Shown: one piece after another, positions 1 to 39,947 of the stretch | How positions within the stretch are numbered: position 1 is the first letter of the stretch | Layout of the letters: the number at the start of each line of letters is the position of its first letter | Sequence record: SRR2962707_2659 | Strand: one strand, 5' to 3' | DNA length: 39,947 nucleotides | Position numbers and translations under genes: made by a program | Notes under the pieces: model-generated | The model's input: only the letters and a program-made list of their open reading frames with translations | Database searches by the model: none | Told to the model about the DNA's origin: nothing

Positions 1-31
1 CGAACTGGGGACACACGGATTATGATTCCGC
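1..31 (-). repeat. Left att site: displaced tRNA-Met(CAT) fragment (anticodon arm to T loop; truncated by window edge)
   Basis: Reverse complement GCGGAATCATAATCCGTGTGTCCCCAGTTCG = anticodon stem-loop with CAT plus T arm; no D arm or 5' acceptor follows on the element side. Confidence 0.88.
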
Positions 32-144
32 TTTAGCGCAAGATGGCCCAATGAGCGTCAACATTTTTAATCTATATATTCCAATAGCTTAATAGAATTT
101 GGGCTTTGTCGCCTATTGAGATTTATGGGCGAAATTTGATATTC

Positions 145-167
145 AGTGTGCCCAGAGTGTGCCCAGA
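145..167 (+). promoter_or_regulatory. Integrase-1 arm-type site (tandem 11-bp repeat)
   Basis: AGTGTGCCCAGAGTGTGCCCAGA; 22/23 identical to 39851-39873 at the other end. Confidence 0.8.
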
Positions 168-200
168 AATCGTCTGGAGCCCCACCACAAGAGGCACAGA

Positions 201-1349
201 ATGGCCAACATCCAGAAGCGCGAGCGCAAGGACGGGACGACCTACCGCGCCCAGGTCCGCATCAAAGGCTTCCCTCCTCAGCAAAAGACCTTCAAGCGCC
301 TGACGGACGCGAAGATGTGGGCCCAGCAGACGGAAGCCGCCATTCGCCGGGGCGAGCTACAGGCCGTTGCCAAGATCACGGCCAACAAGACGCTGGCGGA
401 CGCCATCGACCGTTACCGCAATGAAATCATGCCCCGGAAGACAATCGGCACCCAGCGGTCTGAGAAATCGCATCTGGCCTACTGGGAAGCCGCGCTAGGT
501 GAATACGGCCTCACCTATATCGAGCCGGAAATGATCAGCCGGAAGCTGGCCGCGCTGGCAAAAGAGAAGCGCATAAAAAAAGGCGACAAACCCGGCCACC
601 CTTCCGGCGGCGTGCGTAGCCTTCGCACGATCAAATACTATCAGGACACCCTCTTCACGGTGTTCAAATATGCCCGACAGTGGCAATGGACGCGCCAGAA
701 CCCGGTAGGTGAGATTGAGAAGATCACCAAGCTGCGGAATGAGCGCGTGCGCTTTCTATCGGATGAAGAGCGTGCTGCCCTTCTCACGGCCTGCAAGGCC
801 AGTGTGAACAAGCATCTCTATCCGATTGTCATCTTCGCTCTCTCCACCGGCGCGCGCAGGGGCGAAGTCCTTGGCCTGATGCTGGAAGACCTCGATCTCA
901 AACGGGGTATGGCTGTGCTTCGGAACACCAAGAACGGCGATACCCGCTCCGTGCCCGTCGTGCACCACCTCAAAGAGCTGATGACGCAGCAGGTGAAAGC
1001 CATCAACAAGCTCTATGACGGCTTAGAGCTTCCCAAGCACGGTCGCCTGCTCTTCGCCCGCAGCGACGGCAAGGCCCCTATTGAACTGAACCGCGCTTGG
1101 TACAACGCGCTGGAGAGAGCGAACCTCAAGGACTTCCGCTTCCATGATCTGCGGCACAGCACAGCGAGCTACCTGGCCATGAGCGGAGCCAGCCAGTTGG
1201 AGATTGCGGCCGTTCTCGGCCACAAAACACTCCAAATGGTGAAGCGCTACGCGCACCTGTCCGAAAATCACACCCGCGACGTGGTGACAAAGATGAATGA
1301 GAAGATTTTCTGCCGTCTACAGAAAAACAAAGCAGCACCAACAACTTAA
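201..1349 (+). CDS. int: Tyrosine integrase 1 (tRNA-Met targeting), 382 aa
   Basis: ATG 201 after GAGG; N-terminal arm-binding-like domain; catalytic TGARRGE, TKNG, HDLRH, LGH, RYAH. Confidence 0.95.
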   Translation: MANIQKRERKDGTTYRAQVRIKGFPPQQKTFKRLTDAKMWAQQTEAAIRRGELQAVAKITANKTLADAIDRYRNEIMPRKTIGTQRSEKSHLAYWEAALGEYGLTYIEPEMISRKLAALAKEKRIKKGDKPGHPSGGVRSLRTIKYYQDTLFTVFKYARQWQWTRQNPVGEIEKITKLRNERVRFLSDEERAALLTACKASVNKHLYPIVIFALSTGARRGEVLGLMLEDLDLKRGMAVLRNTKNGDTRSVPVVHHLKELMTQQVKAINKLYDGLELPKHGRLLFARSDGKAPIELNRAWYNALERANLKDFRFHDLRHSTASYLAMSGASQLEIAAVLGHKTLQMVKRYAHLSENHTRDVVTKMNEKIFCRLQKNKAAPTT

Positions 1350-1449
1350 AAGAAATTTCTAGACTTTTTCAGCTTGCTTCATATCTTCCTAGCAAGACTC
1401 TTCTCCTTTTCCCTCTCTCGCTTTTTTCCCAAAAGAGGGATCATGAAAA

Positions 1450-1665
1450 TTGGTCAATTACGAAGAACTGCGGACGGTGAAGCAACTGGCCGCTGAGGCA
1501 CAGTTCGTCACCGAGGCAAAACTGCGCTGGTGGATTTTCCACGCGGACACAAACGGTCTCAACGCTGCCCTGATCAAGATCGGCGGGCGCGTCTATATCG
1601 ACCGGGCGGAGTTCAACAAGTGGCTTGAGGCCCAGCGCCTCGCCCCGAAAGCCTCCGCCGCCTAA
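1450..1665 (+). CDS. Putative excisionase / recombination directionality factor 1
   Basis: 71-aa basic wHTH-like protein (TVKQL..LRWWIF..IGGRVYID..FNKWL) right after integrase; TTG start 9 nt after GAGGGA. Confidence 0.8.
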   Translation: MVNYEELRTVKQLAAEAQFVTEAKLRWWIFHADTNGLNAALIKIGGRVYIDRAEFNKWLEAQRLAPKASAA

Positions 1666-1692
1666 CGGCGTAAACAACTGGCCGTCCACAGA

Positions 1693-1723
1693 GCCCCGCC
1701 CTTACCGGCGGGGCCTTTAATTT
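1693..1723 (+). terminator. Intrinsic terminator after excisionase 1
   Basis: GCCCCGCC-CTTACC-GGCGGGGC followed by CTTTAATTT, between convergent genes. Confidence 0.65.
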
Positions 1724-1763
1724 CAACAAGTGACAAATTTGAAGTGGGTTAGAACACCAGCGA

Positions 1764-3905
1764 TTAGGCTTGTATGCGCCCCACGCCAACATCCTGCATG
1801 CGGAAATAACCTGTCAGAGGTGTACGATCAGCATCCCAACCTGGCGGGGTGCCACCATTCAAAGCCGCGCGGCACAGAAGGTTGTTTCCGGCAATACATG
1901 CGACTTCCGGTGCCATAATGCAGGCAGGGCAGGCACCCCCGCGCTGGTCGCATAGACTTCCCCCATCGCATTTAAGCGACCGCTCCCAAAGAAGCTGTTC
2001 AAGGACGGTTAGGCCATGATTGCGCCACATAGCAGACAAATTACCTAGATCAGGTGTCATCCCGCGGCGATACACTAGAAAAGCAAGATCAGCGGGAAAA
2101 AGATATTCCCCGACCGATCCATGCTCCAGCCCCGAGTACTCGACAACTGTATGGGCAAAATGGTGCGCCATCGTGTGAAGTAGAAGATATACGTAGCTAG
2201 GCACCGACCGAGCAGTACGGGCTTCAGCAGTTCTCTCTTTGTAGTTTTCGAGGAAGCGTCCAAAGTCGGCGTACTCCTCAATCAACAGACCACCCAGACG
2301 CATACCGTCGCGAGGAGGCAGGTTTTCATCCAACCCGTTCTGAACTAGCCACTCGACAACTCTTTGCTCATTCAATCGGACATAAAAGCCTTCGTTCTTC
2401 TGTTCAAGAACGTAGATCGGCCTCTTGTTCTTCTCGACACGGCCAAAAGCGCAAAGCCGCACAGGCATTTCCCGTTCTTTGACCGTGGTTGTGGGCGTGG
2501 AAGCAACGCGTGTATAACCAAAGCTAAATTCACAAATATCGAGTTCTCGCAACAGAACCAACTCTTCCACGCCAAGTCGTGTAAGCTCTGCCTGTGCCTG
2601 CGCCGTATACGCATCTCGCGCCGCCACATCGTCAGTATCGATATCACAGGCCTCAGGATTAAGAGTCGAAATGGCGGGTAGGCTCGGGTCAGTACCCTGC
2701 CGCTCGATCACTTCGGAGCGAAGTGATGCGTGCTCAATCGCCAAACGGATCGGGTTGTAGCGCCTCGCCCAGTCTTGGTTTCTCTCGACCTGCTGCGTCA
2801 GCACCGGCGACTGCTGATGTTGCTTTGCAATCAACCCGTTTGCTTCAAACGCCGCGCGCTTCTCAGCCAGCTGCTTGTCAATAACCGGCTTCTGTTCAGG
2901 GGGAAGCTTGGCGGCGATGTCGGCGAGTTGCTTGTACTCATTGGCCTCAGACGCGCGGCCATTTTCTTGCAGTTGCCGTATCACTTCTTCTTGTGTGAGT
3001 GGTGTTCCGGGAAAGTCGTATAGTTTCATTAGGCGGACGATCAAGTCTGAGCGCCGAGCAGTGCTCAACAGACTTGTAACCTCGGTATCGCGGAACAGAA
3101 TGAAACTGTCTGTTTGTGCATAAAAGACGGATGACGCTCGATAAGAGACCGGGAGCATATTCCATTCTTTTGGAAGATTACCTCGGCCAGCGTCCATACC
3201 AGGTTTAAGCAGTTTTAGCGTTTCGTGATCAGCCTGAACAACATCCTTCGGCGTCAGACATTTTACACATTGAAACTTCCAATCACCGAAAAATGGGGAA
3301 GATTTTGTGACGAGGCGGTACTCGGCATGACCGCAGTTTTGACATTTCTTGATCTGGCTGACGCGACCATCGGGGCCCATAACCCAACGATGCGGACTGA
3401 GACCAGCGTAGCTCCCCGACCAATGGGCAAAAACAACGTCAAGCTGACGCCAACTATGGCGGTTGGATTCAGATTTTTCGCAATCCGTGCGCTTCTCAGC
3501 TACCGGCCACCGGCGGCGAAGGTCTTCTAGACTCTCAAACTCTATCAAGAGCCCACAGTCAGAACATGTGAAGACAAGCGGGTCTGGAACGAAACCAATT
3601 CTGCTCGGCTGATTGAGCATGAATCTACCAGAATCGACGATTGGTTCCTCTTTGTAGTCTCTAAACGCCGCGTCCAAGCACTGTTCTGCCAAGACTTCAG
3701 GGCGCGCGCGGGAGCGCATGGCACGCTCGAACCATGTTTTGACATATTCATCTAGATGCTCAAAAAGCTGCTTCTGGATTGCCTGCGACGATGGAGTGTA
3801 TGGAGCCGAGACCGGAACGGCTACGCAGCAGCCCAGACCACCCTCATATGTAAATAGGGCGCCGGGTGCGTATGAAGTAGCTATCTGTGTACGTGATCTC
3901 TGCAT
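1764..3905 (-). CDS. DUF1998 (MrfA-type Zn-binding) protein, DISARM DrmB-like, 713 aa
   Basis: C-terminal HTMAHH motif and Cys cluster CDGGSLC..ACPAC..C..NNLL; N-terminal YAPGAL and CxxC pairs; 6 bp downstream of helicase. Confidence 0.85.
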   Translation of the reverse strand: MQRSRTQIATSYAPGALFTYEGGLGCCVAVPVSAPYTPSSQAIQKQLFEHLDEYVKTWFERAMRSRARPEVLAEQCLDAAFRDYKEEPIVDSGRFMLNQPSRIGFVPDPLVFTCSDCGLLIEFESLEDLRRRWPVAEKRTDCEKSESNRHSWRQLDVVFAHWSGSYAGLSPHRWVMGPDGRVSQIKKCQNCGHAEYRLVTKSSPFFGDWKFQCVKCLTPKDVVQADHETLKLLKPGMDAGRGNLPKEWNMLPVSYRASSVFYAQTDSFILFRDTEVTSLLSTARRSDLIVRLMKLYDFPGTPLTQEEVIRQLQENGRASEANEYKQLADIAAKLPPEQKPVIDKQLAEKRAAFEANGLIAKQHQQSPVLTQQVERNQDWARRYNPIRLAIEHASLRSEVIERQGTDPSLPAISTLNPEACDIDTDDVAARDAYTAQAQAELTRLGVEELVLLRELDICEFSFGYTRVASTPTTTVKEREMPVRLCAFGRVEKNKRPIYVLEQKNEGFYVRLNEQRVVEWLVQNGLDENLPPRDGMRLGGLLIEEYADFGRFLENYKERTAEARTARSVPSYVYLLLHTMAHHFAHTVVEYSGLEHGSVGEYLFPADLAFLVYRRGMTPDLGNLSAMWRNHGLTVLEQLLWERSLKCDGGSLCDQRGGACPACIMAPEVACIAGNNLLCRAALNGGTPPGWDADRTPLTGYFRMQDVGVGRIQA

Positions 3906-3911
3906 CTACTT

Positions 3912-6900
3912 TTACCCTTCACCTGCATCGGCATCGAGTTCACTCACGCGCCCAATTTGGCGTCTGACGATACGCAGTGCTTCGGCAATCAGTTCTTTGT
4001 CCTCTGTCCCTTTGGCTTTGGATGAACCAAAAGGCCTGGCGGCCAAGAAACGCCCTGCCTCATCTATATCGCGCAGGGACATCATTGGACGCTGACCGAC
4101 CGGCGCCCCTTCCCAGTAGTCGCTGAGCAGGGTCGTAGTGTTCTCAGTGCGGAATTCATCAGTTAATTGCTTCGCAAGATTCCGAATACGGTTGTCGTAG
4201 TACTCAGAATGCGGTGCCGCACCGATACCGTTAGCGCCTCGTCCAGGCACACCAAGGGCCAGAACGGCAAATTCCATGAAGTCTTTGGCTGCACCAGGAA
4301 GGTCCGAACCGGTCATCAGGCGATTTACATCATTGACGGTGTTAAAGATCGGAGCGCGATCCTTGTCGTCATCTGCTCGCTCCATGAACAGCTTCTGCTC
4401 AGCCCACCCACAAAGCCACGCTTGAAAGAGGCTGGTTAGAACCCGATCCTGCGCGCTTGCTGCCCACCGCGTGATGGCCGGTGGCGCAATCATTCTCTCC
4501 AAGAAACGATGGAAAACATCATGCGTTTCGACGATATATCTGTCTCGACGTGCGTGCGGCGTGGGAATAAGCAGGCTAAAGCCAACATGAGTACGGCCCA
4601 CACGAGAGGAAGCCTGAATAAACTCGGCAATGTCATTGGGCATTCCCGCAAAGAACATCGCGTTGAACTTGTCCACATCAACTCCGTGAGAAATTGCGGA
4701 GGTGGCAACAATATTACGCAGTAACTGCTCTAAGCTGGGGAAAGGTTCACCGGGGCCGCTTCCCGCTTCGGCTTCCCGCATAATTTCCTGAATCTGGGCG
4801 ACATCAACGCCACCGGAAATCAAGCGCGTATGAACTTGCGTGAGCGTCCGAGAATATCGGCGGTGAAGTTTTGCCACCTCTTCTCTGAAAGCATCAATGA
4901 CCTGATCGCCGCCTTTTTTGTTTGTTACATAGGTCAGTGATATGCGCATGAGGTCCAGAAGAGAGGGCAGAATGCTGGTATCCCGTTTTGCACAATCGCG
5001 GATCGCCCTCGCGTGAAAACCCGATAACGGAGTGCCAACACTGAGGGCGCTCAAGATACGGTCGACAGCGACATCGCGGCGCTCGCTACCGAGCAAATCC
5101 TGCCAAAGCTCCGTTATGGCGAGGTGGTATGCCGCAAGGACAGCAACCGTCGTAACGGTATGATTGCGCCCGTTGGTCATGATCGATGCATATACACGCA
5201 TCCACGGCGCTTCTACTTCCGGGGCACGAGGACCGCCACCCCCAAGACCACGCCGTTGTGGGTCAGATGGCACCGCTGGAACGGCGTAAAAAGATCGGTA
5301 AATTGAGGTTCCCGGATAGGGGAAATGCATATGGCGGCGTTGATATAAAGCGCCAAACTGTTGCTGCGGCACACTCACCGTTGCAGTCGCAGCTACCACC
5401 TTCGGGAGGCGGACTGATTTCGATCCGTAAGGGCTGCGCGCGACTCGATCTCCCAGAAGATCGGACGCTCGTACGAACAATTGTTCCAAAATGGTTTCGA
5501 AGAGCCCCGCAAAAGTCCCGAGACTTTCTTCAAGCAAATGCGCTTCATCTTGAATTATCAGAGACGGGAATGGGTCTGAAAATACCTCGCGACCGTCCTT
5601 GTATGCCGGAGCAAGCGGCTCACAGCCATTCGCAGCAGGCCCCTCTTTGAGCATTTTCCGGGAAGGCATCACAAGGCGGCCTGTCTCGCGTTCCTGCCAA
5701 CGAGCTAGGCCAAACATACTCATCACGCGATTAATGGTGGCCGGATGCTGGCCGATCAAGGCCAGCTTATCAATGACCCCAAGCAACACGGACGGCGCGT
5801 GGCGATAAATGTCCCGATCAACGATTAGGAACGGGAGCGCACTTCCGTCTGTCTCCCGATTCCATGCACAAGACTTATTGAAGCAAACAGTAGCGATTTC
5901 CTCGCCTGTGACATAGGAAATGCGCCTTAGTCCTGTATCCTCCTTGCAAATCGGACAAGCGGGAATCTTATTGAAGCTTTCATTGACCTCACGGTAGTCC
6001 GATCTGAGATTATCGTCATTCTGGTGCTTGGGGTCTTCGAGACGAGGAACAGGATCAAGCCGTGGGTCATCCGATCGGTTCGGCGTATTGCCTTTACCGA
6101 CCCAGAACCCGATCTCAAAAGGCTGCCCTCCGATCGCGGTACGGCGGCGGAACAGTTCCGCGCGCATGAGCAACGCGAGCAACCGTTGCGCTTGTTGAAG
6201 GGTCAGCAACCTCAAAGGATACCGTATGAGTGCAGTGACGCCGGTATTCTTCCCGCGCAAACGATCAAGGAAGAGATTAAAGATCAAAAGGCCGAAGAAC
6301 GCTTCAGACTTGCCACCACCAGTCGGAAAATACAGAAGGGTCGCCGTTTCCTCATCAAACTCCGGATCGAACCAAGGGCTTTTTGTGTACGCCGCCATTC
6401 GCGACGCAACTGTCGGGATATGCGCAAGAACAAATGCCATTTGAAAGAGTCGCCAGCTCTCTATTCCACGGGCCCTGCCGGCATCCTCGAAAGTCTTGTT
6501 AAGAAGCAACCAGGCCCTGTAGGGAAGTGCTTCGGGGCACGTTGAATCACCTTTGAAGTGTGTGTAAGAAAATTCGAGAAGCTCAATGCCCAAGGCGATC
6601 CGCTGTGCTTCGCGCCTGTAACTAGCAATGTCCTGTCGAAACTTTTCCCGCTCCCGGTCAGCTTCGCCACTGTCAATCACACCATGTGCGGGATCGATGC
6701 TCCCTTCTTCTCCGGCAATCCATTCACTGTAAGCATCCACAAACGGACGAAGTCTTACCGGGTCGAAGCCATCAGCACCAAGCACGTTGAACTGCGTTGG
6801 CACATCTTCAATCTCGTTTGGCACAATGCGCGGTTGTTGGTAACGCGGCATCCAGGTCGTAGCGAGATGCAGGCGCTCACCTTCACGTGATTCAACAACA

Positions 6901-8159
6901 CCGCAGTTAATGCCAATCGCCGGATAAGAGAGAAAGTCACGGAACCGGTACGACGCTTCCACCCGGTCGAGATTTAACGGGCGGTGGACGGCAGCCGGGA
7001 GGTCAATGGCAAGCCGAACTTGATGAATGGCGTGTTCGAAACGCTCACGCCTCCGCTTGGCAACATCCTTGCTATTGTTCTCAAGTATAACCCGCAGGTT
7101 GTTGCGGCGCTTATCTCGAAGATCGCTGTCAATCTGAATGACGAGCAACAAGCCGTCTAGGTTAGGGGCTACATCATTGATTGCAGGCATCGTCTTGCGG
7201 AGGTCTTCCAGAAACGAATTCCAGGTTTGCTCTGAACGGTAATGGCTAGGCCTAACTGGGGCGGGCCTGTAAGCCCACATCCGGCCCTCGTCACTTTCCA
7301 GCCACACTTTCACCGTCTGCGCGACCGCGCGTCTCATAGTATTTTTCGTCCACTCATCGACGATGGCTTGCAGCCCTACACCGTCCGAAAGCTCCAGCGA
7401 CAGCGGAGGAAGGTCTATTGAGAGACGCCGCCACTTTTGCGGAATGTCTGTCTCCTGAGCCGCCTGGTCGTTCTCGAAAATATATCGGCCACGCTGCGCG
7501 CGAAGGCGTCCGGCTTCGTTGCCCAAGGCATCATTCTGCCCATCCCCGCCTGCCTCTGGCCCATGTCCATCCGACGTATCGGCTGTTTCCTCTGAATCAG
7601 CGATCCACCCGTCGTCAGACAATGTCACTCCATGCTCAGCAAGTAGTGCCCGAAATATTTCCTGTTGAAGGTCGCGCTGAGACTGCCTTTCGTCTTCGGA
7701 TTTTTCAGCTTCTTTTGCCTTAACAGCGGCAAAGCGGGACTTCATTTCGTCCCGAATATGCTTCTCAAGCTCTTTGCGAATGGGCGGGTTCGGAAACAGA
7801 TCCAATTCTGGTCGGTTTAACTCTTCCCAGTCCGGCAGCGCGCGCACATAAATTGCAAAGTCGATCTTGATACGAAACTGCCCCTGCGCATCGGCGGCGA
7901 TCTGCAAGTCGATACCATGCGTGCTCAGGTGAATGTCGGATGTTTCGTCCTCTTGGCCGGTTTCCTCATATCGTGGCAAGAGAAATCCGGAGACAAACCG
8001 TAGCGATGGCTTCGCACCGAAAACAGTCATTCCATCAATGCCAGAACCGCTAGCCCGCTCCCAGGTCAAGTTGAGCAACGCATCGACAAGCCCCTCTTTT
8101 GCGTCGGCCAAGCGAGTGGCAATATCCGGGTCAACTTTTCTAAGATCAGCAACTCTCAT
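3912..8159 (-). CDS. SF2 helicase, DISARM DrmA-like, 1415 aa
   Basis: WRLFQ, PTGGGKSE, YPLRLLT, DEAH, ATAT, ATSAISHGVDV, QASSRVGR; start moved to ATG 8159 (ATGA overlap with upstream stop, GAGG RBS). Confidence 0.88.
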   Translation of the reverse strand: MRVADLRKVDPDIATRLADAKEGLVDALLNLTWERASGSGIDGMTVFGAKPSLRFVSGFLLPRYEETGQEDETSDIHLSTHGIDLQIAADAQGQFRIKIDFAIYVRALPDWEELNRPELDLFPNPPIRKELEKHIRDEMKSRFAAVKAKEAEKSEDERQSQRDLQQEIFRALLAEHGVTLSDDGWIADSEETADTSDGHGPEAGGDGQNDALGNEAGRLRAQRGRYIFENDQAAQETDIPQKWRRLSIDLPPLSLELSDGVGLQAIVDEWTKNTMRRAVAQTVKVWLESDEGRMWAYRPAPVRPSHYRSEQTWNSFLEDLRKTMPAINDVAPNLDGLLLVIQIDSDLRDKRRNNLRVILENNSKDVAKRRRERFEHAIHQVRLAIDLPAAVHRPLNLDRVEASYRFRDFLSYPAIGINCGVVESREGERLHLATTWMPRYQQPRIVPNEIEDVPTQFNVLGADGFDPVRLRPFVDAYSEWIAGEEGSIDPAHGVIDSGEADREREKFRQDIASYRREAQRIALGIELLEFSYTHFKGDSTCPEALPYRAWLLLNKTFEDAGRARGIESWRLFQMAFVLAHIPTVASRMAAYTKSPWFDPEFDEETATLLYFPTGGGKSEAFFGLLIFNLFLDRLRGKNTGVTALIRYPLRLLTLQQAQRLLALLMRAELFRRRTAIGGQPFEIGFWVGKGNTPNRSDDPRLDPVPRLEDPKHQNDDNLRSDYREVNESFNKIPACPICKEDTGLRRISYVTGEEIATVCFNKSCAWNRETDGSALPFLIVDRDIYRHAPSVLLGVIDKLALIGQHPATINRVMSMFGLARWQERETGRLVMPSRKMLKEGPAANGCEPLAPAYKDGREVFSDPFPSLIIQDEAHLLEESLGTFAGLFETILEQLFVRASDLLGDRVARSPYGSKSVRLPKVVAATATVSVPQQQFGALYQRRHMHFPYPGTSIYRSFYAVPAVPSDPQRRGLGGGGPRAPEVEAPWMRVYASIMTNGRNHTVTTVAVLAAYHLAITELWQDLLGSERRDVAVDRILSALSVGTPLSGFHARAIRDCAKRDTSILPSLLDLMRISLTYVTNKKGGDQVIDAFREEVAKLHRRYSRTLTQVHTRLISGGVDVAQIQEIMREAEAGSGPGEPFPSLEQLLRNIVATSAISHGVDVDKFNAMFFAGMPNDIAEFIQASSRVGRTHVGFSLLIPTPHARRDRYIVETHDVFHRFLERMIAPPAITRWAASAQDRVLTSLFQAWLCGWAEQKLFMERADDDKDRAPIFNTVNDVNRLMTGSDLPGAAKDFMEFAVLALGVPGRGANGIGAAPHSEYYDNRIRNLAKQLTDEFRTENTTTLLSDYWEGAPVGQRPMMSLRDIDEAGRFLAARPFGSSKAKGTEDKELIAEALRIVRRQIGRVSELDADAGEG

Positions 8160-10813
8160 AGCTGCGCCTCCGACACATTGGACACAACCGTTACAACATG
8201 GTGCTCGGCTGTCTCGTAGATACGCCATACGTCGTGCCGCCGCTCTTCGGACAAACGCGATGCTGTGCCATGAGGATCAATAAGGATACCCATGAAAACT
8301 TGATGAAATGAGGCTCCGCTCCGTATTCGCATCGACCGTGTCCAGAATATTCCCCAGTCCCAGTAGTGTCGCGCAACGTCCTCGCTTACTCCAAGCGCAC
8401 GCATAAAGCATAGATAGTGACGCCGATCCCTAGGAGCCTGCGGCTTGACCTCATTCCGTGGCGCGCCAAGAAGATCAGCGACATCTATCCAATGCCGGAT
8501 AGCTTGAATCGTCGGCAGATTCAGAGACGGATCGAGTTTCATCATGCGCTCGCGAAGTGCGGACGCCTTCCCGGTCATGTCGGCACCGGGCAGCGAGAGC
8601 GCTGCGTCGACAACCGCTTTATGATAAAGTGGCAGAATCTCTGAGGCGTTGGCTGAGAGATTTAGTTTTTCCCGGGCCATCCCAACAAAATCCGGACTGA
8701 ACACACAAATCTGATCCCCTGGGACCAAGTCCTTGGCCAATTTTCGCGAGAAGACTTGTAAGGCTTCCGAATCGTATGCGGCGACTTCCGTCCCATCGAA
8801 AGCCTTGATCTGTAGATCGCCTGTTGTAGCAATGACGCGCGGTGTGCCGGAGCCTGGCGTAGCAGACGTCGTCAGGTCAAGTGTACCGAGACGTGGTACC
8901 GACGGCTCGGCGTCAAAATCAGGAACTTCAATAACTCGCCCTTCCAACGCGCGTTCAAATTCATCTTTAACAACATTCAGCTTTTCCAGGATTGCCTCGG
9001 CACCTTCGAGGCCACGCAAGATGCGGACGCGCCGAAGCGTCTGCTCGGCCAATGCAAGATTCGATAAAACAACAACTTTGTCAGGCACCCATGGCCGCAT
9101 GAGGACATGAAGAAGATCATCCGAATACGGCTCAACGAAAACAATTCTTTGGAAGAGTTTCTGTTCTTGTTGGTCAAGTTCCAGCTCTTCAATTGCCTCG
9201 CGACGGTCGACGAACAACAGTTTCCGGCCAAGTTTTGGTTGAACTTGAGATAGCGCCGGGTCAGTTTCAACGCGCCACTCGGCAAATCCACGCAAAAGTT
9301 CGCTGGAAAAGACGACAATGGATTTTGTTGATTTCTGAGTCAGCCCCTTTACGCAATCGTCAAATAATTTTCGCCCTGGATTGCGGTCCGCCGCTATTTT
9401 GCAGAGCTTGTCATACGCTTCGAGAAACTGTGAGAGCTTCTTGTGATTGATTCCCGCAAGGCCCTGCTGAAGCGCCACTTTGATCTTACTCCGGGGCGCC
9501 AAATGGTCGTACCGCGCACCCATGCTGTGCCGTTCATACCCTTCATAGTTTTCAGCGAGAAAATCGTGAAACTGCCGCGGTGATCCGGGAAGACCAATAA
9601 GATTCTGTACGACCTGCATTGCCGTCGTAACGGCATCAGCAATCTCTTCGTCACCTGAATTGAGAAGCGACTTCCGGAGCCCCAGAGCAAATTCAACAAT
9701 TTTGAGAATATCAGAACCGTACACCTCAGCTGTGAACTCTGCTAAAGTGCCTTGCACCACAGGTTCTTGATCCAAAGGGTCGGGCTTGGTGTTGAGAACA
9801 AGACGGGCGGCGGTCGGTCTCTTCGAAGTTCGCTCTGCACCACGACGGACGTCATAGTCCTTTATAATCTCCCACCGAAGTGCTTCCAGAACAAATGCAT
9901 CATCTGTAACCGCCAAGACTGGCGGCACCTTATCTGTATACAGATCATTTAGCAGGCTTAGAAAGCGCCTTACCGGCTGCCGCCACTTCTTCCGGTCTAG
10001 ACGATTGCGACCACGGCGCGTCAGATCAAGTAAAACAACGTCGGGCAAGCGACCTCCATGTCGCGGATCAAGACCCGCGAGTTGAAGCTGCTTGATGCGC
10101 ACCGCATCGGCGTGAACTCCGAAAAGAAAGAAAGGCGCTCGGCGGGAATCGGCAGCGGCCTCTATATGTTTTGGTTGCTCGCCAATCCAGGTATGACGCC
10201 GTAGTCGCCGAAGAAACTGGTCATCATACGGACGCAACCCAGAATTCTGAACACCGTGCTGAGGCGTAATCTCAAATAGCGAGGGGTGTATGAGACCGGG
10301 GTTTGTCTTTAGCGCCTTCCTGAACCTCGTGTCGGGTTTCCCGCTCACAAAAAGATGTTTGACGCTATGCAAAGCCATGAGATAGCCAAACGCTGGATGC
10401 TGATTCACGTTCAATACCCGGTTGAGCGCTGGCAACGTGGCCTTCCAAATATAATCCCGATCTACAAGCAGCGTCCTTTGAGTACCCCCCGTCCCCCGGC
10501 TCCAGGGAAAAAAGAGGGTTGCGAAACCGGAGCTGTCGCACTCTGCAATACGATTAAGCGCGGCCAATGCGTGAAATACAGCGACGCCGTCAGGCCGTTG
10601 CGGCCAAAGAAGAAGAACTTCACTCCTTCCAGACTCCATGGCGCCTTCGAATGCGCGCAACACCTCCTCGGTCGGCTTGCCAAGAGCAAGCTCCACATCT
10701 GGATCGCTTGGACGACGGAAGATAATGTCGGCGACCTGAGCCGATGTGTTTCCAGAATTGATCGGCTCTCCAGGTGGAGAAGCGGTGAAAACCTGCTGAC
10801 TATCCGACATCAC
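8156..10813 (-). CDS. Large protein of unknown function in defence operon (possibly DrmE-like), 885 aa
   Basis: Long ORF overlapping both neighbours; no catalytic motif recognised. Confidence 0.8.
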   Translation of the reverse strand: MMSDSQQVFTASPPGEPINSGNTSAQVADIIFRRPSDPDVELALGKPTEEVLRAFEGAMESGRSEVLLLWPQRPDGVAVFHALAALNRIAECDSSGFATLFFPWSRGTGGTQRTLLVDRDYIWKATLPALNRVLNVNQHPAFGYLMALHSVKHLFVSGKPDTRFRKALKTNPGLIHPSLFEITPQHGVQNSGLRPYDDQFLRRLRRHTWIGEQPKHIEAAADSRRAPFFLFGVHADAVRIKQLQLAGLDPRHGGRLPDVVLLDLTRRGRNRLDRKKWRQPVRRFLSLLNDLYTDKVPPVLAVTDDAFVLEALRWEIIKDYDVRRGAERTSKRPTAARLVLNTKPDPLDQEPVVQGTLAEFTAEVYGSDILKIVEFALGLRKSLLNSGDEEIADAVTTAMQVVQNLIGLPGSPRQFHDFLAENYEGYERHSMGARYDHLAPRSKIKVALQQGLAGINHKKLSQFLEAYDKLCKIAADRNPGRKLFDDCVKGLTQKSTKSIVVFSSELLRGFAEWRVETDPALSQVQPKLGRKLLFVDRREAIEELELDQQEQKLFQRIVFVEPYSDDLLHVLMRPWVPDKVVVLSNLALAEQTLRRVRILRGLEGAEAILEKLNVVKDEFERALEGRVIEVPDFDAEPSVPRLGTLDLTTSATPGSGTPRVIATTGDLQIKAFDGTEVAAYDSEALQVFSRKLAKDLVPGDQICVFSPDFVGMAREKLNLSANASEILPLYHKAVVDAALSLPGADMTGKASALRERMMKLDPSLNLPTIQAIRHWIDVADLLGAPRNEVKPQAPRDRRHYLCFMRALGVSEDVARHYWDWGIFWTRSMRIRSGASFHQVFMGILIDPHGTASRLSEERRHDVWRIYETAEHHVVTVVSNVSEAQL

Positions 10814-12581
10814 GCCCTCCGTTCACCGAATGGGGCGGCGGCCTTTCAGCAGCGCTTCTGGCAACAGAGCGAATATAAGCCTGCGCGGCGGCCTCCTCGT
10901 CTTCGTTGCCAGCGGCAAATGCTTTCTGCACCTCATCTGCGGCGGGGAGGGGAAGCTGCCGCAGCAGTTTCGTTGATATACTTACGGAGCCAGAAATCCT
11001 TCGGAAGCGCGCATCGACTGCTGCCGTATTGAGAAGGCGGCAAAGCATCTTTAGTGAAATTGCCTGCTTCTTGCCGGGAGCCGGAACAACAAGAATGGTG
11101 TGGTTTTCGCTGACGAAGCCACGCCGACCTGGCACTTTAGACTTGCGGACAATTCCGGCGATCAGGCGACGCTTTTGTTTCCGATTACTTGTCCGCTGAA
11201 GAAGTATCGCATCAGTCTCAACGATGGCCGTGCTGCGGTGATTTATTTTCACAAAACCGACTCGTCCGCTGTTGTCATCCCGGTCACGAGGCTCACAGAT
11301 CGCATCAGGCACAACGTTGTGCGCCCAAAACAGCGGAACTTCGTTTGCTCTCGGTTTGAACCCGGTACGATAGCGGTCCTGCTCGCGGTTCCAGACAAAG
11401 TAGCCAGCCTTGGCTAGATATCCGTAGTCCTCAAGCGTCTGCAGGCCATCCTGAAAAAAGCTGTCGCTTTGAACCCCATCGGGCAGCGCCCAAATTCGTT
11501 CACCTGCGTCTGCTGGAAGATCAATACGCCCCAGATTGCAGGGCGATTCATCAATCAATAAGCGCGAACTAGCGGCTGCATCTTTAGTTGCCCTACCGCC
11601 TTTCTTGCGCAACACGAGGACACAGACGTCGTATAGAACATCAATGAATAAGTCGCTGCGTTTATCAATGGGGTCGAGGCGCAACACATAGGACGCTTCA
11701 AGGATGCGCTTTCTCAAGGCAGCAAAATAAGCGCCTCCCACGAAGGACATCGGAACGATAAGGCAGATCAGCCCGCCGGGGCGCACCCACCGCAATGCTT
11801 GCTCGACAAAGAGAGCGTACAGGTTGACATACCCGTCATTAATCACGGGAGCAAAACGTGTAGTGAGCGCCGCGGAGGGACGAAGAACGCGACCGTAAGG
11901 CGGATTTCCAACAATCGCATCATAGAGACGCGCAGGCGGGTCGAGTTTGAGCGTGTTCGCACGCTTAAGCGAAATATCTAGGCGCCGACGCGCTGCAGTC
12001 AGTTCCGGAGCGAGTAAGTCGGAGAGCAATATGTGAGATAGCTCAGCTAGGCGAGGTTCTATCTCCACACCGGCAAGCGTTGACTCAATAGAATGGAGGA
12101 TCGTCTCTGGAGCCGTATCTTTCCGACGCGAGCTGTATGCAATCCTGGCGGCAAGAGGAACTAGAAACGCCGCTCCGCCGGAAGCGGGATCGAGTATGCG
12201 ATGTTTGCCGGGCTCGATGCCTGCTTCGAGTAGAATGTCGAGAACGTAGTGAACCAAATGGGGCGGTGTGAAATAGGCCGCGAGGCGTTGCCGCCGTCCT
12301 ACGGGCATCAATAAGGCGTATAGGCTTGAAATCCAGTAGTGTTTTTCTGCGGGACGTAGACCAGAGAAAAATTCTTTCGCTCGCGGATCGACCAAGCAAT
12401 CTTCGACAACAGCCCTACAAATCTGTAGCGGAGACATTTCGGAGTTTTGCAGTGACGTTGCTATCTCACGAAGGTCGCGCAGTCGCCGCCTACTTACTGA
12501 CAGCGGACTTGTTTCGCCTATGTCCTCTAGGTTTGCCCACTCATGATATGAACTCACATGTTGGGCGTTTCCAATTTTCAT
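10800..12581 (-). CDS. N6-adenine DNA methyltransferase (gamma class), 593 aa
   Basis: YFTPP, ILDPASGGAAFL (SAM binding), GVEIE, IVGNPPY catalytic motif, C-terminal target-recognition region. Confidence 0.93.
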   Translation of the reverse strand: MKIGNAQHVSSYHEWANLEDIGETSPLSVSRRRLRDLREIATSLQNSEMSPLQICRAVVEDCLVDPRAKEFFSGLRPAEKHYWISSLYALLMPVGRRQRLAAYFTPPHLVHYVLDILLEAGIEPGKHRILDPASGGAAFLVPLAARIAYSSRRKDTAPETILHSIESTLAGVEIEPRLAELSHILLSDLLAPELTAARRRLDISLKRANTLKLDPPARLYDAIVGNPPYGRVLRPSAALTTRFAPVINDGYVNLYALFVEQALRWVRPGGLICLIVPMSFVGGAYFAALRKRILEASYVLRLDPIDKRSDLFIDVLYDVCVLVLRKKGGRATKDAAASSRLLIDESPCNLGRIDLPADAGERIWALPDGVQSDSFFQDGLQTLEDYGYLAKAGYFVWNREQDRYRTGFKPRANEVPLFWAHNVVPDAICEPRDRDDNSGRVGFVKINHRSTAIVETDAILLQRTSNRKQKRRLIAGIVRKSKVPGRRGFVSENHTILVVPAPGKKQAISLKMLCRLLNTAAVDARFRRISGSVSISTKLLRQLPLPAADEVQKAFAAGNEDEEAAAQAYIRSVARSAAERPPPHSVNGGRDVG

Positions 12582-13024
12582 ATCAATTTTCTTAATAGCA
12601 TTGTCTGTTGATCTTTAATTGTTGAATCCACTGCGCGATTTCAGGCCACTGCAGCCCGCCGGCCGCCCTCTACCTCTAAGCCTGGTAGGTGACATCAGAC
12701 GCTAAACAGTACACAGATTTATCTGCGATCCCGAAGCATTCAGCAGCCGCGTTGGCCATCAGCAAGTCGGCGACCATTACCCCCATCAGCCCCCAACCGT
12801 GAGAAAGTACGGGAAAAGCGGACGGCTCCTAAGACTCCATGAGGAACGCGCTCGCGCCCAATCCACACAATCAATTCGTAAAAAATATTACATGTGTGCG
12901 CAATAAAGTCCAAGATTGAAAATACTTATTCTTTCCACTTCAAGTAAATCAGTCTTATTTCTCTGCGCCTCAGGTGCCGCCGCCATAAGCCCGCATCAAC
13001 CCGGAACTTATGGAGGTTTTTGCT

Positions 13025-14560
13025 ATGGGGAACTTACGACCACTGATTTTTCTGATCGCCAGTGTGTGGCGGCATCTGCCGTTTGTCGCCGCGCCGATTG
13101 GGTATCTGGCCTTTGCTGGGCCGGTGCATCATGGCCTTGTTATGGGGGCGCTGTTCGGCCTCTCAGGGCATCTGACGCGGCTGACCGTCACCGGTATCCG
13201 CTTGCGGTTCTTTCCGCACAAACCTAGCCACGGCTCGGCGCGCTTTGCGACGATGGACGAACTTGCCGCTACCGGGCTCTTTAAGCCCGGCGGTGTTCTG
13301 CTCGGCCGCGCCCATGGGCGCATGGTTCGTTACAGCGGCCACGGGCACCTGCTCACCTTCGCGCCGACGCGCAGCGGCAAGGGCGTGGGGTGTGTGATCC
13401 CGAACCTGCTCTCCTGGGAGAAGTCGGCCATTGTCACCGACATTAAAGGCGAGAACTTCGCCATCACCCATGCCCACCGGCGAACTCTGGGCCCGGTCTA
13501 TGCCATGGCCCCATTCGCAGAAGACAGCGAGAGCGCCCGCTACAACCCGTTCGACTTCATCCGCATCTGCACGCATTACGAACTGGATGACGCGCGGCTT
13601 ATCGCGGAAATGTTGGTCGCCCCAGAACAAGCGGAAGCCAACCACTGGGAGCGGGAAGCGCGAACGCTGATAACCGGCCTCGTGCTCTACATCCGGCGGC
13701 AATGTCTGGTCGGCAAACGCAACCCGGCATACCTGCGCGAACTGCTGATGGAAGATCAGGAAGGGTTCGAGCTGGTCATACAAAGGATGTCGAACAGCGA
13801 TATCGACACCGTCGCCCGTATAGCCCGGGGCTTTTCCCAGAAGGAAGCCAAGGAACGCTCGGCGGTTATCTCCACCGCACAGGCGGCAACGGCGGTCTTT
13901 GACAGTGAGCCACTGGCAAAGCTGACAGAGTGGTCCGACTTCGACCTGGAGGAACTCAAGGAGAAGACGGGCACGCTCTATATCATCGTGCCGCCTGAGC
14001 ATCTGGAAGCCTACCGGCCCTTCATGCGGCTGATGGTGGGCCTGAGCATGGCCGCAATGACGCGGCGCGGCACCAGCGAGGCTAATCAGGTTCTCTTCCT
14101 ACTGGATGAGCTACCCGCCCTTGGCTACATGCGCCCTATCGAAGAAGGCATCGGCTACATGGCTGGGTACGGCGCGAAGCTGTGGCTCTTCGTGCAGGAC
14201 TTGAATCAGTTGGAGAAGGTCTACCCGAAAGCCCGCTCGATGATCGCCAACTGCGCGGTACGCCAAGCCTTCAACGTGCAGGATTCCGGCACGGCACGTT
14301 TGCTGTCCGACATGCTGGGCGTAACCACGGTCAAGGTGAAATCACAAGGCCGCTCGTCACCGCTACCGATGAACCTGCTGCCGGTGGCATTTCACAGCGG
14401 CCTCTTTGAGACGGCGCGACCTCTGATGACGCCGGACGAAGTCAGCACCCTGTCTCGCGACCAGCAACTGCTGTTCGTGGAAGGCCTGCACGGCATGGTG
14501 ACGCGCAAGCTGCGCTACTTCGACTGGCAGGAATGGCAACTGCGGCGGCGCGCGCAATAG
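13025..14560 (+). CDS. Type IV coupling protein 1 (VirD4/TraG family), 511 aa
   Basis: GGAGG RBS; hydrophobic N-terminus; HGSARFA, APTRSGKG, DIKGE, YNPF, LLDELPALG, QDLNQL, RPLMTPDE. Confidence 0.93.
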   Translation: MGNLRPLIFLIASVWRHLPFVAAPIGYLAFAGPVHHGLVMGALFGLSGHLTRLTVTGIRLRFFPHKPSHGSARFATMDELAATGLFKPGGVLLGRAHGRMVRYSGHGHLLTFAPTRSGKGVGCVIPNLLSWEKSAIVTDIKGENFAITHAHRRTLGPVYAMAPFAEDSESARYNPFDFIRICTHYELDDARLIAEMLVAPEQAEANHWEREARTLITGLVLYIRRQCLVGKRNPAYLRELLMEDQEGFELVIQRMSNSDIDTVARIARGFSQKEAKERSAVISTAQAATAVFDSEPLAKLTEWSDFDLEELKEKTGTLYIIVPPEHLEAYRPFMRLMVGLSMAAMTRRGTSEANQVLFLLDELPALGYMRPIEEGIGYMAGYGAKLWLFVQDLNQLEKVYPKARSMIANCAVRQAFNVQDSGTARLLSDMLGVTTVKVKSQGRSSPLPMNLLPVAFHSGLFETARPLMTPDEVSTLSRDQQLLFVEGLHGMVTRKLRYFDWQEWQLRRRAQ

Positions 14561-14575
14561 GCGCGCGCCCCTGCT

Positions 14576-14971
14576 TCACTTCTGCGGCCACTTTGGATAG
14601 CGACCACCTGTGGAGACCACATAGGCCATGACGAAAACAAGTGTACCAAGCATGATGGCAACCCAATCGCCACCATCCATACTAGACTTGTACGGATAAA
14701 GCGCAGTCCAAACCAGCGTCATAACGAGTGCCGAGAGTGCGAAGACGCCCATGATTTTATAACCGCGCCGCCTCAGGAAGCGCGTGTACTCTTCCAAAAA
14801 TTCGTTAGGGCCCATGCTCGCATAGGTGCTGTTCGGCGCTTCACGCTTGATACGTTCGTAGTTGGCGGCGGCTACCTTGCTCGCGCGCTCCTCCGTTTTA
14901 CGGCGTCCCATGGACGACAGGATCGCCAAGAGCACCAAAGCCAAAAGAAAAAGAACAATGAACAGAAGCAT
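14576..14971 (-). CDS. Membrane protein with about 3 TM segments, 131 aa
   Basis: Three hydrophobic stretches; GGGG RBS. Confidence 0.75.
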   Translation of the reverse strand: MLLFIVLFLLALVLLAILSSMGRRKTEERASKVAAANYERIKREAPNSTYASMGPNEFLEEYTRFLRRRGYKIMGVFALSALVMTLVWTALYPYKSSMDGGDWVAIMLGTLVFVMAYVVSTGGRYPKWPQK

Positions 14972-14988
14972 TACTTCCCCCTACCTTC

Positions 14989-15051
14989 CTATCGGGTCAC
15001 GAACACCGCTAGCACCAGCACCGCCAGAACCAGAATGATGATCAAAAGCAT
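14989..15051 (-). CDS. Putative 20-aa single-pass membrane peptide MLLIIILVLAVLVLAVFVTR
   Basis: ATG after AGGGG; fills gap in same-strand cluster; resembles N-terminus of next gene. Confidence 0.45.
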   Translation of the reverse strand: MLLIIILVLAVLVLAVFVTR

Positions 15052-15104
15052 AGAAGCCCCCTGCCTGCCGCCGGTGCGGCAGAAGTTTCGGCACCAAAAT
15101 TGAG

Positions 15105-15533
15105 TTACGGATTGCCCACGACAATCTTGAGTTTGTCGTCGGACATTTTCGCGATGTAGATGCCGGGAATGCGTTCGAAGTAGCCCTTCCGGGTTGTCTC
15201 GCCGCTGATGATCCACTTGCCCGGTGCGACTTCCTCGGCTTTCGTCCCAGCCAGCGTCTCCGCGTCGTCCCATTCGCGGCAGCTTCTCGCAAGTTTTGCC
15301 GCACTCGACGGGTGCGTCCGCAAGCGGACGAGACCCTCTACGTATTGCGCAGCTCCGTAGCCCGGCGCCATGTACTTGGACGTGAGTTCTTCTTTCGATT
15401 GGGAGCCACAGTAAGCAGCCTTCTCAAACTCCACATAGAATCCGCTTGGGGTTTGCGACTCCCCGCAACCCGCGAGCAACACGGCTCCCGTCACTGACAA
15501 CACCGCCGCACTGCGGCTCCACAAATTCTTCAT
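15105..15533 (-). CDS. Lipoprotein, 142 aa
   Basis: GGGAG RBS; signal peptide ending in lipobox LLAG-C. Confidence 0.8.
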   Translation of the reverse strand: MKNLWSRSAAVLSVTGAVLLAGCGESQTPSGFYVEFEKAAYCGSQSKEELTSKYMAPGYGAAQYVEGLVRLRTHPSSAAKLARSCREWDDAETLAGTKAEEVAPGKWIISGETTRKGYFERIPGIYIAKMSDDKLKIVVGNP

Positions 15534-15570
15534 GACTCCCCCCATTGGGCTTGCAAGAGAACGTCGGTGC

Positions 15571-15966
15571 TTACTGGGCGAGTTCTGCCTCGCACTCCAT
15601 TCCGGCACGCGCGCCTTCACCGGCGTACTGAGCATTGGCTTTCCTTAATTCAGCTTCCGACATACCGGTCCTCTCCACCGCCTCCTGCACGGTTGTTGCG
15701 CCATCGACCGCCACCGTCAGCTTCACCCACGTTGAAAAATCTTCCTTGCTGAGGTTGGCCTTCATCTTGTCGAAGACACATTCACATACGGCCTCTTCGC
15801 CGCCCATCTGAGCGCACCCCGACATACTCATCTCTTTAGTGCGCGCTTCGTCAGCGGCGGTGTAGCTCGCCTGCTCTTCGCCACAAGCGGCGAGTGCGAG
15901 CGCGCCCAACGCGATGGCCAGCACTTTCAAGCCGAGCGGCTTGGTGTTCATAGATTGAGATTTCAT
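15571..15966 (-). CDS. Lipoprotein, about 131 aa
   Basis: Signal peptide with lipobox LALAA-C; Cys motif C..CEC..C. Confidence 0.8.
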   Translation of the reverse strand: MKSQSMNTKPLGLKVLAIALGALALAACGEEQASYTAADEARTKEMSMSGCAQMGGEEAVCECVFDKMKANLSKEDFSTWVKLTVAVDGATTVQEAVERTGMSEAELRKANAQYAGEGARAGMECEAELAQ

Positions 15967-16019
15967 CCGTAGACCTATTGGTAGTGTGTTCGGCTGAACA
16001 CGGAGCGTTGAAGAATGGA

Positions 16020-16044
16020 GTTACAGAATCCCCAATTCGGTCAC
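16020..16044. repeat. Left recombination site (IRL) of small recombinase
   Basis: GTTACAGAATCCCCAATTCGGTCAC: imperfect palindromic arms around asymmetric core; inverted copy at 16711-16735. Confidence 0.8.
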
Positions 16045-16082
16045 TGCACCCACGCGAACCTGTTAGGCTGGATAGATATGAA

Positions 16083-16697
16083 ATGCCGCATAAGGGAGAG
16101 ACCGAGTTCAACAATGATCACCACAAGCAATGGAGCCTGTACGACCAGTCCGGCCACCGAAAATATCTGACAGCCAAAGAGCGCCGCGCCTTCATGGCCG
16201 CCGCTGCCGAGCGCCCCGCAGACGTGCATGCACTCTGCTGGCTTATCGCCGAAACCGGCTGCCGCCTCACGGAAGCATTGGAGCTAACCGCCGACCGGAT
16301 CGATCCAAGCCGGGGCGTCGTGATCTTCGAGAGCTTGAAGAAGCGGCGGAAAGGCATCTACCGGGCGGTGCCGGTGCGCAAGGAACTGATCGCCGCGCTT
16401 TCCAGCATCGCCCAGGGCGACAAGACCAGCGCTCTATGGAGCTGGTGCCGCATGACGGCCTACCGCCGTATCACCGAAACGATGGAGCTCGCGAAGGTCT
16501 CAGGCCCTCACGCCAATGCGCGCGGCCTCAGGCATAGCTTTGCTATTGCCGCGCTCGAAGCAGGCGTCCCGCTCAACCTCGTGCAGCGCTGGCTAGGCCA
16601 TGCAGACATGGCGACAACCGCCATTTACGCCGATGCGATTGGTACGGAAGAACGCAAATTAGCGAGCCGACTCTGGAAGGCGGAAATGGGAAAATAG
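16083..16697 (+). CDS. Small catalytic-domain tyrosine recombinase (FimB/FimE-sized invertase-like), about 204 aa
   Basis: TGCRLTE, GLRHSF, LGH, TTAIY; lacks arm-binding domain; start uncertain. Confidence 0.88.
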   Translation: MPHKGETEFNNDHHKQWSLYDQSGHRKYLTAKERRAFMAAAAERPADVHALCWLIAETGCRLTEALELTADRIDPSRGVVIFESLKKRRKGIYRAVPVRKELIAALSSIAQGDKTSALWSWCRMTAYRRITETMELAKVSGPHANARGLRHSFAIAALEAGVPLNLVQRWLGHADMATTAIYADAIGTEERKLASRLWKAEMGK

Positions 16698-16710
16698 GGG
16701 GTTGATTTGT

Positions 16711-16735
16711 GTGACAAAATTGGGGATTCGGTCAC
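16711..16735. repeat. Right recombination site (IRR) of small recombinase
   Basis: GTGACAAAATTGGGGATTCGGTCAC; reverse complement matches IRL 21/25 with identical GAATCCCCAATT core. Confidence 0.8.
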
Positions 16736-16765
16736 ACCGCGACACTAGCACTTTGCCGAACAAAT

Positions 16766-16798
16766 GAAAGAAGCCGCCCCCGAAGGGGCGGCTTTCTT
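16766..16798. terminator. Probable bidirectional terminator
   Basis: AAGCCGCCCC-CGAA-GGGGCGGCTT with T-rich tails on both strands, between convergent recombinase and relaxase. Confidence 0.75.
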
Positions 16799-16816
16799 CG
16801 TTCCAAACTCGTCGTT

Positions 16817-18520
16817 TCAGAAGCGCGGCCCCGGCATCTCCCTCTCCATCTCTTTCACTTTCTCATTCTCCCGGCTGCGTTCCTCATACTCGTGGAGCGC
16901 CCGCACAAGTTGGCGTTTGTAGTCGTAGGCATAGTTGCTCGCGCGGATGGCCTTCTCCGTCACCCGTGACAGGGCTGCGGCGCGGCGCTCAAGCGCCCTT
17001 CCCAGCATCTTGTGCAAGTAGGCGTCGGTGCCGGTGCGCTGGTGGATCAGCTCAAAGTCTCGTTTGGCGATCTTCACCTGCCGGCGGCCGTCTTCGATCT
17101 TGTCGTTCCAGTGGCTAACGTCCTGCTGCGCCCTGCGCCAGCGGCTGCGCCGGTGTTTGAGGTAACGCAGAGACACTTCCGCCTTCTTGCGCGTTTCATC
17201 CTTGGCGATCCCGACATTCAGGCCGCGCAGACCTCCGGCGAGGCCGGGCTTCTCCTTGAGCATGCGGGCGGTTTCTTCAACGCCGAACTGCGCTTCCATC
17301 TTCATCCAGATACGCTCGGCCTTGGCCGGGTCTTTGAACGTGACCGTAAGCGACTCCCGGAAGCTCTCGCGCCAGCGTGTTTCAAACTTCGTCGCGCGGT
17401 CATGCCGACTGTGGGCGTAGGCCGCATCCCGCTCGGCGCGGAATAGCCGCCTCTCGCCATACCGGTAGTGCGCGTCCAGACCTTTCCAGTAGTGGACGGC
17501 CATTTGCGCGTGATCGAGTTCGGTCATGGCGTCTCTGGTCTTCTTGCGCGCGACCCGCTCTTCCGCCGCGCGAAGCCGGTCGGCGCGGCGGAGTTGCGCG
17601 GGCGTCATATTCTCGCTGCCGGGGATGGGGTGCTTGCGCTTCTCCGCCGCCACAAGTTCGTCAATCCGCGTCAACTCCCAGTCGTCAAACGTCTCGCCGA
17701 ACCGTTCCTCCAGCTCCGTAAGCCGCACACCCTTGCCCATTTGCGAAAGCTTGGCCGCTTCGTCCCCGCGCACCAGCACGAGGCCCCGACCCTTGCGCTG
17801 CAACTGGAGGCCATACGCCCCAACACGCGCGGACAAGTCGGCCCATGACGTGGCGTTGTAGAAGTGCGGGGCCACCCTCTCCCGCAGTGATTTCACATCT
17901 TCCCAGTTCATATCCGGGATGGGCGGGCGGTTGTTGCGCCGGGCCAGCCAATACTCGGCGTCCGTCACGGTGGCGCGAGTATCGCCAAAATCTTCCTGTA
18001 GCTCTTGTTCTGGGATGCGGGCTTTGTCCCGCCCGCGTTCTTTGGCGATGTTGAGGTCGCGCTCGCGGGCGATCTCGCGCACCAGCGCCGTGAGGCGCTT
18101 GCCGTCATTGTGACGGCTGTAGGCTTTGCCGGTCTGCGGATGAATCCGGTTCACTAGGAAGTGGATGTGCGGATGCTCGGTATCCCGATGGGCGTAGATC
18201 AGAGCTTGATAGTCGCTCAGGCCAAGGCGCTCGATGGCGTCAAAGGCGATCTCGCGCATGATGCCGGGGTCAACCTTCCTGGCCTTGGCGTCTTTCGGGT
18301 CGAAGGCCAGCACGAAATGGTAGGCCGGGTTGCGGCACCGCGTGGACTGGGCGGCGGTCGCCGCCATCACAGCGGCGGCGGCTTCGGGATTGTCAGTCTG
18401 AAGGTTGCGCGTCTCAACCCACTCGACGCGATCGGGGCTGAGCTTGGCGGTGTTGCCCGACAGATAAAGCGCCGATGCGCGAAAATTTGCAGGCTGCTTT
18501 TTGGGGATTTTGAAGCGCAT
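16817..18520 (-). CDS. MOBP (VirD2-like) relaxase with BID-like C-terminal region, 567 aa
   Basis: N-terminal Tyr (ALYL), YHFVLAF, HRDTEHPHIHFLVNRIHP; C-terminal KDP..PGLAGGLRG..G..K..RKKAE. Confidence 0.92.
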   Translation of the reverse strand: MRFKIPKKQPANFRASALYLSGNTAKLSPDRVEWVETRNLQTDNPEAAAAVMAATAAQSTRCRNPAYHFVLAFDPKDAKARKVDPGIMREIAFDAIERLGLSDYQALIYAHRDTEHPHIHFLVNRIHPQTGKAYSRHNDGKRLTALVREIARERDLNIAKERGRDKARIPEQELQEDFGDTRATVTDAEYWLARRNNRPPIPDMNWEDVKSLRERVAPHFYNATSWADLSARVGAYGLQLQRKGRGLVLVRGDEAAKLSQMGKGVRLTELEERFGETFDDWELTRIDELVAAEKRKHPIPGSENMTPAQLRRADRLRAAEERVARKKTRDAMTELDHAQMAVHYWKGLDAHYRYGERRLFRAERDAAYAHSRHDRATKFETRWRESFRESLTVTFKDPAKAERIWMKMEAQFGVEETARMLKEKPGLAGGLRGLNVGIAKDETRKKAEVSLRYLKHRRSRWRRAQQDVSHWNDKIEDGRRQVKIAKRDFELIHQRTGTDAYLHKMLGRALERRAAALSRVTEKAIRASNYAYDYKRQLVRALHEYEERSRENEKVKEMEREMPGPRF

Positions 18521-18523
18521 CCA

Positions 18524-19114
18524 TCACCTCCCCCCGCGTGACGGCGGCTCGTGAGACGGGCCCGGAGATTGCGCGCCCTCTTTCGGCGGCTTGCCTGCGT
18601 CCTTGTTGGCGGTTGTTGGTGCCACTGAGGCTTCATGCAGTGGCTCCAGCGCTGCGCGCATAGCTTCGAACGCTTCGTCGCGAAGCTCGCTCGGCACATC
18701 GTGGCCGCTGTTGGCCATATGCGCCAGCCGGTTGACCGTGTGCCCGGCCGTGTTGAGCGGCTCGATCTGGGCCTCGATCATCTCAGCGAGATCGTTGCGG
18801 CCCAGCAGTTGCTCCACCAACTGCCCGCCTGTGTACCGCGCCCAGCGGGCGTAGACCTCTTCGCCGGTTACGTCCGCCAGCTGCTGGAAGTTGGTCGCTG
18901 CCGATTGCAGCTCGTACAGCAGCTTCTGAAAGATGATGAGCTGCGCCGGGCGGGCGCGGGGGCGTTTACCCAGAACCGTCTCCCGCGCATAGCGCCCGAA
19001 AGGCATCCCAGCGGCGGCAGCATGGGTCTTGAACTGCGCCAGCTCCGCATCCGTGAGGCGGATATTTACAACGTGGCGGCGCCTGTCGGCCGGGCTCTTA
19101 CGCGGCCGTGCCAT
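18524..19114 (-). CDS. mobC: MobC-like ribbon-helix-helix relaxosome accessory protein, 196 aa
   Basis: VNIRLTDAE..AAAAG..YAR; between oriT and relaxase. Confidence 0.85.
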   Translation of the reverse strand: MARPRKSPADRRRHVVNIRLTDAELAQFKTHAAAAGMPFGRYARETVLGKRPRARPAQLIIFQKLLYELQSAATNFQQLADVTGEEVYARWARYTGGQLVEQLLGRNDLAEMIEAQIEPLNTAGHTVNRLAHMANSGHDVPSELRDEAFEAMRAALEPLHEASVAPTTANKDAGKPPKEGAQSPGPSHEPPSRGGR

Positions 19115-19210
19115 CGCCGTATCGCCCCGTTGTAAGGCGCAGAATGCGCCCCTCGCTTGCGAGCAAGACGAAGCCCTTGAGACCCCGCCAGGTGGTCGAA
19201 TGTGGCTGAG

Positions 19211-19304
19211 TTTTCGCCTGAAAGCCCCTCACAGCACGTCTGACGGCACTGCCACCGGCAGCCGTCCGTGCGAGGGGTTTTTGTAGGCGAAAATACATCT
19301 TGCC
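19211..19304 (+). other. Origin of transfer (oriT): long inverted repeat plus nic-like site
   Basis: Stem TTTTCGCCT..CCCCTC..GACGG / CCGTC..GAGGGG..AGGCGAAAA (19211-19293) immediately followed by TACATCTTG^CC, resembling MOBP YATCCTG^Y. Confidence 0.72.
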
Positions 19305-19514
19305 TCCCTACTGAAACAAAGTTTCTTCTTCCACTGTATGGAGTTACGCGGGAACCAAGGAACATGTGCACTCAAACACTAGCAATAAAAAGCCTACAAT
19401 AACAACACCCATATGGGACCGCCAACACCTCTCAATGCCCATCAGCAAAGATTCCCGATGTCAGGCGCAAAGCGGCTGACAGGGGTCCGCGCTGGGCTAA
19501 TGAGAGGTTGGCAG

Positions 19515-19596
19515 CACAATAAACGAGTAAATGATTGACACAATAAACTAATTGATGTACAACACAATAAACTAACTAATGAACAACACGATAAAC
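19515..19596 (+). repeat. Four direct repeats CACAATAAAC with exact 24-bp period
   Basis: Copies at 19515, 19539, 19563, 19587 (last CACGATAAAC), ending 15 bp before fic start. Confidence 0.9.
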
Positions 19597-19611
19597 GAAT
19601 TGACCTAAGCC

Positions 19612-21153
19612 ATGCCCAGCGCCGCTGAAAAACTTGCCGATAGCCTAGAGGCCCTTCACGGGCTGCAAAAGGGTGGCAAGGTGGCGATCCGCTCGGCGGA
19701 GCTGTCACGCACCCACCGGGAACGCCTGCTCAAGGCAGGCTTCCTCAAGCCCGTCATGAAGGGCTGGTACATCCCGGCCCGGCCGGATGAGACCACCGGC
19801 GAGAGCACTGCCTGGTACGCCTCCTTCTGGGCGTTCTGCGCCACCTATCTGGCCGAGCGGTTCGGCGAGGCGTGGGTGCTGTCGCCAGAAGAGTCTCTGC
19901 TGCTGCACACCGGCAATCGCACCGTGCCGCGCCAGCTCCTTGTTCGTGCCCCGAAGGGCAAGAACAACATCGTCGCCCTGCCTCATGACACGTCCCTGCT
20001 CGATGTGAAGGCTGACCTGCCCCCAGCCGCCCTGATTGAAAAGAAGGACGGCCTCAACCTCTACGCCCTGCCCGCCGCGCTTGTCGCCAGCGGGCCCGGT
20101 TTCTACACCGCCTCCGCCAATGAGGCGCGCGCTGCCTTGGGCACCATCCGCAACGCCTCGGAAGTGCTCAGCCTTCTCCTGGAAGGCGGGCACACGAAGG
20201 CGGCGGAGCGCCTCGCCGGGGGCTTTCGCAATATCGGCAAGGCCCGTATTGCCGACGACATCGTCAAGACCATGCAGGCGGCCGGATACAACGTCCGGGA
20301 GAGCGACCCCTTTGCAGGCCCGTCGCCGATAGTGCTGCGCGACCATGAGCGTTCGCCCCACGTCGCCCGCTTGCGGCTGATGTGGCAGACCATGCGCGGT
20401 GAAATTGCGGAGCATTTCCCGCCGCCGCCCGGCAGGCCCAATGATATTGCGGCCTACCTCAAGCGCGTGGACGAAACCTACGTCACCGACGCCTACCACT
20501 CGCTGTCTATTGAAGGCTATCAGGTCACGTTGGAGCTGATAGAGCGGGTGCGCGCGGGAAATTGGAACCCCAATAACAACGAAGAAGATCAAAATCACCG
20601 CAACGCGCTTGCCGCGCGCGGCTACTGGCAGGCTTTCCAAGCCGTCAAGTTAGCCGTCGAGCGGGTGCTTCATGGCGACAATCCCGGAGAAGTCGTCGAA
20701 GCCCGGCATGGTGATTGGTACCGCGAACTTTTCGCGCCAAGCATCACCGCCGGGCTGATCAAGCCCGCTGATCTGGCGGGCTATCGCAATGCGCCGGTCT
20801 ATATCCGCAAATCCATGCACGTGCCGCCCGCTCGCGAGGCCGTGTTGGATCTGATGGAGACTTTTTTTGAGCTTCTCAGCGAAGAGCCCGCCCCCGCCGC
20901 GCGGGTGGTCCTGGGCCACTTCGCGTTTGTGTACATCCACCCCTACATGGACGGAAACGGCCGCATGGCCCGTTTCCTCATGAACACCATGCTAGCGGCG
21001 GGCGGTTATTCGTGGACGGTCATCCCCGTCACCCGCCGCGACGACTACATGGCCGCGCTCGAAGCGGCCAGCGTCGGGCAGGACATTCGTCCGTTTGCTC
21101 GGTTCATTGGAGAGCTTGTTTCAACAGCAGAGAAAAACTTGAAGAAGATATGA
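19612..21153 (+). CDS. Fic-domain protein with long N-terminal extension, 513 aa
   Basis: HPYMDGNGRMAR Fic motif; SLSIEG autoinhibitory-type motif upstream. Confidence 0.93.
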   Translation: MPSAAEKLADSLEALHGLQKGGKVAIRSAELSRTHRERLLKAGFLKPVMKGWYIPARPDETTGESTAWYASFWAFCATYLAERFGEAWVLSPEESLLLHTGNRTVPRQLLVRAPKGKNNIVALPHDTSLLDVKADLPPAALIEKKDGLNLYALPAALVASGPGFYTASANEARAALGTIRNASEVLSLLLEGGHTKAAERLAGGFRNIGKARIADDIVKTMQAAGYNVRESDPFAGPSPIVLRDHERSPHVARLRLMWQTMRGEIAEHFPPPPGRPNDIAAYLKRVDETYVTDAYHSLSIEGYQVTLELIERVRAGNWNPNNNEEDQNHRNALAARGYWQAFQAVKLAVERVLHGDNPGEVVEARHGDWYRELFAPSITAGLIKPADLAGYRNAPVYIRKSMHVPPAREAVLDLMETFFELLSEEPAPAARVVLGHFAFVYIHPYMDGNGRMARFLMNTMLAAGGYSWTVIPVTRRDDYMAALEAASVGQDIRPFARFIGELVSTAEKNLKKI

Positions 21154-21713
21154 ATTACCCGCTTGTGATCGCGCTTGGAGGATATAGCGAGTCCGGAAAA
21201 TCTTCTTCCGGGCGCTATTTTTCGACGCGTGGCTTTGCCCGCGTCAAAATCGCGACTCTCTACAAGAAGATTTATGAGCAAGTTGATACCGATCTGAGCT
21301 TTGTTGACTGGTCAAGCTGGATAGACGCCAACGATCCTAAGTGGATTGGTCGTAGGTTTGCTGAAGAACTTTGCGCTGAGTTGAGGGGCTTATCGAAAGA
21401 TTGCTGCACCATAGAAAGCCTATATGGGGATGTACTCGCTCGGGAACTCAAAGTGATATTCGGCGAGCGCTTCAAAGTGGTTTTTATCGATCTGGATTTC
21501 GATACTCGGCTCGCACGTCAAATGGAGCGCGAAGGCTTTTCTAGCATCGAAGATGCTCGCAGCTTCATCACGCCCCGAGACGAAATGAAACGTCGCTGGG
21601 GAGCCGACAAAGTGCGCGAACTTGCTGATGTAGTCGTCCGTAATGATGGAACCCTGGCCCAACTGCACGAGCGGCTGGAGGGCATTATTTCAGCCGAGCA
21701 TTCCAAGCGCTAA
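21150..21713 (+). CDS. P-loop nucleotide kinase (dephospho-CoA/NMP kinase-like), 187 aa
   Basis: GYSESGKS Walker A; R..R lid; RD.....G....AD.V.NDGTL tail; ATGA overlap with fic. Confidence 0.8.
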   Translation: MNYPLVIALGGYSESGKSSSGRYFSTRGFARVKIATLYKKIYEQVDTDLSFVDWSSWIDANDPKWIGRRFAEELCAELRGLSKDCCTIESLYGDVLARELKVIFGERFKVVFIDLDFDTRLARQMEREGFSSIEDARSFITPRDEMKRRWGADKVRELADVVVRNDGTLAQLHERLEGIISAEHSKR

Positions 21714-21843
21714 GACGGGCGTCTGGCGCAGCAAACGCACCCAACGATGATGATACCGTCGTCATCATGATGATGATCGTCGTGATCAACTCATTTGCGA
21801 TAGCAAAGGAAAGGCGACTTCAGATAGAAGCCGCCTCGATCCG

Positions 21844-22044
21844 CTAGGCATTTTCACGAAGCACCACGGCGCGTAGATCATGCTGCTCGCCTTCGCACGG
21901 GCCGTTGTTTGGCAGTTTGCCACTGGCAAACATCTCCACTGCGGCAGCTTCGGCGCTTTGAGCGTCCAGCGCTTTGATGCGGTACTGGTAGACCACCAGT
22001 TCCTCCACGGCGAAGGTGAACGTCTGTTCGTTCTGATTATCCAT
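21844..22044 (-). CDS. Small hypothetical protein, 66 aa
   Basis: AAGGA RBS; follows DUF736 on same strand. Confidence 0.6.
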   Translation of the reverse strand: MDNQNEQTFTFAVEELVVYQYRIKALDAQSAEAAAVEMFASGKLPNNGPCEGEQHDLRAVVLRENA

Positions 22045-22078
22045 GACAGAAGTCCTTTCTTTCTGTTGAGGGACAACC

Positions 22079-22105
22079 GCCGCCCGGCGGTGAACCGGGC
22101 GGCGT
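22079..22105. terminator. GC-rich hairpin after DUF736 gene
   Basis: CGCCGCCCGG-CGGTGAA-CCGGGCGGCG; no clear U tract. Confidence 0.45.
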
Positions 22106-22115
22106 GTCGCGAGGG

Positions 22116-22409
22116 TTAGCGTTTCCAGGTGAGGACGAACTTGTCGTCTTCGCCTTCGAAGAGGCTGGCGTAGATCGGGCCTGTGAAGCTCGGGTCATCC
22201 AGCTTGAGGCTGATGAAGGGCTTGTCCTTCTTCGAGGTGCGGTTCCACGCCGCGCCCAGTTCCGCGTCCCCAGCCATGATCCGAAAATCCGGCGCACCTG
22301 CCTTGTCGCTGTTGATGGGAACCAGCGTGACCTCGGCCTTGATTGTCAGCGTCTTGATTTCGCCGGTGTAGCCGTTGTCGGTTTTTGTGAATGTTCCGAT
22401 GATCGTCAT
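22116..22409 (-). CDS. DUF736 family protein, 97 aa
   Basis: IIGTF..Y.GEI.TL, APDFRI, ELGAAW, SLKLDDPSF..PIYASL; AGGAG RBS. Confidence 0.9.
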   Translation of the reverse strand: MTIIGTFTKTDNGYTGEIKTLTIKAEVTLVPINSDKAGAPDFRIMAGDAELGAAWNRTSKKDKPFISLKLDDPSFTGPIYASLFEGEDDKFVLTWKR

Positions 22410-22439
22410 GTTTCAATTCTCCTTTGTCTGTTTCCGGGG

Positions 22440-22681
22440 CCGCCCCATGCGGCCTTTCCGATGGCCGACCGAGAGCACGCGGACCTGTGCGGTGGAGACA
22501 CCCGAAGGGCGAAGCGCAGCGGCAGACCGGCAGCCGCCTGCTTTTTGGAGCGCAGCGATCGCGAGGAAAGCGCCGCGCCGCCAAAGGCGGGGCAAGCTGG
22601 GGAAAAAGCTGGCGGATGCCGGTTGGCTCCACCGCCGCCGCGTGCAGGGATGCCATGAAAAGGAAAGGCCGCATGGAGCGG
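22440..22681. promoter_or_regulatory. Structured leader upstream of DUF736 (candidate ssDNA promoter / ssi)
   Basis: 20-bp outer inverted repeat 22440-22459 / 22662-22681 (19/20) enclosing inner hairpins. Confidence 0.55.
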
Positions 22682-22901
22682 ACCTGTCAGCCAAAGGACG
22701 AAACAGGTGCGGCCACTCGGGTCATGAATCTGACGACGGCGGAACCCGGCTCCGGCTCAAACGCTAGTACGGGCAATCGAGAGAGAGGTTTTCAATGCTA
22801 TCTTCCAGATACGACGCTGCGCGCCAATCCAAGAGGCTGAATTTTCATTGCTGAAAAAAGGAACCCCTCGCGTTGAGATCGAGGAGGTCAATTCACCCTA
22901 T

Positions 22902-23792
22902 CTACATGGGCCGCCATACATATGTTCTGATTTGCTTCTCTTCAGCTTCGAAGCCGAGATTCTTGTGGATCGATATGGAAGGTACGTTCTCTATGTCGAT
23001 GATAGACGCTGACACTCGAAAGCCACGCTCTCTCTGCGCTGAAACTTGGTCATGCAAAGTAGCCGAGCCTATGCCCAAGCAACGCATCGACGTGCTAACG
23101 CCAATATATGTGTTCCAAGCAACTGAATGCTCCGAGTCAAAGCTCTCGCCAACACACGCGATCATCTCTTCTTTATCGTAGTAACAAGAAAAATTTTCCG
23201 ACACGCAATCAAAAATACCCATCGACAACTCAAGCCGGTCCTTTCTATCAGCTGTTTCCTGTATCAGCCTCGATAGGCAATCCGGGGACACATATGACTC
23301 AGAGCGCTTATCGAACTTCTGAAGCAGAAAATCACTCTCTGTTTCCGGAATACTCTTCTCTTGCAGATTCAAGTTGTATTGCCTTCTTGTCGCTAAAAGC
23401 TCGAATCCTGCCTGGCAAAGGCTTTCGATCCAAAGAGAACGCTCAGAGAAGTCCGTACCCTTCATGCTGCATTCGATCAGCTTTCTGTGTTCTAACTGCA
23501 CAAGCCGCTTCACATAACTCAAAACACTCGCGTAAACAGAAATTTGCGAAGCGTCACTACAGTTTGAAGCAATGGTGGGCCACCATATTGTTATTGATTG
23601 ACTATCGAGCTCGATTGAAAAACGCGCAACGACCCCCCCTGCATCCTTGACAACCACTCGGCGAATGCTCGAATCTTGCAAAATGGATTCAAGCACTTCC
23701 GCCTTGGCTTGCTCAGGCCGATCAAAGCCTATCGCTAGCCAAGCCTGATAGTTTTGGGGCGTAATCTCGACGAAGCTGTATTCCAATAACAA
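22902..23792 (-). CDS. GNAT acetyltransferase (probably tandem GNAT), about 296 aa
   Basis: YIGVSTSMRCLGIGS (motif A), N.PS..IHKNLGF (motif B); second ..AGF motif mid-protein; TTG start. Confidence 0.85.
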   Translation of the reverse strand: MLLEYSFVEITPQNYQAWLAIGFDRPEQAKAEVLESILQDSSIRRVVVKDAGGVVARFSIELDSQSITIWWPTIASNCSDASQISVYASVLSYVKRLVQLEHRKLIECSMKGTDFSERSLWIESLCQAGFELLATRRQYNLNLQEKSIPETESDFLLQKFDKRSESYVSPDCLSRLIQETADRKDRLELSMGIFDCVSENFSCYYDKEEMIACVGESFDSEHSVAWNTYIGVSTSMRCLGIGSATLHDQVSAQRERGFRVSASIIDIENVPSISIHKNLGFEAEEKQIRTYVWRPM

Positions 23793-23801
23793 TCTCCAAA
23801 A

Positions 23802-24680
23802 ATGAAATCATACAAGTTAAATCCATCCGTCCGAATAGACGCAGATCAACTCCCCACACTGTCATTCAATTGCGGGGGCGCCACCTCTTACCTAAATTTG
23901 GACAGCACTAAACAAATTAACATTTTGTACGATATGGCGTCTACGGATTATTTTTCCGTCGATGAAAACGGTTATTGCCCGGAACTCAATAGAACTATCG
24001 AAAAAAGTGTCGTAGAAGATTTGCTCAGTAGCGGACTTCTCGCAGAAAAAGGTTCGGCGCATCCAATTAAATTCGATGAGAAAAGTGAAGTCGCCTGGCA
24101 ACTCTTCGAACAGAAGAAGCTTCTCAATTATGACTTAGCGCGCACGGCTGTCGATCTCCCTCAAATCGGAGAGCATGTTTTTGTTTATGACAATTTCTTT
24201 TTGCGCGAGGTGCGCCAGAAAATACTCTCGTGGGTGACGCAACTCCCATTTCGACGAATAGATGTGGACCGAGAAGACACAACAGAATACGCACATTATA
24301 TACATGTGCTAAGCCCAGCGTCGCTCTTGGTTCAATCACTGCCGTTCACGCGAGCAATCCATCAATTTCTCTGTGCTAATTTTGGCGTGGCAGAAGCACA
24401 TCTTGCACGGGCGCATGTATATGCAGGCAGCATGGCTGACGCCTACTTCGAACACACCGACGGCGAGTCTCTCACCTCAGTATATTACCCCGGAGATTGG
24501 ATGGAAGATTGGGGAGGAGAGCTACTATTGAAGGCCGGGAACGAACACTTTCATGCCTTCTCACCAACAAGAGGACGCCTACTTGTGTTCCCGGGCCATA
24601 TCCCCCATCGAATTGGGGCGATTAGCGTCAATGCAAAACGCCCACGTTTTAGCATTGTGCTTCGTTATGCGCTTCACTGA
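23802..24680 (+). CDS. 2OG-Fe(II) oxygenase (prolyl-hydroxylase-like) with N-terminal extension, 292 aa
   Basis: HTD, W..DWGGEL, GRLLVFPG.IPH, RFS. Confidence 0.88.
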   Translation: MKSYKLNPSVRIDADQLPTLSFNCGGATSYLNLDSTKQINILYDMASTDYFSVDENGYCPELNRTIEKSVVEDLLSSGLLAEKGSAHPIKFDEKSEVAWQLFEQKKLLNYDLARTAVDLPQIGEHVFVYDNFFLREVRQKILSWVTQLPFRRIDVDREDTTEYAHYIHVLSPASLLVQSLPFTRAIHQFLCANFGVAEAHLARAHVYAGSMADAYFEHTDGESLTSVYYPGDWMEDWGGELLLKAGNEHFHAFSPTRGRLLVFPGHIPHRIGAISVNAKRPRFSIVLRYALH

Positions 24681-25552
24681 AGTATTCTTTCAATCTCTTC
24701 AGTAACAACGTCCATCGCATCATCAGACAATCTCTTGTCTGCCAATATTCTATCTACAATGTGCCTTGCTTGCTCTCGTCGTGTGGTTACGGGTGACGCA
24801 GGAACAATGTCCGGCACGAGATCAAAGGCATCTAGAGGGAGCTCAAAGGGTATTTCGGAAGGAGAAATCAACTCCATCAGAGAGATGAAGTGATAGTAAG
24901 AAATTCCCTTCCAACCGAAAGCAAGCGAAAGCGATTCCTCCAGAGTCTCCCCTTCGTGCGGGAAAAATGGTGGAATATAGAGAACGTCTCCCGCCGACAA
25001 CTCACAGTCTATCAGCGGCTCTGCCTTCGGCTTCGTAAATGAATAAATATCATTTGGGCGGCTTTCAATAATTCGGCGTCTTTGCTCCGAAGGAACAAAA
25101 GCGGCATCCCAAACACGCCACCGTCGCTTGCCGGCGGCTTGCACAATAAAGGCATCCTCATGCCCAGCATGGTATCCAATGCCGGAACCCACCGTCGAGT
25201 ATGTCGCGACGATGTCGTCCACTCGCCATGAAAACGGCACCTGCAGCCCGTCTCTGAGTACCGCTAACTCCGGGCATACCCTCTCTAGCGCGTTCAGAAG
25301 AACAGTATATTTCCCTCCCGTCCGAACTAATCGGTCAAAGACCAGAACAACATCAACACCCTCAATGAGCCGCGCTGTAGGCATGTCAGTAATCTCGCTG
25401 CATCTGCCATGTTGCGCAAACACTCGCATGTAAGGCGACAGCGTCACCCACTCTCGATAGAGATTAAGGGGAAACAGAAAACTGGGCGCGCAATCAATGC
25501 CACCCCGAATTAAATGGGGCACCTTTCGCCAGTACCGAGCGTCATAGACCAC
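24674..25552 (-). CDS. JmjC/cupin_4 oxygenase, YcfD(RoxA)-like, with HxG instead of HxD, 292 aa
   Basis: YWRK.P.LIRG, WRVDD, GIGYHAGHEDAFIVQAAGKRRW, L.AGDVLYIPPFFPHEG. Confidence 0.88.
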   Translation of the reverse strand: MVYDARYWRKVPHLIRGGIDCAPSFLFPLNLYREWVTLSPYMRVFAQHGRCSEITDMPTARLIEGVDVVLVFDRLVRTGGKYTVLLNALERVCPELAVLRDGLQVPFSWRVDDIVATYSTVGSGIGYHAGHEDAFIVQAAGKRRWRVWDAAFVPSEQRRRIIESRPNDIYSFTKPKAEPLIDCELSAGDVLYIPPFFPHEGETLEESLSLAFGWKGISYYHFISLMELISPSEIPFELPLDAFDLVPDIVPASPVTTRREQARHIVDRILADKRLSDDAMDVVTEEIERILQ

Positions 25553-25635
25553 ACCACGCTCTCCCTCACGGATTCACTTTAAGCCCTAGTGCAATCAACA
25601 CTGAGCGTTTCGTAGGCTCATGACCTAGATACTTA

Positions 25636-25923
25636 CTAGGATGAACCAAGCTTCTTCAAAGCTGCAGCAAGTCGAGTGTGATCAGCACGAGCCTCCAACA
25701 ATTTGGCTACATCACGTGCAGTAATTTTCGGATCATCTCTCCAAGTCTTTGAGAGAGCATACATATCGAGCACATTGAACAGATCGGGATCAGCGTCCTC
25801 CAACCGACGCATATCGATTTTTCCAGACGTATCCAGCGCTCTATCAAGCCTGCCTTCTATTTCAGCCGATTTTGCATTGATTCTCGCTTCAACCTGAGCA
25901 GCATAGTCATCAGAGTTCGCCAT
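25636..25923 (-). CDS. Small helical protein of unknown function, 95 aa
   Basis: Strong GGGAGGA RBS before ATG 25923; co-oriented upstream of JmjC gene. Confidence 0.75.
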   Translation of the reverse strand: MANSDDYAAQVEARINAKSAEIEGRLDRALDTSGKIDMRRLEDADPDLFNVLDMYALSKTWRDDPKITARDVAKLLEARADHTRLAAALKKLGSS

Positions 25924-25986
25924 GATGTCCTCCCGATGCATAAAAGTCGCGCGCAATAGGATATTCTCAACACCGTTGATTTCAAG

Positions 25987-26592
25987 ATGAAACAAATGGA
26001 TTGGCTGAAATGTGTTGACGACTTTCTACCGAGAGAAGTCATTTCGGAAGCGTACGGAATATTCTCAAATGCAATGCTTCCTCCGGGTACCACATACATC
26101 CGACCAGAAAACCTCAACAGCCCTGCTAGCTATTCGAATTGCAAAAGCACAATCGCCTTATTCTTTTTAGAGTTCGCCGCTAGAGCATTGGAGGCCGCCC
26201 AATTAGATAGCTGGACCCAATTTGAAGTTTGGACAAATCGCTCCACTCATTGCTCTGACCATGTTGACTACCACTTAGACAACAACGAAGAACTTCGTCG
26301 TCAGACGCAAAAAATTGAAACGCCGAAGTGTGGTTTCATTCTCTACCTTGGCCCAGATAGTAGCGGAATAGGTGGCACCTACTTCAATCCGCCTATTGTC
26401 AGCCCCGAGGCTGACAAGAACCTCTTTCGTCATCCTCGAATGGAAGATGTGACAACAACGTCCGGCATCTACATACCATTCAATGTCGGCAGATTAGTCG
26501 TATTTGACGGCCGCGCCCCGCATTGCGTTGTCCCATTTTCTCATAGTCCAAAGGGGACAAGGGTCGCCTTACTTGGGAACGCTTGGGCATAG
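25987..26592 (+). CDS. 2OG-Fe(II) oxygenase, 201 aa
   Basis: VDDFLP, EVW.N, YHLD, ILYL..GGT.F, GRLVVFDG..PH.V, R.ALLGNAW. Confidence 0.85.
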   Translation: MKQMDWLKCVDDFLPREVISEAYGIFSNAMLPPGTTYIRPENLNSPASYSNCKSTIALFFLEFAARALEAAQLDSWTQFEVWTNRSTHCSDHVDYHLDNNEELRRQTQKIETPKCGFILYLGPDSSGIGGTYFNPPIVSPEADKNLFRHPRMEDVTTTSGIYIPFNVGRLVVFDGRAPHCVVPFSHSPKGTRVALLGNAWA

Positions 26593-26871
26593 ACGCACCG
26601 CCAGCCGCCCGCAAAGGGCGTAAAGCGCGGCGGCACAACACGGGAGCGAAGCGAACGGAGCGGGCCGTGCCGCCCGGCGACCTTTGGCCGCCGTCGGCCT
26701 CCGGCATAAGCTGAACCCGGGAGGCCAACGCGCCGCAAAGCAGGCGCACCAAAACAAAAAGCCGGTCACTCGTGACCGACTATCACCGGGGCGTTGCGGG
26801 GTGCCCCCGCTCGAAGGGGTGACGGAAAACGCTGCAAGCGGTTGCAGGCAGGGGAAGGCCTTCCCCACAAA

Positions 26872-28131
26872 TCAGAAATTAAACGGGGCCTGATTCAGCA
26901 ACGGCCTAGTGCGCACGAATACATTACAATGCCGAATGGCCCGCGTGACCCCATTGTAGAGCAAACGCGCCTTTTGCTCGTCACTCCCCCTAACTCCCGG
27001 TGGCCACAGCAACACAACATGATCGAATTGACGGTTCTTGGCCTGATGAATGGACATCACGGGAATGCCGTGGGTTTGCTGGTATCCATAGGCCCTGTGG
27101 TGTGCCGCCTTGCGCTCTACCAATTCGCTCAACTCAGCAACGCTCCAAGAAGCTCGACCTTGTGCTTGAACCGCTTTGACAATCGCATTTTGTACGCTCG
27201 AAACCCACGGTGGAGGGTCAACGATTGCCGCCAGTCTATCCAAAGCCACACTGGTATCTAATGCTCCCATCCCGTCGAACGCGGCAAGAACTGCCTGCTT
27301 CTCTTCATTGTTCCGATCCTCGTGGATGAGTTTCAGAGGAGCGATGATTCCGTAACCCTTCGACTGCATACCCTGAGCTGCGCGTGCAATGATCTCATCT
27401 GCCCAACTGCGCCCCGAAGGGCCATAGATTAGAGCCCTAGTTCCTGCTACGCGCGACAGAGACGACACCACGGCAAACGGCATGACATTCTTGAATTTGT
27501 GCTCAATCCTGAGACCGTCACCAGATTGCGGCGATTGAAGATTCCGAAGCGCAACCCCTGCTTCAAGAAGACCTTGCTTCCCCGTCCGCCGAACAACGTT
27601 CAGAGTATCCACCCTACCCGTCGCGAACCATTCCAAAAATGGTGCCGTATCAAGTCCCTCATCCAGACATTGAAATTCGTCAGCCGCTACGAAAAGTGCG
27701 ACGTACGGCGCAAGAGCCTTGAGAATTCGCAATCGCTCAGGTTTCAACTCCTGAGCTTCGTCGACGACAATCACCGGAAAGGTACGCGCTACCCATTCGG
27801 CAATGACGGGGACTTCGAGCAGTTGACCGCAAATATCACAGGTCTGGTCGAAGCCGTCCGCCTGAAGACCGTTTGCAGCCGCGAATGAGCACCATCTTTG
27901 AAGGACCGACTGCGCGAAGCTGTCGATCGTCAGGCAGACGGCCTTCCCCCTCATAGCAGCAATATCGCGGAAACGACCGTCGAGCCGCTTTCGTGACCCG
28001 TGCATAAAGGTGAGTGCCAGCACACGCTGGTGCGGTTGCAGCGGACGCTGCACCAGATACTGCCCGACCTCTTCAATAAGTCGGTGCGTCTTGCCGGTGC
28101 CCGCCGGGCCTTCAAATCCTCGGAACGGCAT
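26872..28131 (-). CDS. UvrD-like SF1 helicase (Gabija GajB-like), 419 aa
   Basis: GPAGTGKT, LTF, TIDSF, DEAQE, D.FQ, SIHQAKNRQFD, YNGVTRA; overlaps OLD gene by 20 nt. Confidence 0.88.
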   Translation of the reverse strand: MPFRGFEGPAGTGKTHRLIEEVGQYLVQRPLQPHQRVLALTFMHGSRKRLDGRFRDIAAMRGKAVCLTIDSFAQSVLQRWCSFAAANGLQADGFDQTCDICGQLLEVPVIAEWVARTFPVIVVDEAQELKPERLRILKALAPYVALFVAADEFQCLDEGLDTAPFLEWFATGRVDTLNVVRRTGKQGLLEAGVALRNLQSPQSGDGLRIEHKFKNVMPFAVVSSLSRVAGTRALIYGPSGRSWADEIIARAAQGMQSKGYGIIAPLKLIHEDRNNEEKQAVLAAFDGMGALDTSVALDRLAAIVDPPPWVSSVQNAIVKAVQAQGRASWSVAELSELVERKAAHHRAYGYQQTHGIPVMSIHQAKNRQFDHVVLLWPPGVRGSDEQKARLLYNGVTRAIRHCNVFVRTRPLLNQAPFNF

Positions 28132-29935
28132 CGTTGAAGGTCCAAGTTTTTGTTTTACCGCTTTGGCTCGTTACGCTGGCCGCCCATTCATCAGGCACAT
28201 TCCTATCCATGGCAATCGATGCAACCACATTCAGTAGGTGAGCAACACGAGCGCAGCATCGTGGCTTTGCCGAAATTGCATCAGCAATGAGCCCATGAAG
28301 CACTTCGTCGCTCTTATGAGCTCTCTCGGCAAGGAAAGCAGGAAAATCGTCCACATTCGCTGGCAATTCGTAAGGGGCCAGTTCGGCATCCCGAAGGATG
28401 CTGTCATCAGCTGCAAGTACCCAGCCGATGATATGTTCCATCGTCCATCCGTCTGGCCAGATCACGACGCGGGCTGGCGGCTCGGCTTTGGCGGCGAGTG
28501 CGGCCGCATAGCCTTTACCCTGCTGATCGCCATCGACGAGACAAGTAAGCATTGGGTGCACGCCGTGGAGTTCATCAAACACCTCGGCAATCCGGGCATC
28601 CTTGGTCGGTATCGTACCTATCTCGTGCGTAAAACTAACGAGGCTATCTTCTGTGGCCGAGATATCGGCCACACGCGCCAGAAGGCGTAGCCAATTGGCA
28701 TCCGTCTTGCCCTCAGGGATGACAACTGCCGGGTTCATAATAGCGGTGACAGTTGCATCTCTGTCAGACAGAAACAGTCCACGCTGCGGGCTGGTCGCGT
28801 TTGTGCCGAGCGGGGCTGCGAGAAGCCGCGAAGCGGTCAAGCACCCAGCATCATTTGCCAAAAGGACCAGCTGATGAGGGCCAGGTACGGCGGCCACAGT
28901 GGGCGAATGTGTTGTAACGATGGTTTGGGACGCGTGCTTCTGCATCAAGTGCAGCAGGCGCCGCTGCTGTGGGGGCGGGATATGCAGCTCCGGCTCCTCG
29001 ATACACATGAGGAAGTTTTCGCCACTTGCCGTGCGCAAAGCACCAAACCGCATCAGCAGTATCAGCGTCTGAAGCGAAATCAGGCCGCTGCCGTGCCTAC
29101 GAGAGGGAAGTGGCATCTGACCGCCTTCAGAGAAATGTGGAATGACCGCTTCGAGCACACCTTCGCTGTCTGTTGAAGTCAGGCGGAGCTTGAGTTCCGT
29201 CTGACGGCCAAAAAGGCTGACAATGTCCTTGTTCACCTCGTCAATGAGAGGCTTCATTTTTTCGTCTTCTTCAAGCGGTGCCTCGGGATTACGCAATCTA
29301 TCCCGTTCTTCGAGAACGGCTTCGGCCGGCTTTCCACCAACGTAGGTTACCGCACGGCGAAACAGTTCCGACCCAAAGGAAATCATCCTGTCCCAGGTCC
29401 GGCTTGCCGGTACGAGAAAGAAACCCAGCTCCTTGATTAGAGCTATGGGAATCTGAGTGATGTTTGCATCATCTGCAAACGGGTCGCCCTGCTCCACATC
29501 GTCGAGAAAGTAGCGGATGCTCTCAACCTCAAGACTCGCATGATCAAAGCGAGCGCAGAAGGCGATTTGACAAACAAGAAAGTCGTCTTCGGTTTGCTTC
29601 GCCGCCGAAAGGGTACCGTGGGTAGGGTTGATCCACTTGGGAACCGCACGACCTGCACGAAACCATTCCGGGTGACGGGCAGGATCATTGGGGGAAAACT
29701 CGGAAATGGTCGCAACAATTTTTATGCGGTCCGCCGCCTCAGGACATGATCCATAGAAATCATGTTCGGTCAGGGAGCGGACGAGACGATCACGTCCAAA
29801 CAGGAGTGCAAGGGACTCGATAATCGTGGTCTTGCCGGAATTATTCGGCCCGATCAGCACGGTGAAGTCACCGAAAGTGACTTTACCCGATTTTATGCCT
29901 CTGAACCCCTCAACCTCGATTGCGTGAATGCGCAT
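28112..29935 (-). CDS. OLD-family ABC-ATPase/TOPRIM nuclease (Gabija GajA-like), 607 aa
   Basis: FRGI, GPNNSGKTT, GSG, IEEPELH, TTHSP, TOPRIM EGKTD and DGD. Confidence 0.92.
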   Translation of the reverse strand: MRIHAIEVEGFRGIKSGKVTFGDFTVLIGPNNSGKTTIIESLALLFGRDRLVRSLTEHDFYGSCPEAADRIKIVATISEFSPNDPARHPEWFRAGRAVPKWINPTHGTLSAAKQTEDDFLVCQIAFCARFDHASLEVESIRYFLDDVEQGDPFADDANITQIPIALIKELGFFLVPASRTWDRMISFGSELFRRAVTYVGGKPAEAVLEERDRLRNPEAPLEEDEKMKPLIDEVNKDIVSLFGRQTELKLRLTSTDSEGVLEAVIPHFSEGGQMPLPSRRHGSGLISLQTLILLMRFGALRTASGENFLMCIEEPELHIPPPQQRRLLHLMQKHASQTIVTTHSPTVAAVPGPHQLVLLANDAGCLTASRLLAAPLGTNATSPQRGLFLSDRDATVTAIMNPAVVIPEGKTDANWLRLLARVADISATEDSLVSFTHEIGTIPTKDARIAEVFDELHGVHPMLTCLVDGDQQGKGYAAALAAKAEPPARVVIWPDGWTMEHIIGWVLAADDSILRDAELAPYELPANVDDFPAFLAERAHKSDEVLHGLIADAISAKPRCCARVAHLLNVVASIAMDRNVPDEWAASVTSQSGKTKTWTFNDAVPRI

Positions 29936-29944
29936 CCTGCCCCC

Positions 29945-31255
29945 TTACTGCATTGTCGTTGTTATCCTTGTCCGCATGGCGTCGCCAATCGACCCAGCAA
30001 TTTCGGCCGGAAAGTCCTTTGGCATGGCTTTGACAGCACGCTCCAAAGCTGCATCGGCGCTATCGGCCAAAGTAGCGAATACCTCTTCGACCTTTTCCTC
30101 TTCCACACCTGCCGCCTTGGCGTTTTGCAGAAAATGGCGCGGCATGATTTCGTCAATCGGATAGTGACGCTTGTCGCCAACAGCCATAGCAAGGCGAAAC
30201 TCCTTCCGCTGGAGTTGTTTTGCTGCGTAGTTCGGCTGCGTGGACATGATGTCGTAGAGCGGGGTCATCCGGTAGCGGCCACCCGGCGTGAGGAAGAGGC
30301 TGAAGTTCTTGGCGTGGCCGTCAGGCGCACCAATCAGCCAGAAAATGATCTGCGCCTTGAGAAAGGCGAGACGGTCTTCTTCGGCATAGTCACTACCGTT
30401 GAGCAGGTTGAGGCATTCCCGAATCCCGGGGCCACCGTCACTGTTGTACTTGATGGTTGGCGGCACGGAGAGTGCCTGGCAGAAATCCTCCTGCGGCACT
30501 CGTAGCAGGCGTCCATCGCTGGCCTTTAGGCGGTCAAAACGCTCAACCGCCAAAACGCGCACGTCGTCGAAATTGACAATCTGGCTTTGCGCCACGTCGA
30601 GGCCCAGCTCCCGGCAGAGGGTGAGGCAGAAATGCTCGTTCTCAACGCTCAGAGTCATATCGAGCCCGTTGGGCAACTTACCCAGCTCGGGCTTCAGAAT
30701 ATGTGTGGTGGGCGTCGCACCCTTGGGCAGGCACCAGCCATTATCCCAAAGCAACGCGGTTTTCTCCTGTGCCCCGGCAATAGAGATGCGCAGTTCCCGC
30801 TCACCATCCGGGCGAATGCCCAAGGGCACGGTGGCGAGATTTCTGATGATATCGGCAACGTCGGCATCGCTGAGGGGCGCGCACTCCGGCGGTCCCGGCG
30901 GGGTGATATCGCCCCCTTCAGGCACAAACTGCAATGCACCGACACAATCACGGCCGATCTTATTGAGAAGGCTGAAGGCGTCCGTCCCTTCTGCACCGAC
31001 CTTCTCGGCGACCTTGCGCCGGATCTGGTCGTTGTCTGGAAGGAGGTTGTCGAAGAAGGCTGAAACTTCCGCCCCGGAATAGCGCTCTTCTCGCAGCGGC
31101 AAGGAAAGTGAAACCGGAATGGCACGTCGCTCGTCTGCAAGCCATCCTGCGTCGTAGACAAACGAAACGGCACCATTGGCAGCGCGATCCAGCACGCCAA
31201 CGAGCCGCCCGTTGAGGGCGACCGAAAGACGAGCGCTCTTGCGCGCGCGGGCCAT
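29945..31255 (-). CDS. hipA: HipA kinase toxin, 436 aa
   Basis: SLSLPL, FFDNLLPD, SIAGAQEK, PTTHILKP, NEH, VERFDR, QEDFCQ, DGHAKNFS, PLYD. Confidence 0.97.
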   Translation of the reverse strand: MARARKSARLSVALNGRLVGVLDRAANGAVSFVYDAGWLADERRAIPVSLSLPLREERYSGAEVSAFFDNLLPDNDQIRRKVAEKVGAEGTDAFSLLNKIGRDCVGALQFVPEGGDITPPGPPECAPLSDADVADIIRNLATVPLGIRPDGERELRISIAGAQEKTALLWDNGWCLPKGATPTTHILKPELGKLPNGLDMTLSVENEHFCLTLCRELGLDVAQSQIVNFDDVRVLAVERFDRLKASDGRLLRVPQEDFCQALSVPPTIKYNSDGGPGIRECLNLLNGSDYAEEDRLAFLKAQIIFWLIGAPDGHAKNFSLFLTPGGRYRMTPLYDIMSTQPNYAAKQLQRKEFRLAMAVGDKRHYPIDEIMPRHFLQNAKAAGVEEEKVEEVFATLADSADAALERAVKAMPKDFPAEIAGSIGDAMRTRITTTMQ

Positions 31256-31506
31256 TAAAAGATGCCCTCAATATCGCTGTGAGACCCTTTAGTGCGCGGC
31301 TGAATGACAACCTCAAGATCGAGCGCGCGCAGTAAATCCATGACGGTGCTGAGCTTGACGGTTTCGAGGCCGGTCTCCACCTGAGAAACTGTCCCCTGCC
31401 GTACCCCTGCCCGCTTAGCTAATTCGGTCTGAGTAAGGTCATGCGTACGCCGAAAACGACGCAATGCGACGCCGAGCTGCTTTGGTGATCTGACGAGTTC
31501 CGACAT
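31255..31506 (-). CDS. hipB: HipB XRE-family antitoxin, 83 aa
   Basis: LTQ.ELA..AGV.Q..VS..E HTH; stop overlaps hipA start. Confidence 0.93.
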   Translation of the reverse strand: MSELVRSPKQLGVALRRFRRTHDLTQTELAKRAGVRQGTVSQVETGLETVKLSTVMDLLRALDLEVVIQPRTKGSHSDIEGIF

Positions 31507-31533
31507 GACATAATTCCCACTTGTTTTGAGAAT

Positions 31534-31605
31534 TATACGTCATAGCGTATATAACGTCAATATCCGTTATAGCGTATAATATTACTTTATCACCTAGAGC
31601 GTATA
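31534..31605. promoter_or_regulatory. Three HipB operator-like 18-bp palindromes, 27-bp period
   Basis: TATAC-N8-GTATA (31534), TATCC-N8-GTATA (31561), TATCA-N8-GTATA (31588); resemble E. coli HipB operator TATCC-N8-GGATA. Confidence 0.8.
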
Positions 31606-31635
31606 ACAGAGCATAGCGGCCGAAGGACTGACAAA

Positions 31636-33276
31636 TCACTTCGACACACCTCCCTCATCATCGAGAGGGTAGAGAATGTCCCTGTAGGGCGGGGGTAAAG
31701 CCGCCGAAGTAGAGGCGGGTAGCGAAGCAAGATTGGCCCCCTGCAAGGGCCGCGACAATGCGGAGCCCCCAGAGCTGCTTAGCTGCACCGACACTTCCGA
31801 AAGCGGGTGCTTGATGAAATGCTGCTTGAGAGCATCCGCAATACCCTTTTCCTTACTCGTGCTCGCCAGTTTCAACACCGCCTGACCATCCTTCCAGTCG
31901 ATTGGCGCCTTGGTTCGCTTTGCCTTTTCACTCTGGAGAAGTGACAAAGCAGCGGGCTCTATCGTACCGGAGGTCCAAATTTCAAAACGGTGTTCAGCCT
32001 CACGGAACCTGTCATGGCCGCGCAGGTAGGCGCGAATAGTCGGAATCTTCTCCAGCCATTCATTGACCTCCCCAATCGTCAAAACGCCGCCAGGCTCCTT
32101 GCCCTTACACTCAATGGCAGTGATTGAGGCCGATTGATGTGTCACCTTCAGAACATCAATTTCGGCTGGCTTTCCGGTTTGCGGGTCTTTGGCCATCACA
32201 TTCATGTCGATGGATACGGCATCGCAACGGGCCAGATAGCCCGCCACAAGCTCGAAAAGGACTCCTCGGAGATTCCCATTTCGCCCCTCGATCTCAAGGA
32301 GGTTGTCCATAAGGGACATGAGCCGCTCAGGGCTGGAAGAGGCATACGCCGCAGCATTTTTCAGCACTTCCATCAGGGAGGCGATGGCAGCGCCGACCCG
32401 TTTGCCGAACAGGTCCTTCGGCGTTGCCATGAGAACACCGGCAGCATGACCTGCTGTAAGCGCGGCACCTGAAAACTCATCAGCAACGATGATGGACAGA
32501 ACGCCGATATCCTTAAGGGTAGATTTCAGCATTCTAGCTTTGCGGACAAAGTACTGGACTTCATTCGCTCCAAGCCTGCCTTCGGCGAACACATCGGCCA
32601 CCACAAAGCCCGGCTTACCAGGCCCCAGAAGCGGCAAGAGATAGCTTGGTCCCGCGAGATCAAATGCAAATGGACCGATGGGTTTCAATTCAGGCTCGCC
32701 GCGCACTCGCACAGTGTTAAAGCTGACTAGGCCAATCTTCCGCGCCCACTCCCGAATACCATCAAGTAGAATACGCTCCGTCAGGTCACGCGCCCTTAGT
32801 CCTGTTAGCGAAGCGTTCGCCAATGACATCGGCAATTCGTAATGAGCTACATTGTCGAAATAAACTTCGCGCACGAAGCCAGCTCTAAGCAGCCGTTTGG
32901 CTACCACCTCGACAGATAGTTGTCCTTCCACAGGAATAAGAGGCGCAGAGCTAATGACCGGAAAATCATCCTTCCGTATGAGACCCCCTCGGGCAATCAT
33001 GCCATCAATGGCGATGCCGAAAACCGACCCAGTTGCCCTCAGGTCTCTCATGAAGTTGGCCCAGAAGCGTTCGCTGTTCCGATCCTTCTCGAGGTAAAGA
33101 AAAGCTTCACGCTTTGGCAGCATAGCAATAGGAAATCGCCGAACAGGCATCGGCGCACGCGATATGCGCTGACGCGCCGCCTCCGCCGTCAAGCCAGACG
33201 CGATCAAGGCCTCCGCAACTAACGAAGACCGCGAAGGACCATGTTCCGAGAGGTACTGTTTTATCTGATACGCCAT
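31636..33276 (-). CDS. Hypothetical protein with C-terminal PD-(D/E)xK nuclease-like domain, 546 aa
   Basis: G.LFE....EIDVL....IECK; N-terminal HTH-like segment. Confidence 0.7.
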   Translation of the reverse strand: MAYQIKQYLSEHGPSRSSLVAEALIASGLTAEAARQRISRAPMPVRRFPIAMLPKREAFLYLEKDRNSERFWANFMRDLRATGSVFGIAIDGMIARGGLIRKDDFPVISSAPLIPVEGQLSVEVVAKRLLRAGFVREVYFDNVAHYELPMSLANASLTGLRARDLTERILLDGIREWARKIGLVSFNTVRVRGEPELKPIGPFAFDLAGPSYLLPLLGPGKPGFVVADVFAEGRLGANEVQYFVRKARMLKSTLKDIGVLSIIVADEFSGAALTAGHAAGVLMATPKDLFGKRVGAAIASLMEVLKNAAAYASSSPERLMSLMDNLLEIEGRNGNLRGVLFELVAGYLARCDAVSIDMNVMAKDPQTGKPAEIDVLKVTHQSASITAIECKGKEPGGVLTIGEVNEWLEKIPTIRAYLRGHDRFREAEHRFEIWTSGTIEPAALSLLQSEKAKRTKAPIDWKDGQAVLKLASTSKEKGIADALKQHFIKHPLSEVSVQLSSSGGSALSRPLQGANLASLPASTSAALPPPYRDILYPLDDEGGVSK

Positions 33277-33482
33277 AATGTCACACTGCTTAATTTATTA
33301 ATTATCCTACCTTGTTTGGCCTTGTTTTTCAACGCTTCCACTAACCCCATACAAATCAATAGGTTAGATGGTGATATTTCGCCATATGAGGGGATGCGAT
33401 GTCACAGTACCGGCTGACCGCATTCGAAAAGCGAACTCAAAATGCTGTCCCGAAATAGCTGGCACAAAATAGTGGAGGCCGC

Positions 33483-34403
33483 CTAAGCGGCGGCCTCTAT
33501 CTCGCGGGATTGCAGGTTGCTGAGGTAGTCAGCCGCCTTAGCGGCTTGGCTGGCGGCGGTGAAGATGGCCTTCTTGTCGGCCTTCATGACTTCCAGCCAG
33601 TGGCCCAGGTATGCGGCGTGGTCAGCGCGCGGCTCCAGTGAGATGCCAAGCTCGGCGCACAGGAATGCAGCGCCCAGCTCGGCCACAAGCTCTTCCATCG
33701 CATAGGCGTTGTCGCCGAACCGCTTGCCGAACTGCCGGTCACACCGGTTGGATGCTCCGGTCCAGTGGGTCAGCTCGTGCAGCAGCGTTGCGTAATAGCT
33801 CTCGGTGGGCGAACTAGTGTCAGTGCCAAGGAAGCGGTCCCGCTCCGGTACCTGAATGGCATCCGCCACACGGTCATAAAAGGCACGCTCGCCGCCATGA
33901 TTGATGATAGCGCCAGTCGCCCGGATGTAGGCATCGGCATGGGCGATAGCTTCAGCGGGATTGGCCGGTGCCGGTACTGCCGGCAGCGTGAAGCCGTCCA
34001 CCTGATCGGCGTTGAAGACATAGCTGGCCTTGGCAACGAAGCGCTTACGTCCGTTCTCGCCCTCTTCCTCGGCGTCCGTCGTGTCGTCGCCTTGAAGCTC
34101 CTTATAGAAGACTACCAGACTGGACTTCTCGCCCTTGCGAACCTGCGCCCCGACGGATTGCCACTGGCGATATGTGCCCCAGAGGCCGGATGAAAAGCCC
34201 GTCAGTTCAGCCGATGCCCAGAGGCTGATCACGTTCACGCCCCGGTAGTGCGCGCTGGTGGCAACATTCTGCGGCCGGTGGGAGACGAAGCTGCTGCGAT
34301 GCCAAGGCATCTGGAATGCCCCCTGCCCTGCTTCGATGGCGGCCACGATGCGGTCAGTAACCTGGCTGTATACGTCTGCCCGTTGGTTGCTCTTATGTGT
34401 CAT
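33483..34403 (-). CDS. ardC: ArdC antirestriction / ssDNA-binding protein (DUF1738 + zincin-like), 306 aa
   Basis: Y..VTD.I, MPW, YRGVN, WGTYRQW, VRKGEK, VFNADQ, HELTHWTG, YA.EELVAE; AGGAGG RBS before ATG 34403. Confidence 0.95.
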   Translation of the reverse strand: MTHKSNQRADVYSQVTDRIVAAIEAGQGAFQMPWHRSSFVSHRPQNVATSAHYRGVNVISLWASAELTGFSSGLWGTYRQWQSVGAQVRKGEKSSLVVFYKELQGDDTTDAEEEGENGRKRFVAKASYVFNADQVDGFTLPAVPAPANPAEAIAHADAYIRATGAIINHGGERAFYDRVADAIQVPERDRFLGTDTSSPTESYYATLLHELTHWTGASNRCDRQFGKRFGDNAYAMEELVAELGAAFLCAELGISLEPRADHAAYLGHWLEVMKADKKAIFTAASQAAKAADYLSNLQSREIEAAA

Positions 34404-34428
34404 GTGTCGATCCTCCTTTTGCGGTTGC

Positions 34429-34651
34429 GAGCCGCGCGCTTCGCGGCCTTGTGAGGCCAAAGCGCAGCGGAGGACCGGAGGCGGCATTCCTCAGGAACCG
34501 AAACACAGTGGAGGACGGCAAGGACGGCGCTTTTTGCAGCGCGAGGAATGGCGCACGCCGTGCGCCAGGGGAAAAAGCAATGTGCCGCGCCGTTGCCCAT
34601 ACGGGACCCGATGCGATGGTCCGAACAGATAGGGCCGTGAATGCGCGGCTC
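34429..34651. promoter_or_regulatory. Structured leader upstream of ardC (candidate ssDNA promoter / ssi)
   Basis: Imperfect outer inverted repeat 34429-34450 / 34631-34651; inner motifs shared with DUF736 leader. Confidence 0.55.
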
Positions 34652-34914
34652 TCGCTCTATCCGCTGGAGGACGACACGACATATGCGCCAACGGTGCAGC
34701 TACAGCTCGCACTGCTGATTGATCGAAAAGCCGGGAAGATCGGGGGATTCAATGCCTGTGCGGAGTATTGCTCCGCTTTTTCAGGCGCTGATTTTCTGCA
34801 CGCGCACGATCCGTGGGCTGATGAGCGGCGGATAAGTGAGTGACATGACTTGCGGACTCGGCCTAGGGTTTCAGAGCATCACAGTAATCATCGAGGGCAG
34901 CGCGGGAGGGGGCG

Positions 34915-36603
34915 ATGGTCTTTGGTCTGTTTGGCAAGAAGAAGGCGCAAACACGCCTTGACGAGAACTGGCGCGATCGGATCGACCCCGCACACAAGGA
35001 AGCGCTGGAAATTCTAGAAGCATCGGGAGAAGTCGGCCCACCGTGGGTGCCCAGCTATCGGGCGGCCCTGCGCTTCGGCAAAATGGACGAAGCCAACGAG
35101 ACACTGCGCGGACACATCGTTCCGAAGTTGTCGAAGGAGACCTATGAACGCCTGCTAAATGCTGGTGGCAGCAATTGCTGGGCAAGTGCTTTTGACCTGA
35201 TCAACAGCGGCTATGTGCAGCCCCCAGACGAAGGACCAATCGACCGGATGGTCATCGGCCGCATACCCCACCCCAGCAAGCCAAACGTCTTTGGCGAGAT
35301 CGCATTTAGTGGGGATGGGCATCTGCTAACCGTCGCACCCACCGGCGCAGGTAAAAGCCAGCGCTTCATCCTGCCGACGGCCTTGGACTACAACGGCCCG
35401 ATCCTCATCTTCGACCCCAAGGGCGAAGCCTACAAAGAGACCGCATGGCGGCGCTCGTGGCATGGGCCGGTGTTCAAGTTCGCGCCCTTTGACGACAACG
35501 ACGACAGCGACCACTTCAATCCGTTGGACTTTGTGGCCGACTGGGACGACGCGCGAGTGCTGGCTGACTTGCTTCTCAACGTCCCCGAGAAGCAAGACTT
35601 CTGGGACAGCTCGGCGCGCGACCTTGTGCGTGCGCTTATTATATATGTGGTGAAAGTCCGCCCCGGCGGACAAGCCAATATACGCGAGGTGCTGCGCGCC
35701 CTCTCCCCCAGCGTCGAAGAGTTCGAGGACATGCTCGATGCCATGCGGACGACGCAGGAAGAGCCCCTTGTGGAGATGGCAAATGCGCTTGAGCAAATGT
35801 CCGAGAAAATGCGCACCTCCATGTATCAGGTTGCGCGCACGCAGCTGGACGTGTGGCGCTCACAAGCCGTTGAGCGCGTGACGAGCGACACCACCGACGG
35901 ATGGTCGCCGGAAATCATCCCGTCCAGCGCCTATTTCAATGAGCAAATGGTCGATTATGGCTTCCCGCTTGGAGGTAAATTTGTCGAAGACGGCCTCATG
36001 CGGGGTGCCACACCGTCGGTCTATCTCATCATTCCACCGGACAAGATAGCCAGCTACCGGAGCCTTCTCCGGGTCATGCTGGGTATGCACTTGAATGGCG
36101 CAATCAAGGCGAATCAAGGTGAAGAGGACCCCAAGCCGCTTCGTCCTTACCTCTTCATCTTCGATGAGCTGCCTCAGCTCGGCTATATGGAGCTGATCGA
36201 GAAGGCCGTCGCCATCGCCCGCAGTGCCAATGTTCGACTCTGGTTCTTCGTACAAGACTTGGCGCAACTGCGGGAGACGTTCTCAAAGTGGGAGAGCCTT
36301 CTCGCAAACTGCAAGGCGCAGATATATTTCCGGCCCGGCGACCTGGGCACGGCGGAGTATCTCAGCCGCTTGCTCGGCCGCCGCAAGGATGTTCTGGGGT
36401 CGGACAGGGAACTTGCAACGCCTCAAGAACTCATGGGGCCGGATTTCGACGGCAAGGCCATCTTGCGGCTGGCGGGCCAAAAGCCCGTCAAGGCAACGCT
36501 GCCGGAAGCCTTCTATGAGGATGAGGACACACAGGACTATATCTCGACCCAGAAAATCGGAATCTACAGTGTTCCGCAACGCGAACGCGGGGAGGAAAAC
36601 TGA
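34915..36603 (+). CDS. Type IV coupling protein 2 (VirD4/TraG family) with no obvious TM anchor, 562 aa
   Basis: GHLLTVAPTGAGKS, DPKGE, FNPLD, FDELPQLG, QDLAQL, RELATPQE. Confidence 0.9.
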   Translation: MVFGLFGKKKAQTRLDENWRDRIDPAHKEALEILEASGEVGPPWVPSYRAALRFGKMDEANETLRGHIVPKLSKETYERLLNAGGSNCWASAFDLINSGYVQPPDEGPIDRMVIGRIPHPSKPNVFGEIAFSGDGHLLTVAPTGAGKSQRFILPTALDYNGPILIFDPKGEAYKETAWRRSWHGPVFKFAPFDDNDDSDHFNPLDFVADWDDARVLADLLLNVPEKQDFWDSSARDLVRALIIYVVKVRPGGQANIREVLRALSPSVEEFEDMLDAMRTTQEEPLVEMANALEQMSEKMRTSMYQVARTQLDVWRSQAVERVTSDTTDGWSPEIIPSSAYFNEQMVDYGFPLGGKFVEDGLMRGATPSVYLIIPPDKIASYRSLLRVMLGMHLNGAIKANQGEEDPKPLRPYLFIFDELPQLGYMELIEKAVAIARSANVRLWFFVQDLAQLRETFSKWESLLANCKAQIYFRPGDLGTAEYLSRLLGRRKDVLGSDRELATPQELMGPDFDGKAILRLAGQKPVKATLPEAFYEDEDTQDYISTQKIGIYSVPQRERGEEN

Positions 36604-36650
36604 GGTCCGCTCACGCTTTCCGCAGTTCCCCTCGCCGTGTCCGTCACGCA

Positions 36651-36842
36651 TCAAATCCGATGCGATTTCAGCCAGTCGATAAAGGCTTGGCGGTCGATAT
36701 AGACCCGCCCGCCGACTCTCAGCAGGCATTCCCGGAAGCCATTGCGCTCCGCATTGAAAATCCACCAACGCACAGTGGCCTCGGGGAATGCCGGATACTC
36801 TTCGACCAACTGATTGACTGTCAGAACATCTGAACCATCAAT
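36651..36842 (-). CDS. Putative excisionase 2 (absent from ORF track), about 63 aa
   Basis: Hand translation IDGSDVLTVNQLVEEYPAFPEATVRWWIFNAERNGFRECLLRVGGRVYIDRQAFIDWLKSHRI, clear paralogue of 1450-1665; AGGAGG 8 nt upstream of ATT. Confidence 0.8.
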   Translation of the reverse strand: MDGSDVLTVNQLVEEYPAFPEATVRWWIFNAERNGFRECLLRVGGRVYIDRQAFIDWLKSHRI

Positions 36843-37039
36843 CGTTCCATCCTCCTATTATTACACGTCATAGTTGTAATATGGGGATTGCTATAACCAC
36901 TTTACACCCCAGTAGCGGCAGATTTCTGCCGTTCGTGTACGGATGAATGCTGTGAGTTATGAATGTCGCTGGGAGCTGCTGGCAGCCATAGCGCGCCATT
37001 GTAACTTTCCCGTATTTGAAAGACGCGAAAGTTACGATT

Positions 37040-38209
37040 TTAATCGGCCGCCTCTTTCGCATCCGTCTCTTGAATGACCTCTTCATTGTCATTCGCAGGT
37101 TCTTTGAAGATCGCTTTATTCATACGTTCAACCACGGCAGCCGTGTGCTGGTCGCTTAAATGGGCATACCGCTTGACCATCTGCAAAGTTTTGTGGCCAA
37201 GCACTTCGGCAATCTCCGCCAGGGTCGCCCCGTTCATTGCCAGATAGCTGGCTGCGCTGTGCCGCAGATCATGAAAACGAAAATCTTCAATATCCGCTAA
37301 GTGCGTTGCCTCGATAAAGTGCTCACTGATATGCATCGGCGCTACACCAGTGGCGCCGGGAAAGACCAGCGCATCTGACGAGGGATTCTCTTCGTTATAA
37401 AGCGCCTGAAGCAACTCAAGCGCCACGTGAGTCAATGGCAGCGCTCGACGTTCGTTATTTTTTGTTTTCTCTAAGCGCGCAACTCCACGTTCCAGATCGA
37501 TATCTCTCCACCGGAGGTTCATGATTTCGCTGTGACGAGCACCCGTCGAAAGCGCGAGAACAACTATTGTGTATAGATATGGATTTCGACTGGCTCTACA
37601 CGCCGTCAACAATCGCTCGCGCTCGGCATCAGATAGGAACCTCACCCTGCCTCTTGGTTCTCTGAGACGGCTTACCTTTGCAACGGGATTCTGTTGAAGC
37701 CACCCCCACTCCCTAACGGCGACACTGTACATAACAGACAGGCTAGCTAGATACCTGTTCACCGTCGCAACGGACTTTAAACGTTTCACATTGCCGTTTT
37801 CGTCGCGCAATGGCCGTCCGCGAGAATCCAGCACTGGCGATGCCTTCAGCTCGTCCCTCAACTTTGAAATACGGGCCGGGCTTACGGAGGTTAAGGCGTA
37901 GTGCCCAAGTCTTTTCTTCCACCAAAGCAGGTGTCGCCTAATTGCCCTTTCGGCAATTGGCTCGGTATGTCGATAAGGAACAACGTCCTCCAGATATCTA
38001 TCGACCACCTCCCCAAACGTGCGATTCTTCGTCGAACCATCCCCAAAATGCCTTCCTTCAAGAATGGCAGCCTCCGTCTGGGTGGCCCACCGCACCGCAT
38101 CAGTTTTCCTTTTGAAGGTCGCTATCTGCGGGGGATACCCTTTCAGGCGAACAATGACTTGGTATCGCTTTTCTCCGGTTCTCGTTTTTCTCTCTAAAAT
38201 ATTAGCCAC
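37040..38209 (-). CDS. int: Tyrosine integrase 2, 389 aa, paralogue of integrase 1
   Basis: TGARHSE, TKN, HDLRH, LGH, RYAH all intact; GTG start. Confidence 0.95.
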   Translation of the reverse strand: MANILERKTRTGEKRYQVIVRLKGYPPQIATFKRKTDAVRWATQTEAAILEGRHFGDGSTKNRTFGEVVDRYLEDVVPYRHTEPIAERAIRRHLLWWKKRLGHYALTSVSPARISKLRDELKASPVLDSRGRPLRDENGNVKRLKSVATVNRYLASLSVMYSVAVREWGWLQQNPVAKVSRLREPRGRVRFLSDAERERLLTACRASRNPYLYTIVVLALSTGARHSEIMNLRWRDIDLERGVARLEKTKNNERRALPLTHVALELLQALYNEENPSSDALVFPGATGVAPMHISEHFIEATHLADIEDFRFHDLRHSAASYLAMNGATLAEIAEVLGHKTLQMVKRYAHLSDQHTAAVVERMNKAIFKEPANDNEEVIQETDAKEAAD

Positions 38210-38279
38210 ATTAAAATCACCAATTATTCTTTATACGGAGTATAATAGCAGAAATCCGACACATACGAAACAATTTCAT

Positions 38280-38527
38280 GCTGCACTCTCGCTGCACTTG
38301 GGGTCAAAAAATCACAGCATTGAGCATATTTATTTTGTATACAGATTAAATTATCCCATTGAAATTATTGGGATTCGCAATCAGCAGGAATTGACAAGAA
38401 TGCACTTGTAGAGACTTAAAATCCTTCCAGTGCCGGTTCGAGTCCGGCCAAGGGCACCATAAAATTCAACGACTTATCCGAACCCACAGAAACTCAAAAC
38501 CTACTAACGCTGCACTCTCGCTGCACT
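38280..38527 (+). other. Intact attP-like site for integrase 2
   Basis: Identical arm repeats GCTGCACTCTCGCTGCACT at 38280-38298 and 38509-38527 flank a tRNA 3' half; IHF-like ATTCAACGACTTA just after CCA. Confidence 0.82.
38413..38459 (+). repeat. tRNA-Leu(TAA) 3' half (att core, not a full tRNA gene)
   Basis: GACTTAAAATCC anticodon loop, GCCGG-TTCGAGT-CCGGC T arm, CAAGGGC-A-CCA; no D arm upstream. Confidence 0.85.
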
Positions 38528-38582
38528 CACTCACAAGCCCAACCACAGAAGAAGCCAAGCAGCGCATTGCCCCAACAAAGAT

Positions 38583-39746
38583 TCAGTCGGCAACGGTCAT
38601 GGCCTCACGGTATCGTCCGGATACAACCGGGTCGATGCGATCTGCCTGCGCTAGTGCCCAAGTTGCCCATTCCTGAAGATCAGGACTCTCAGTTTCCACC
38701 AATGCCCTGACCTCTTCGACATAGGCACGGATATCCTGCGCCTTCCTCAGTGCGGCCGCGTCTGCGAGTAAACCATCTACGCGCTCCTTCTCCAGACGTT
38801 CTTGACGCTCGCGCTCTTTGCGCTCCGCCTCTTCTTTTTCGCGGCGGCGGTCTTCAATGATTTTGGCTTTGCGCTCCAAGGTCCATTCATAAGAATACTG
38901 CATCGCCTCGCGATACTGCCGCTCCCCTGCGGTGATTAACTCCACCACAATATCGGTGATGGCGTTTTCGACGGGATTGTCGTCGGCATCTTCCCAACTC
39001 ATTCGCATGTGGTCAGGGGAACGCCACGAAAGAATGACGACTTTCATACGCCCAGAAGGCTTGCGTGGCTTTTCATAGCAAGAAGGGTGAGCGGAGATAT
39101 CGGCCTTGGAATCGTCAACCGAAAAGTTCACAAGTTGATCGTTCACCTGAACGCCCAACGTCCGCGCCTCTTTGCCGCTGAGCGTCGGCTTCATGCCGTA
39201 GCGTTGCACGGCAGTGAATATGGCATTGATGATACGGAGCCGCCTCCGCTCAAACGGCGTATCGAATAGCGGCTTATCCCATACGAAGGGTTTGCCTATC
39301 GCATTTATCCGGCGCTGTTCGTCGGCGTCCAACAGCTTCGTAACGTGATGATGTGCCTTATTGAGGCTATTTGGAACGGTGACGCGACCCACTCCGGTTC
39401 TTACCTCAGCCTCTACTTCACTTATGTCGCGCTCGAACACCGGGGGCTGAGGATCAGAAGCCACAATCTCATCGTCGTCCTGTCGCGTGTGGCCCCCATA
39501 ATAAGATGTGGCGCCGACCACCACGCCATCGGTCACGCCTAAACCCCGTGGAGGCAAAGGACGCTGATGCACTTTCTTTCCGGCGCGGAGCTTCGCCCAA
39601 TATCCCCGCTCGGGTAGTGGGATGTCTGCACGACGGCAGGCCTTTGCCAGGCCAACGTCGGACAAGCCGAAACGGGCAGAGACCGTTTTCATCGGCTCAG
39701 CCCAAACAAGATCGTAGAGTTCCTGACGGGTGAATTGATGCGCCAT
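38583..39746 (-). CDS. Hypothetical protein with N-terminal HTH-like motif and charged C-terminal coil, 387 aa
   Basis: AAGGAGG RBS; TRQELYDLVW.EPM..V...FGLSDVGLAK.C..IP.P.RGYWAK. Confidence 0.82.
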   Translation of the reverse strand: MAHQFTRQELYDLVWAEPMKTVSARFGLSDVGLAKACRRADIPLPERGYWAKLRAGKKVHQRPLPPRGLGVTDGVVVGATSYYGGHTRQDDDEIVASDPQPPVFERDISEVEAEVRTGVGRVTVPNSLNKAHHHVTKLLDADEQRRINAIGKPFVWDKPLFDTPFERRRLRIINAIFTAVQRYGMKPTLSGKEARTLGVQVNDQLVNFSVDDSKADISAHPSCYEKPRKPSGRMKVVILSWRSPDHMRMSWEDADDNPVENAITDIVVELITAGERQYREAMQYSYEWTLERKAKIIEDRRREKEEAERKERERQERLEKERVDGLLADAAALRKAQDIRAYVEEVRALVETESPDLQEWATWALAQADRIDPVVSGRYREAMTVAD

Positions 39747-39850
39747 GCTCGCCTCCTTAGCTATGGAAGCAAGAAGCATGAAAACCCGACGCAACAAGTT
39801 CAAGAAAGCGCGGCGCCAGTTACATCGTTTGTTGGCACATTCTGAAATCT

Positions 39851-39873
39851 AGTGTGCCCAAAGTGTGCCCAGA
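39851..39873 (+). promoter_or_regulatory. Integrase-1 arm-type site at right end
   Basis: AGTGTGCCCAAAGTGTGCCCAGA, matches 145-167. Confidence 0.8.
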
Positions 39874-39900
39874 GGCATTTTCGGGACGCACAGGTTTCTA

Positions 39901-39913
39901 TAAGTCATTGATT
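39901..39913 (-). promoter_or_regulatory. IHF-binding consensus beside att core
   Basis: Reverse complement AATCAATGACTTA matches WATCAANNNNTTR. Confidence 0.6.
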
Positions 39914-39917
39914 TGAT

Positions 39918-39947
39918 TGGTAGCGGAGCCCAGATTCGAACTGGGGA
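39918..39947 (-). tRNA. 3' end of tRNA-Met(CAT) (partial; continues beyond window); right att site
   Basis: Reverse complement TCCCCAGTTCGAATCTGGGCTCCGCTACCA = T arm, acceptor 3' strand and CCA; anticodon inferred from overlapping fragment at 1-31. Confidence 0.85.

Follow-up and report, generated by a model that had tools for sequence, protein, structure and literature searches.

In the Salmonella flagellar switch, the hin gene lies wholly inside its invertible segment, which is bounded by the inverted sites hixL and hixR and carries a promoter that drives surface genes outside the segment in one orientation. In the fimS switch of E. coli, a promoter is inverted beside surface genes by FimB and FimE, tyrosine recombinases of about 200 aa that comprise the catalytic domain only. 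Cre/loxP-type sites have palindromic arms on either side of a spacer whose asymmetry determines direction. For a recombinase within its own segment, the accessible text of PMC9368917 provides the precedent of Hin, and recombinases 'near or inside' invertible regions are described in the accessible part of PMC9881135. In the pdif modules of Acinetobacter Rep_3/OrfX plasmids, inverted sites bound shuffled cargo, according to the available sections of PMC13141974 and bioRxiv 10.1101/2024.04.09.588662. The rarity of a self-enclosed recombinase implied by the original prediction for the locus described here was thus overstated, given Hin and the wording available in PMC9881135. The kind is already known, Hin being a self-enclosed invertase; the tyrosine-recombinase cassette family itself appears to be without description in the literature searched. 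A search of main texts that reached a minority of the subscription journals returned no publication on this recombinase family, which the inverton catalogues in the supplements of PMC9881135 and PMC11892184 could include; the accessible parts of PMC8138268, PMC11892184 and PMC11551731 do not describe it.

The window, that is, the whole 39,947-nucleotide stretch of record SRR2962707_2659 that was analysed, carries a tyrosine recombinase gene (16083..16697, plus strand) tightly bracketed by two 25-bp sites. Site A, the recombinase-proximal site (16020..16044, plus strand), is built of a 10-bp arm, the 5-bp spacer CCCCA and a second 10-bp arm, and site B (16711..16735, minus strand) is its inverted partner with an identical spacer. 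Together they span a segment of 716 bp, with gaps of 38 bp between site A and the ATG (16083) and 13 bp between the stop (16697) and site B, and they are identical at 21/25 positions, including a 12-bp identical core. The coordinates, sequences, core, gaps and length originally given for two 25-bp inverted sites were all confirmed, and the two flipped junctions predicted at that time are those obtained by in-silico inversion. The segment has the defining arrangement of an inverton, a stretch between inverted recombination sites whose recombinase gene lies close by or within it. We read the cassette as an inversion switch that is self-contained, strongly biased and likely to activate a hypervariable lipoprotein cluster, with sites that in relatives also bound exchangeable modules, and on the comparative evidence from sequence we put the probability of this reading at roughly 0.7.

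The two sites agree at only 21/25 positions, as a fortuitous repeat might, but the idea of a chance match can be practically dismissed. The pair ranks first among 176 inverted pairs in a repeat search over 10-22 kb of the window, and site A has the highest position-weight score in the window. Among 400 random window pairs of equal spacing, 21/25 was reached only by the draw that fell on the locus itself, and none of the other 399 exceeded 18/25. The chance explanation is refuted by the near invariance of the sites in relatives and by the family-wide pairing described below. Across 12 aligned close copies, variable columns number 1/25 and 2/25 in the sites versus 135/515 in the gene body, and the inner gaps of 38 bp and 13 bp are almost invariant. 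L005 and L020, which represent one haplotype, carry the same single-base spacer substitution in both site A and site B, as expected if strand exchange needs matched spacers.

The recombinase has 204 aa and consists of the catalytic domain only (PF00589, E=1.2e-20; 74.4 bits versus a Pfam cut-off of 27.1), this being its sole Pfam match. Its profile matches XerA/XerD structures at E of about 1e-15 to 1e-20, and it scores under every NCBIfam cut-off and far below XerC/D, integron integrases and FimB/FimE. The catalytic residues are R61, K86/K87, R150, H173 and Y182, and the Arg/Lys/Arg/His/Tyr set is invariant in 38-39/39 aligned homologues. The first box-II His position is occupied by K in 31/39 and by R in 8/39 homologues, with R in the window protein; a change at this position is tolerated in other tyrosine recombinases. 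With a pN/pS of 0.05-0.11 against 11 close copies, the sequence comparison indicates that the gene is under purifying selection. The protein resembles FimB and FimE in size, domain content and the promoter inversion beside surface genes that is predicted for it, but it falls far short of their models (PRK09870 and PRK09871; 21 and 31.5 bits versus cut-offs of 221 and 222), has K/R at the first box-II His position and is associated with palindromic two-arm sites. In several relatives the layout is that of Fim, the gene lying outside and its two upstream sites being separated by about 130 bp, whereas the window gene lies inside the switch. Hin shares the enclosed gene, the inverted sites and the one-directional segment promoter proposed below; however, it is a serine recombinase that needs a Fis enhancer, whereas the window cassette encodes a tyrosine recombinase, uses 10-5-10 sites, resides on a mobilisable island and has a lipoprotein cluster as its predicted target. 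Compared with Cre/loxP, the window system has shorter arms and spacer, lacks an N-terminal core-binding domain and carries two inverted sites hugging the gene.

The predicted target lies beyond site A. It begins with a gene for a 131-aa lipoprotein (15571..15966, minus strand) with a LALAAC lipobox, conserved cysteines and a hypervariable body, followed by a second predicted lipoprotein (15105..15533, minus strand; LLAGC lipobox), whose containing ORF is without a Pfam/NCBIfam family match, and ends with two small membrane-protein ORFs (14989-15051 and 14576-14971, minus strand). The first lipoprotein falls into 8 clusters at 62-95% identity, and its body ranges from 62% to 99% identity among copies with recombinase genes that are 89-95% identical. 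Its structure model is all-alpha (pLDDT 81), with no fold match in the PDB (Foldseek E>0.5; best Z 5.1) and no Pfam or NCBIfam match to the sequence; in the search for a function, the best Atlas score was 0.89, to unnamed clusters (7 representatives). A role as entry exclusion factor was considered, and no support was found for it. The cysteine-rich body (about 15551-15844) swaps between allele types on otherwise 90% identical islands, and the stretch 14590-15100 is replaced in X2 and X3. Upstream of the lipoprotein start, a palindrome at 15987-16002 with 6-bp arms and a 4-nt loop has invariant arms and a variable loop in 12 copies; an operator and a 5' RNA hairpin are both conceivable roles for it.

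Around the cassette and the lipoprotein cluster lie genes of the host element: a VirD4/TraG coupling protein (13010..14560, plus strand; PF02534, E=1.4e-88), a MobA/VirD2-type (MOBP-like) relaxase (16817-18520, minus strand; PF03432, with NF041893 below its cut-off) and a NikA/MobC-like protein (18524-19114, minus strand; PF21983). Immediately upstream of a Fic-domain gene, 3-4 AT-rich 24-bp tandem repeats at 19512-19603 are possibly its operator array. The stretches 159-12581 and 26872-38209 form a composite island with two further integrases, HipA, ArdC, a second VirD4, DrmA/DrmB-like (DISARM-like) genes with a methyltransferase, and an OLD/UvrD (Gabija-like) pair. Six Parvibaculum or Alphaproteobacteria genomes carry the same block at 93-97% aa identity, and the host is for this reason probably Parvibaculum-like.

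A terminator hairpin lies outside site B (16771..16794), with a folding energy of -27.4 kcal/mol for the region 16761-16805. Its stem is kept despite sequence changes in relatives, and its T-tail is conserved on the relaxase strand. The terminator toward which the recombinase gene was originally said to point is present as a hairpin, but it is called only on the minus (relaxase) strand, and the plus-strand T-tail is lost in most relatives. The hairpin is possibly bidirectional; given a T-tail conserved on just one strand, that of the relaxase, its main role may be to protect the cassette against read-through from the relaxase gene. Within the segment, TG-n-TAnnnT at 16061..16069 (plus strand) is a candidate for the recombinase gene's extended -10 promoter element; L091 and L194 have it at the same distance from site A as the window does. 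A promoter consensus scan of 14500-17200 found none, the element at 16061-16069 included. An outward TTGAC promoter within site A, present in other clades, was without counterpart in the window's clade, and that model was not transferred.

In the mechanism we propose, the recombinase would bind the four 10-bp arms and exchange strands across the matched spacers, and inversion would flip the recombinase gene together with the predicted internal promoter. In the assembled orientation, this promoter would read away from the lipoproteins toward the hairpin beyond site B, which would represent the resting, probably OFF, state. After inversion, it would stand head-to-tail with the lipoprotein and membrane-protein genes and read into them, with the lipoprotein at 15571..15966 likely the first target gene of the switch. 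The -35 region would lie under the inner arm of site A, where bound recombinase would cover its own -35, and the resulting autorepression is the likely source of the resting-state bias.

The pairing of sites around a recombinase gene is a feature of a large family. At E<=1e-20, 1,548 proteins match the recombinase. An inverted partner site, defined by at least 18/25 matches and an identical spacer, with arm features learned from the sites, accompanies 31/59 homologue hits (58 loci, which are not independent), compared with a direct partner in 1/59 and partners in 0/223 control windows; the filter missed pairs that were found otherwise at L045 and L057. In a later sample at phylum level, 8/9 additional loci are minimal site-gene-site cassettes of 696-761 bp. 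Spacers are matched within each system and differ between systems. Four layouts recur: the gene enclosed alone, the gene enclosed with 1-9 kb of cargo, two upstream sites separated by about 130 bp, and, on small plasmids, one site only. Single upstream sites are found in the plasmid relatives L041, L048 and L050 and likewise in L125, L195 and L196, and several plasmid homologues adjoin parA and repA; with palindromic arms, an asymmetric spacer expected to set direction and single-site relatives beside plasmid partition/replication genes, the family in this respect resembles Cre/loxP and plasmid resolution integrases.

In many systems, an envelope or signalling gene, often secreted or a lipoprotein, starts just outside one site, and in several of them the start is only 14-22 nt from the site, which leaves no room for a promoter of its own. 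The adjacent secreted/lipoprotein gene and the recombinase gene point away from each other in the window's clade (window, L091 and L194) but are head-to-tail in L051, L052, L053, L092, L197 and the GAGCA clade. L052 has the full order of the window (mobC, relaxase, cassette, lipoproteins) with the cassette reversed, at a different spacer and 50% identity. The head-to-tail arrangement with the lipoprotein cluster that had been foreseen as the flipped state thus exists in other systems (L051, L052, L092), but was not seen at the window locus.

Several further arrangements within the family deserve mention in their own right. Sphingomonas/Novosphingobium homologues in plasmid records (L045, 3944-4787; L043, 3900-4846) lie within matched inverted sites and are divergent from an EAL gene; Csu-type pilus genes are found at L045, the sister locus of L043, and the two are good culturable test cases. 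In Bryobacterales, L011 and L013 carry arrays of 2-3 direct sites with the same or similar spacers near homologues, an arrangement whose sequence suggests excision or integration, not inversion. At L053 (G308:C1, 5378-10040), one secreted-protein gene cluster lies between two convergent homologues, which differ in spacer and are each accompanied by a separate inverted site pair. Orphan single sites without a nearby recombinase occur at L241 (G968:C354) and L235 (G1016:C287), and the L241 flank recurs in that genome on the outer side of site A at L222. Pattern scans of viral contigs returned 27 single sites without a close recombinase and 0 matches to window-type arms. Transposition of the minimal cassette in the manner of an IS found no support: 4/5 genomes had a single copy and G968 two divergent ones, and a simple crossover between inverted sites cannot excise the cassette.

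Within the window's own lineage, a single orientation prevails. The assembled orientation is found in all 12 aligned close copies (the window and 11 loci, with 10 distinct cassettes) and also in one further partial locus with site A only. No strand-change joint was found in the 8/8 contig-level runs examined (of 22 runs); in X2, X3, X8, X13 and X15, one contig spans both junctions (depth 342 in X2). The window itself may come from X1. Because contigs drop rare variants, this single orientation is a sign of bias and not of absence. A metagenome pattern scan matching all four junction forms recovered 10 stretches from 6 contigs, none of them flipped, and no second junction for the window's left site was found in 5 close genomes. 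The orientation is the same throughout the window's clade (window, L091 and L194; support 98/90), whose members are about 57% identical in aa sequence, and a single orientation is likewise common to all 7 complete systems with the GAGCA spacer. Family, order and class searches around G332, G308, G222, G675 and G823 recovered no second, oppositely oriented copy of any known system. Phage records gave no match at E<=1e-20, and plasmid DNA matches to the window were partial only.

The opposite orientation is seen in a homologous system. A flank comparison of 27 enclosing systems from 28 loci yielded 4 same-orientation pairs and 1 flipped pair across genomes, formed by L220 (G1013) and L221 (G1094), whose recombinases are 91% identical, share the same spacer and are 47% aa identical to the window protein. 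Over 976 nt, the flank next to site A in L220 is 78% identical to the one next to site B in L221. The site is where the homology switches, the distinctive outer arm remains with the opposite flank, and in a direct DNA search the L221 junction splits into two opposite-strand pieces in G1013. Both loci are known from assembled genomes, and the second flank is not common to both (IS21 genes lie there in L221), so that a crossover from A to B between elements would give the same picture as inversion. Whether by inversion or by crossover, the sequence comparison indicates that sites A and B are interchangeable in this system. At L224 (G940:C59), inverted identity runs 97 bp past both sites at 100%, which could be left over from the assembly of mixed orientations or represent a genuinely longer repeat.

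As for the original prediction that the switch flips its own gene, recombination-type sites, matched spacers and the occurrence of a homologous self-enclosed cassette either way round beside one flank speak in its favour, whereas the window lineage shows one orientation throughout its copies and contig-level runs. The uniform orientation would fit a switch that is locked in this lineage, with site A retained as an autorepression operator and either site used to resolve multimers of the element after its excision or transfer, and the single-site relatives, including those beside parA and repA, are consistent with such uses. However, one site would be enough for resolution or repression, so that the matched spacer in the second site is left unexplained, as are the joint spacer change in L005 and the flipped pair L220/L221. 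We consider the locked switch improbable, the least likely of the alternatives apart from chance, and retain the biased inversion switch as the preferred reading.

A second use of the sites, which lay beyond the view of the original prediction, emerges from relatives that carry different contents between matching flanks. In the GAGCA clade, L082 and L083 have about 100% identical flanks over 7.9 kb left of site A and 3.2 kb right of site B (3,199/3,200 nt); between the sites, the recombinase end just inside A is 72% identical, and the cargo is unrelated. For L084/L087 and L086/L087, the outer sequence is about 90% identical from site B on, and identity drops to about 50% inside. L197 and L198 hold two different Gabija-like pairs between matching sites, and cargo enclosed elsewhere includes a SIR2-STAND-TPR protein and an LmuB-like ATPase; in the cargo of the other loci, apart from L197/L198 and one protein in L009, 11/16 proteins are metabolic or without a PADLOC match (1e-15). 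Eight minimal cassettes, 68-84% identical, are found in mostly unrelated flanks. In relatives, such sites would be crossover points between elements, and the segment they enclose would be swappable as well as invertible. Sites and breakpoints of this kind recall the pdif modules, in which, from the parts of the two pdif sources available, accessory modules lie between inversely oriented sites, both inversion and exchange depend on matched spacers, and mosaic breakpoints fall at the sites. The same sources attribute pdif recombination to host XerC/XerD at asymmetric sites with a 6-bp spacer, whereas the present family has a module-encoded recombinase, symmetric arms and its own 5-bp spacer in each system.

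These mosaics raise the alternative that the sites serve mainly for exchange between elements, with a crossover at one site joining two islands and a crossover at the other resolving them, so that the module or a flank is swapped and inversion is a rare by-product. The identical flanks around different contents in L082/L083, the drop in identity at site B with L087, the alternative Gabija-like pairs of L197/L198 and the minimal cassettes in unrelated surroundings would all be expected, and cointegration followed by resolution is the model for pdif in the accessible text of PMC13141974 and bioRxiv 10.1101/2024.04.09.588662. However, the A. baumannii study (bioRxiv 10.1101/2024.04.09.588662) did not, in its available part, itself observe cassette exchange, and L083 has a scaffold gap at site B (G426:C19, 12608-12960) with both edges ending inside the site. 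Breakpoints of the pdif type are seen in the GAGCA clade and L197/L198, whereas the window cassette has no cargo, and in its clade there is no pairwise-identity step at either site. Exchange would also leave unexplained the envelope gene that recurs beside one site. As an account of the window cassette, we therefore regard predominant exchange as unlikely, though less so than a locked switch, and continue to favour the biased inversion switch with exchange as a further property of relatives.

A broader proposal, about which we are tentative and slightly more doubtful than confident, is that these systems form an undescribed, widespread family of portable one-gene modules, each with a catalytic-domain-only recombinase, an inverted pair of 10-5-10 sites and a 5-bp spacer of its own that acts as a barcode. 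Such modules would both flip to switch on outside envelope genes and exchange anti-phage cargo (Gabija, SIR2-STAND) between mobile islands, making them a counterpart of pdif that catalyses its own recombination without Xer, as well as a collection of orthogonal minimal recombinase-site pairs. If the interpretation is correct, the 0.7-kb unit would be a self-limiting switch for hypervariable surface lipoproteins on mobilisable islands. The sites would also explain the precise replacement of defence cargo between related islands, which is usually seen as hotspots without a mechanism. With its numerous small recombinases, defined 25-bp sites and differing spacers, the family lends itself to direct tests in laboratory E. 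coli and may be of use for inversion and cassette exchange.

Follow-up and report, generated by a model that had tools for sequence, protein, structure and literature searches.

The five genes described here probably form a self-contained module for modifying a small protein, RiPP-like in character, with the product of gene D as the substrate and mobile elements as the carriers. The block was analysed within a window of 39,947 nucleotides, the whole stretch of DNA under study (Table 1). The original prediction had described a compact, lower-GC five-gene block that lies between GC-rich, structured flanks and is free of protease, transporter, NRPS and PKS genes. The open reading frame map and the GC content in 500-base windows bear out the compact block, with values of 0.454-0.532 from 23,001 to 26,500 against 0.576-0.590 in the left flank and 0.626 in the right flank. 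Both flanks are GC-rich, but structure was found only on the left, where positions 22,410-22,720 fold into a hairpin of ~300 nt (z -5.2), and the right flank showed no excess over shuffles (z -1.4). No direct repeats bordering the block, as a mark of insertion, were found. ORF and domain scans agree that the block holds no protease, transporter, NRPS or PKS gene, and its neighbours are DUF736 and GajB/GajA. The promoter-like site in Table 1 is weak, since shuffled versions of the region contain as many sites of this kind.

Table 1. Coordinates of the five-gene block and its features within the window.
Feature	Positions	Strand	Length	Description
Five-gene block	22902-26592			ORFs A, B, C, D and E tile the whole span
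A	22902-23792	-	296 aa	Two-domain acyltransferase; C-terminal domain GNAT
B	23802-24680	+	292 aa	Prolyl-hydroxylase-like Fe(II)/2OG oxygenase with an additional N-terminal domain of ~115 residues
C	24674-25552	-	292 aa	RoxA-like JmjC_2 Fe/2OG enzyme; H128-A-G130-x-E132-D133 and H199
D	25636-25923	-	95 aa	All-helical; loop S58-K59-T60-W61-R62-D63-D64-P65; proposed substrate
Promoter-like site	25958-25985	-		TTGAAA + 16 nt + TATCCT, upstream of D and C; consensus scan, 9/12 matches
E	25987-26592	+	201 aa	Short Fe(II)/2OG oxygenase, paralogue of the B catalytic domain

The view that the small protein is what the enzymes work on, as part of a RiPP-like or protein-modification system not described before, has strong comparative support and is to that extent partly supported. 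A JmjC-profile search yielded 15 loci with a gene of the C clade, being 5 of the 10 loci matched on genome contigs, 9 of 14 on metagenome contigs and 1 of 1 on viral contigs, a small sample in which L016 and L017 are apparently one sequence from sister assemblies; a further JmjC match (L023) is a chimeric fragment and was excluded. By tblastn, a D gene lies directly upstream of or near the clade JmjC gene in 11 loci, and because the other four (L004, L012, L017 and L019) start inside the upstream radical-SAM gene, D is paired with C in 11 of 11 testable loci. The same search found no D gene near the eight RoxA-like loci (L006-L010 and L020-L022). The pairing of D with enzymes is spread over several bacterial phyla, and one metagenome locus, L011, reproduces the gene order and orientation of the window, E(-) D(+) C(+) B(-) A(+), at identities of 36, 50, 44, 34 and 22% respectively. 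B and E are present in L003, L011, L013, L014, L015 and L016, and L001 and L002 carry two B12-radical-SAM genes and PqqD (PF05402, 8e-10). A separate PqqD gene occurs in 4 of the 15 loci (L001, L002, L016 and L017), and L016 combines E, D, radical SAM, PqqD, C, B and A. YcaO and TfuA adjoin radical SAM, C and A in L012 and match models for McrA-glycine thioamidation at 1.4e-57 and 3.8e-36, both under cut-off. Pfam recognised no PqqD or other known peptide-recognition domain in the window copy, and in the tblastn map and Pfam flank scans the cluster has no adjoining protease or transporter gene, either in the window or at the 15 loci. The original prediction looked to synteny elsewhere and had the enzymes modify the 95-residue protein or a host or phage target. 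Synteny was found, in the D-C pairing and the whole arrangement of L011, and together with relatives that add PqqD, B12-radical-SAM or YcaO/TfuA it supports modification of D and speaks neither for nor against a host or phage target; the halogenation that was also proposed did not fare as well.

Gene C matches JmjC_2 (PF08007) at 5.4e-21, and its profile matches 4ccl and 4lit at E about 5e-23. The best Foldseek matches of its AF2 model (pLDDT 88.3) are the YcfD-type L16 arginyl hydroxylases 4csw and 4ccl. In the profile alignment to 4ccl, G130 falls on the metal-binding Asp of YcfD, and this H-A-G is shared by 28 of 28 aligned members of the clade. HAGxED is found in the window copy and all 15 clade loci, whereas six RoxA-like loci have H-x-D-x-Y-D, the RoxA Tyr at +4 being an invariant Glu (E132) in the C clade. 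The clade is monophyletic with respect to RoxA (support 100/100), and C lacks the C-terminal winged-helix domain of RoxA (PF20514) and is ~80 residues shorter. Its members (P0001-P0036) range from 161 to 319 aa with PF08007 or PF13621 as their only domains, whereas the RoxA-type matches (P0037 onward) mostly bear PF20514 and are mostly 371-413 aa long. Because the canonical metal-binding carboxylate is missing, the basic chemistry of C is uncertain; E132, two residues past the Gly, could stand in for the iron-binding carboxylate.

The 95-residue reading of gene D starts at an ATG with GGGAGG 5 nt upstream, and the longest frame runs to 119 aa from a TTG. Its AF2 model (pLDDT 90.8, pTM 0.77) predicts a folded helical protein in which the T60-x-R62-D63 loop, between helices 3 and 4, is exposed. 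R62 (50/51), T60 (47/51, with Ser in the other 4) and D63 (46/51) are the most conserved residues of a family whose profile, run against 1.84 billion representatives, gathers 55 proteins at E<=1e-3; a single one of them falls outside the range of 73-153 aa. Among solved structures, C is closest to protein arginyl hydroxylases, and the best-kept residue of D is an Arg in its predicted exposed loop. The N-terminal third of D is variable; the motif lies mid-chain with conserved helices on either side, there is no variable C-terminal core, and no cleavage motif is recognisable in D. Lys-rich tails on 12 of 51 homologues suggest nucleic-acid binding. Searches of family collections including Pfam, NCBIfam and PADLOC matched D to no family. 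Because it looks like a folded protein rather than a leader plus core, D could also serve C as adaptor, regulator or inhibitor.

The cofactor motifs are retained in all four enzymes, A, B, C and E. Gene B matches 2OG-FeII_Oxy_3 (PF13640) above the Pfam cut-off (1.5e-6, 29.5 bits against 27) and the NCBIfam FlmC-family 2OG oxygenase model at 1.8e-15, under that model's cut-off. Its profile matches the putative hydroxylase 9blq (9e-9), PHD2/EGLN1, Pseudomonas 4iw3 and a prolyl 4-hydroxylase, and H218-x-D220, H269 and R282, the HxD...H triad and 2OG-binding Arg, are unchanged in 7 of 7 sequences. Its N-terminal domain has no Pfam match and resembles the PqqD profile weakly (hhalign E 0.016, probability 2.8%). 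Gene E has no counterpart of that domain and matches PF13640 at 0.0032, under the Pfam cut-off. The E and B profiles nevertheless align with 97.3% hhalign probability (E 2.3e-11) and the HxD, His and Arg positions coincide, and H96-x-D98-N-D-E, P-H179 and R192 of E are unchanged in 6 of 6 sequences; a sequence-profile search gave no solved relative of E. The ~190 N-terminal residues of A match no family, and the protein meets GNAT (PF00583) at E 2.6e-4 (21.7 bits, Pfam cut-off 20.7), with its L002 homologue reaching 1e-11 against the GNAT family. A profile from six homologues of A matches the solved GNATs phosphinothricin acetyltransferase (5e-10), Naa30 and RimI; the acyl-CoA motif R/Q-x-x-G-x-G/A is retained in 6 of 6, and A homologues adjoin the JmjC gene in 6 of the 15 clade loci.

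DUF736 and Gabija flank the window copy, and the conjugative element on which it lies further encodes DISARM, SoFic, HipA and ArdC. Six loci lie beside recombinase, transposase or anti-restriction genes, among them L011 (serine recombinase, ArdA and DNA methylase), L014 (TniQ), L018 (ISL3 transposase) and L025, a viral contig with a serine recombinase; no mobile-element gene was found in the 8 kb examined around L001 and L002. PADLOC-DB 2.0 models matched none of A, C, D and E, and B matched a CRISPR-associated 2OG model weakly (1.9e-5).

The gene content, the catalytic motifs, the constant pairing of D with C, the varying set of accessory peptide-modifying enzymes and the mobile-element setting are observed; we infer that D is the substrate, and likewise the modified residues and every chemical step. 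In the mechanism that we propose, D would be made ribosomally, fold to a small helical bundle and present a single loop, S-K-T60-W-R62-D63-D-P. C, of a clade found only beside D-family genes, would bind D and oxidise a side chain of this loop. Judged by what RoxA does to ribosomal protein uL16, the likeliest reaction would be C-3 hydroxylation of Arg62. Next would come beta-hydroxylation of Asp63, after the example of AspH, a two-His enzyme whose substrates are EGF domains. B and E would probably add more hydroxyls, for example on Pro65, and A would probably acylate an amine, either Lys59 or the N-terminus. Because no examined locus encodes a protease or exporter, the product is probably a folded protein with several modifications that stays inside the cell. 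From the genomic context we would guess at a role in defence, counter-defence or competition on behalf of the mobile element.

Other readings of the block have to be weighed against this one. D could be the precursor of a classical RiPP: a protease whose gene lies elsewhere would excise the modified loop region, which would leave the cell as a small bioactive peptide, such as an antibiotic benefiting the mobile element. The hallmarks PqqD, B12-radical-SAM and YcaO/TfuA in relatives would suit such a pathway, as would the resemblance of D's variable N-terminal third to many leaders, and JmjC hydroxylases work in biphenomycin RiPP pathways (PMC12707348, PMC12257519). We nonetheless consider it unlikely, given that neither the window nor the 15 loci have an adjoining protease or transporter, that the conserved motif lies mid-protein between conserved helices, and that D is predicted to fold whole, with neither a variable C-terminal core nor a recognisable cleavage motif. 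It is distinctly unlikely that the enzymes serve defence or counter-defence by acting on some other target, such as host or phage proteins, the ribosome or nucleic-acid-bound proteins, with D as adaptor, sensor or inhibitor of the JmjC enzyme. The defence-rich surroundings of the window copy, the mobile and anti-restriction genes at L011, L014, L018 and L025 and the Lys-rich tails of D homologues all accord with it, and HXS, a radical-SAM-matured protein effector in antiphage defence, offers a precedent (PMC13128918). Yet PADLOC gives B alone a weak 2OG match, L001 and L002 lack a mobile-element gene in the stretch examined, and the accessory enzymes vary by locus while D and C are constant, which is more readily explained if a single substrate is tailored than if the enzymes have a fixed target outside the module.

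Less probable again is that C, as a JmjC-fold Fe/2OG enzyme, chlorinates or brominates D. The invariant Gly at the position of the metal-binding Asp brings C into line with the H-x-G/A...H pattern of Fe/2OG halogenases, but true hydroxylases share the change: AspH and FIH D201G are two-His Fe/2OG hydroxylases, natural and engineered respectively, with no halogenase activity detected for AspH and FIH D201G catalytically viable (PMC6817910). Halogenation as originally put forward is possible but not supported, and E132, in place of the RoxA +4 Tyr, could supply a relocated carboxylate. A small-molecule pathway, in which the oxygenases and GNAT would take a free amino acid or metabolite as substrate while D is an unrelated or regulatory gene, is very improbable. 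Pathways for amino-acid-derived metabolites and for self-resistance often include Fe/2OG oxygenases and GNATs, and the top NCBIfam matches of A, all far under cut-off, are small-molecule acetyltransferases; against this, those relatives of C and B whose substrates are known modify proteins, D alone invariably accompanies C, relatives encode the peptide chaperone PqqD, and genes for an NRPS, PKS, ligase or exporter are absent.

Modification of D by its neighbouring enzymes has parallels in several known systems. RoxA/YcfD (PDB 4ccl, 4lit and 4csw), the ribosomal oxygenase that 3-hydroxylates Arg81 of uL16, shares with C the JmjC_2 double-stranded beta-helix and both His ligands, is its best profile and fold match, and modifies an Arg of a folded protein, as is proposed for C. 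It differs in its H-x-D-x-Y-D against the H-A-G-x-E-D of C, whose iron triad has no Asp; in its length of about 370-390 aa with a winged-helix domain; and in its setting, as C forms a separate clade encoded beside its own small-protein partner. In methyl-coenzyme M reductase, YcaO/TfuA form a thioglycine and B12-radical-SAM carries out C-methylation, so that there, too, these enzyme families target a loop within a folded protein and not a leader-core peptide; here the setting is bacteria and mobile elements, the proposed substrate is a dedicated 95-residue protein, and Fe/2OG oxygenases are constant. RiPP clusters likewise place a small ribosomal gene beside modifying enzymes, as in the window and 11 of 11 testable loci, but no leader-core precursor, protease or exporter was seen in the block or beside it at the scanned loci. 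To our knowledge, SyrB2, CytC3, WelO5 and AmbO5 have not been described as JmjC_2 ribosomal-oxygenase relatives, and we know of no invariant Glu at +4 in them or in AspH and FIH D201G. These four are two-His Fe/2OG halogenases, and all six enzymes resemble C in having Gly or Ala for the facial-triad carboxylate (PMC6817910). BipG, BpmG and PbsQ are JmjC/cupin hydroxylases acting on a ribosomal peptide side chain, and the biphenomycin clusters also combine a JmjC oxygenase with B12-radical-SAM; their MNIO enzyme, arginase, TldD-type peptidase and short AFHAFRF precursor are all absent here (PMC12707348, PMC12257519). HXS, in which the radical SAM enzymes HxsB/HxsC with HxsD mature the effector HxsA, shares the idea of a ribosomal protein enzymatically matured to a defence effector only if the present module serves its mobile element. 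HXS relies on radical SAM only and its periplasmic substrate has His-Xaa-Ser repeats and a peptidoglycan-binding domain, with no sequence relation seen (PMC13128918).

The family is rare; it has no match above cut-off among NCBIfam models and none among PADLOC system models, and no published description of it was found in the literature searched, subscription-only papers lying outside the scope. The combination of genes, which the original prediction did not recognise, has no counterpart for its protein-plus-enzyme pairing in the curated families or literature searched. If D is the substrate, it would represent a new substrate family and C a new JmjC clade for protein side-chain oxidation. The C clade offers a natural Asp-to-Gly change at an iron site, and four small soluble proteins make the system testable. 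RiPP-type enzymes (Fe/2OG, GNAT, B12-radical-SAM and YcaO) would then modify a folded protein in place of a leader-core peptide, and such chemistry would be linked to mobile elements and defence islands. More doubtful is a bolder version, in which the block is the founding case of a new class of ribosomal-protein-style modification system where a dedicated folded protein of ~95 residues is marked on its invariant T-x-R-D loop by a clade of JmjC enzymes whose iron site has been rebuilt, through a moved carboxylate or as a true two-His site that might make for the first JmjC-fold halogenase, and is further altered by swappable tailoring sets into an intracellular effector of defence or counter-defence. 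Such a function would explain carriage by integrative, conjugative and viral elements. The tailoring sets would be prolyl-hydroxylase-like oxygenases with a GNAT, B12-radical-SAM with PqqD, or YcaO/TfuA.

The five open reading frames of the block (22902-26592) fill the whole interval, and ORF calls together with family and profile matches bear out its predicted content: one GNAT, three Fe/2OG enzymes and a protein of 95 aa. The two-domain GNAT A and the prolyl-hydroxylase-like oxygenase B are divergent across a 9-bp gap, B and the RoxA-like JmjC oxygenase C are convergent with a 7-bp overlap, C is preceded on its own strand by the gene for the small protein D, and E, a short paralogue of the catalytic domain of B, is divergent from D. 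At 0.454-0.532, the GC content of the block is below that of the 500-base windows on either side (0.576-0.590 and 0.626); the left flank carries a long hairpin (z -5.2) and folding of the right flank is unremarkable (z -1.4). We found no convincing direct or inverted repeats flanking the block as insertion scars, no Rfam match across 21500-27500, and no near-identical DNA in PLSDB plasmids or complete E. coli genomes. The best-supported reading of these sequences is that D would be the dedicated substrate of the module.

Coordinates of the block genes and of the mobile-element and defence genes around them
Feature	Coordinates	Strand	Remarks
Tyrosine recombinase	159-1349		
DISARM-like set	1764-12581	-	DrmA 1.7e-91, DrmB 1.9e-12, methylase
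DrmB-like	1764-3905	-	
DrmA-like helicase	3912-8228	-	1438 aa
Protein without family match	8156-10813	-	885 aa
Eco57I/N6 DNA methylase	10800-12581	-	
Type IV coupling protein	13010-14560		
Tyrosine recombinase	15978-16697		239 aa
Relaxase with NikA	16817-19114		
SoFic-like Fic protein	19612-21153	+	513 aa
DUF736	22116-22409		Precedes the block in window order
A	22902-23792	-	296 aa
B	23802-24680	+	292 aa
C	24674-25552	-	292 aa
D	25636-25923	-	95 aa; ATG start preceded by GGGAGG ribosome-binding site
E	25987-26592	+	201 aa
GajB (Gabija)	26872-28131	-	UvrD helicase-like, 419 aa
GajA (Gabija)	28112-29935	-	607 aa, PADLOC 3.4e-42
HipA	29945-31255		
ORF	31636-33276	-	546 aa; no Pfam or PADLOC match; amid HipA, ArdC, recombinase
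ArdC	33483-34487		
Type IV coupling protein	34915-36603		
Tyrosine recombinase	37040-38209		
ORF	38583-39803	-	406 aa; no Pfam or PADLOC match; amid HipA, ArdC, recombinase

The original prediction had named beforehand an absence of synteny elsewhere as the outcome that would count against it; the genes are syntenic, with D found beside C in 11 loci and the five-gene order recurring in L011. Related DNA was fetched with profile A1, built from 28 short-form JmjC proteins, yielding 10 loci from genome_contigs (5 of the D-linked JmjC clade), 14 from metagenome_contigs (9 clade) and one from viral_contigs; the clade MAGs in genome_contigs are labelled Thermoleophilaceae, Pyrinomonadaceae, Chitinophagaceae, Polyangiaceae and a proteobacterium. 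All 25 loci were mapped by tblastn with the five window proteins and additional genes of L002, L003 and L005. D was found in 11 of the 15 clade loci (L001, L002, L003, L005, L011, L013, L014, L015, L016, L018 and L025) and could not be scored in L004, L012, L017 and L019, where the DNA begins within the gene upstream of C; L016 and L017 are apparently one sequence from two assemblies. The same tblastn map placed D in none of the 8 RoxA-like loci. Left out of these counts were L024, a weak match (E 7e-4, 23% identity), and L023, a probable chimera with a 28-residue JmjC match. At L023 2002-2481 a fragment of the JmjC clade runs in frame with an unrelated signal-peptide protein at the contig end, probably through chimeric assembly of the metagenome.

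Gene order and mobile-element hallmarks at related loci
Locus	Gene order	Flanks and remarks
L011	E(-) D C B(-) A(+)	Window's arrangement, 22-50% protein identity; large serine recombinase, M78 peptidase, DNA methylase, ArdA, Replic_Relax
L013, L014, L015	D C B(-) E(-)	L014: TniQ
L003	D C E B	
L001	D, radical SAM, PqqD, radical SAM, C	
L002	A, then D, radical SAM, PqqD, radical SAM, C	
L016	E(-) D, radical SAM, PqqD, C, B(-), A(-)	DUF2924
L004	radical SAM, C, A	
L012	radical SAM, C, A, then TfuA and YcaO	
L005, L018, L025	D C alone	L018: ISL3 transposase; L025 (IMG/VR contig): serine recombinase, DUF2924

The additional enzymes at related loci have Pfam support as B12-binding and Radical_SAM domains, PqqD, YcaO and TfuA, and none of these radical SAM, PqqD, YcaO or TfuA genes rises above the NCBIfam cut-off for any named system. 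At L012 3516-5403 (-), directly after the radical SAM, JmjC and GNAT genes, the YcaO and TfuA proteins are related, below cut-off, to the pair that thioamidates the McrA glycine. These similarities suggest that L012 may encode a thioamidated variant of the D-C system.

The D-linked JmjC enzymes are distinct from their RoxA relatives. In a tree of 17 sequences they form a single clade (100/100) separate from RoxA, within which the window C clusters with L011 (85/67). A word-indexed search with C returned 64 proteins, 35 of which form a short-form group (P0002-P0036; 36-53% identity, 161-319 aa, PF08007 or PF13621 only); the remainder are RoxA-type, mostly of 371-413 aa and in most cases carrying the winged-helix domain PF20514. 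When C was searched by tblastn against plasmids and phages, only partial RoxA-like matches were returned, with no record matching at least 80% of C.

C itself is a JmjC_2 protein (E 5.4e-21) whose AF2 model (pLDDT 88.3) best matches the L16 arginyl hydroxylases YcfD and RoxA, and profile alignment to YcfD places H128 and H199 on both His ligands and G130 on the metal-binding Asp. The motif G-I-G-[YF]-H-A-G-x-E-D is present in the window C and in 15/15 clade loci, and corresponds to H-[YI]-D-[EQ]-Y-D in six RoxA-like loci, so that the Asp at +2 is replaced by Gly and the Tyr at +4 by an invariant Glu. At +3 the clade has His, Asn, Arg or Ala, and a His that is not conserved is unlikely to serve as an iron ligand. 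Judged from these motifs, the iron site of C may have a relocated carboxylate from the Glu, or two His ligands alone. Two-His Fe/2OG enzymes include halogenases, but hydroxylases too; in PMC6817910, halogenase activity was not seen in AspH and FIH D201G is catalytically viable. Halogenation by C is therefore possible, though improbable in our estimate, and is not indicated. Comparative evidence backs the small-protein modification system of the original prediction, which is partly supported; halogenation and a host or phage target stand as candidate readings.

D has no match in Pfam, NCBIfam, PADLOC or PHROGs. A profile of nine D-family sequences, searched against 1.84 billion representatives, matched 55 proteins at E ≤ 1e-3, of which 39 reach E ≤ 1e-10. 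With a single exception these 55 are 73-153 aa long, and no fused or longer forms were found among proteins of 269-2000 aa, the sole size range covered. In an alignment of 51 sequences, numbered from Met, R62 is present in 50/51 and T60 in 47/51, with Ser in the remaining 4, followed by L48 (49), D63, A78 and A88 (46 each) and K59 and P65 (37 each). The AF2 model of D is confident and all-helical (pLDDT 90.8, pTM 0.77), and places the T-x-R-D motif in the loop joining the third and fourth helices. For this fold, Foldseek gave nothing at E ≤ 1e-3 against PDB or BFVD, the ESM Atlas held no usable match, and the top VIA-align Z of 5.4 is in the noise range for helical models. About a quarter of the homologues (12/51, among them P0083, P0094, P0095, P0097 and P0107) carry a net charge between +11 and +22, with a Lys/Ala/Pro-rich, histone-H1-like tail at either the N- or C-terminus. 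The window D is without such a tail; in part of the family the Lys-rich tails hint at possible nucleic-acid binding.

The remaining enzymes retain their catalytic signatures. The GNAT domain of A is C-terminal and narrowly exceeds its Pfam cut-off (21.7 against 20.7 bits); a profile of six homologues matches solved GNATs including Naa30 and RimI (best 5e-10), with the acyl-CoA motif intact in 6/6. B scores above the Pfam cut-off for 2OG-FeII_Oxy_3, has the invariant H-x-D, His and Arg in 7/7, and by profile lies nearest, among solved structures, to the putative hydroxylase 9blq, the HIF prolyl hydroxylase PHD2, Pseudomonas 4iw3 and prolyl 4-hydroxylase. Its additional N-terminal domain of ~115 residues has no family match, with no Pfam match in 7/7 members, and compares with a PqqD-like recognition element at an hhalign E of 0.016 and a probability of 2.8%. 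E scores under the Pfam cut-off; its profile aligns with the catalytic domain of B at 97.3% probability (E 2.3e-11) with ligands in register, and these are invariant in 6/6. A literature search on FlmC returned nothing relevant.

If D is the substrate, C would oxidise its T-x-R-D loop, most likely by 3-hydroxylation of Arg62, as homology with RoxA suggests, or alternatively at Asp63, for which AspH offers an analogy. B and E would place further hydroxyls and A would acylate an amine; at other loci the tailoring of the D-C core could fall to YcaO/TfuA, or to B12-radical-SAM enzymes working with a PqqD chaperone. A constant precursor with a class-defining enzyme and variable tailoring resembles RiPP families; D differs from them in that it looks folded and loop-modified, with no protease or exporter near, which brings the system closer to ribosomal-protein or methyl-coenzyme M reductase modification.

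JmjC hydroxylases of RiPP pathways are known (BipG/BpmG and PbsQ; PMC12707348, PMC12257519), and an mSystems paper remarks in passing on bacterial JmjC homologues in RiPP-like contexts (PMC12710340); the available portions of these three papers describe neither the D precursor family nor this JmjC clade. Full-text searches of open-access papers and bioRxiv returned no description of the D system. The putative substrate family and the JmjC clade appear new, and the chemistry, RiPP-like or protein-modification, is of a known kind. The antiphage system HXS has a protein effector that radical SAM enzymes mature (PMC13128918), so products of this type can have a defensive role; that the D module might do so is a guess from context.

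Mobile-element genes and defence genes are interspersed across the window; the Gabija-like pair directly adjoins the five-gene block, and the DUF736 flank shares 66-68% identity with alphaproteobacterial plasmids. Mobile-element hallmarks also occur in the fetched flanks of five related loci, giving 6/16 copies with the window included, several other loci being too short to judge; no mobile-element gene was seen in L001 or L002. Enrichment on mobile elements is an impression from these counts. Within 40 kb the window holds two coupling-protein genes and three tyrosine-recombinase genes, a count that suggests nested or tandem integrative elements and not one clean ICE.

Several neighbouring features deserve mention in their own right. 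The DISARM-like set adjoins the tyrosine recombinase at 159-1349. A P-loop kinase-like ORF that weakly matches CoaE (E 3.4e-4) begins inside the SoFic-like gene (region 19612-21713, +), and the two may form one unit. The GajB-like protein is unusually short, at 419 aa against ~470-635 positions in PADLOC GajB models. In the proteobacterial MAG of L005 (3700-12500), the D-JmjC pair lies amid family-less ORFs, one with a long acidic (D-D-L-G)n repeat, and borders a DUF4062 protein and a helicase-like ORF of 1090 aa; the region is possibly a prophage or a defence island. Directly upstream of the DUF736 gene, at 22410-22720 (-), is a near-perfect hairpin of ~300 nt with nested inverted repeats (22437-22459/22662-22684 and 22489-22504/22620-22635) and no Rfam match. 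Folded as single-stranded DNA it reaches -90 kcal/mol (z -5.2), and possible roles are as a single-strand promoter or origin-type element of the conjugative element, or as a structured RNA.

Follow-up and report, generated by a model that had tools for sequence, protein, structure and literature searches.

Fe(II)/2OG oxygenases have as their textbook signature a triad of two histidines and one carboxylate and, to our knowledge, only the halogenases and AspH depart from it in nature. A gene in the window, that is, in the whole 39,947-nucleotide stretch of sequence record SRR2962707_2659 analyzed here, encodes an enzyme of JmjC type in which the carboxylate position is taken by glycine, and it had been predicted from this feature to be a JmjC-fold halogenase of peptides or proteins. 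We asked whether the glycine is real and conserved, whether it makes the enzyme a halogenase, and what the enzyme acts on.

Identity and iron site of the oxygenase

The gene (24674..25552, − strand) encodes a 292-aa protein that, based on its open reading frame and on Pfam, PDB, AlphaFold2, and Foldseek comparisons, belongs to an H-x-G-x-E-D clade of JmjC_2 (YcfD-like) Fe(II)/2OG oxygenases. Specifically, it matched the Pfam family JmjC_2 (PF08007) with an E-value of 5.4e-21 and a score of 74.9 bits, the cut-off being 22, and phmmer comparison to PDB chains placed it with YcfD from E. coli (E 1.9e-20) and R. marinus (E 1.2e-19). When the AlphaFold2 model (pLDDT 90) was submitted to Foldseek, the top matches were YcfD, NO66, and MINA53, with 4csw, 4ccl, and 4lit at E-values of 1e-16 to 1e-17. 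The JmjC double-stranded beta-helix fold is present according to Pfam, AlphaFold2, and Foldseek, which, with phmmer, agree with the YcfD-like assignment made in the original prediction. PF20514, which represents the C-terminal dimerisation and winged-helix domain, had no Pfam match in the 292-aa protein.

Residues 112-145 of the open reading frame are DDIVATYSTVGSGIGYHAGHEDAFIVQAAGKRRW, and the motif within this segment aligned to that of YcfD without gaps (query gsgigyhaghedafivq, YcfD gggvgphldqydvfiiq; HMMER/phmmer). The YcfD pattern on which the original prediction relied was right, as was its gapless placement of Gly130 at the iron-binding aspartate. In this register, His128 (codon CAT, 25169..25171, − strand; atg on the + strand) corresponds to the proximal histidine, Gly130 (codon GGG, 25163..25165, − strand; ccc on the + strand) to the aspartate, Arg143 (25124..25126, − strand) to the arginine that binds the C5-carboxylate of 2OG, and His199 (24956..24958, − strand; in PPFFPHEG) to the distal histidine, the two histidines and the basic residue being retained as had been proposed. 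In R. marinus YcfD, the triad is formed by H133, D135, and H196, and the 2OG arginine is R148 (PMC5862935, excerpt). Since Gly130 aligns to the aspartate, the H-x-D/E...H triad of ribosomal oxygenases is absent; a halogenase-type two-His site, with Ala or Gly for the carboxylate, is present in the form H-A-G (residues 128-130).

A clade in which glycine and glutamate arose together

Glycine stood at the aspartate position in 81 of the 203 relatives that were fetched. A glutamate four residues after the proximal histidine, Glu132 in the window's protein (codon GAG, 25157..25159, − strand), was found in 80 of these 81 and in none of the 118 HxD relatives; the 81st Gly relative (P0116) is a 175-aa fragment that is gapped at this position. 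The HxG clade comprised 67 library representatives at E <= 1e-30, with an overall identity of 30-50%, and spans at least five phyla going by record names. HxG rows fell on one side of a single branch in a tree of 122 rows (SH-like support 91), and the same split was recovered from 79 rows after the columns of the motif had been masked (SH-aLRT 96). Because both changes lie on this one branch, the co-occurrence of Gly and Glu represents a single evolutionary event and not repeated covariation. Keyword searches of the literature returned no description of a natural HxG JmjC clade.

Conservation within the clade was pronounced. Position 130 was strictly Gly (80 of 80 members), with neither Ala nor Ser ever seen, and Glu132 was equally constant (80/80). 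His199 and Arg143 were present in 76/76 and 79/79 members, respectively, and His128 in 79/80, the single exception being P0102, in which Asn replaces it. Ser119 and Gln138 were also conserved throughout, while Arg43 and Asn87 are two more invariant residues that are specific to the HxG clade. In precomputed Pfam lists, PF20514 occurred on most of the 371-413-aa YcfD-like matches and on none of P0002-P0036. At the nucleotide level, all four glycine codons (GGG, GGA, GGT, and GGC) were found at Gly130 across the window and 14 loci, and both glutamate codons at Glu132, indicating that selection acts on the residues themselves. Sequencing error or a Glu-to-Gly point mutation, about which the original prediction had cautioned on the grounds that GGG is one change from GAG, is ruled out by the clade-wide presence of Gly and its four different codons.

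Two residues had been put forward as substitutes for the missing iron ligand. Residue 131 varies among relatives (N, A, R, S, P, T, Y, Q, and D), which rules out His131 in that role; Glu132, in contrast, stands as a candidate, having appeared on the same branch as Gly130 and occupying the position of YcfD Tyr137. The original prediction had named a nearby residue taking the ligand site as grounds for its refutation, and Glu132 may be such a residue.

A small partner protein within mobile cassettes

Beside the JmjC gene is a gene (25636..25923, − strand; alternative start TTG at 25995) for an all-helical 95-aa protein that is likely the substrate. The two genes are neighbors in the window, as they are in 9 of the 13 clade loci examined, while in the other four the contig ends inside the upstream rSAM gene; both the clade-wide HxG and its recurrent neighborhood are thus in line with the original prediction. 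Nine database homologues, of 91-100 aa, were found for the partner, and its AlphaFold2 model (pLDDT 79.5) consisted of helices only. It had no Pfam match below E 0.04, no NCBIfam or ESM Atlas match, and no PDB fold match at E <= 0.001. The homologue alignment and ten genomic contexts delineated a loop, K59-T-W-R-D-D-P65 (25729..25749, − strand), in which T60, R62, and D63 (T-x-R-D) were invariant throughout. A complex prediction of the JmjC protein, Fe, and the partner, in which the supplied alignments were unused, scored 0.09 against a mark of 0.34 and favors neither side.

Three further proteins accompany this pair: a GNAT acetyltransferase of 296 aa (22902..23792, − strand; Pfam Acetyltransf_1, 2.6e-4), a P4H-like 2OG-Fe(II) oxygenase of 292 aa with a normal H-T-D...H motif (23802..24680, + strand; Pfam 2OG-FeII_Oxy_3, 1.5e-6; NCBIfam FlmC family, E 1.8e-15, which is below that model's cut-off), and a second, small 2OG-Fe(II) oxygenase of 201 aa (25987..26592, + strand; Pfam 2OG-FeII_Oxy_3, 0.0032, below cut-off). 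Homologues of these were present in 6, 7, and 5 of the 13 clade loci, respectively. A PqqD-like gene was found in four of the loci (L001, L002, L017, and L018), with Pfam detecting none in the window's own cassette, and one clade member (P0092) is a fusion of PqqD (RRE) and JmjC. Of the five cassette proteins, PADLOC matched one, the 292-aa P4H-like oxygenase, which hit a CRISPR-associated 2OG model weakly (1.9e-05); the other four gave no match. Overall, the clade loci form a previously undescribed cassette for protein modification. It is built from modules, among them P4H-like oxygenases, PqqD, GNAT, and B12-radical-SAM enzymes, and it travels on mobile elements (ICEs, Tn7-like elements, and recombinase islands) near defence systems.

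Linkage of the two genes, the invariant loop, and the PqqD-JmjC fusion all suggest that the enzyme acts on a protein or peptide, as originally proposed, with the 95-aa neighbor as the candidate; the gene context points to this partner as the most likely substrate instead of a ribosomal protein. The layout of RiPP clusters, in which a small gene sits next to modifying enzymes, is present here. However, no protease or exporter/transporter was seen beside the window's cassette and no leader/core split in the partner, whose conservation in the homologue alignment lies in the folded C-terminal half, a variable core being absent, so that RiPP may be the wrong frame.

Proposed chemistry and its alternatives

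From the sequence evidence, we consider it probable (roughly 60%) that the enzyme is a JmjC protein hydroxylase with an H-x-G-x-E...H site, and that it most likely acts on the neighboring helical protein of about 95 aa. It would be a catalytically competent YcfD-like enzyme from a distinct and old clade, about 300 aa long and without the winged-helix tail, in which the canonical H-x-D...H iron site has been turned into H-x-G-x-E...H. The reaction would be oxidation of one residue in the invariant T-x-R-D loop of the partner; since the clade retains the Asp with which YcfD binds Arg, our first guess is C-3 of Arg62. In R. marinus YcfD, Tyr137 and Asp118 bind the target arginine, and Tyr137 lines the pocket of the target residue at the metal (PMC5862942, excerpt). 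These align to Glu132 and Asp113 of the window's protein, respectively, and in the clade the Asp is kept (74/79) while the Tyr has become Glu (80/80).

Glu132 probably either binds the iron directly, giving an H-x3-E...H triad akin to that of HppE, or holds a water in the vacated site in the manner of Asp721 in AspH, and either role would lead to hydroxylation and not halogenation. Alternatively, it could bind only a basic side chain of the substrate, in which case halide could enter a genuine two-His site. Further modifications may be introduced by the cassette partners, namely the two P4H-like oxygenases and the GNAT here, and B12-radical-SAM enzymes with PqqD elsewhere. With a whole bacterial JmjC clade bearing H-x-G-x-E...H and a small, soluble candidate substrate, the effect of moving or removing the carboxylate on JmjC-fold chemistry is open to a direct test.

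The most far-reaching alternative is that only two enzyme ligands hold the iron and that the enzyme, acting on its dedicated protein, either chlorinates the T-x-R-D loop or takes Asp63 of the partner as third ligand. We see this as improbable overall; if true, the cassette would be a system borne by mobile elements whose product is a protein with an unusual chemical modification.

Chlorination, taken by itself, appears distinctly unlikely. Gly130 would free a site for chloride, a ferryl-chloride would chlorinate the loop, and Glu132 would bind only the Arg or Lys side chain of the substrate and be neutralised by it, making this the first JmjC-fold and the first protein-directed Fe/2OG halogenase. 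Consistent with such chemistry are the H-x-G...H arrangement with both histidines and the 2OG arginine kept, the invariance of Gly despite deep divergence among the sampled phyla, and a substrate-pocket residue, not a ligand, at the His+4 position in YcfD (PMC5862942, excerpt); the clade-specific, invariant Arg43 and Asn87 might also help to form an anion pocket. However, an invariant carboxylate near the vacated site is unlike the described halogenase sites and should disfavor an anion, and two-His sites hydroxylate in AspH and in FIH D201G. Known halogenases were absent from the 35 PDB sequence matches and among the Foldseek matches listed, and the Pfam, NCBIfam, and clade-locus comparisons revealed no other halogenation-related gene in the cassette. 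The step from HxG to halogenase in the original prediction was consequently left unsupported, given the strict pairing of Gly with Glu132 and the existence of two-His hydroxylases.

In a separate observation, we noticed a Cupin_8 clade with H-x-A/S, represented by L011 and P0213-P0264, which is a better halogenase lead than the JmjC HxG clade.

Completion of the iron site by the substrate seems similarly doubtful. Here, the enzyme would supply two histidines, and the triad would be completed by Asp63 of the partner, or by a water shared between Glu132 and the substrate, such that O2 would be activated only once the right protein is bound; hydroxylation would still result. The adjacent R-D pair is invariant in the partner, and the exclusive use of Gly, with no Ala or Ser seen, suggests that the site requires room. 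Moreover, according to excerpts of the AspH literature (PMC6817910), catalysis by two-His enzymes probably involves a side chain of the substrate. Against this, the idea is purely conjectural, and a role for Glu132 is the simpler explanation.

A decayed iron site, with the protein serving as a JmjC-like scaffold or binder without catalytic activity, is very unlikely. The canonical carboxylate is lost, and P0102 lacks His128, as such decay would have it. Yet retention of Ser119, Gln138, His128, His199, and Arg143 across a clade of 30-50% identity points to an active 2OG site, being typical of one under selection. Lastly, there is barely any likelihood of an ordinary uL16 Arg81 hydroxylase in which HxG is merely a tolerated variant, although YcfD is the closest solved relative and source databases name several clade members 'ribosomal protein L16 Arg81 hydroxylase', since the clade lies on a separate branch, lacks PF20514, has Tyr137 replaced, and resides on mobile elements with a dedicated small protein, whereas the canonical YcfD loci L022 and L023 are among ordinary genes without any cassette module; the database naming is a mislabelling.

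Comparison with known systems

For the protein hydroxylase that we favor, the best match in both sequence and fold is YcfD/RoxA, the arginyl C-3 hydroxylase of ribosomal protein uL16, together with the ROX family (NO66 and MINA53). Common to YcfD and the window's protein are the JmjC_2 core, the proximal and distal histidines, the 2OG arginine, and WRxDD, which includes the Asp that binds Arg; the motif as a whole also keeps the same register. The differences are the change of the Asp ligand to Gly and of the pocket Tyr137 to Glu, the lack of PF20514 with a length of about 300 aa compared to about 375-390, and a setting in a cassette on mobile elements, next to a dedicated small protein, in place of a housekeeping locus.

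AspH is a natural 2OG protein hydroxylase with two His ligands, in which a water at the carboxylate site is held by a second-sphere Asp, and it did not halogenate with chloride, according to excerpts of two reports (PMC13168262, PMC6817910). The sequence pattern fits AspH as a possible functional analogue of the Gly130 and Glu132 pair, although AspH is outside the JmjC family, has no sequence homology to the clade, and is a eukaryotic ER enzyme that acts on EGF domains. In FIH D201G, H-x-G was engineered into a JmjC enzyme, and the variant is described as a 'catalytically viable' hydroxylase (PMC6817910, excerpt); unlike the clade enzyme, it was made in the laboratory and has no Glu to compensate. 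PDB 3d8c, which relates to the FIH comparison, was among the Foldseek fold matches.

The Fe(II)/2OG halogenases, BesD included, are alike in their H-x-A/G...H two-His motif, but they are not JmjC-fold relatives of the 292-aa protein, and they are known to act on small molecules, either free or bound to a carrier. We know of no described Fe(II)/2OG halogenase with an invariant carboxylate two residues past the Ala/Gly. The H-x-A/G...H motif is reported for SyrB2, CytC3, WelO5, and AmbO5 (PMC6817910, excerpt).

HppE, the cupin epoxidase of fosfomycin biosynthesis, has the triad His138/Glu142/His180 (PMC7916636, excerpt). Its H-x3-E...H spacing equals that of His128/Glu132/His199, a likeness in spacing alone, and it differs in being neither 2OG-dependent nor JmjC. 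Finally, BipG, BpmG, and PbsQ are JmjC hydroxylases of ribosomal precursor peptides that are encoded beside B12-rSAM in biphenomycin-type RiPP pathways (PMC12707348, PMC12257519). Likened here by description, their clusters differ from the HxG cassettes in having MNIO, arginase, a TldD protease, and short precursors.

Identity and active site of the JmjC enzyme

The ORF at 24674..25552 (-) encodes a 292-aa protein with a GTG start that Pfam assigned to JmjC_2 (E 5.4e-21). In phmmer searches against PDB chains it matched YcfD from E. coli (4nub, 4ccl, and 4lit; ~2e-20) and R. marinus (4csw; 1.2e-19). Specifically, the motif region aligned without gaps (gsgigyhaghedafivq in the window enzyme versus gggvgphldqydvfiiq in YcfD), such that the reported iron triad of R. 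marinus YcfD, H133, D135, and H196, and its 2OG binder, R148 (PMC5862935), correspond to His128, Gly130, His199, and Arg143. The codons were CAT for His128 (25169-25171, -) and GGG for Gly130 (ccc on the + strand at 25163-25165). The original prediction, which quoted residues 112-145, was thus correct in placing a glycine at the iron-binding Asp while both histidines and the 2OG-binding Arg are kept. An AlphaFold2 model based on an alignment of 43 sequences had a mean pLDDT of 90, and its best Foldseek matches were YcfD, NO66, MINA53, YxbC, and FIH. The window enzyme is a YcfD-type JmjC oxygenase, in a new variant with an H-x-G-x-E...H site.

Glycine and glutamate as clade characters

A word-index search recovered 35 homologues, mostly of ~300 aa (range 161-319 aa) and with 36-53% identity to the window enzyme; the next-ranked matches were YcfD-like proteins of 371-413 aa, mostly with Pfam PF20514. 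When 1.84 billion representatives were searched with a profile, 3435 matches reached E <= 1e-3, including 67 at E <= 1e-30. In the alignment of all 203 relatives fetched up to that point, the iron motif read H-x-G in 80, N-x-G in one (P0102), and H-x-D in 118, with four gapped at the site. G-x-E-D was present in 80 of the 81 Gly-bearing proteins, the exception being a 175-aa fragment (P0116), and Glu at His+4 occurred in none of the 118 H-x-D relatives, whose residue at this position was Y, I, M, K, F, T, P, D, or S. P0102, a clade member of 305 aa, reads N-L-G-D-E-D, with Asn for the proximal His and both Gly and Glu retained. His131, put forward earlier as a substitute iron ligand, was ruled out because clade members differ at His+3, where N, A, R, S, P, T, Y, Q, and D also occur.

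All 72 full-length H-x-G proteins formed one side of a single branch (SH-like support 91) in a FastTree reconstruction of 122 rows (all 72 H-x-G sequences of at least 240 aa, each of the 27 short H-x-D proteins, and 23 of their 89 long counterparts), on which Gly and Glu each require a single change. An IQ-TREE quick tree, built after masking alignment columns 127-134, recovered the split again (SH-aLRT 96); its 79 rows comprised 37 of the 72 H-x-G proteins, every short H-x-D protein (27), and 15 of the 89 long ones. Across the window and 14 loci, the glycine was encoded by GGG, GGA, GGT, and GGC, and the glutamate by GAG and GAA. Gly130 characterizes the clade and does not stem from an error. 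Five residues, Arg43, Asn87, Gly130, Glu132, and Gly216, were invariant in the clade and rare elsewhere. By source labels, hosts comprised Thermoleophilaceae, Pyrinomonadaceae, Chitinophagaceae, Polyangiaceae, Agrobacterium (flagged unverified organism), and Pseudomonas aeruginosa. Several members (P0002, P0004, P0007-P0009, and P0019) carry the source name 'ribosomal protein L16 Arg81 hydroxylase', probably an over-annotation, since the C-terminal domain is missing, the pocket is changed, and the gene context differs.

A partner protein within a modular cassette

We searched 31 fetched genomic loci by tblastn using cassette proteins of the window and two loci as queries. The full clade JmjC gene was present in 13 (L001-L004 and L012-L020); L026 had only a 28-residue fragment at the contig end. 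A homologue of the 95-aa partner protein (25636-25923, -) adjoined the JmjC gene in nine of the 13, and in the remaining four (L004, L013, L018, and L020) the contig breaks off within the radical-SAM gene upstream. Both the conserved H-x-G and the shared neighbors that the original prediction had named as checks were therefore found. The partner had nine database homologues (91-100 aa), was predicted to be all-helical (AlphaFold2, pLDDT 79.5), and had no match in family, PDB fold, and ESM Atlas searches. Within its K59-to-P65 loop, T60, R62, and D63 were invariant (13/13 aligned sequences, 10/10 genomic contexts), and K59 and P65 were mostly conserved in the same set.

The companion genes are modular. 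Among 14 contexts (the window and 13 loci), tblastn located a P4H-like oxygenase (289-292 aa) in eight, a smaller oxygenase (201-228 aa) in six, one or two B12-binding radical-SAM enzymes in seven, a PqqD-like protein in four, and a GNAT in seven, with the full set in L017. The radical-SAM proteins matched B12-rSAM and RiPP C-methyltransferase models, and a 91-aa cassette protein matched PqqD. Additionally, P0092 (394 aa) fuses an N-terminal PqqD (RRE) domain to an H-x-G JmjC domain, and L017:3551-5494 encodes a B12-rSAM-PqqD fusion. The other two window oxygenases retain ordinary H-x-D motifs (read from the sequence and Pfam). One of them, of 292 aa (23802-24680, +), resembles the NCBIfam 'FlmC family 2OG-Fe(II) oxygenase' below cut-off (1.8e-15); it is convergent with the JmjC gene, their stops overlapping by 7 bases. 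No adjacent protease or exporter was present in the window.

Mobile-element setting

Two integrases and two T4SS coupling proteins, together with a relaxase, NikA, ArdC, and DUF736, mark the window as a mobile element. This ICE/IME backbone (159-1349, 13010-14560, 16817-19114, and 33483-38209) may represent two nested or tandem elements. Directly beside the cassette lies a Gabija pair (26872-29935, -), comprising a GajA-like OLD ATPase of 607 aa (PADLOC, 3.4e-42) and a GajB-like UvrD helicase that is short, at 419 aa. A DISARM-like block (1764-12581, -) encodes a DrmB-like protein (713 aa), a DEAD helicase (1438 aa), a familyless protein (885 aa), and an Eco57I/N6 DNA methylase. Further cargo included a Fic-domain protein (513 aa; 19612-21153, +) and a HipA-family kinase (436 aa; 29945-31255, -). 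GC content was 46-50% in the cassette (23000-26000) versus 51-64% elsewhere in the window, which suggests that the cassette has another origin than the ICE backbone. In other loci, the cassette neighbors TniQ (in L015), a serine recombinase together with a DNA methylase (in L012), and DUF2924 (in L017).

Hydroxylation versus halogenation

In the R. marinus YcfD-uL16 complex, Tyr137 and Met120 are described as defining the target-arginine pocket, the arginine hydrogen-bonding with Asp118 and Ser208 (PMC5862942). Since Tyr137 (His+4) is Glu132 in the phmmer register, this clade-specific residue is predicted to face the cavity for the oxidized residue beside the metal. Asp118 corresponds to Asp113, present in 74 of 79 clade members. 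We consider it most likely, with a probability of roughly 0.6, that the enzyme hydroxylates the T-x-R-D loop of the neighboring partner.

Halogenation, the activity originally proposed, is unlikely. The vacated carboxylate position on which it was built held clade-wide; the step from H-x-G to halogenase was not supported. By precedent, H-x-G would not by itself predict halogenation: AspH is reported not to halogenate even with halide or pseudohalide (PMC13168262, PMC6817910), and the JmjC enzyme variant FIH D201G is cited as still 'catalytically viable' (in PMC6817910). Moreover, a fully conserved acid next to the vacated position would speak against an anion site.

A halogenase-type site appears to fit better in a separate Cupin_8 clade, represented by a 337-aa JMJD5-like protein (L011:2214-3227, +) from a locus retrieved through the shared distal-His peptide pattern. 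Its motif aligned to JMJD5 without gaps, with H-C-A in place of H-Q-D. Its 57 homologues at E <= 1e-10 (including P0213-P0264) read H-x-A (32), H-x-S (19), H-x-D (5), or H-x-E (1), retaining the distal His and having no acid at His+4. Downstream of the L011 gene lie genes for an MMPL transporter, an AMP-binding enzyme (acyl-AMP ligase), KAS-III, and an epimerase-MBL protein. This H-x-A/S clade would be the better candidate JmjC-fold halogenase and is worth separate study.

Comparison with known enzymes

Keyword literature searches turned up no paper on a naturally occurring H-x-G clade of JmjC proteins, and none on a JmjC halogenase. JmjC hydroxylases of RiPP pathways are already known, namely BipG, BpmG, and PbsQ (PMC12707348, PMC12257519). 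For the window enzyme as a hydroxylase, a carboxylate role for Glu132 is plausible by analogy with two precedents. AspH is described as holding iron on two histidines, with a water at the carboxylate site steadied by Asp721 (PMC13168262, PMC6817910), and the cupin HppE, with reported ligands His138, Glu142, and His180 (PMC7916636), has the same H-x3-E...H spacing as His128/Glu132...His199.
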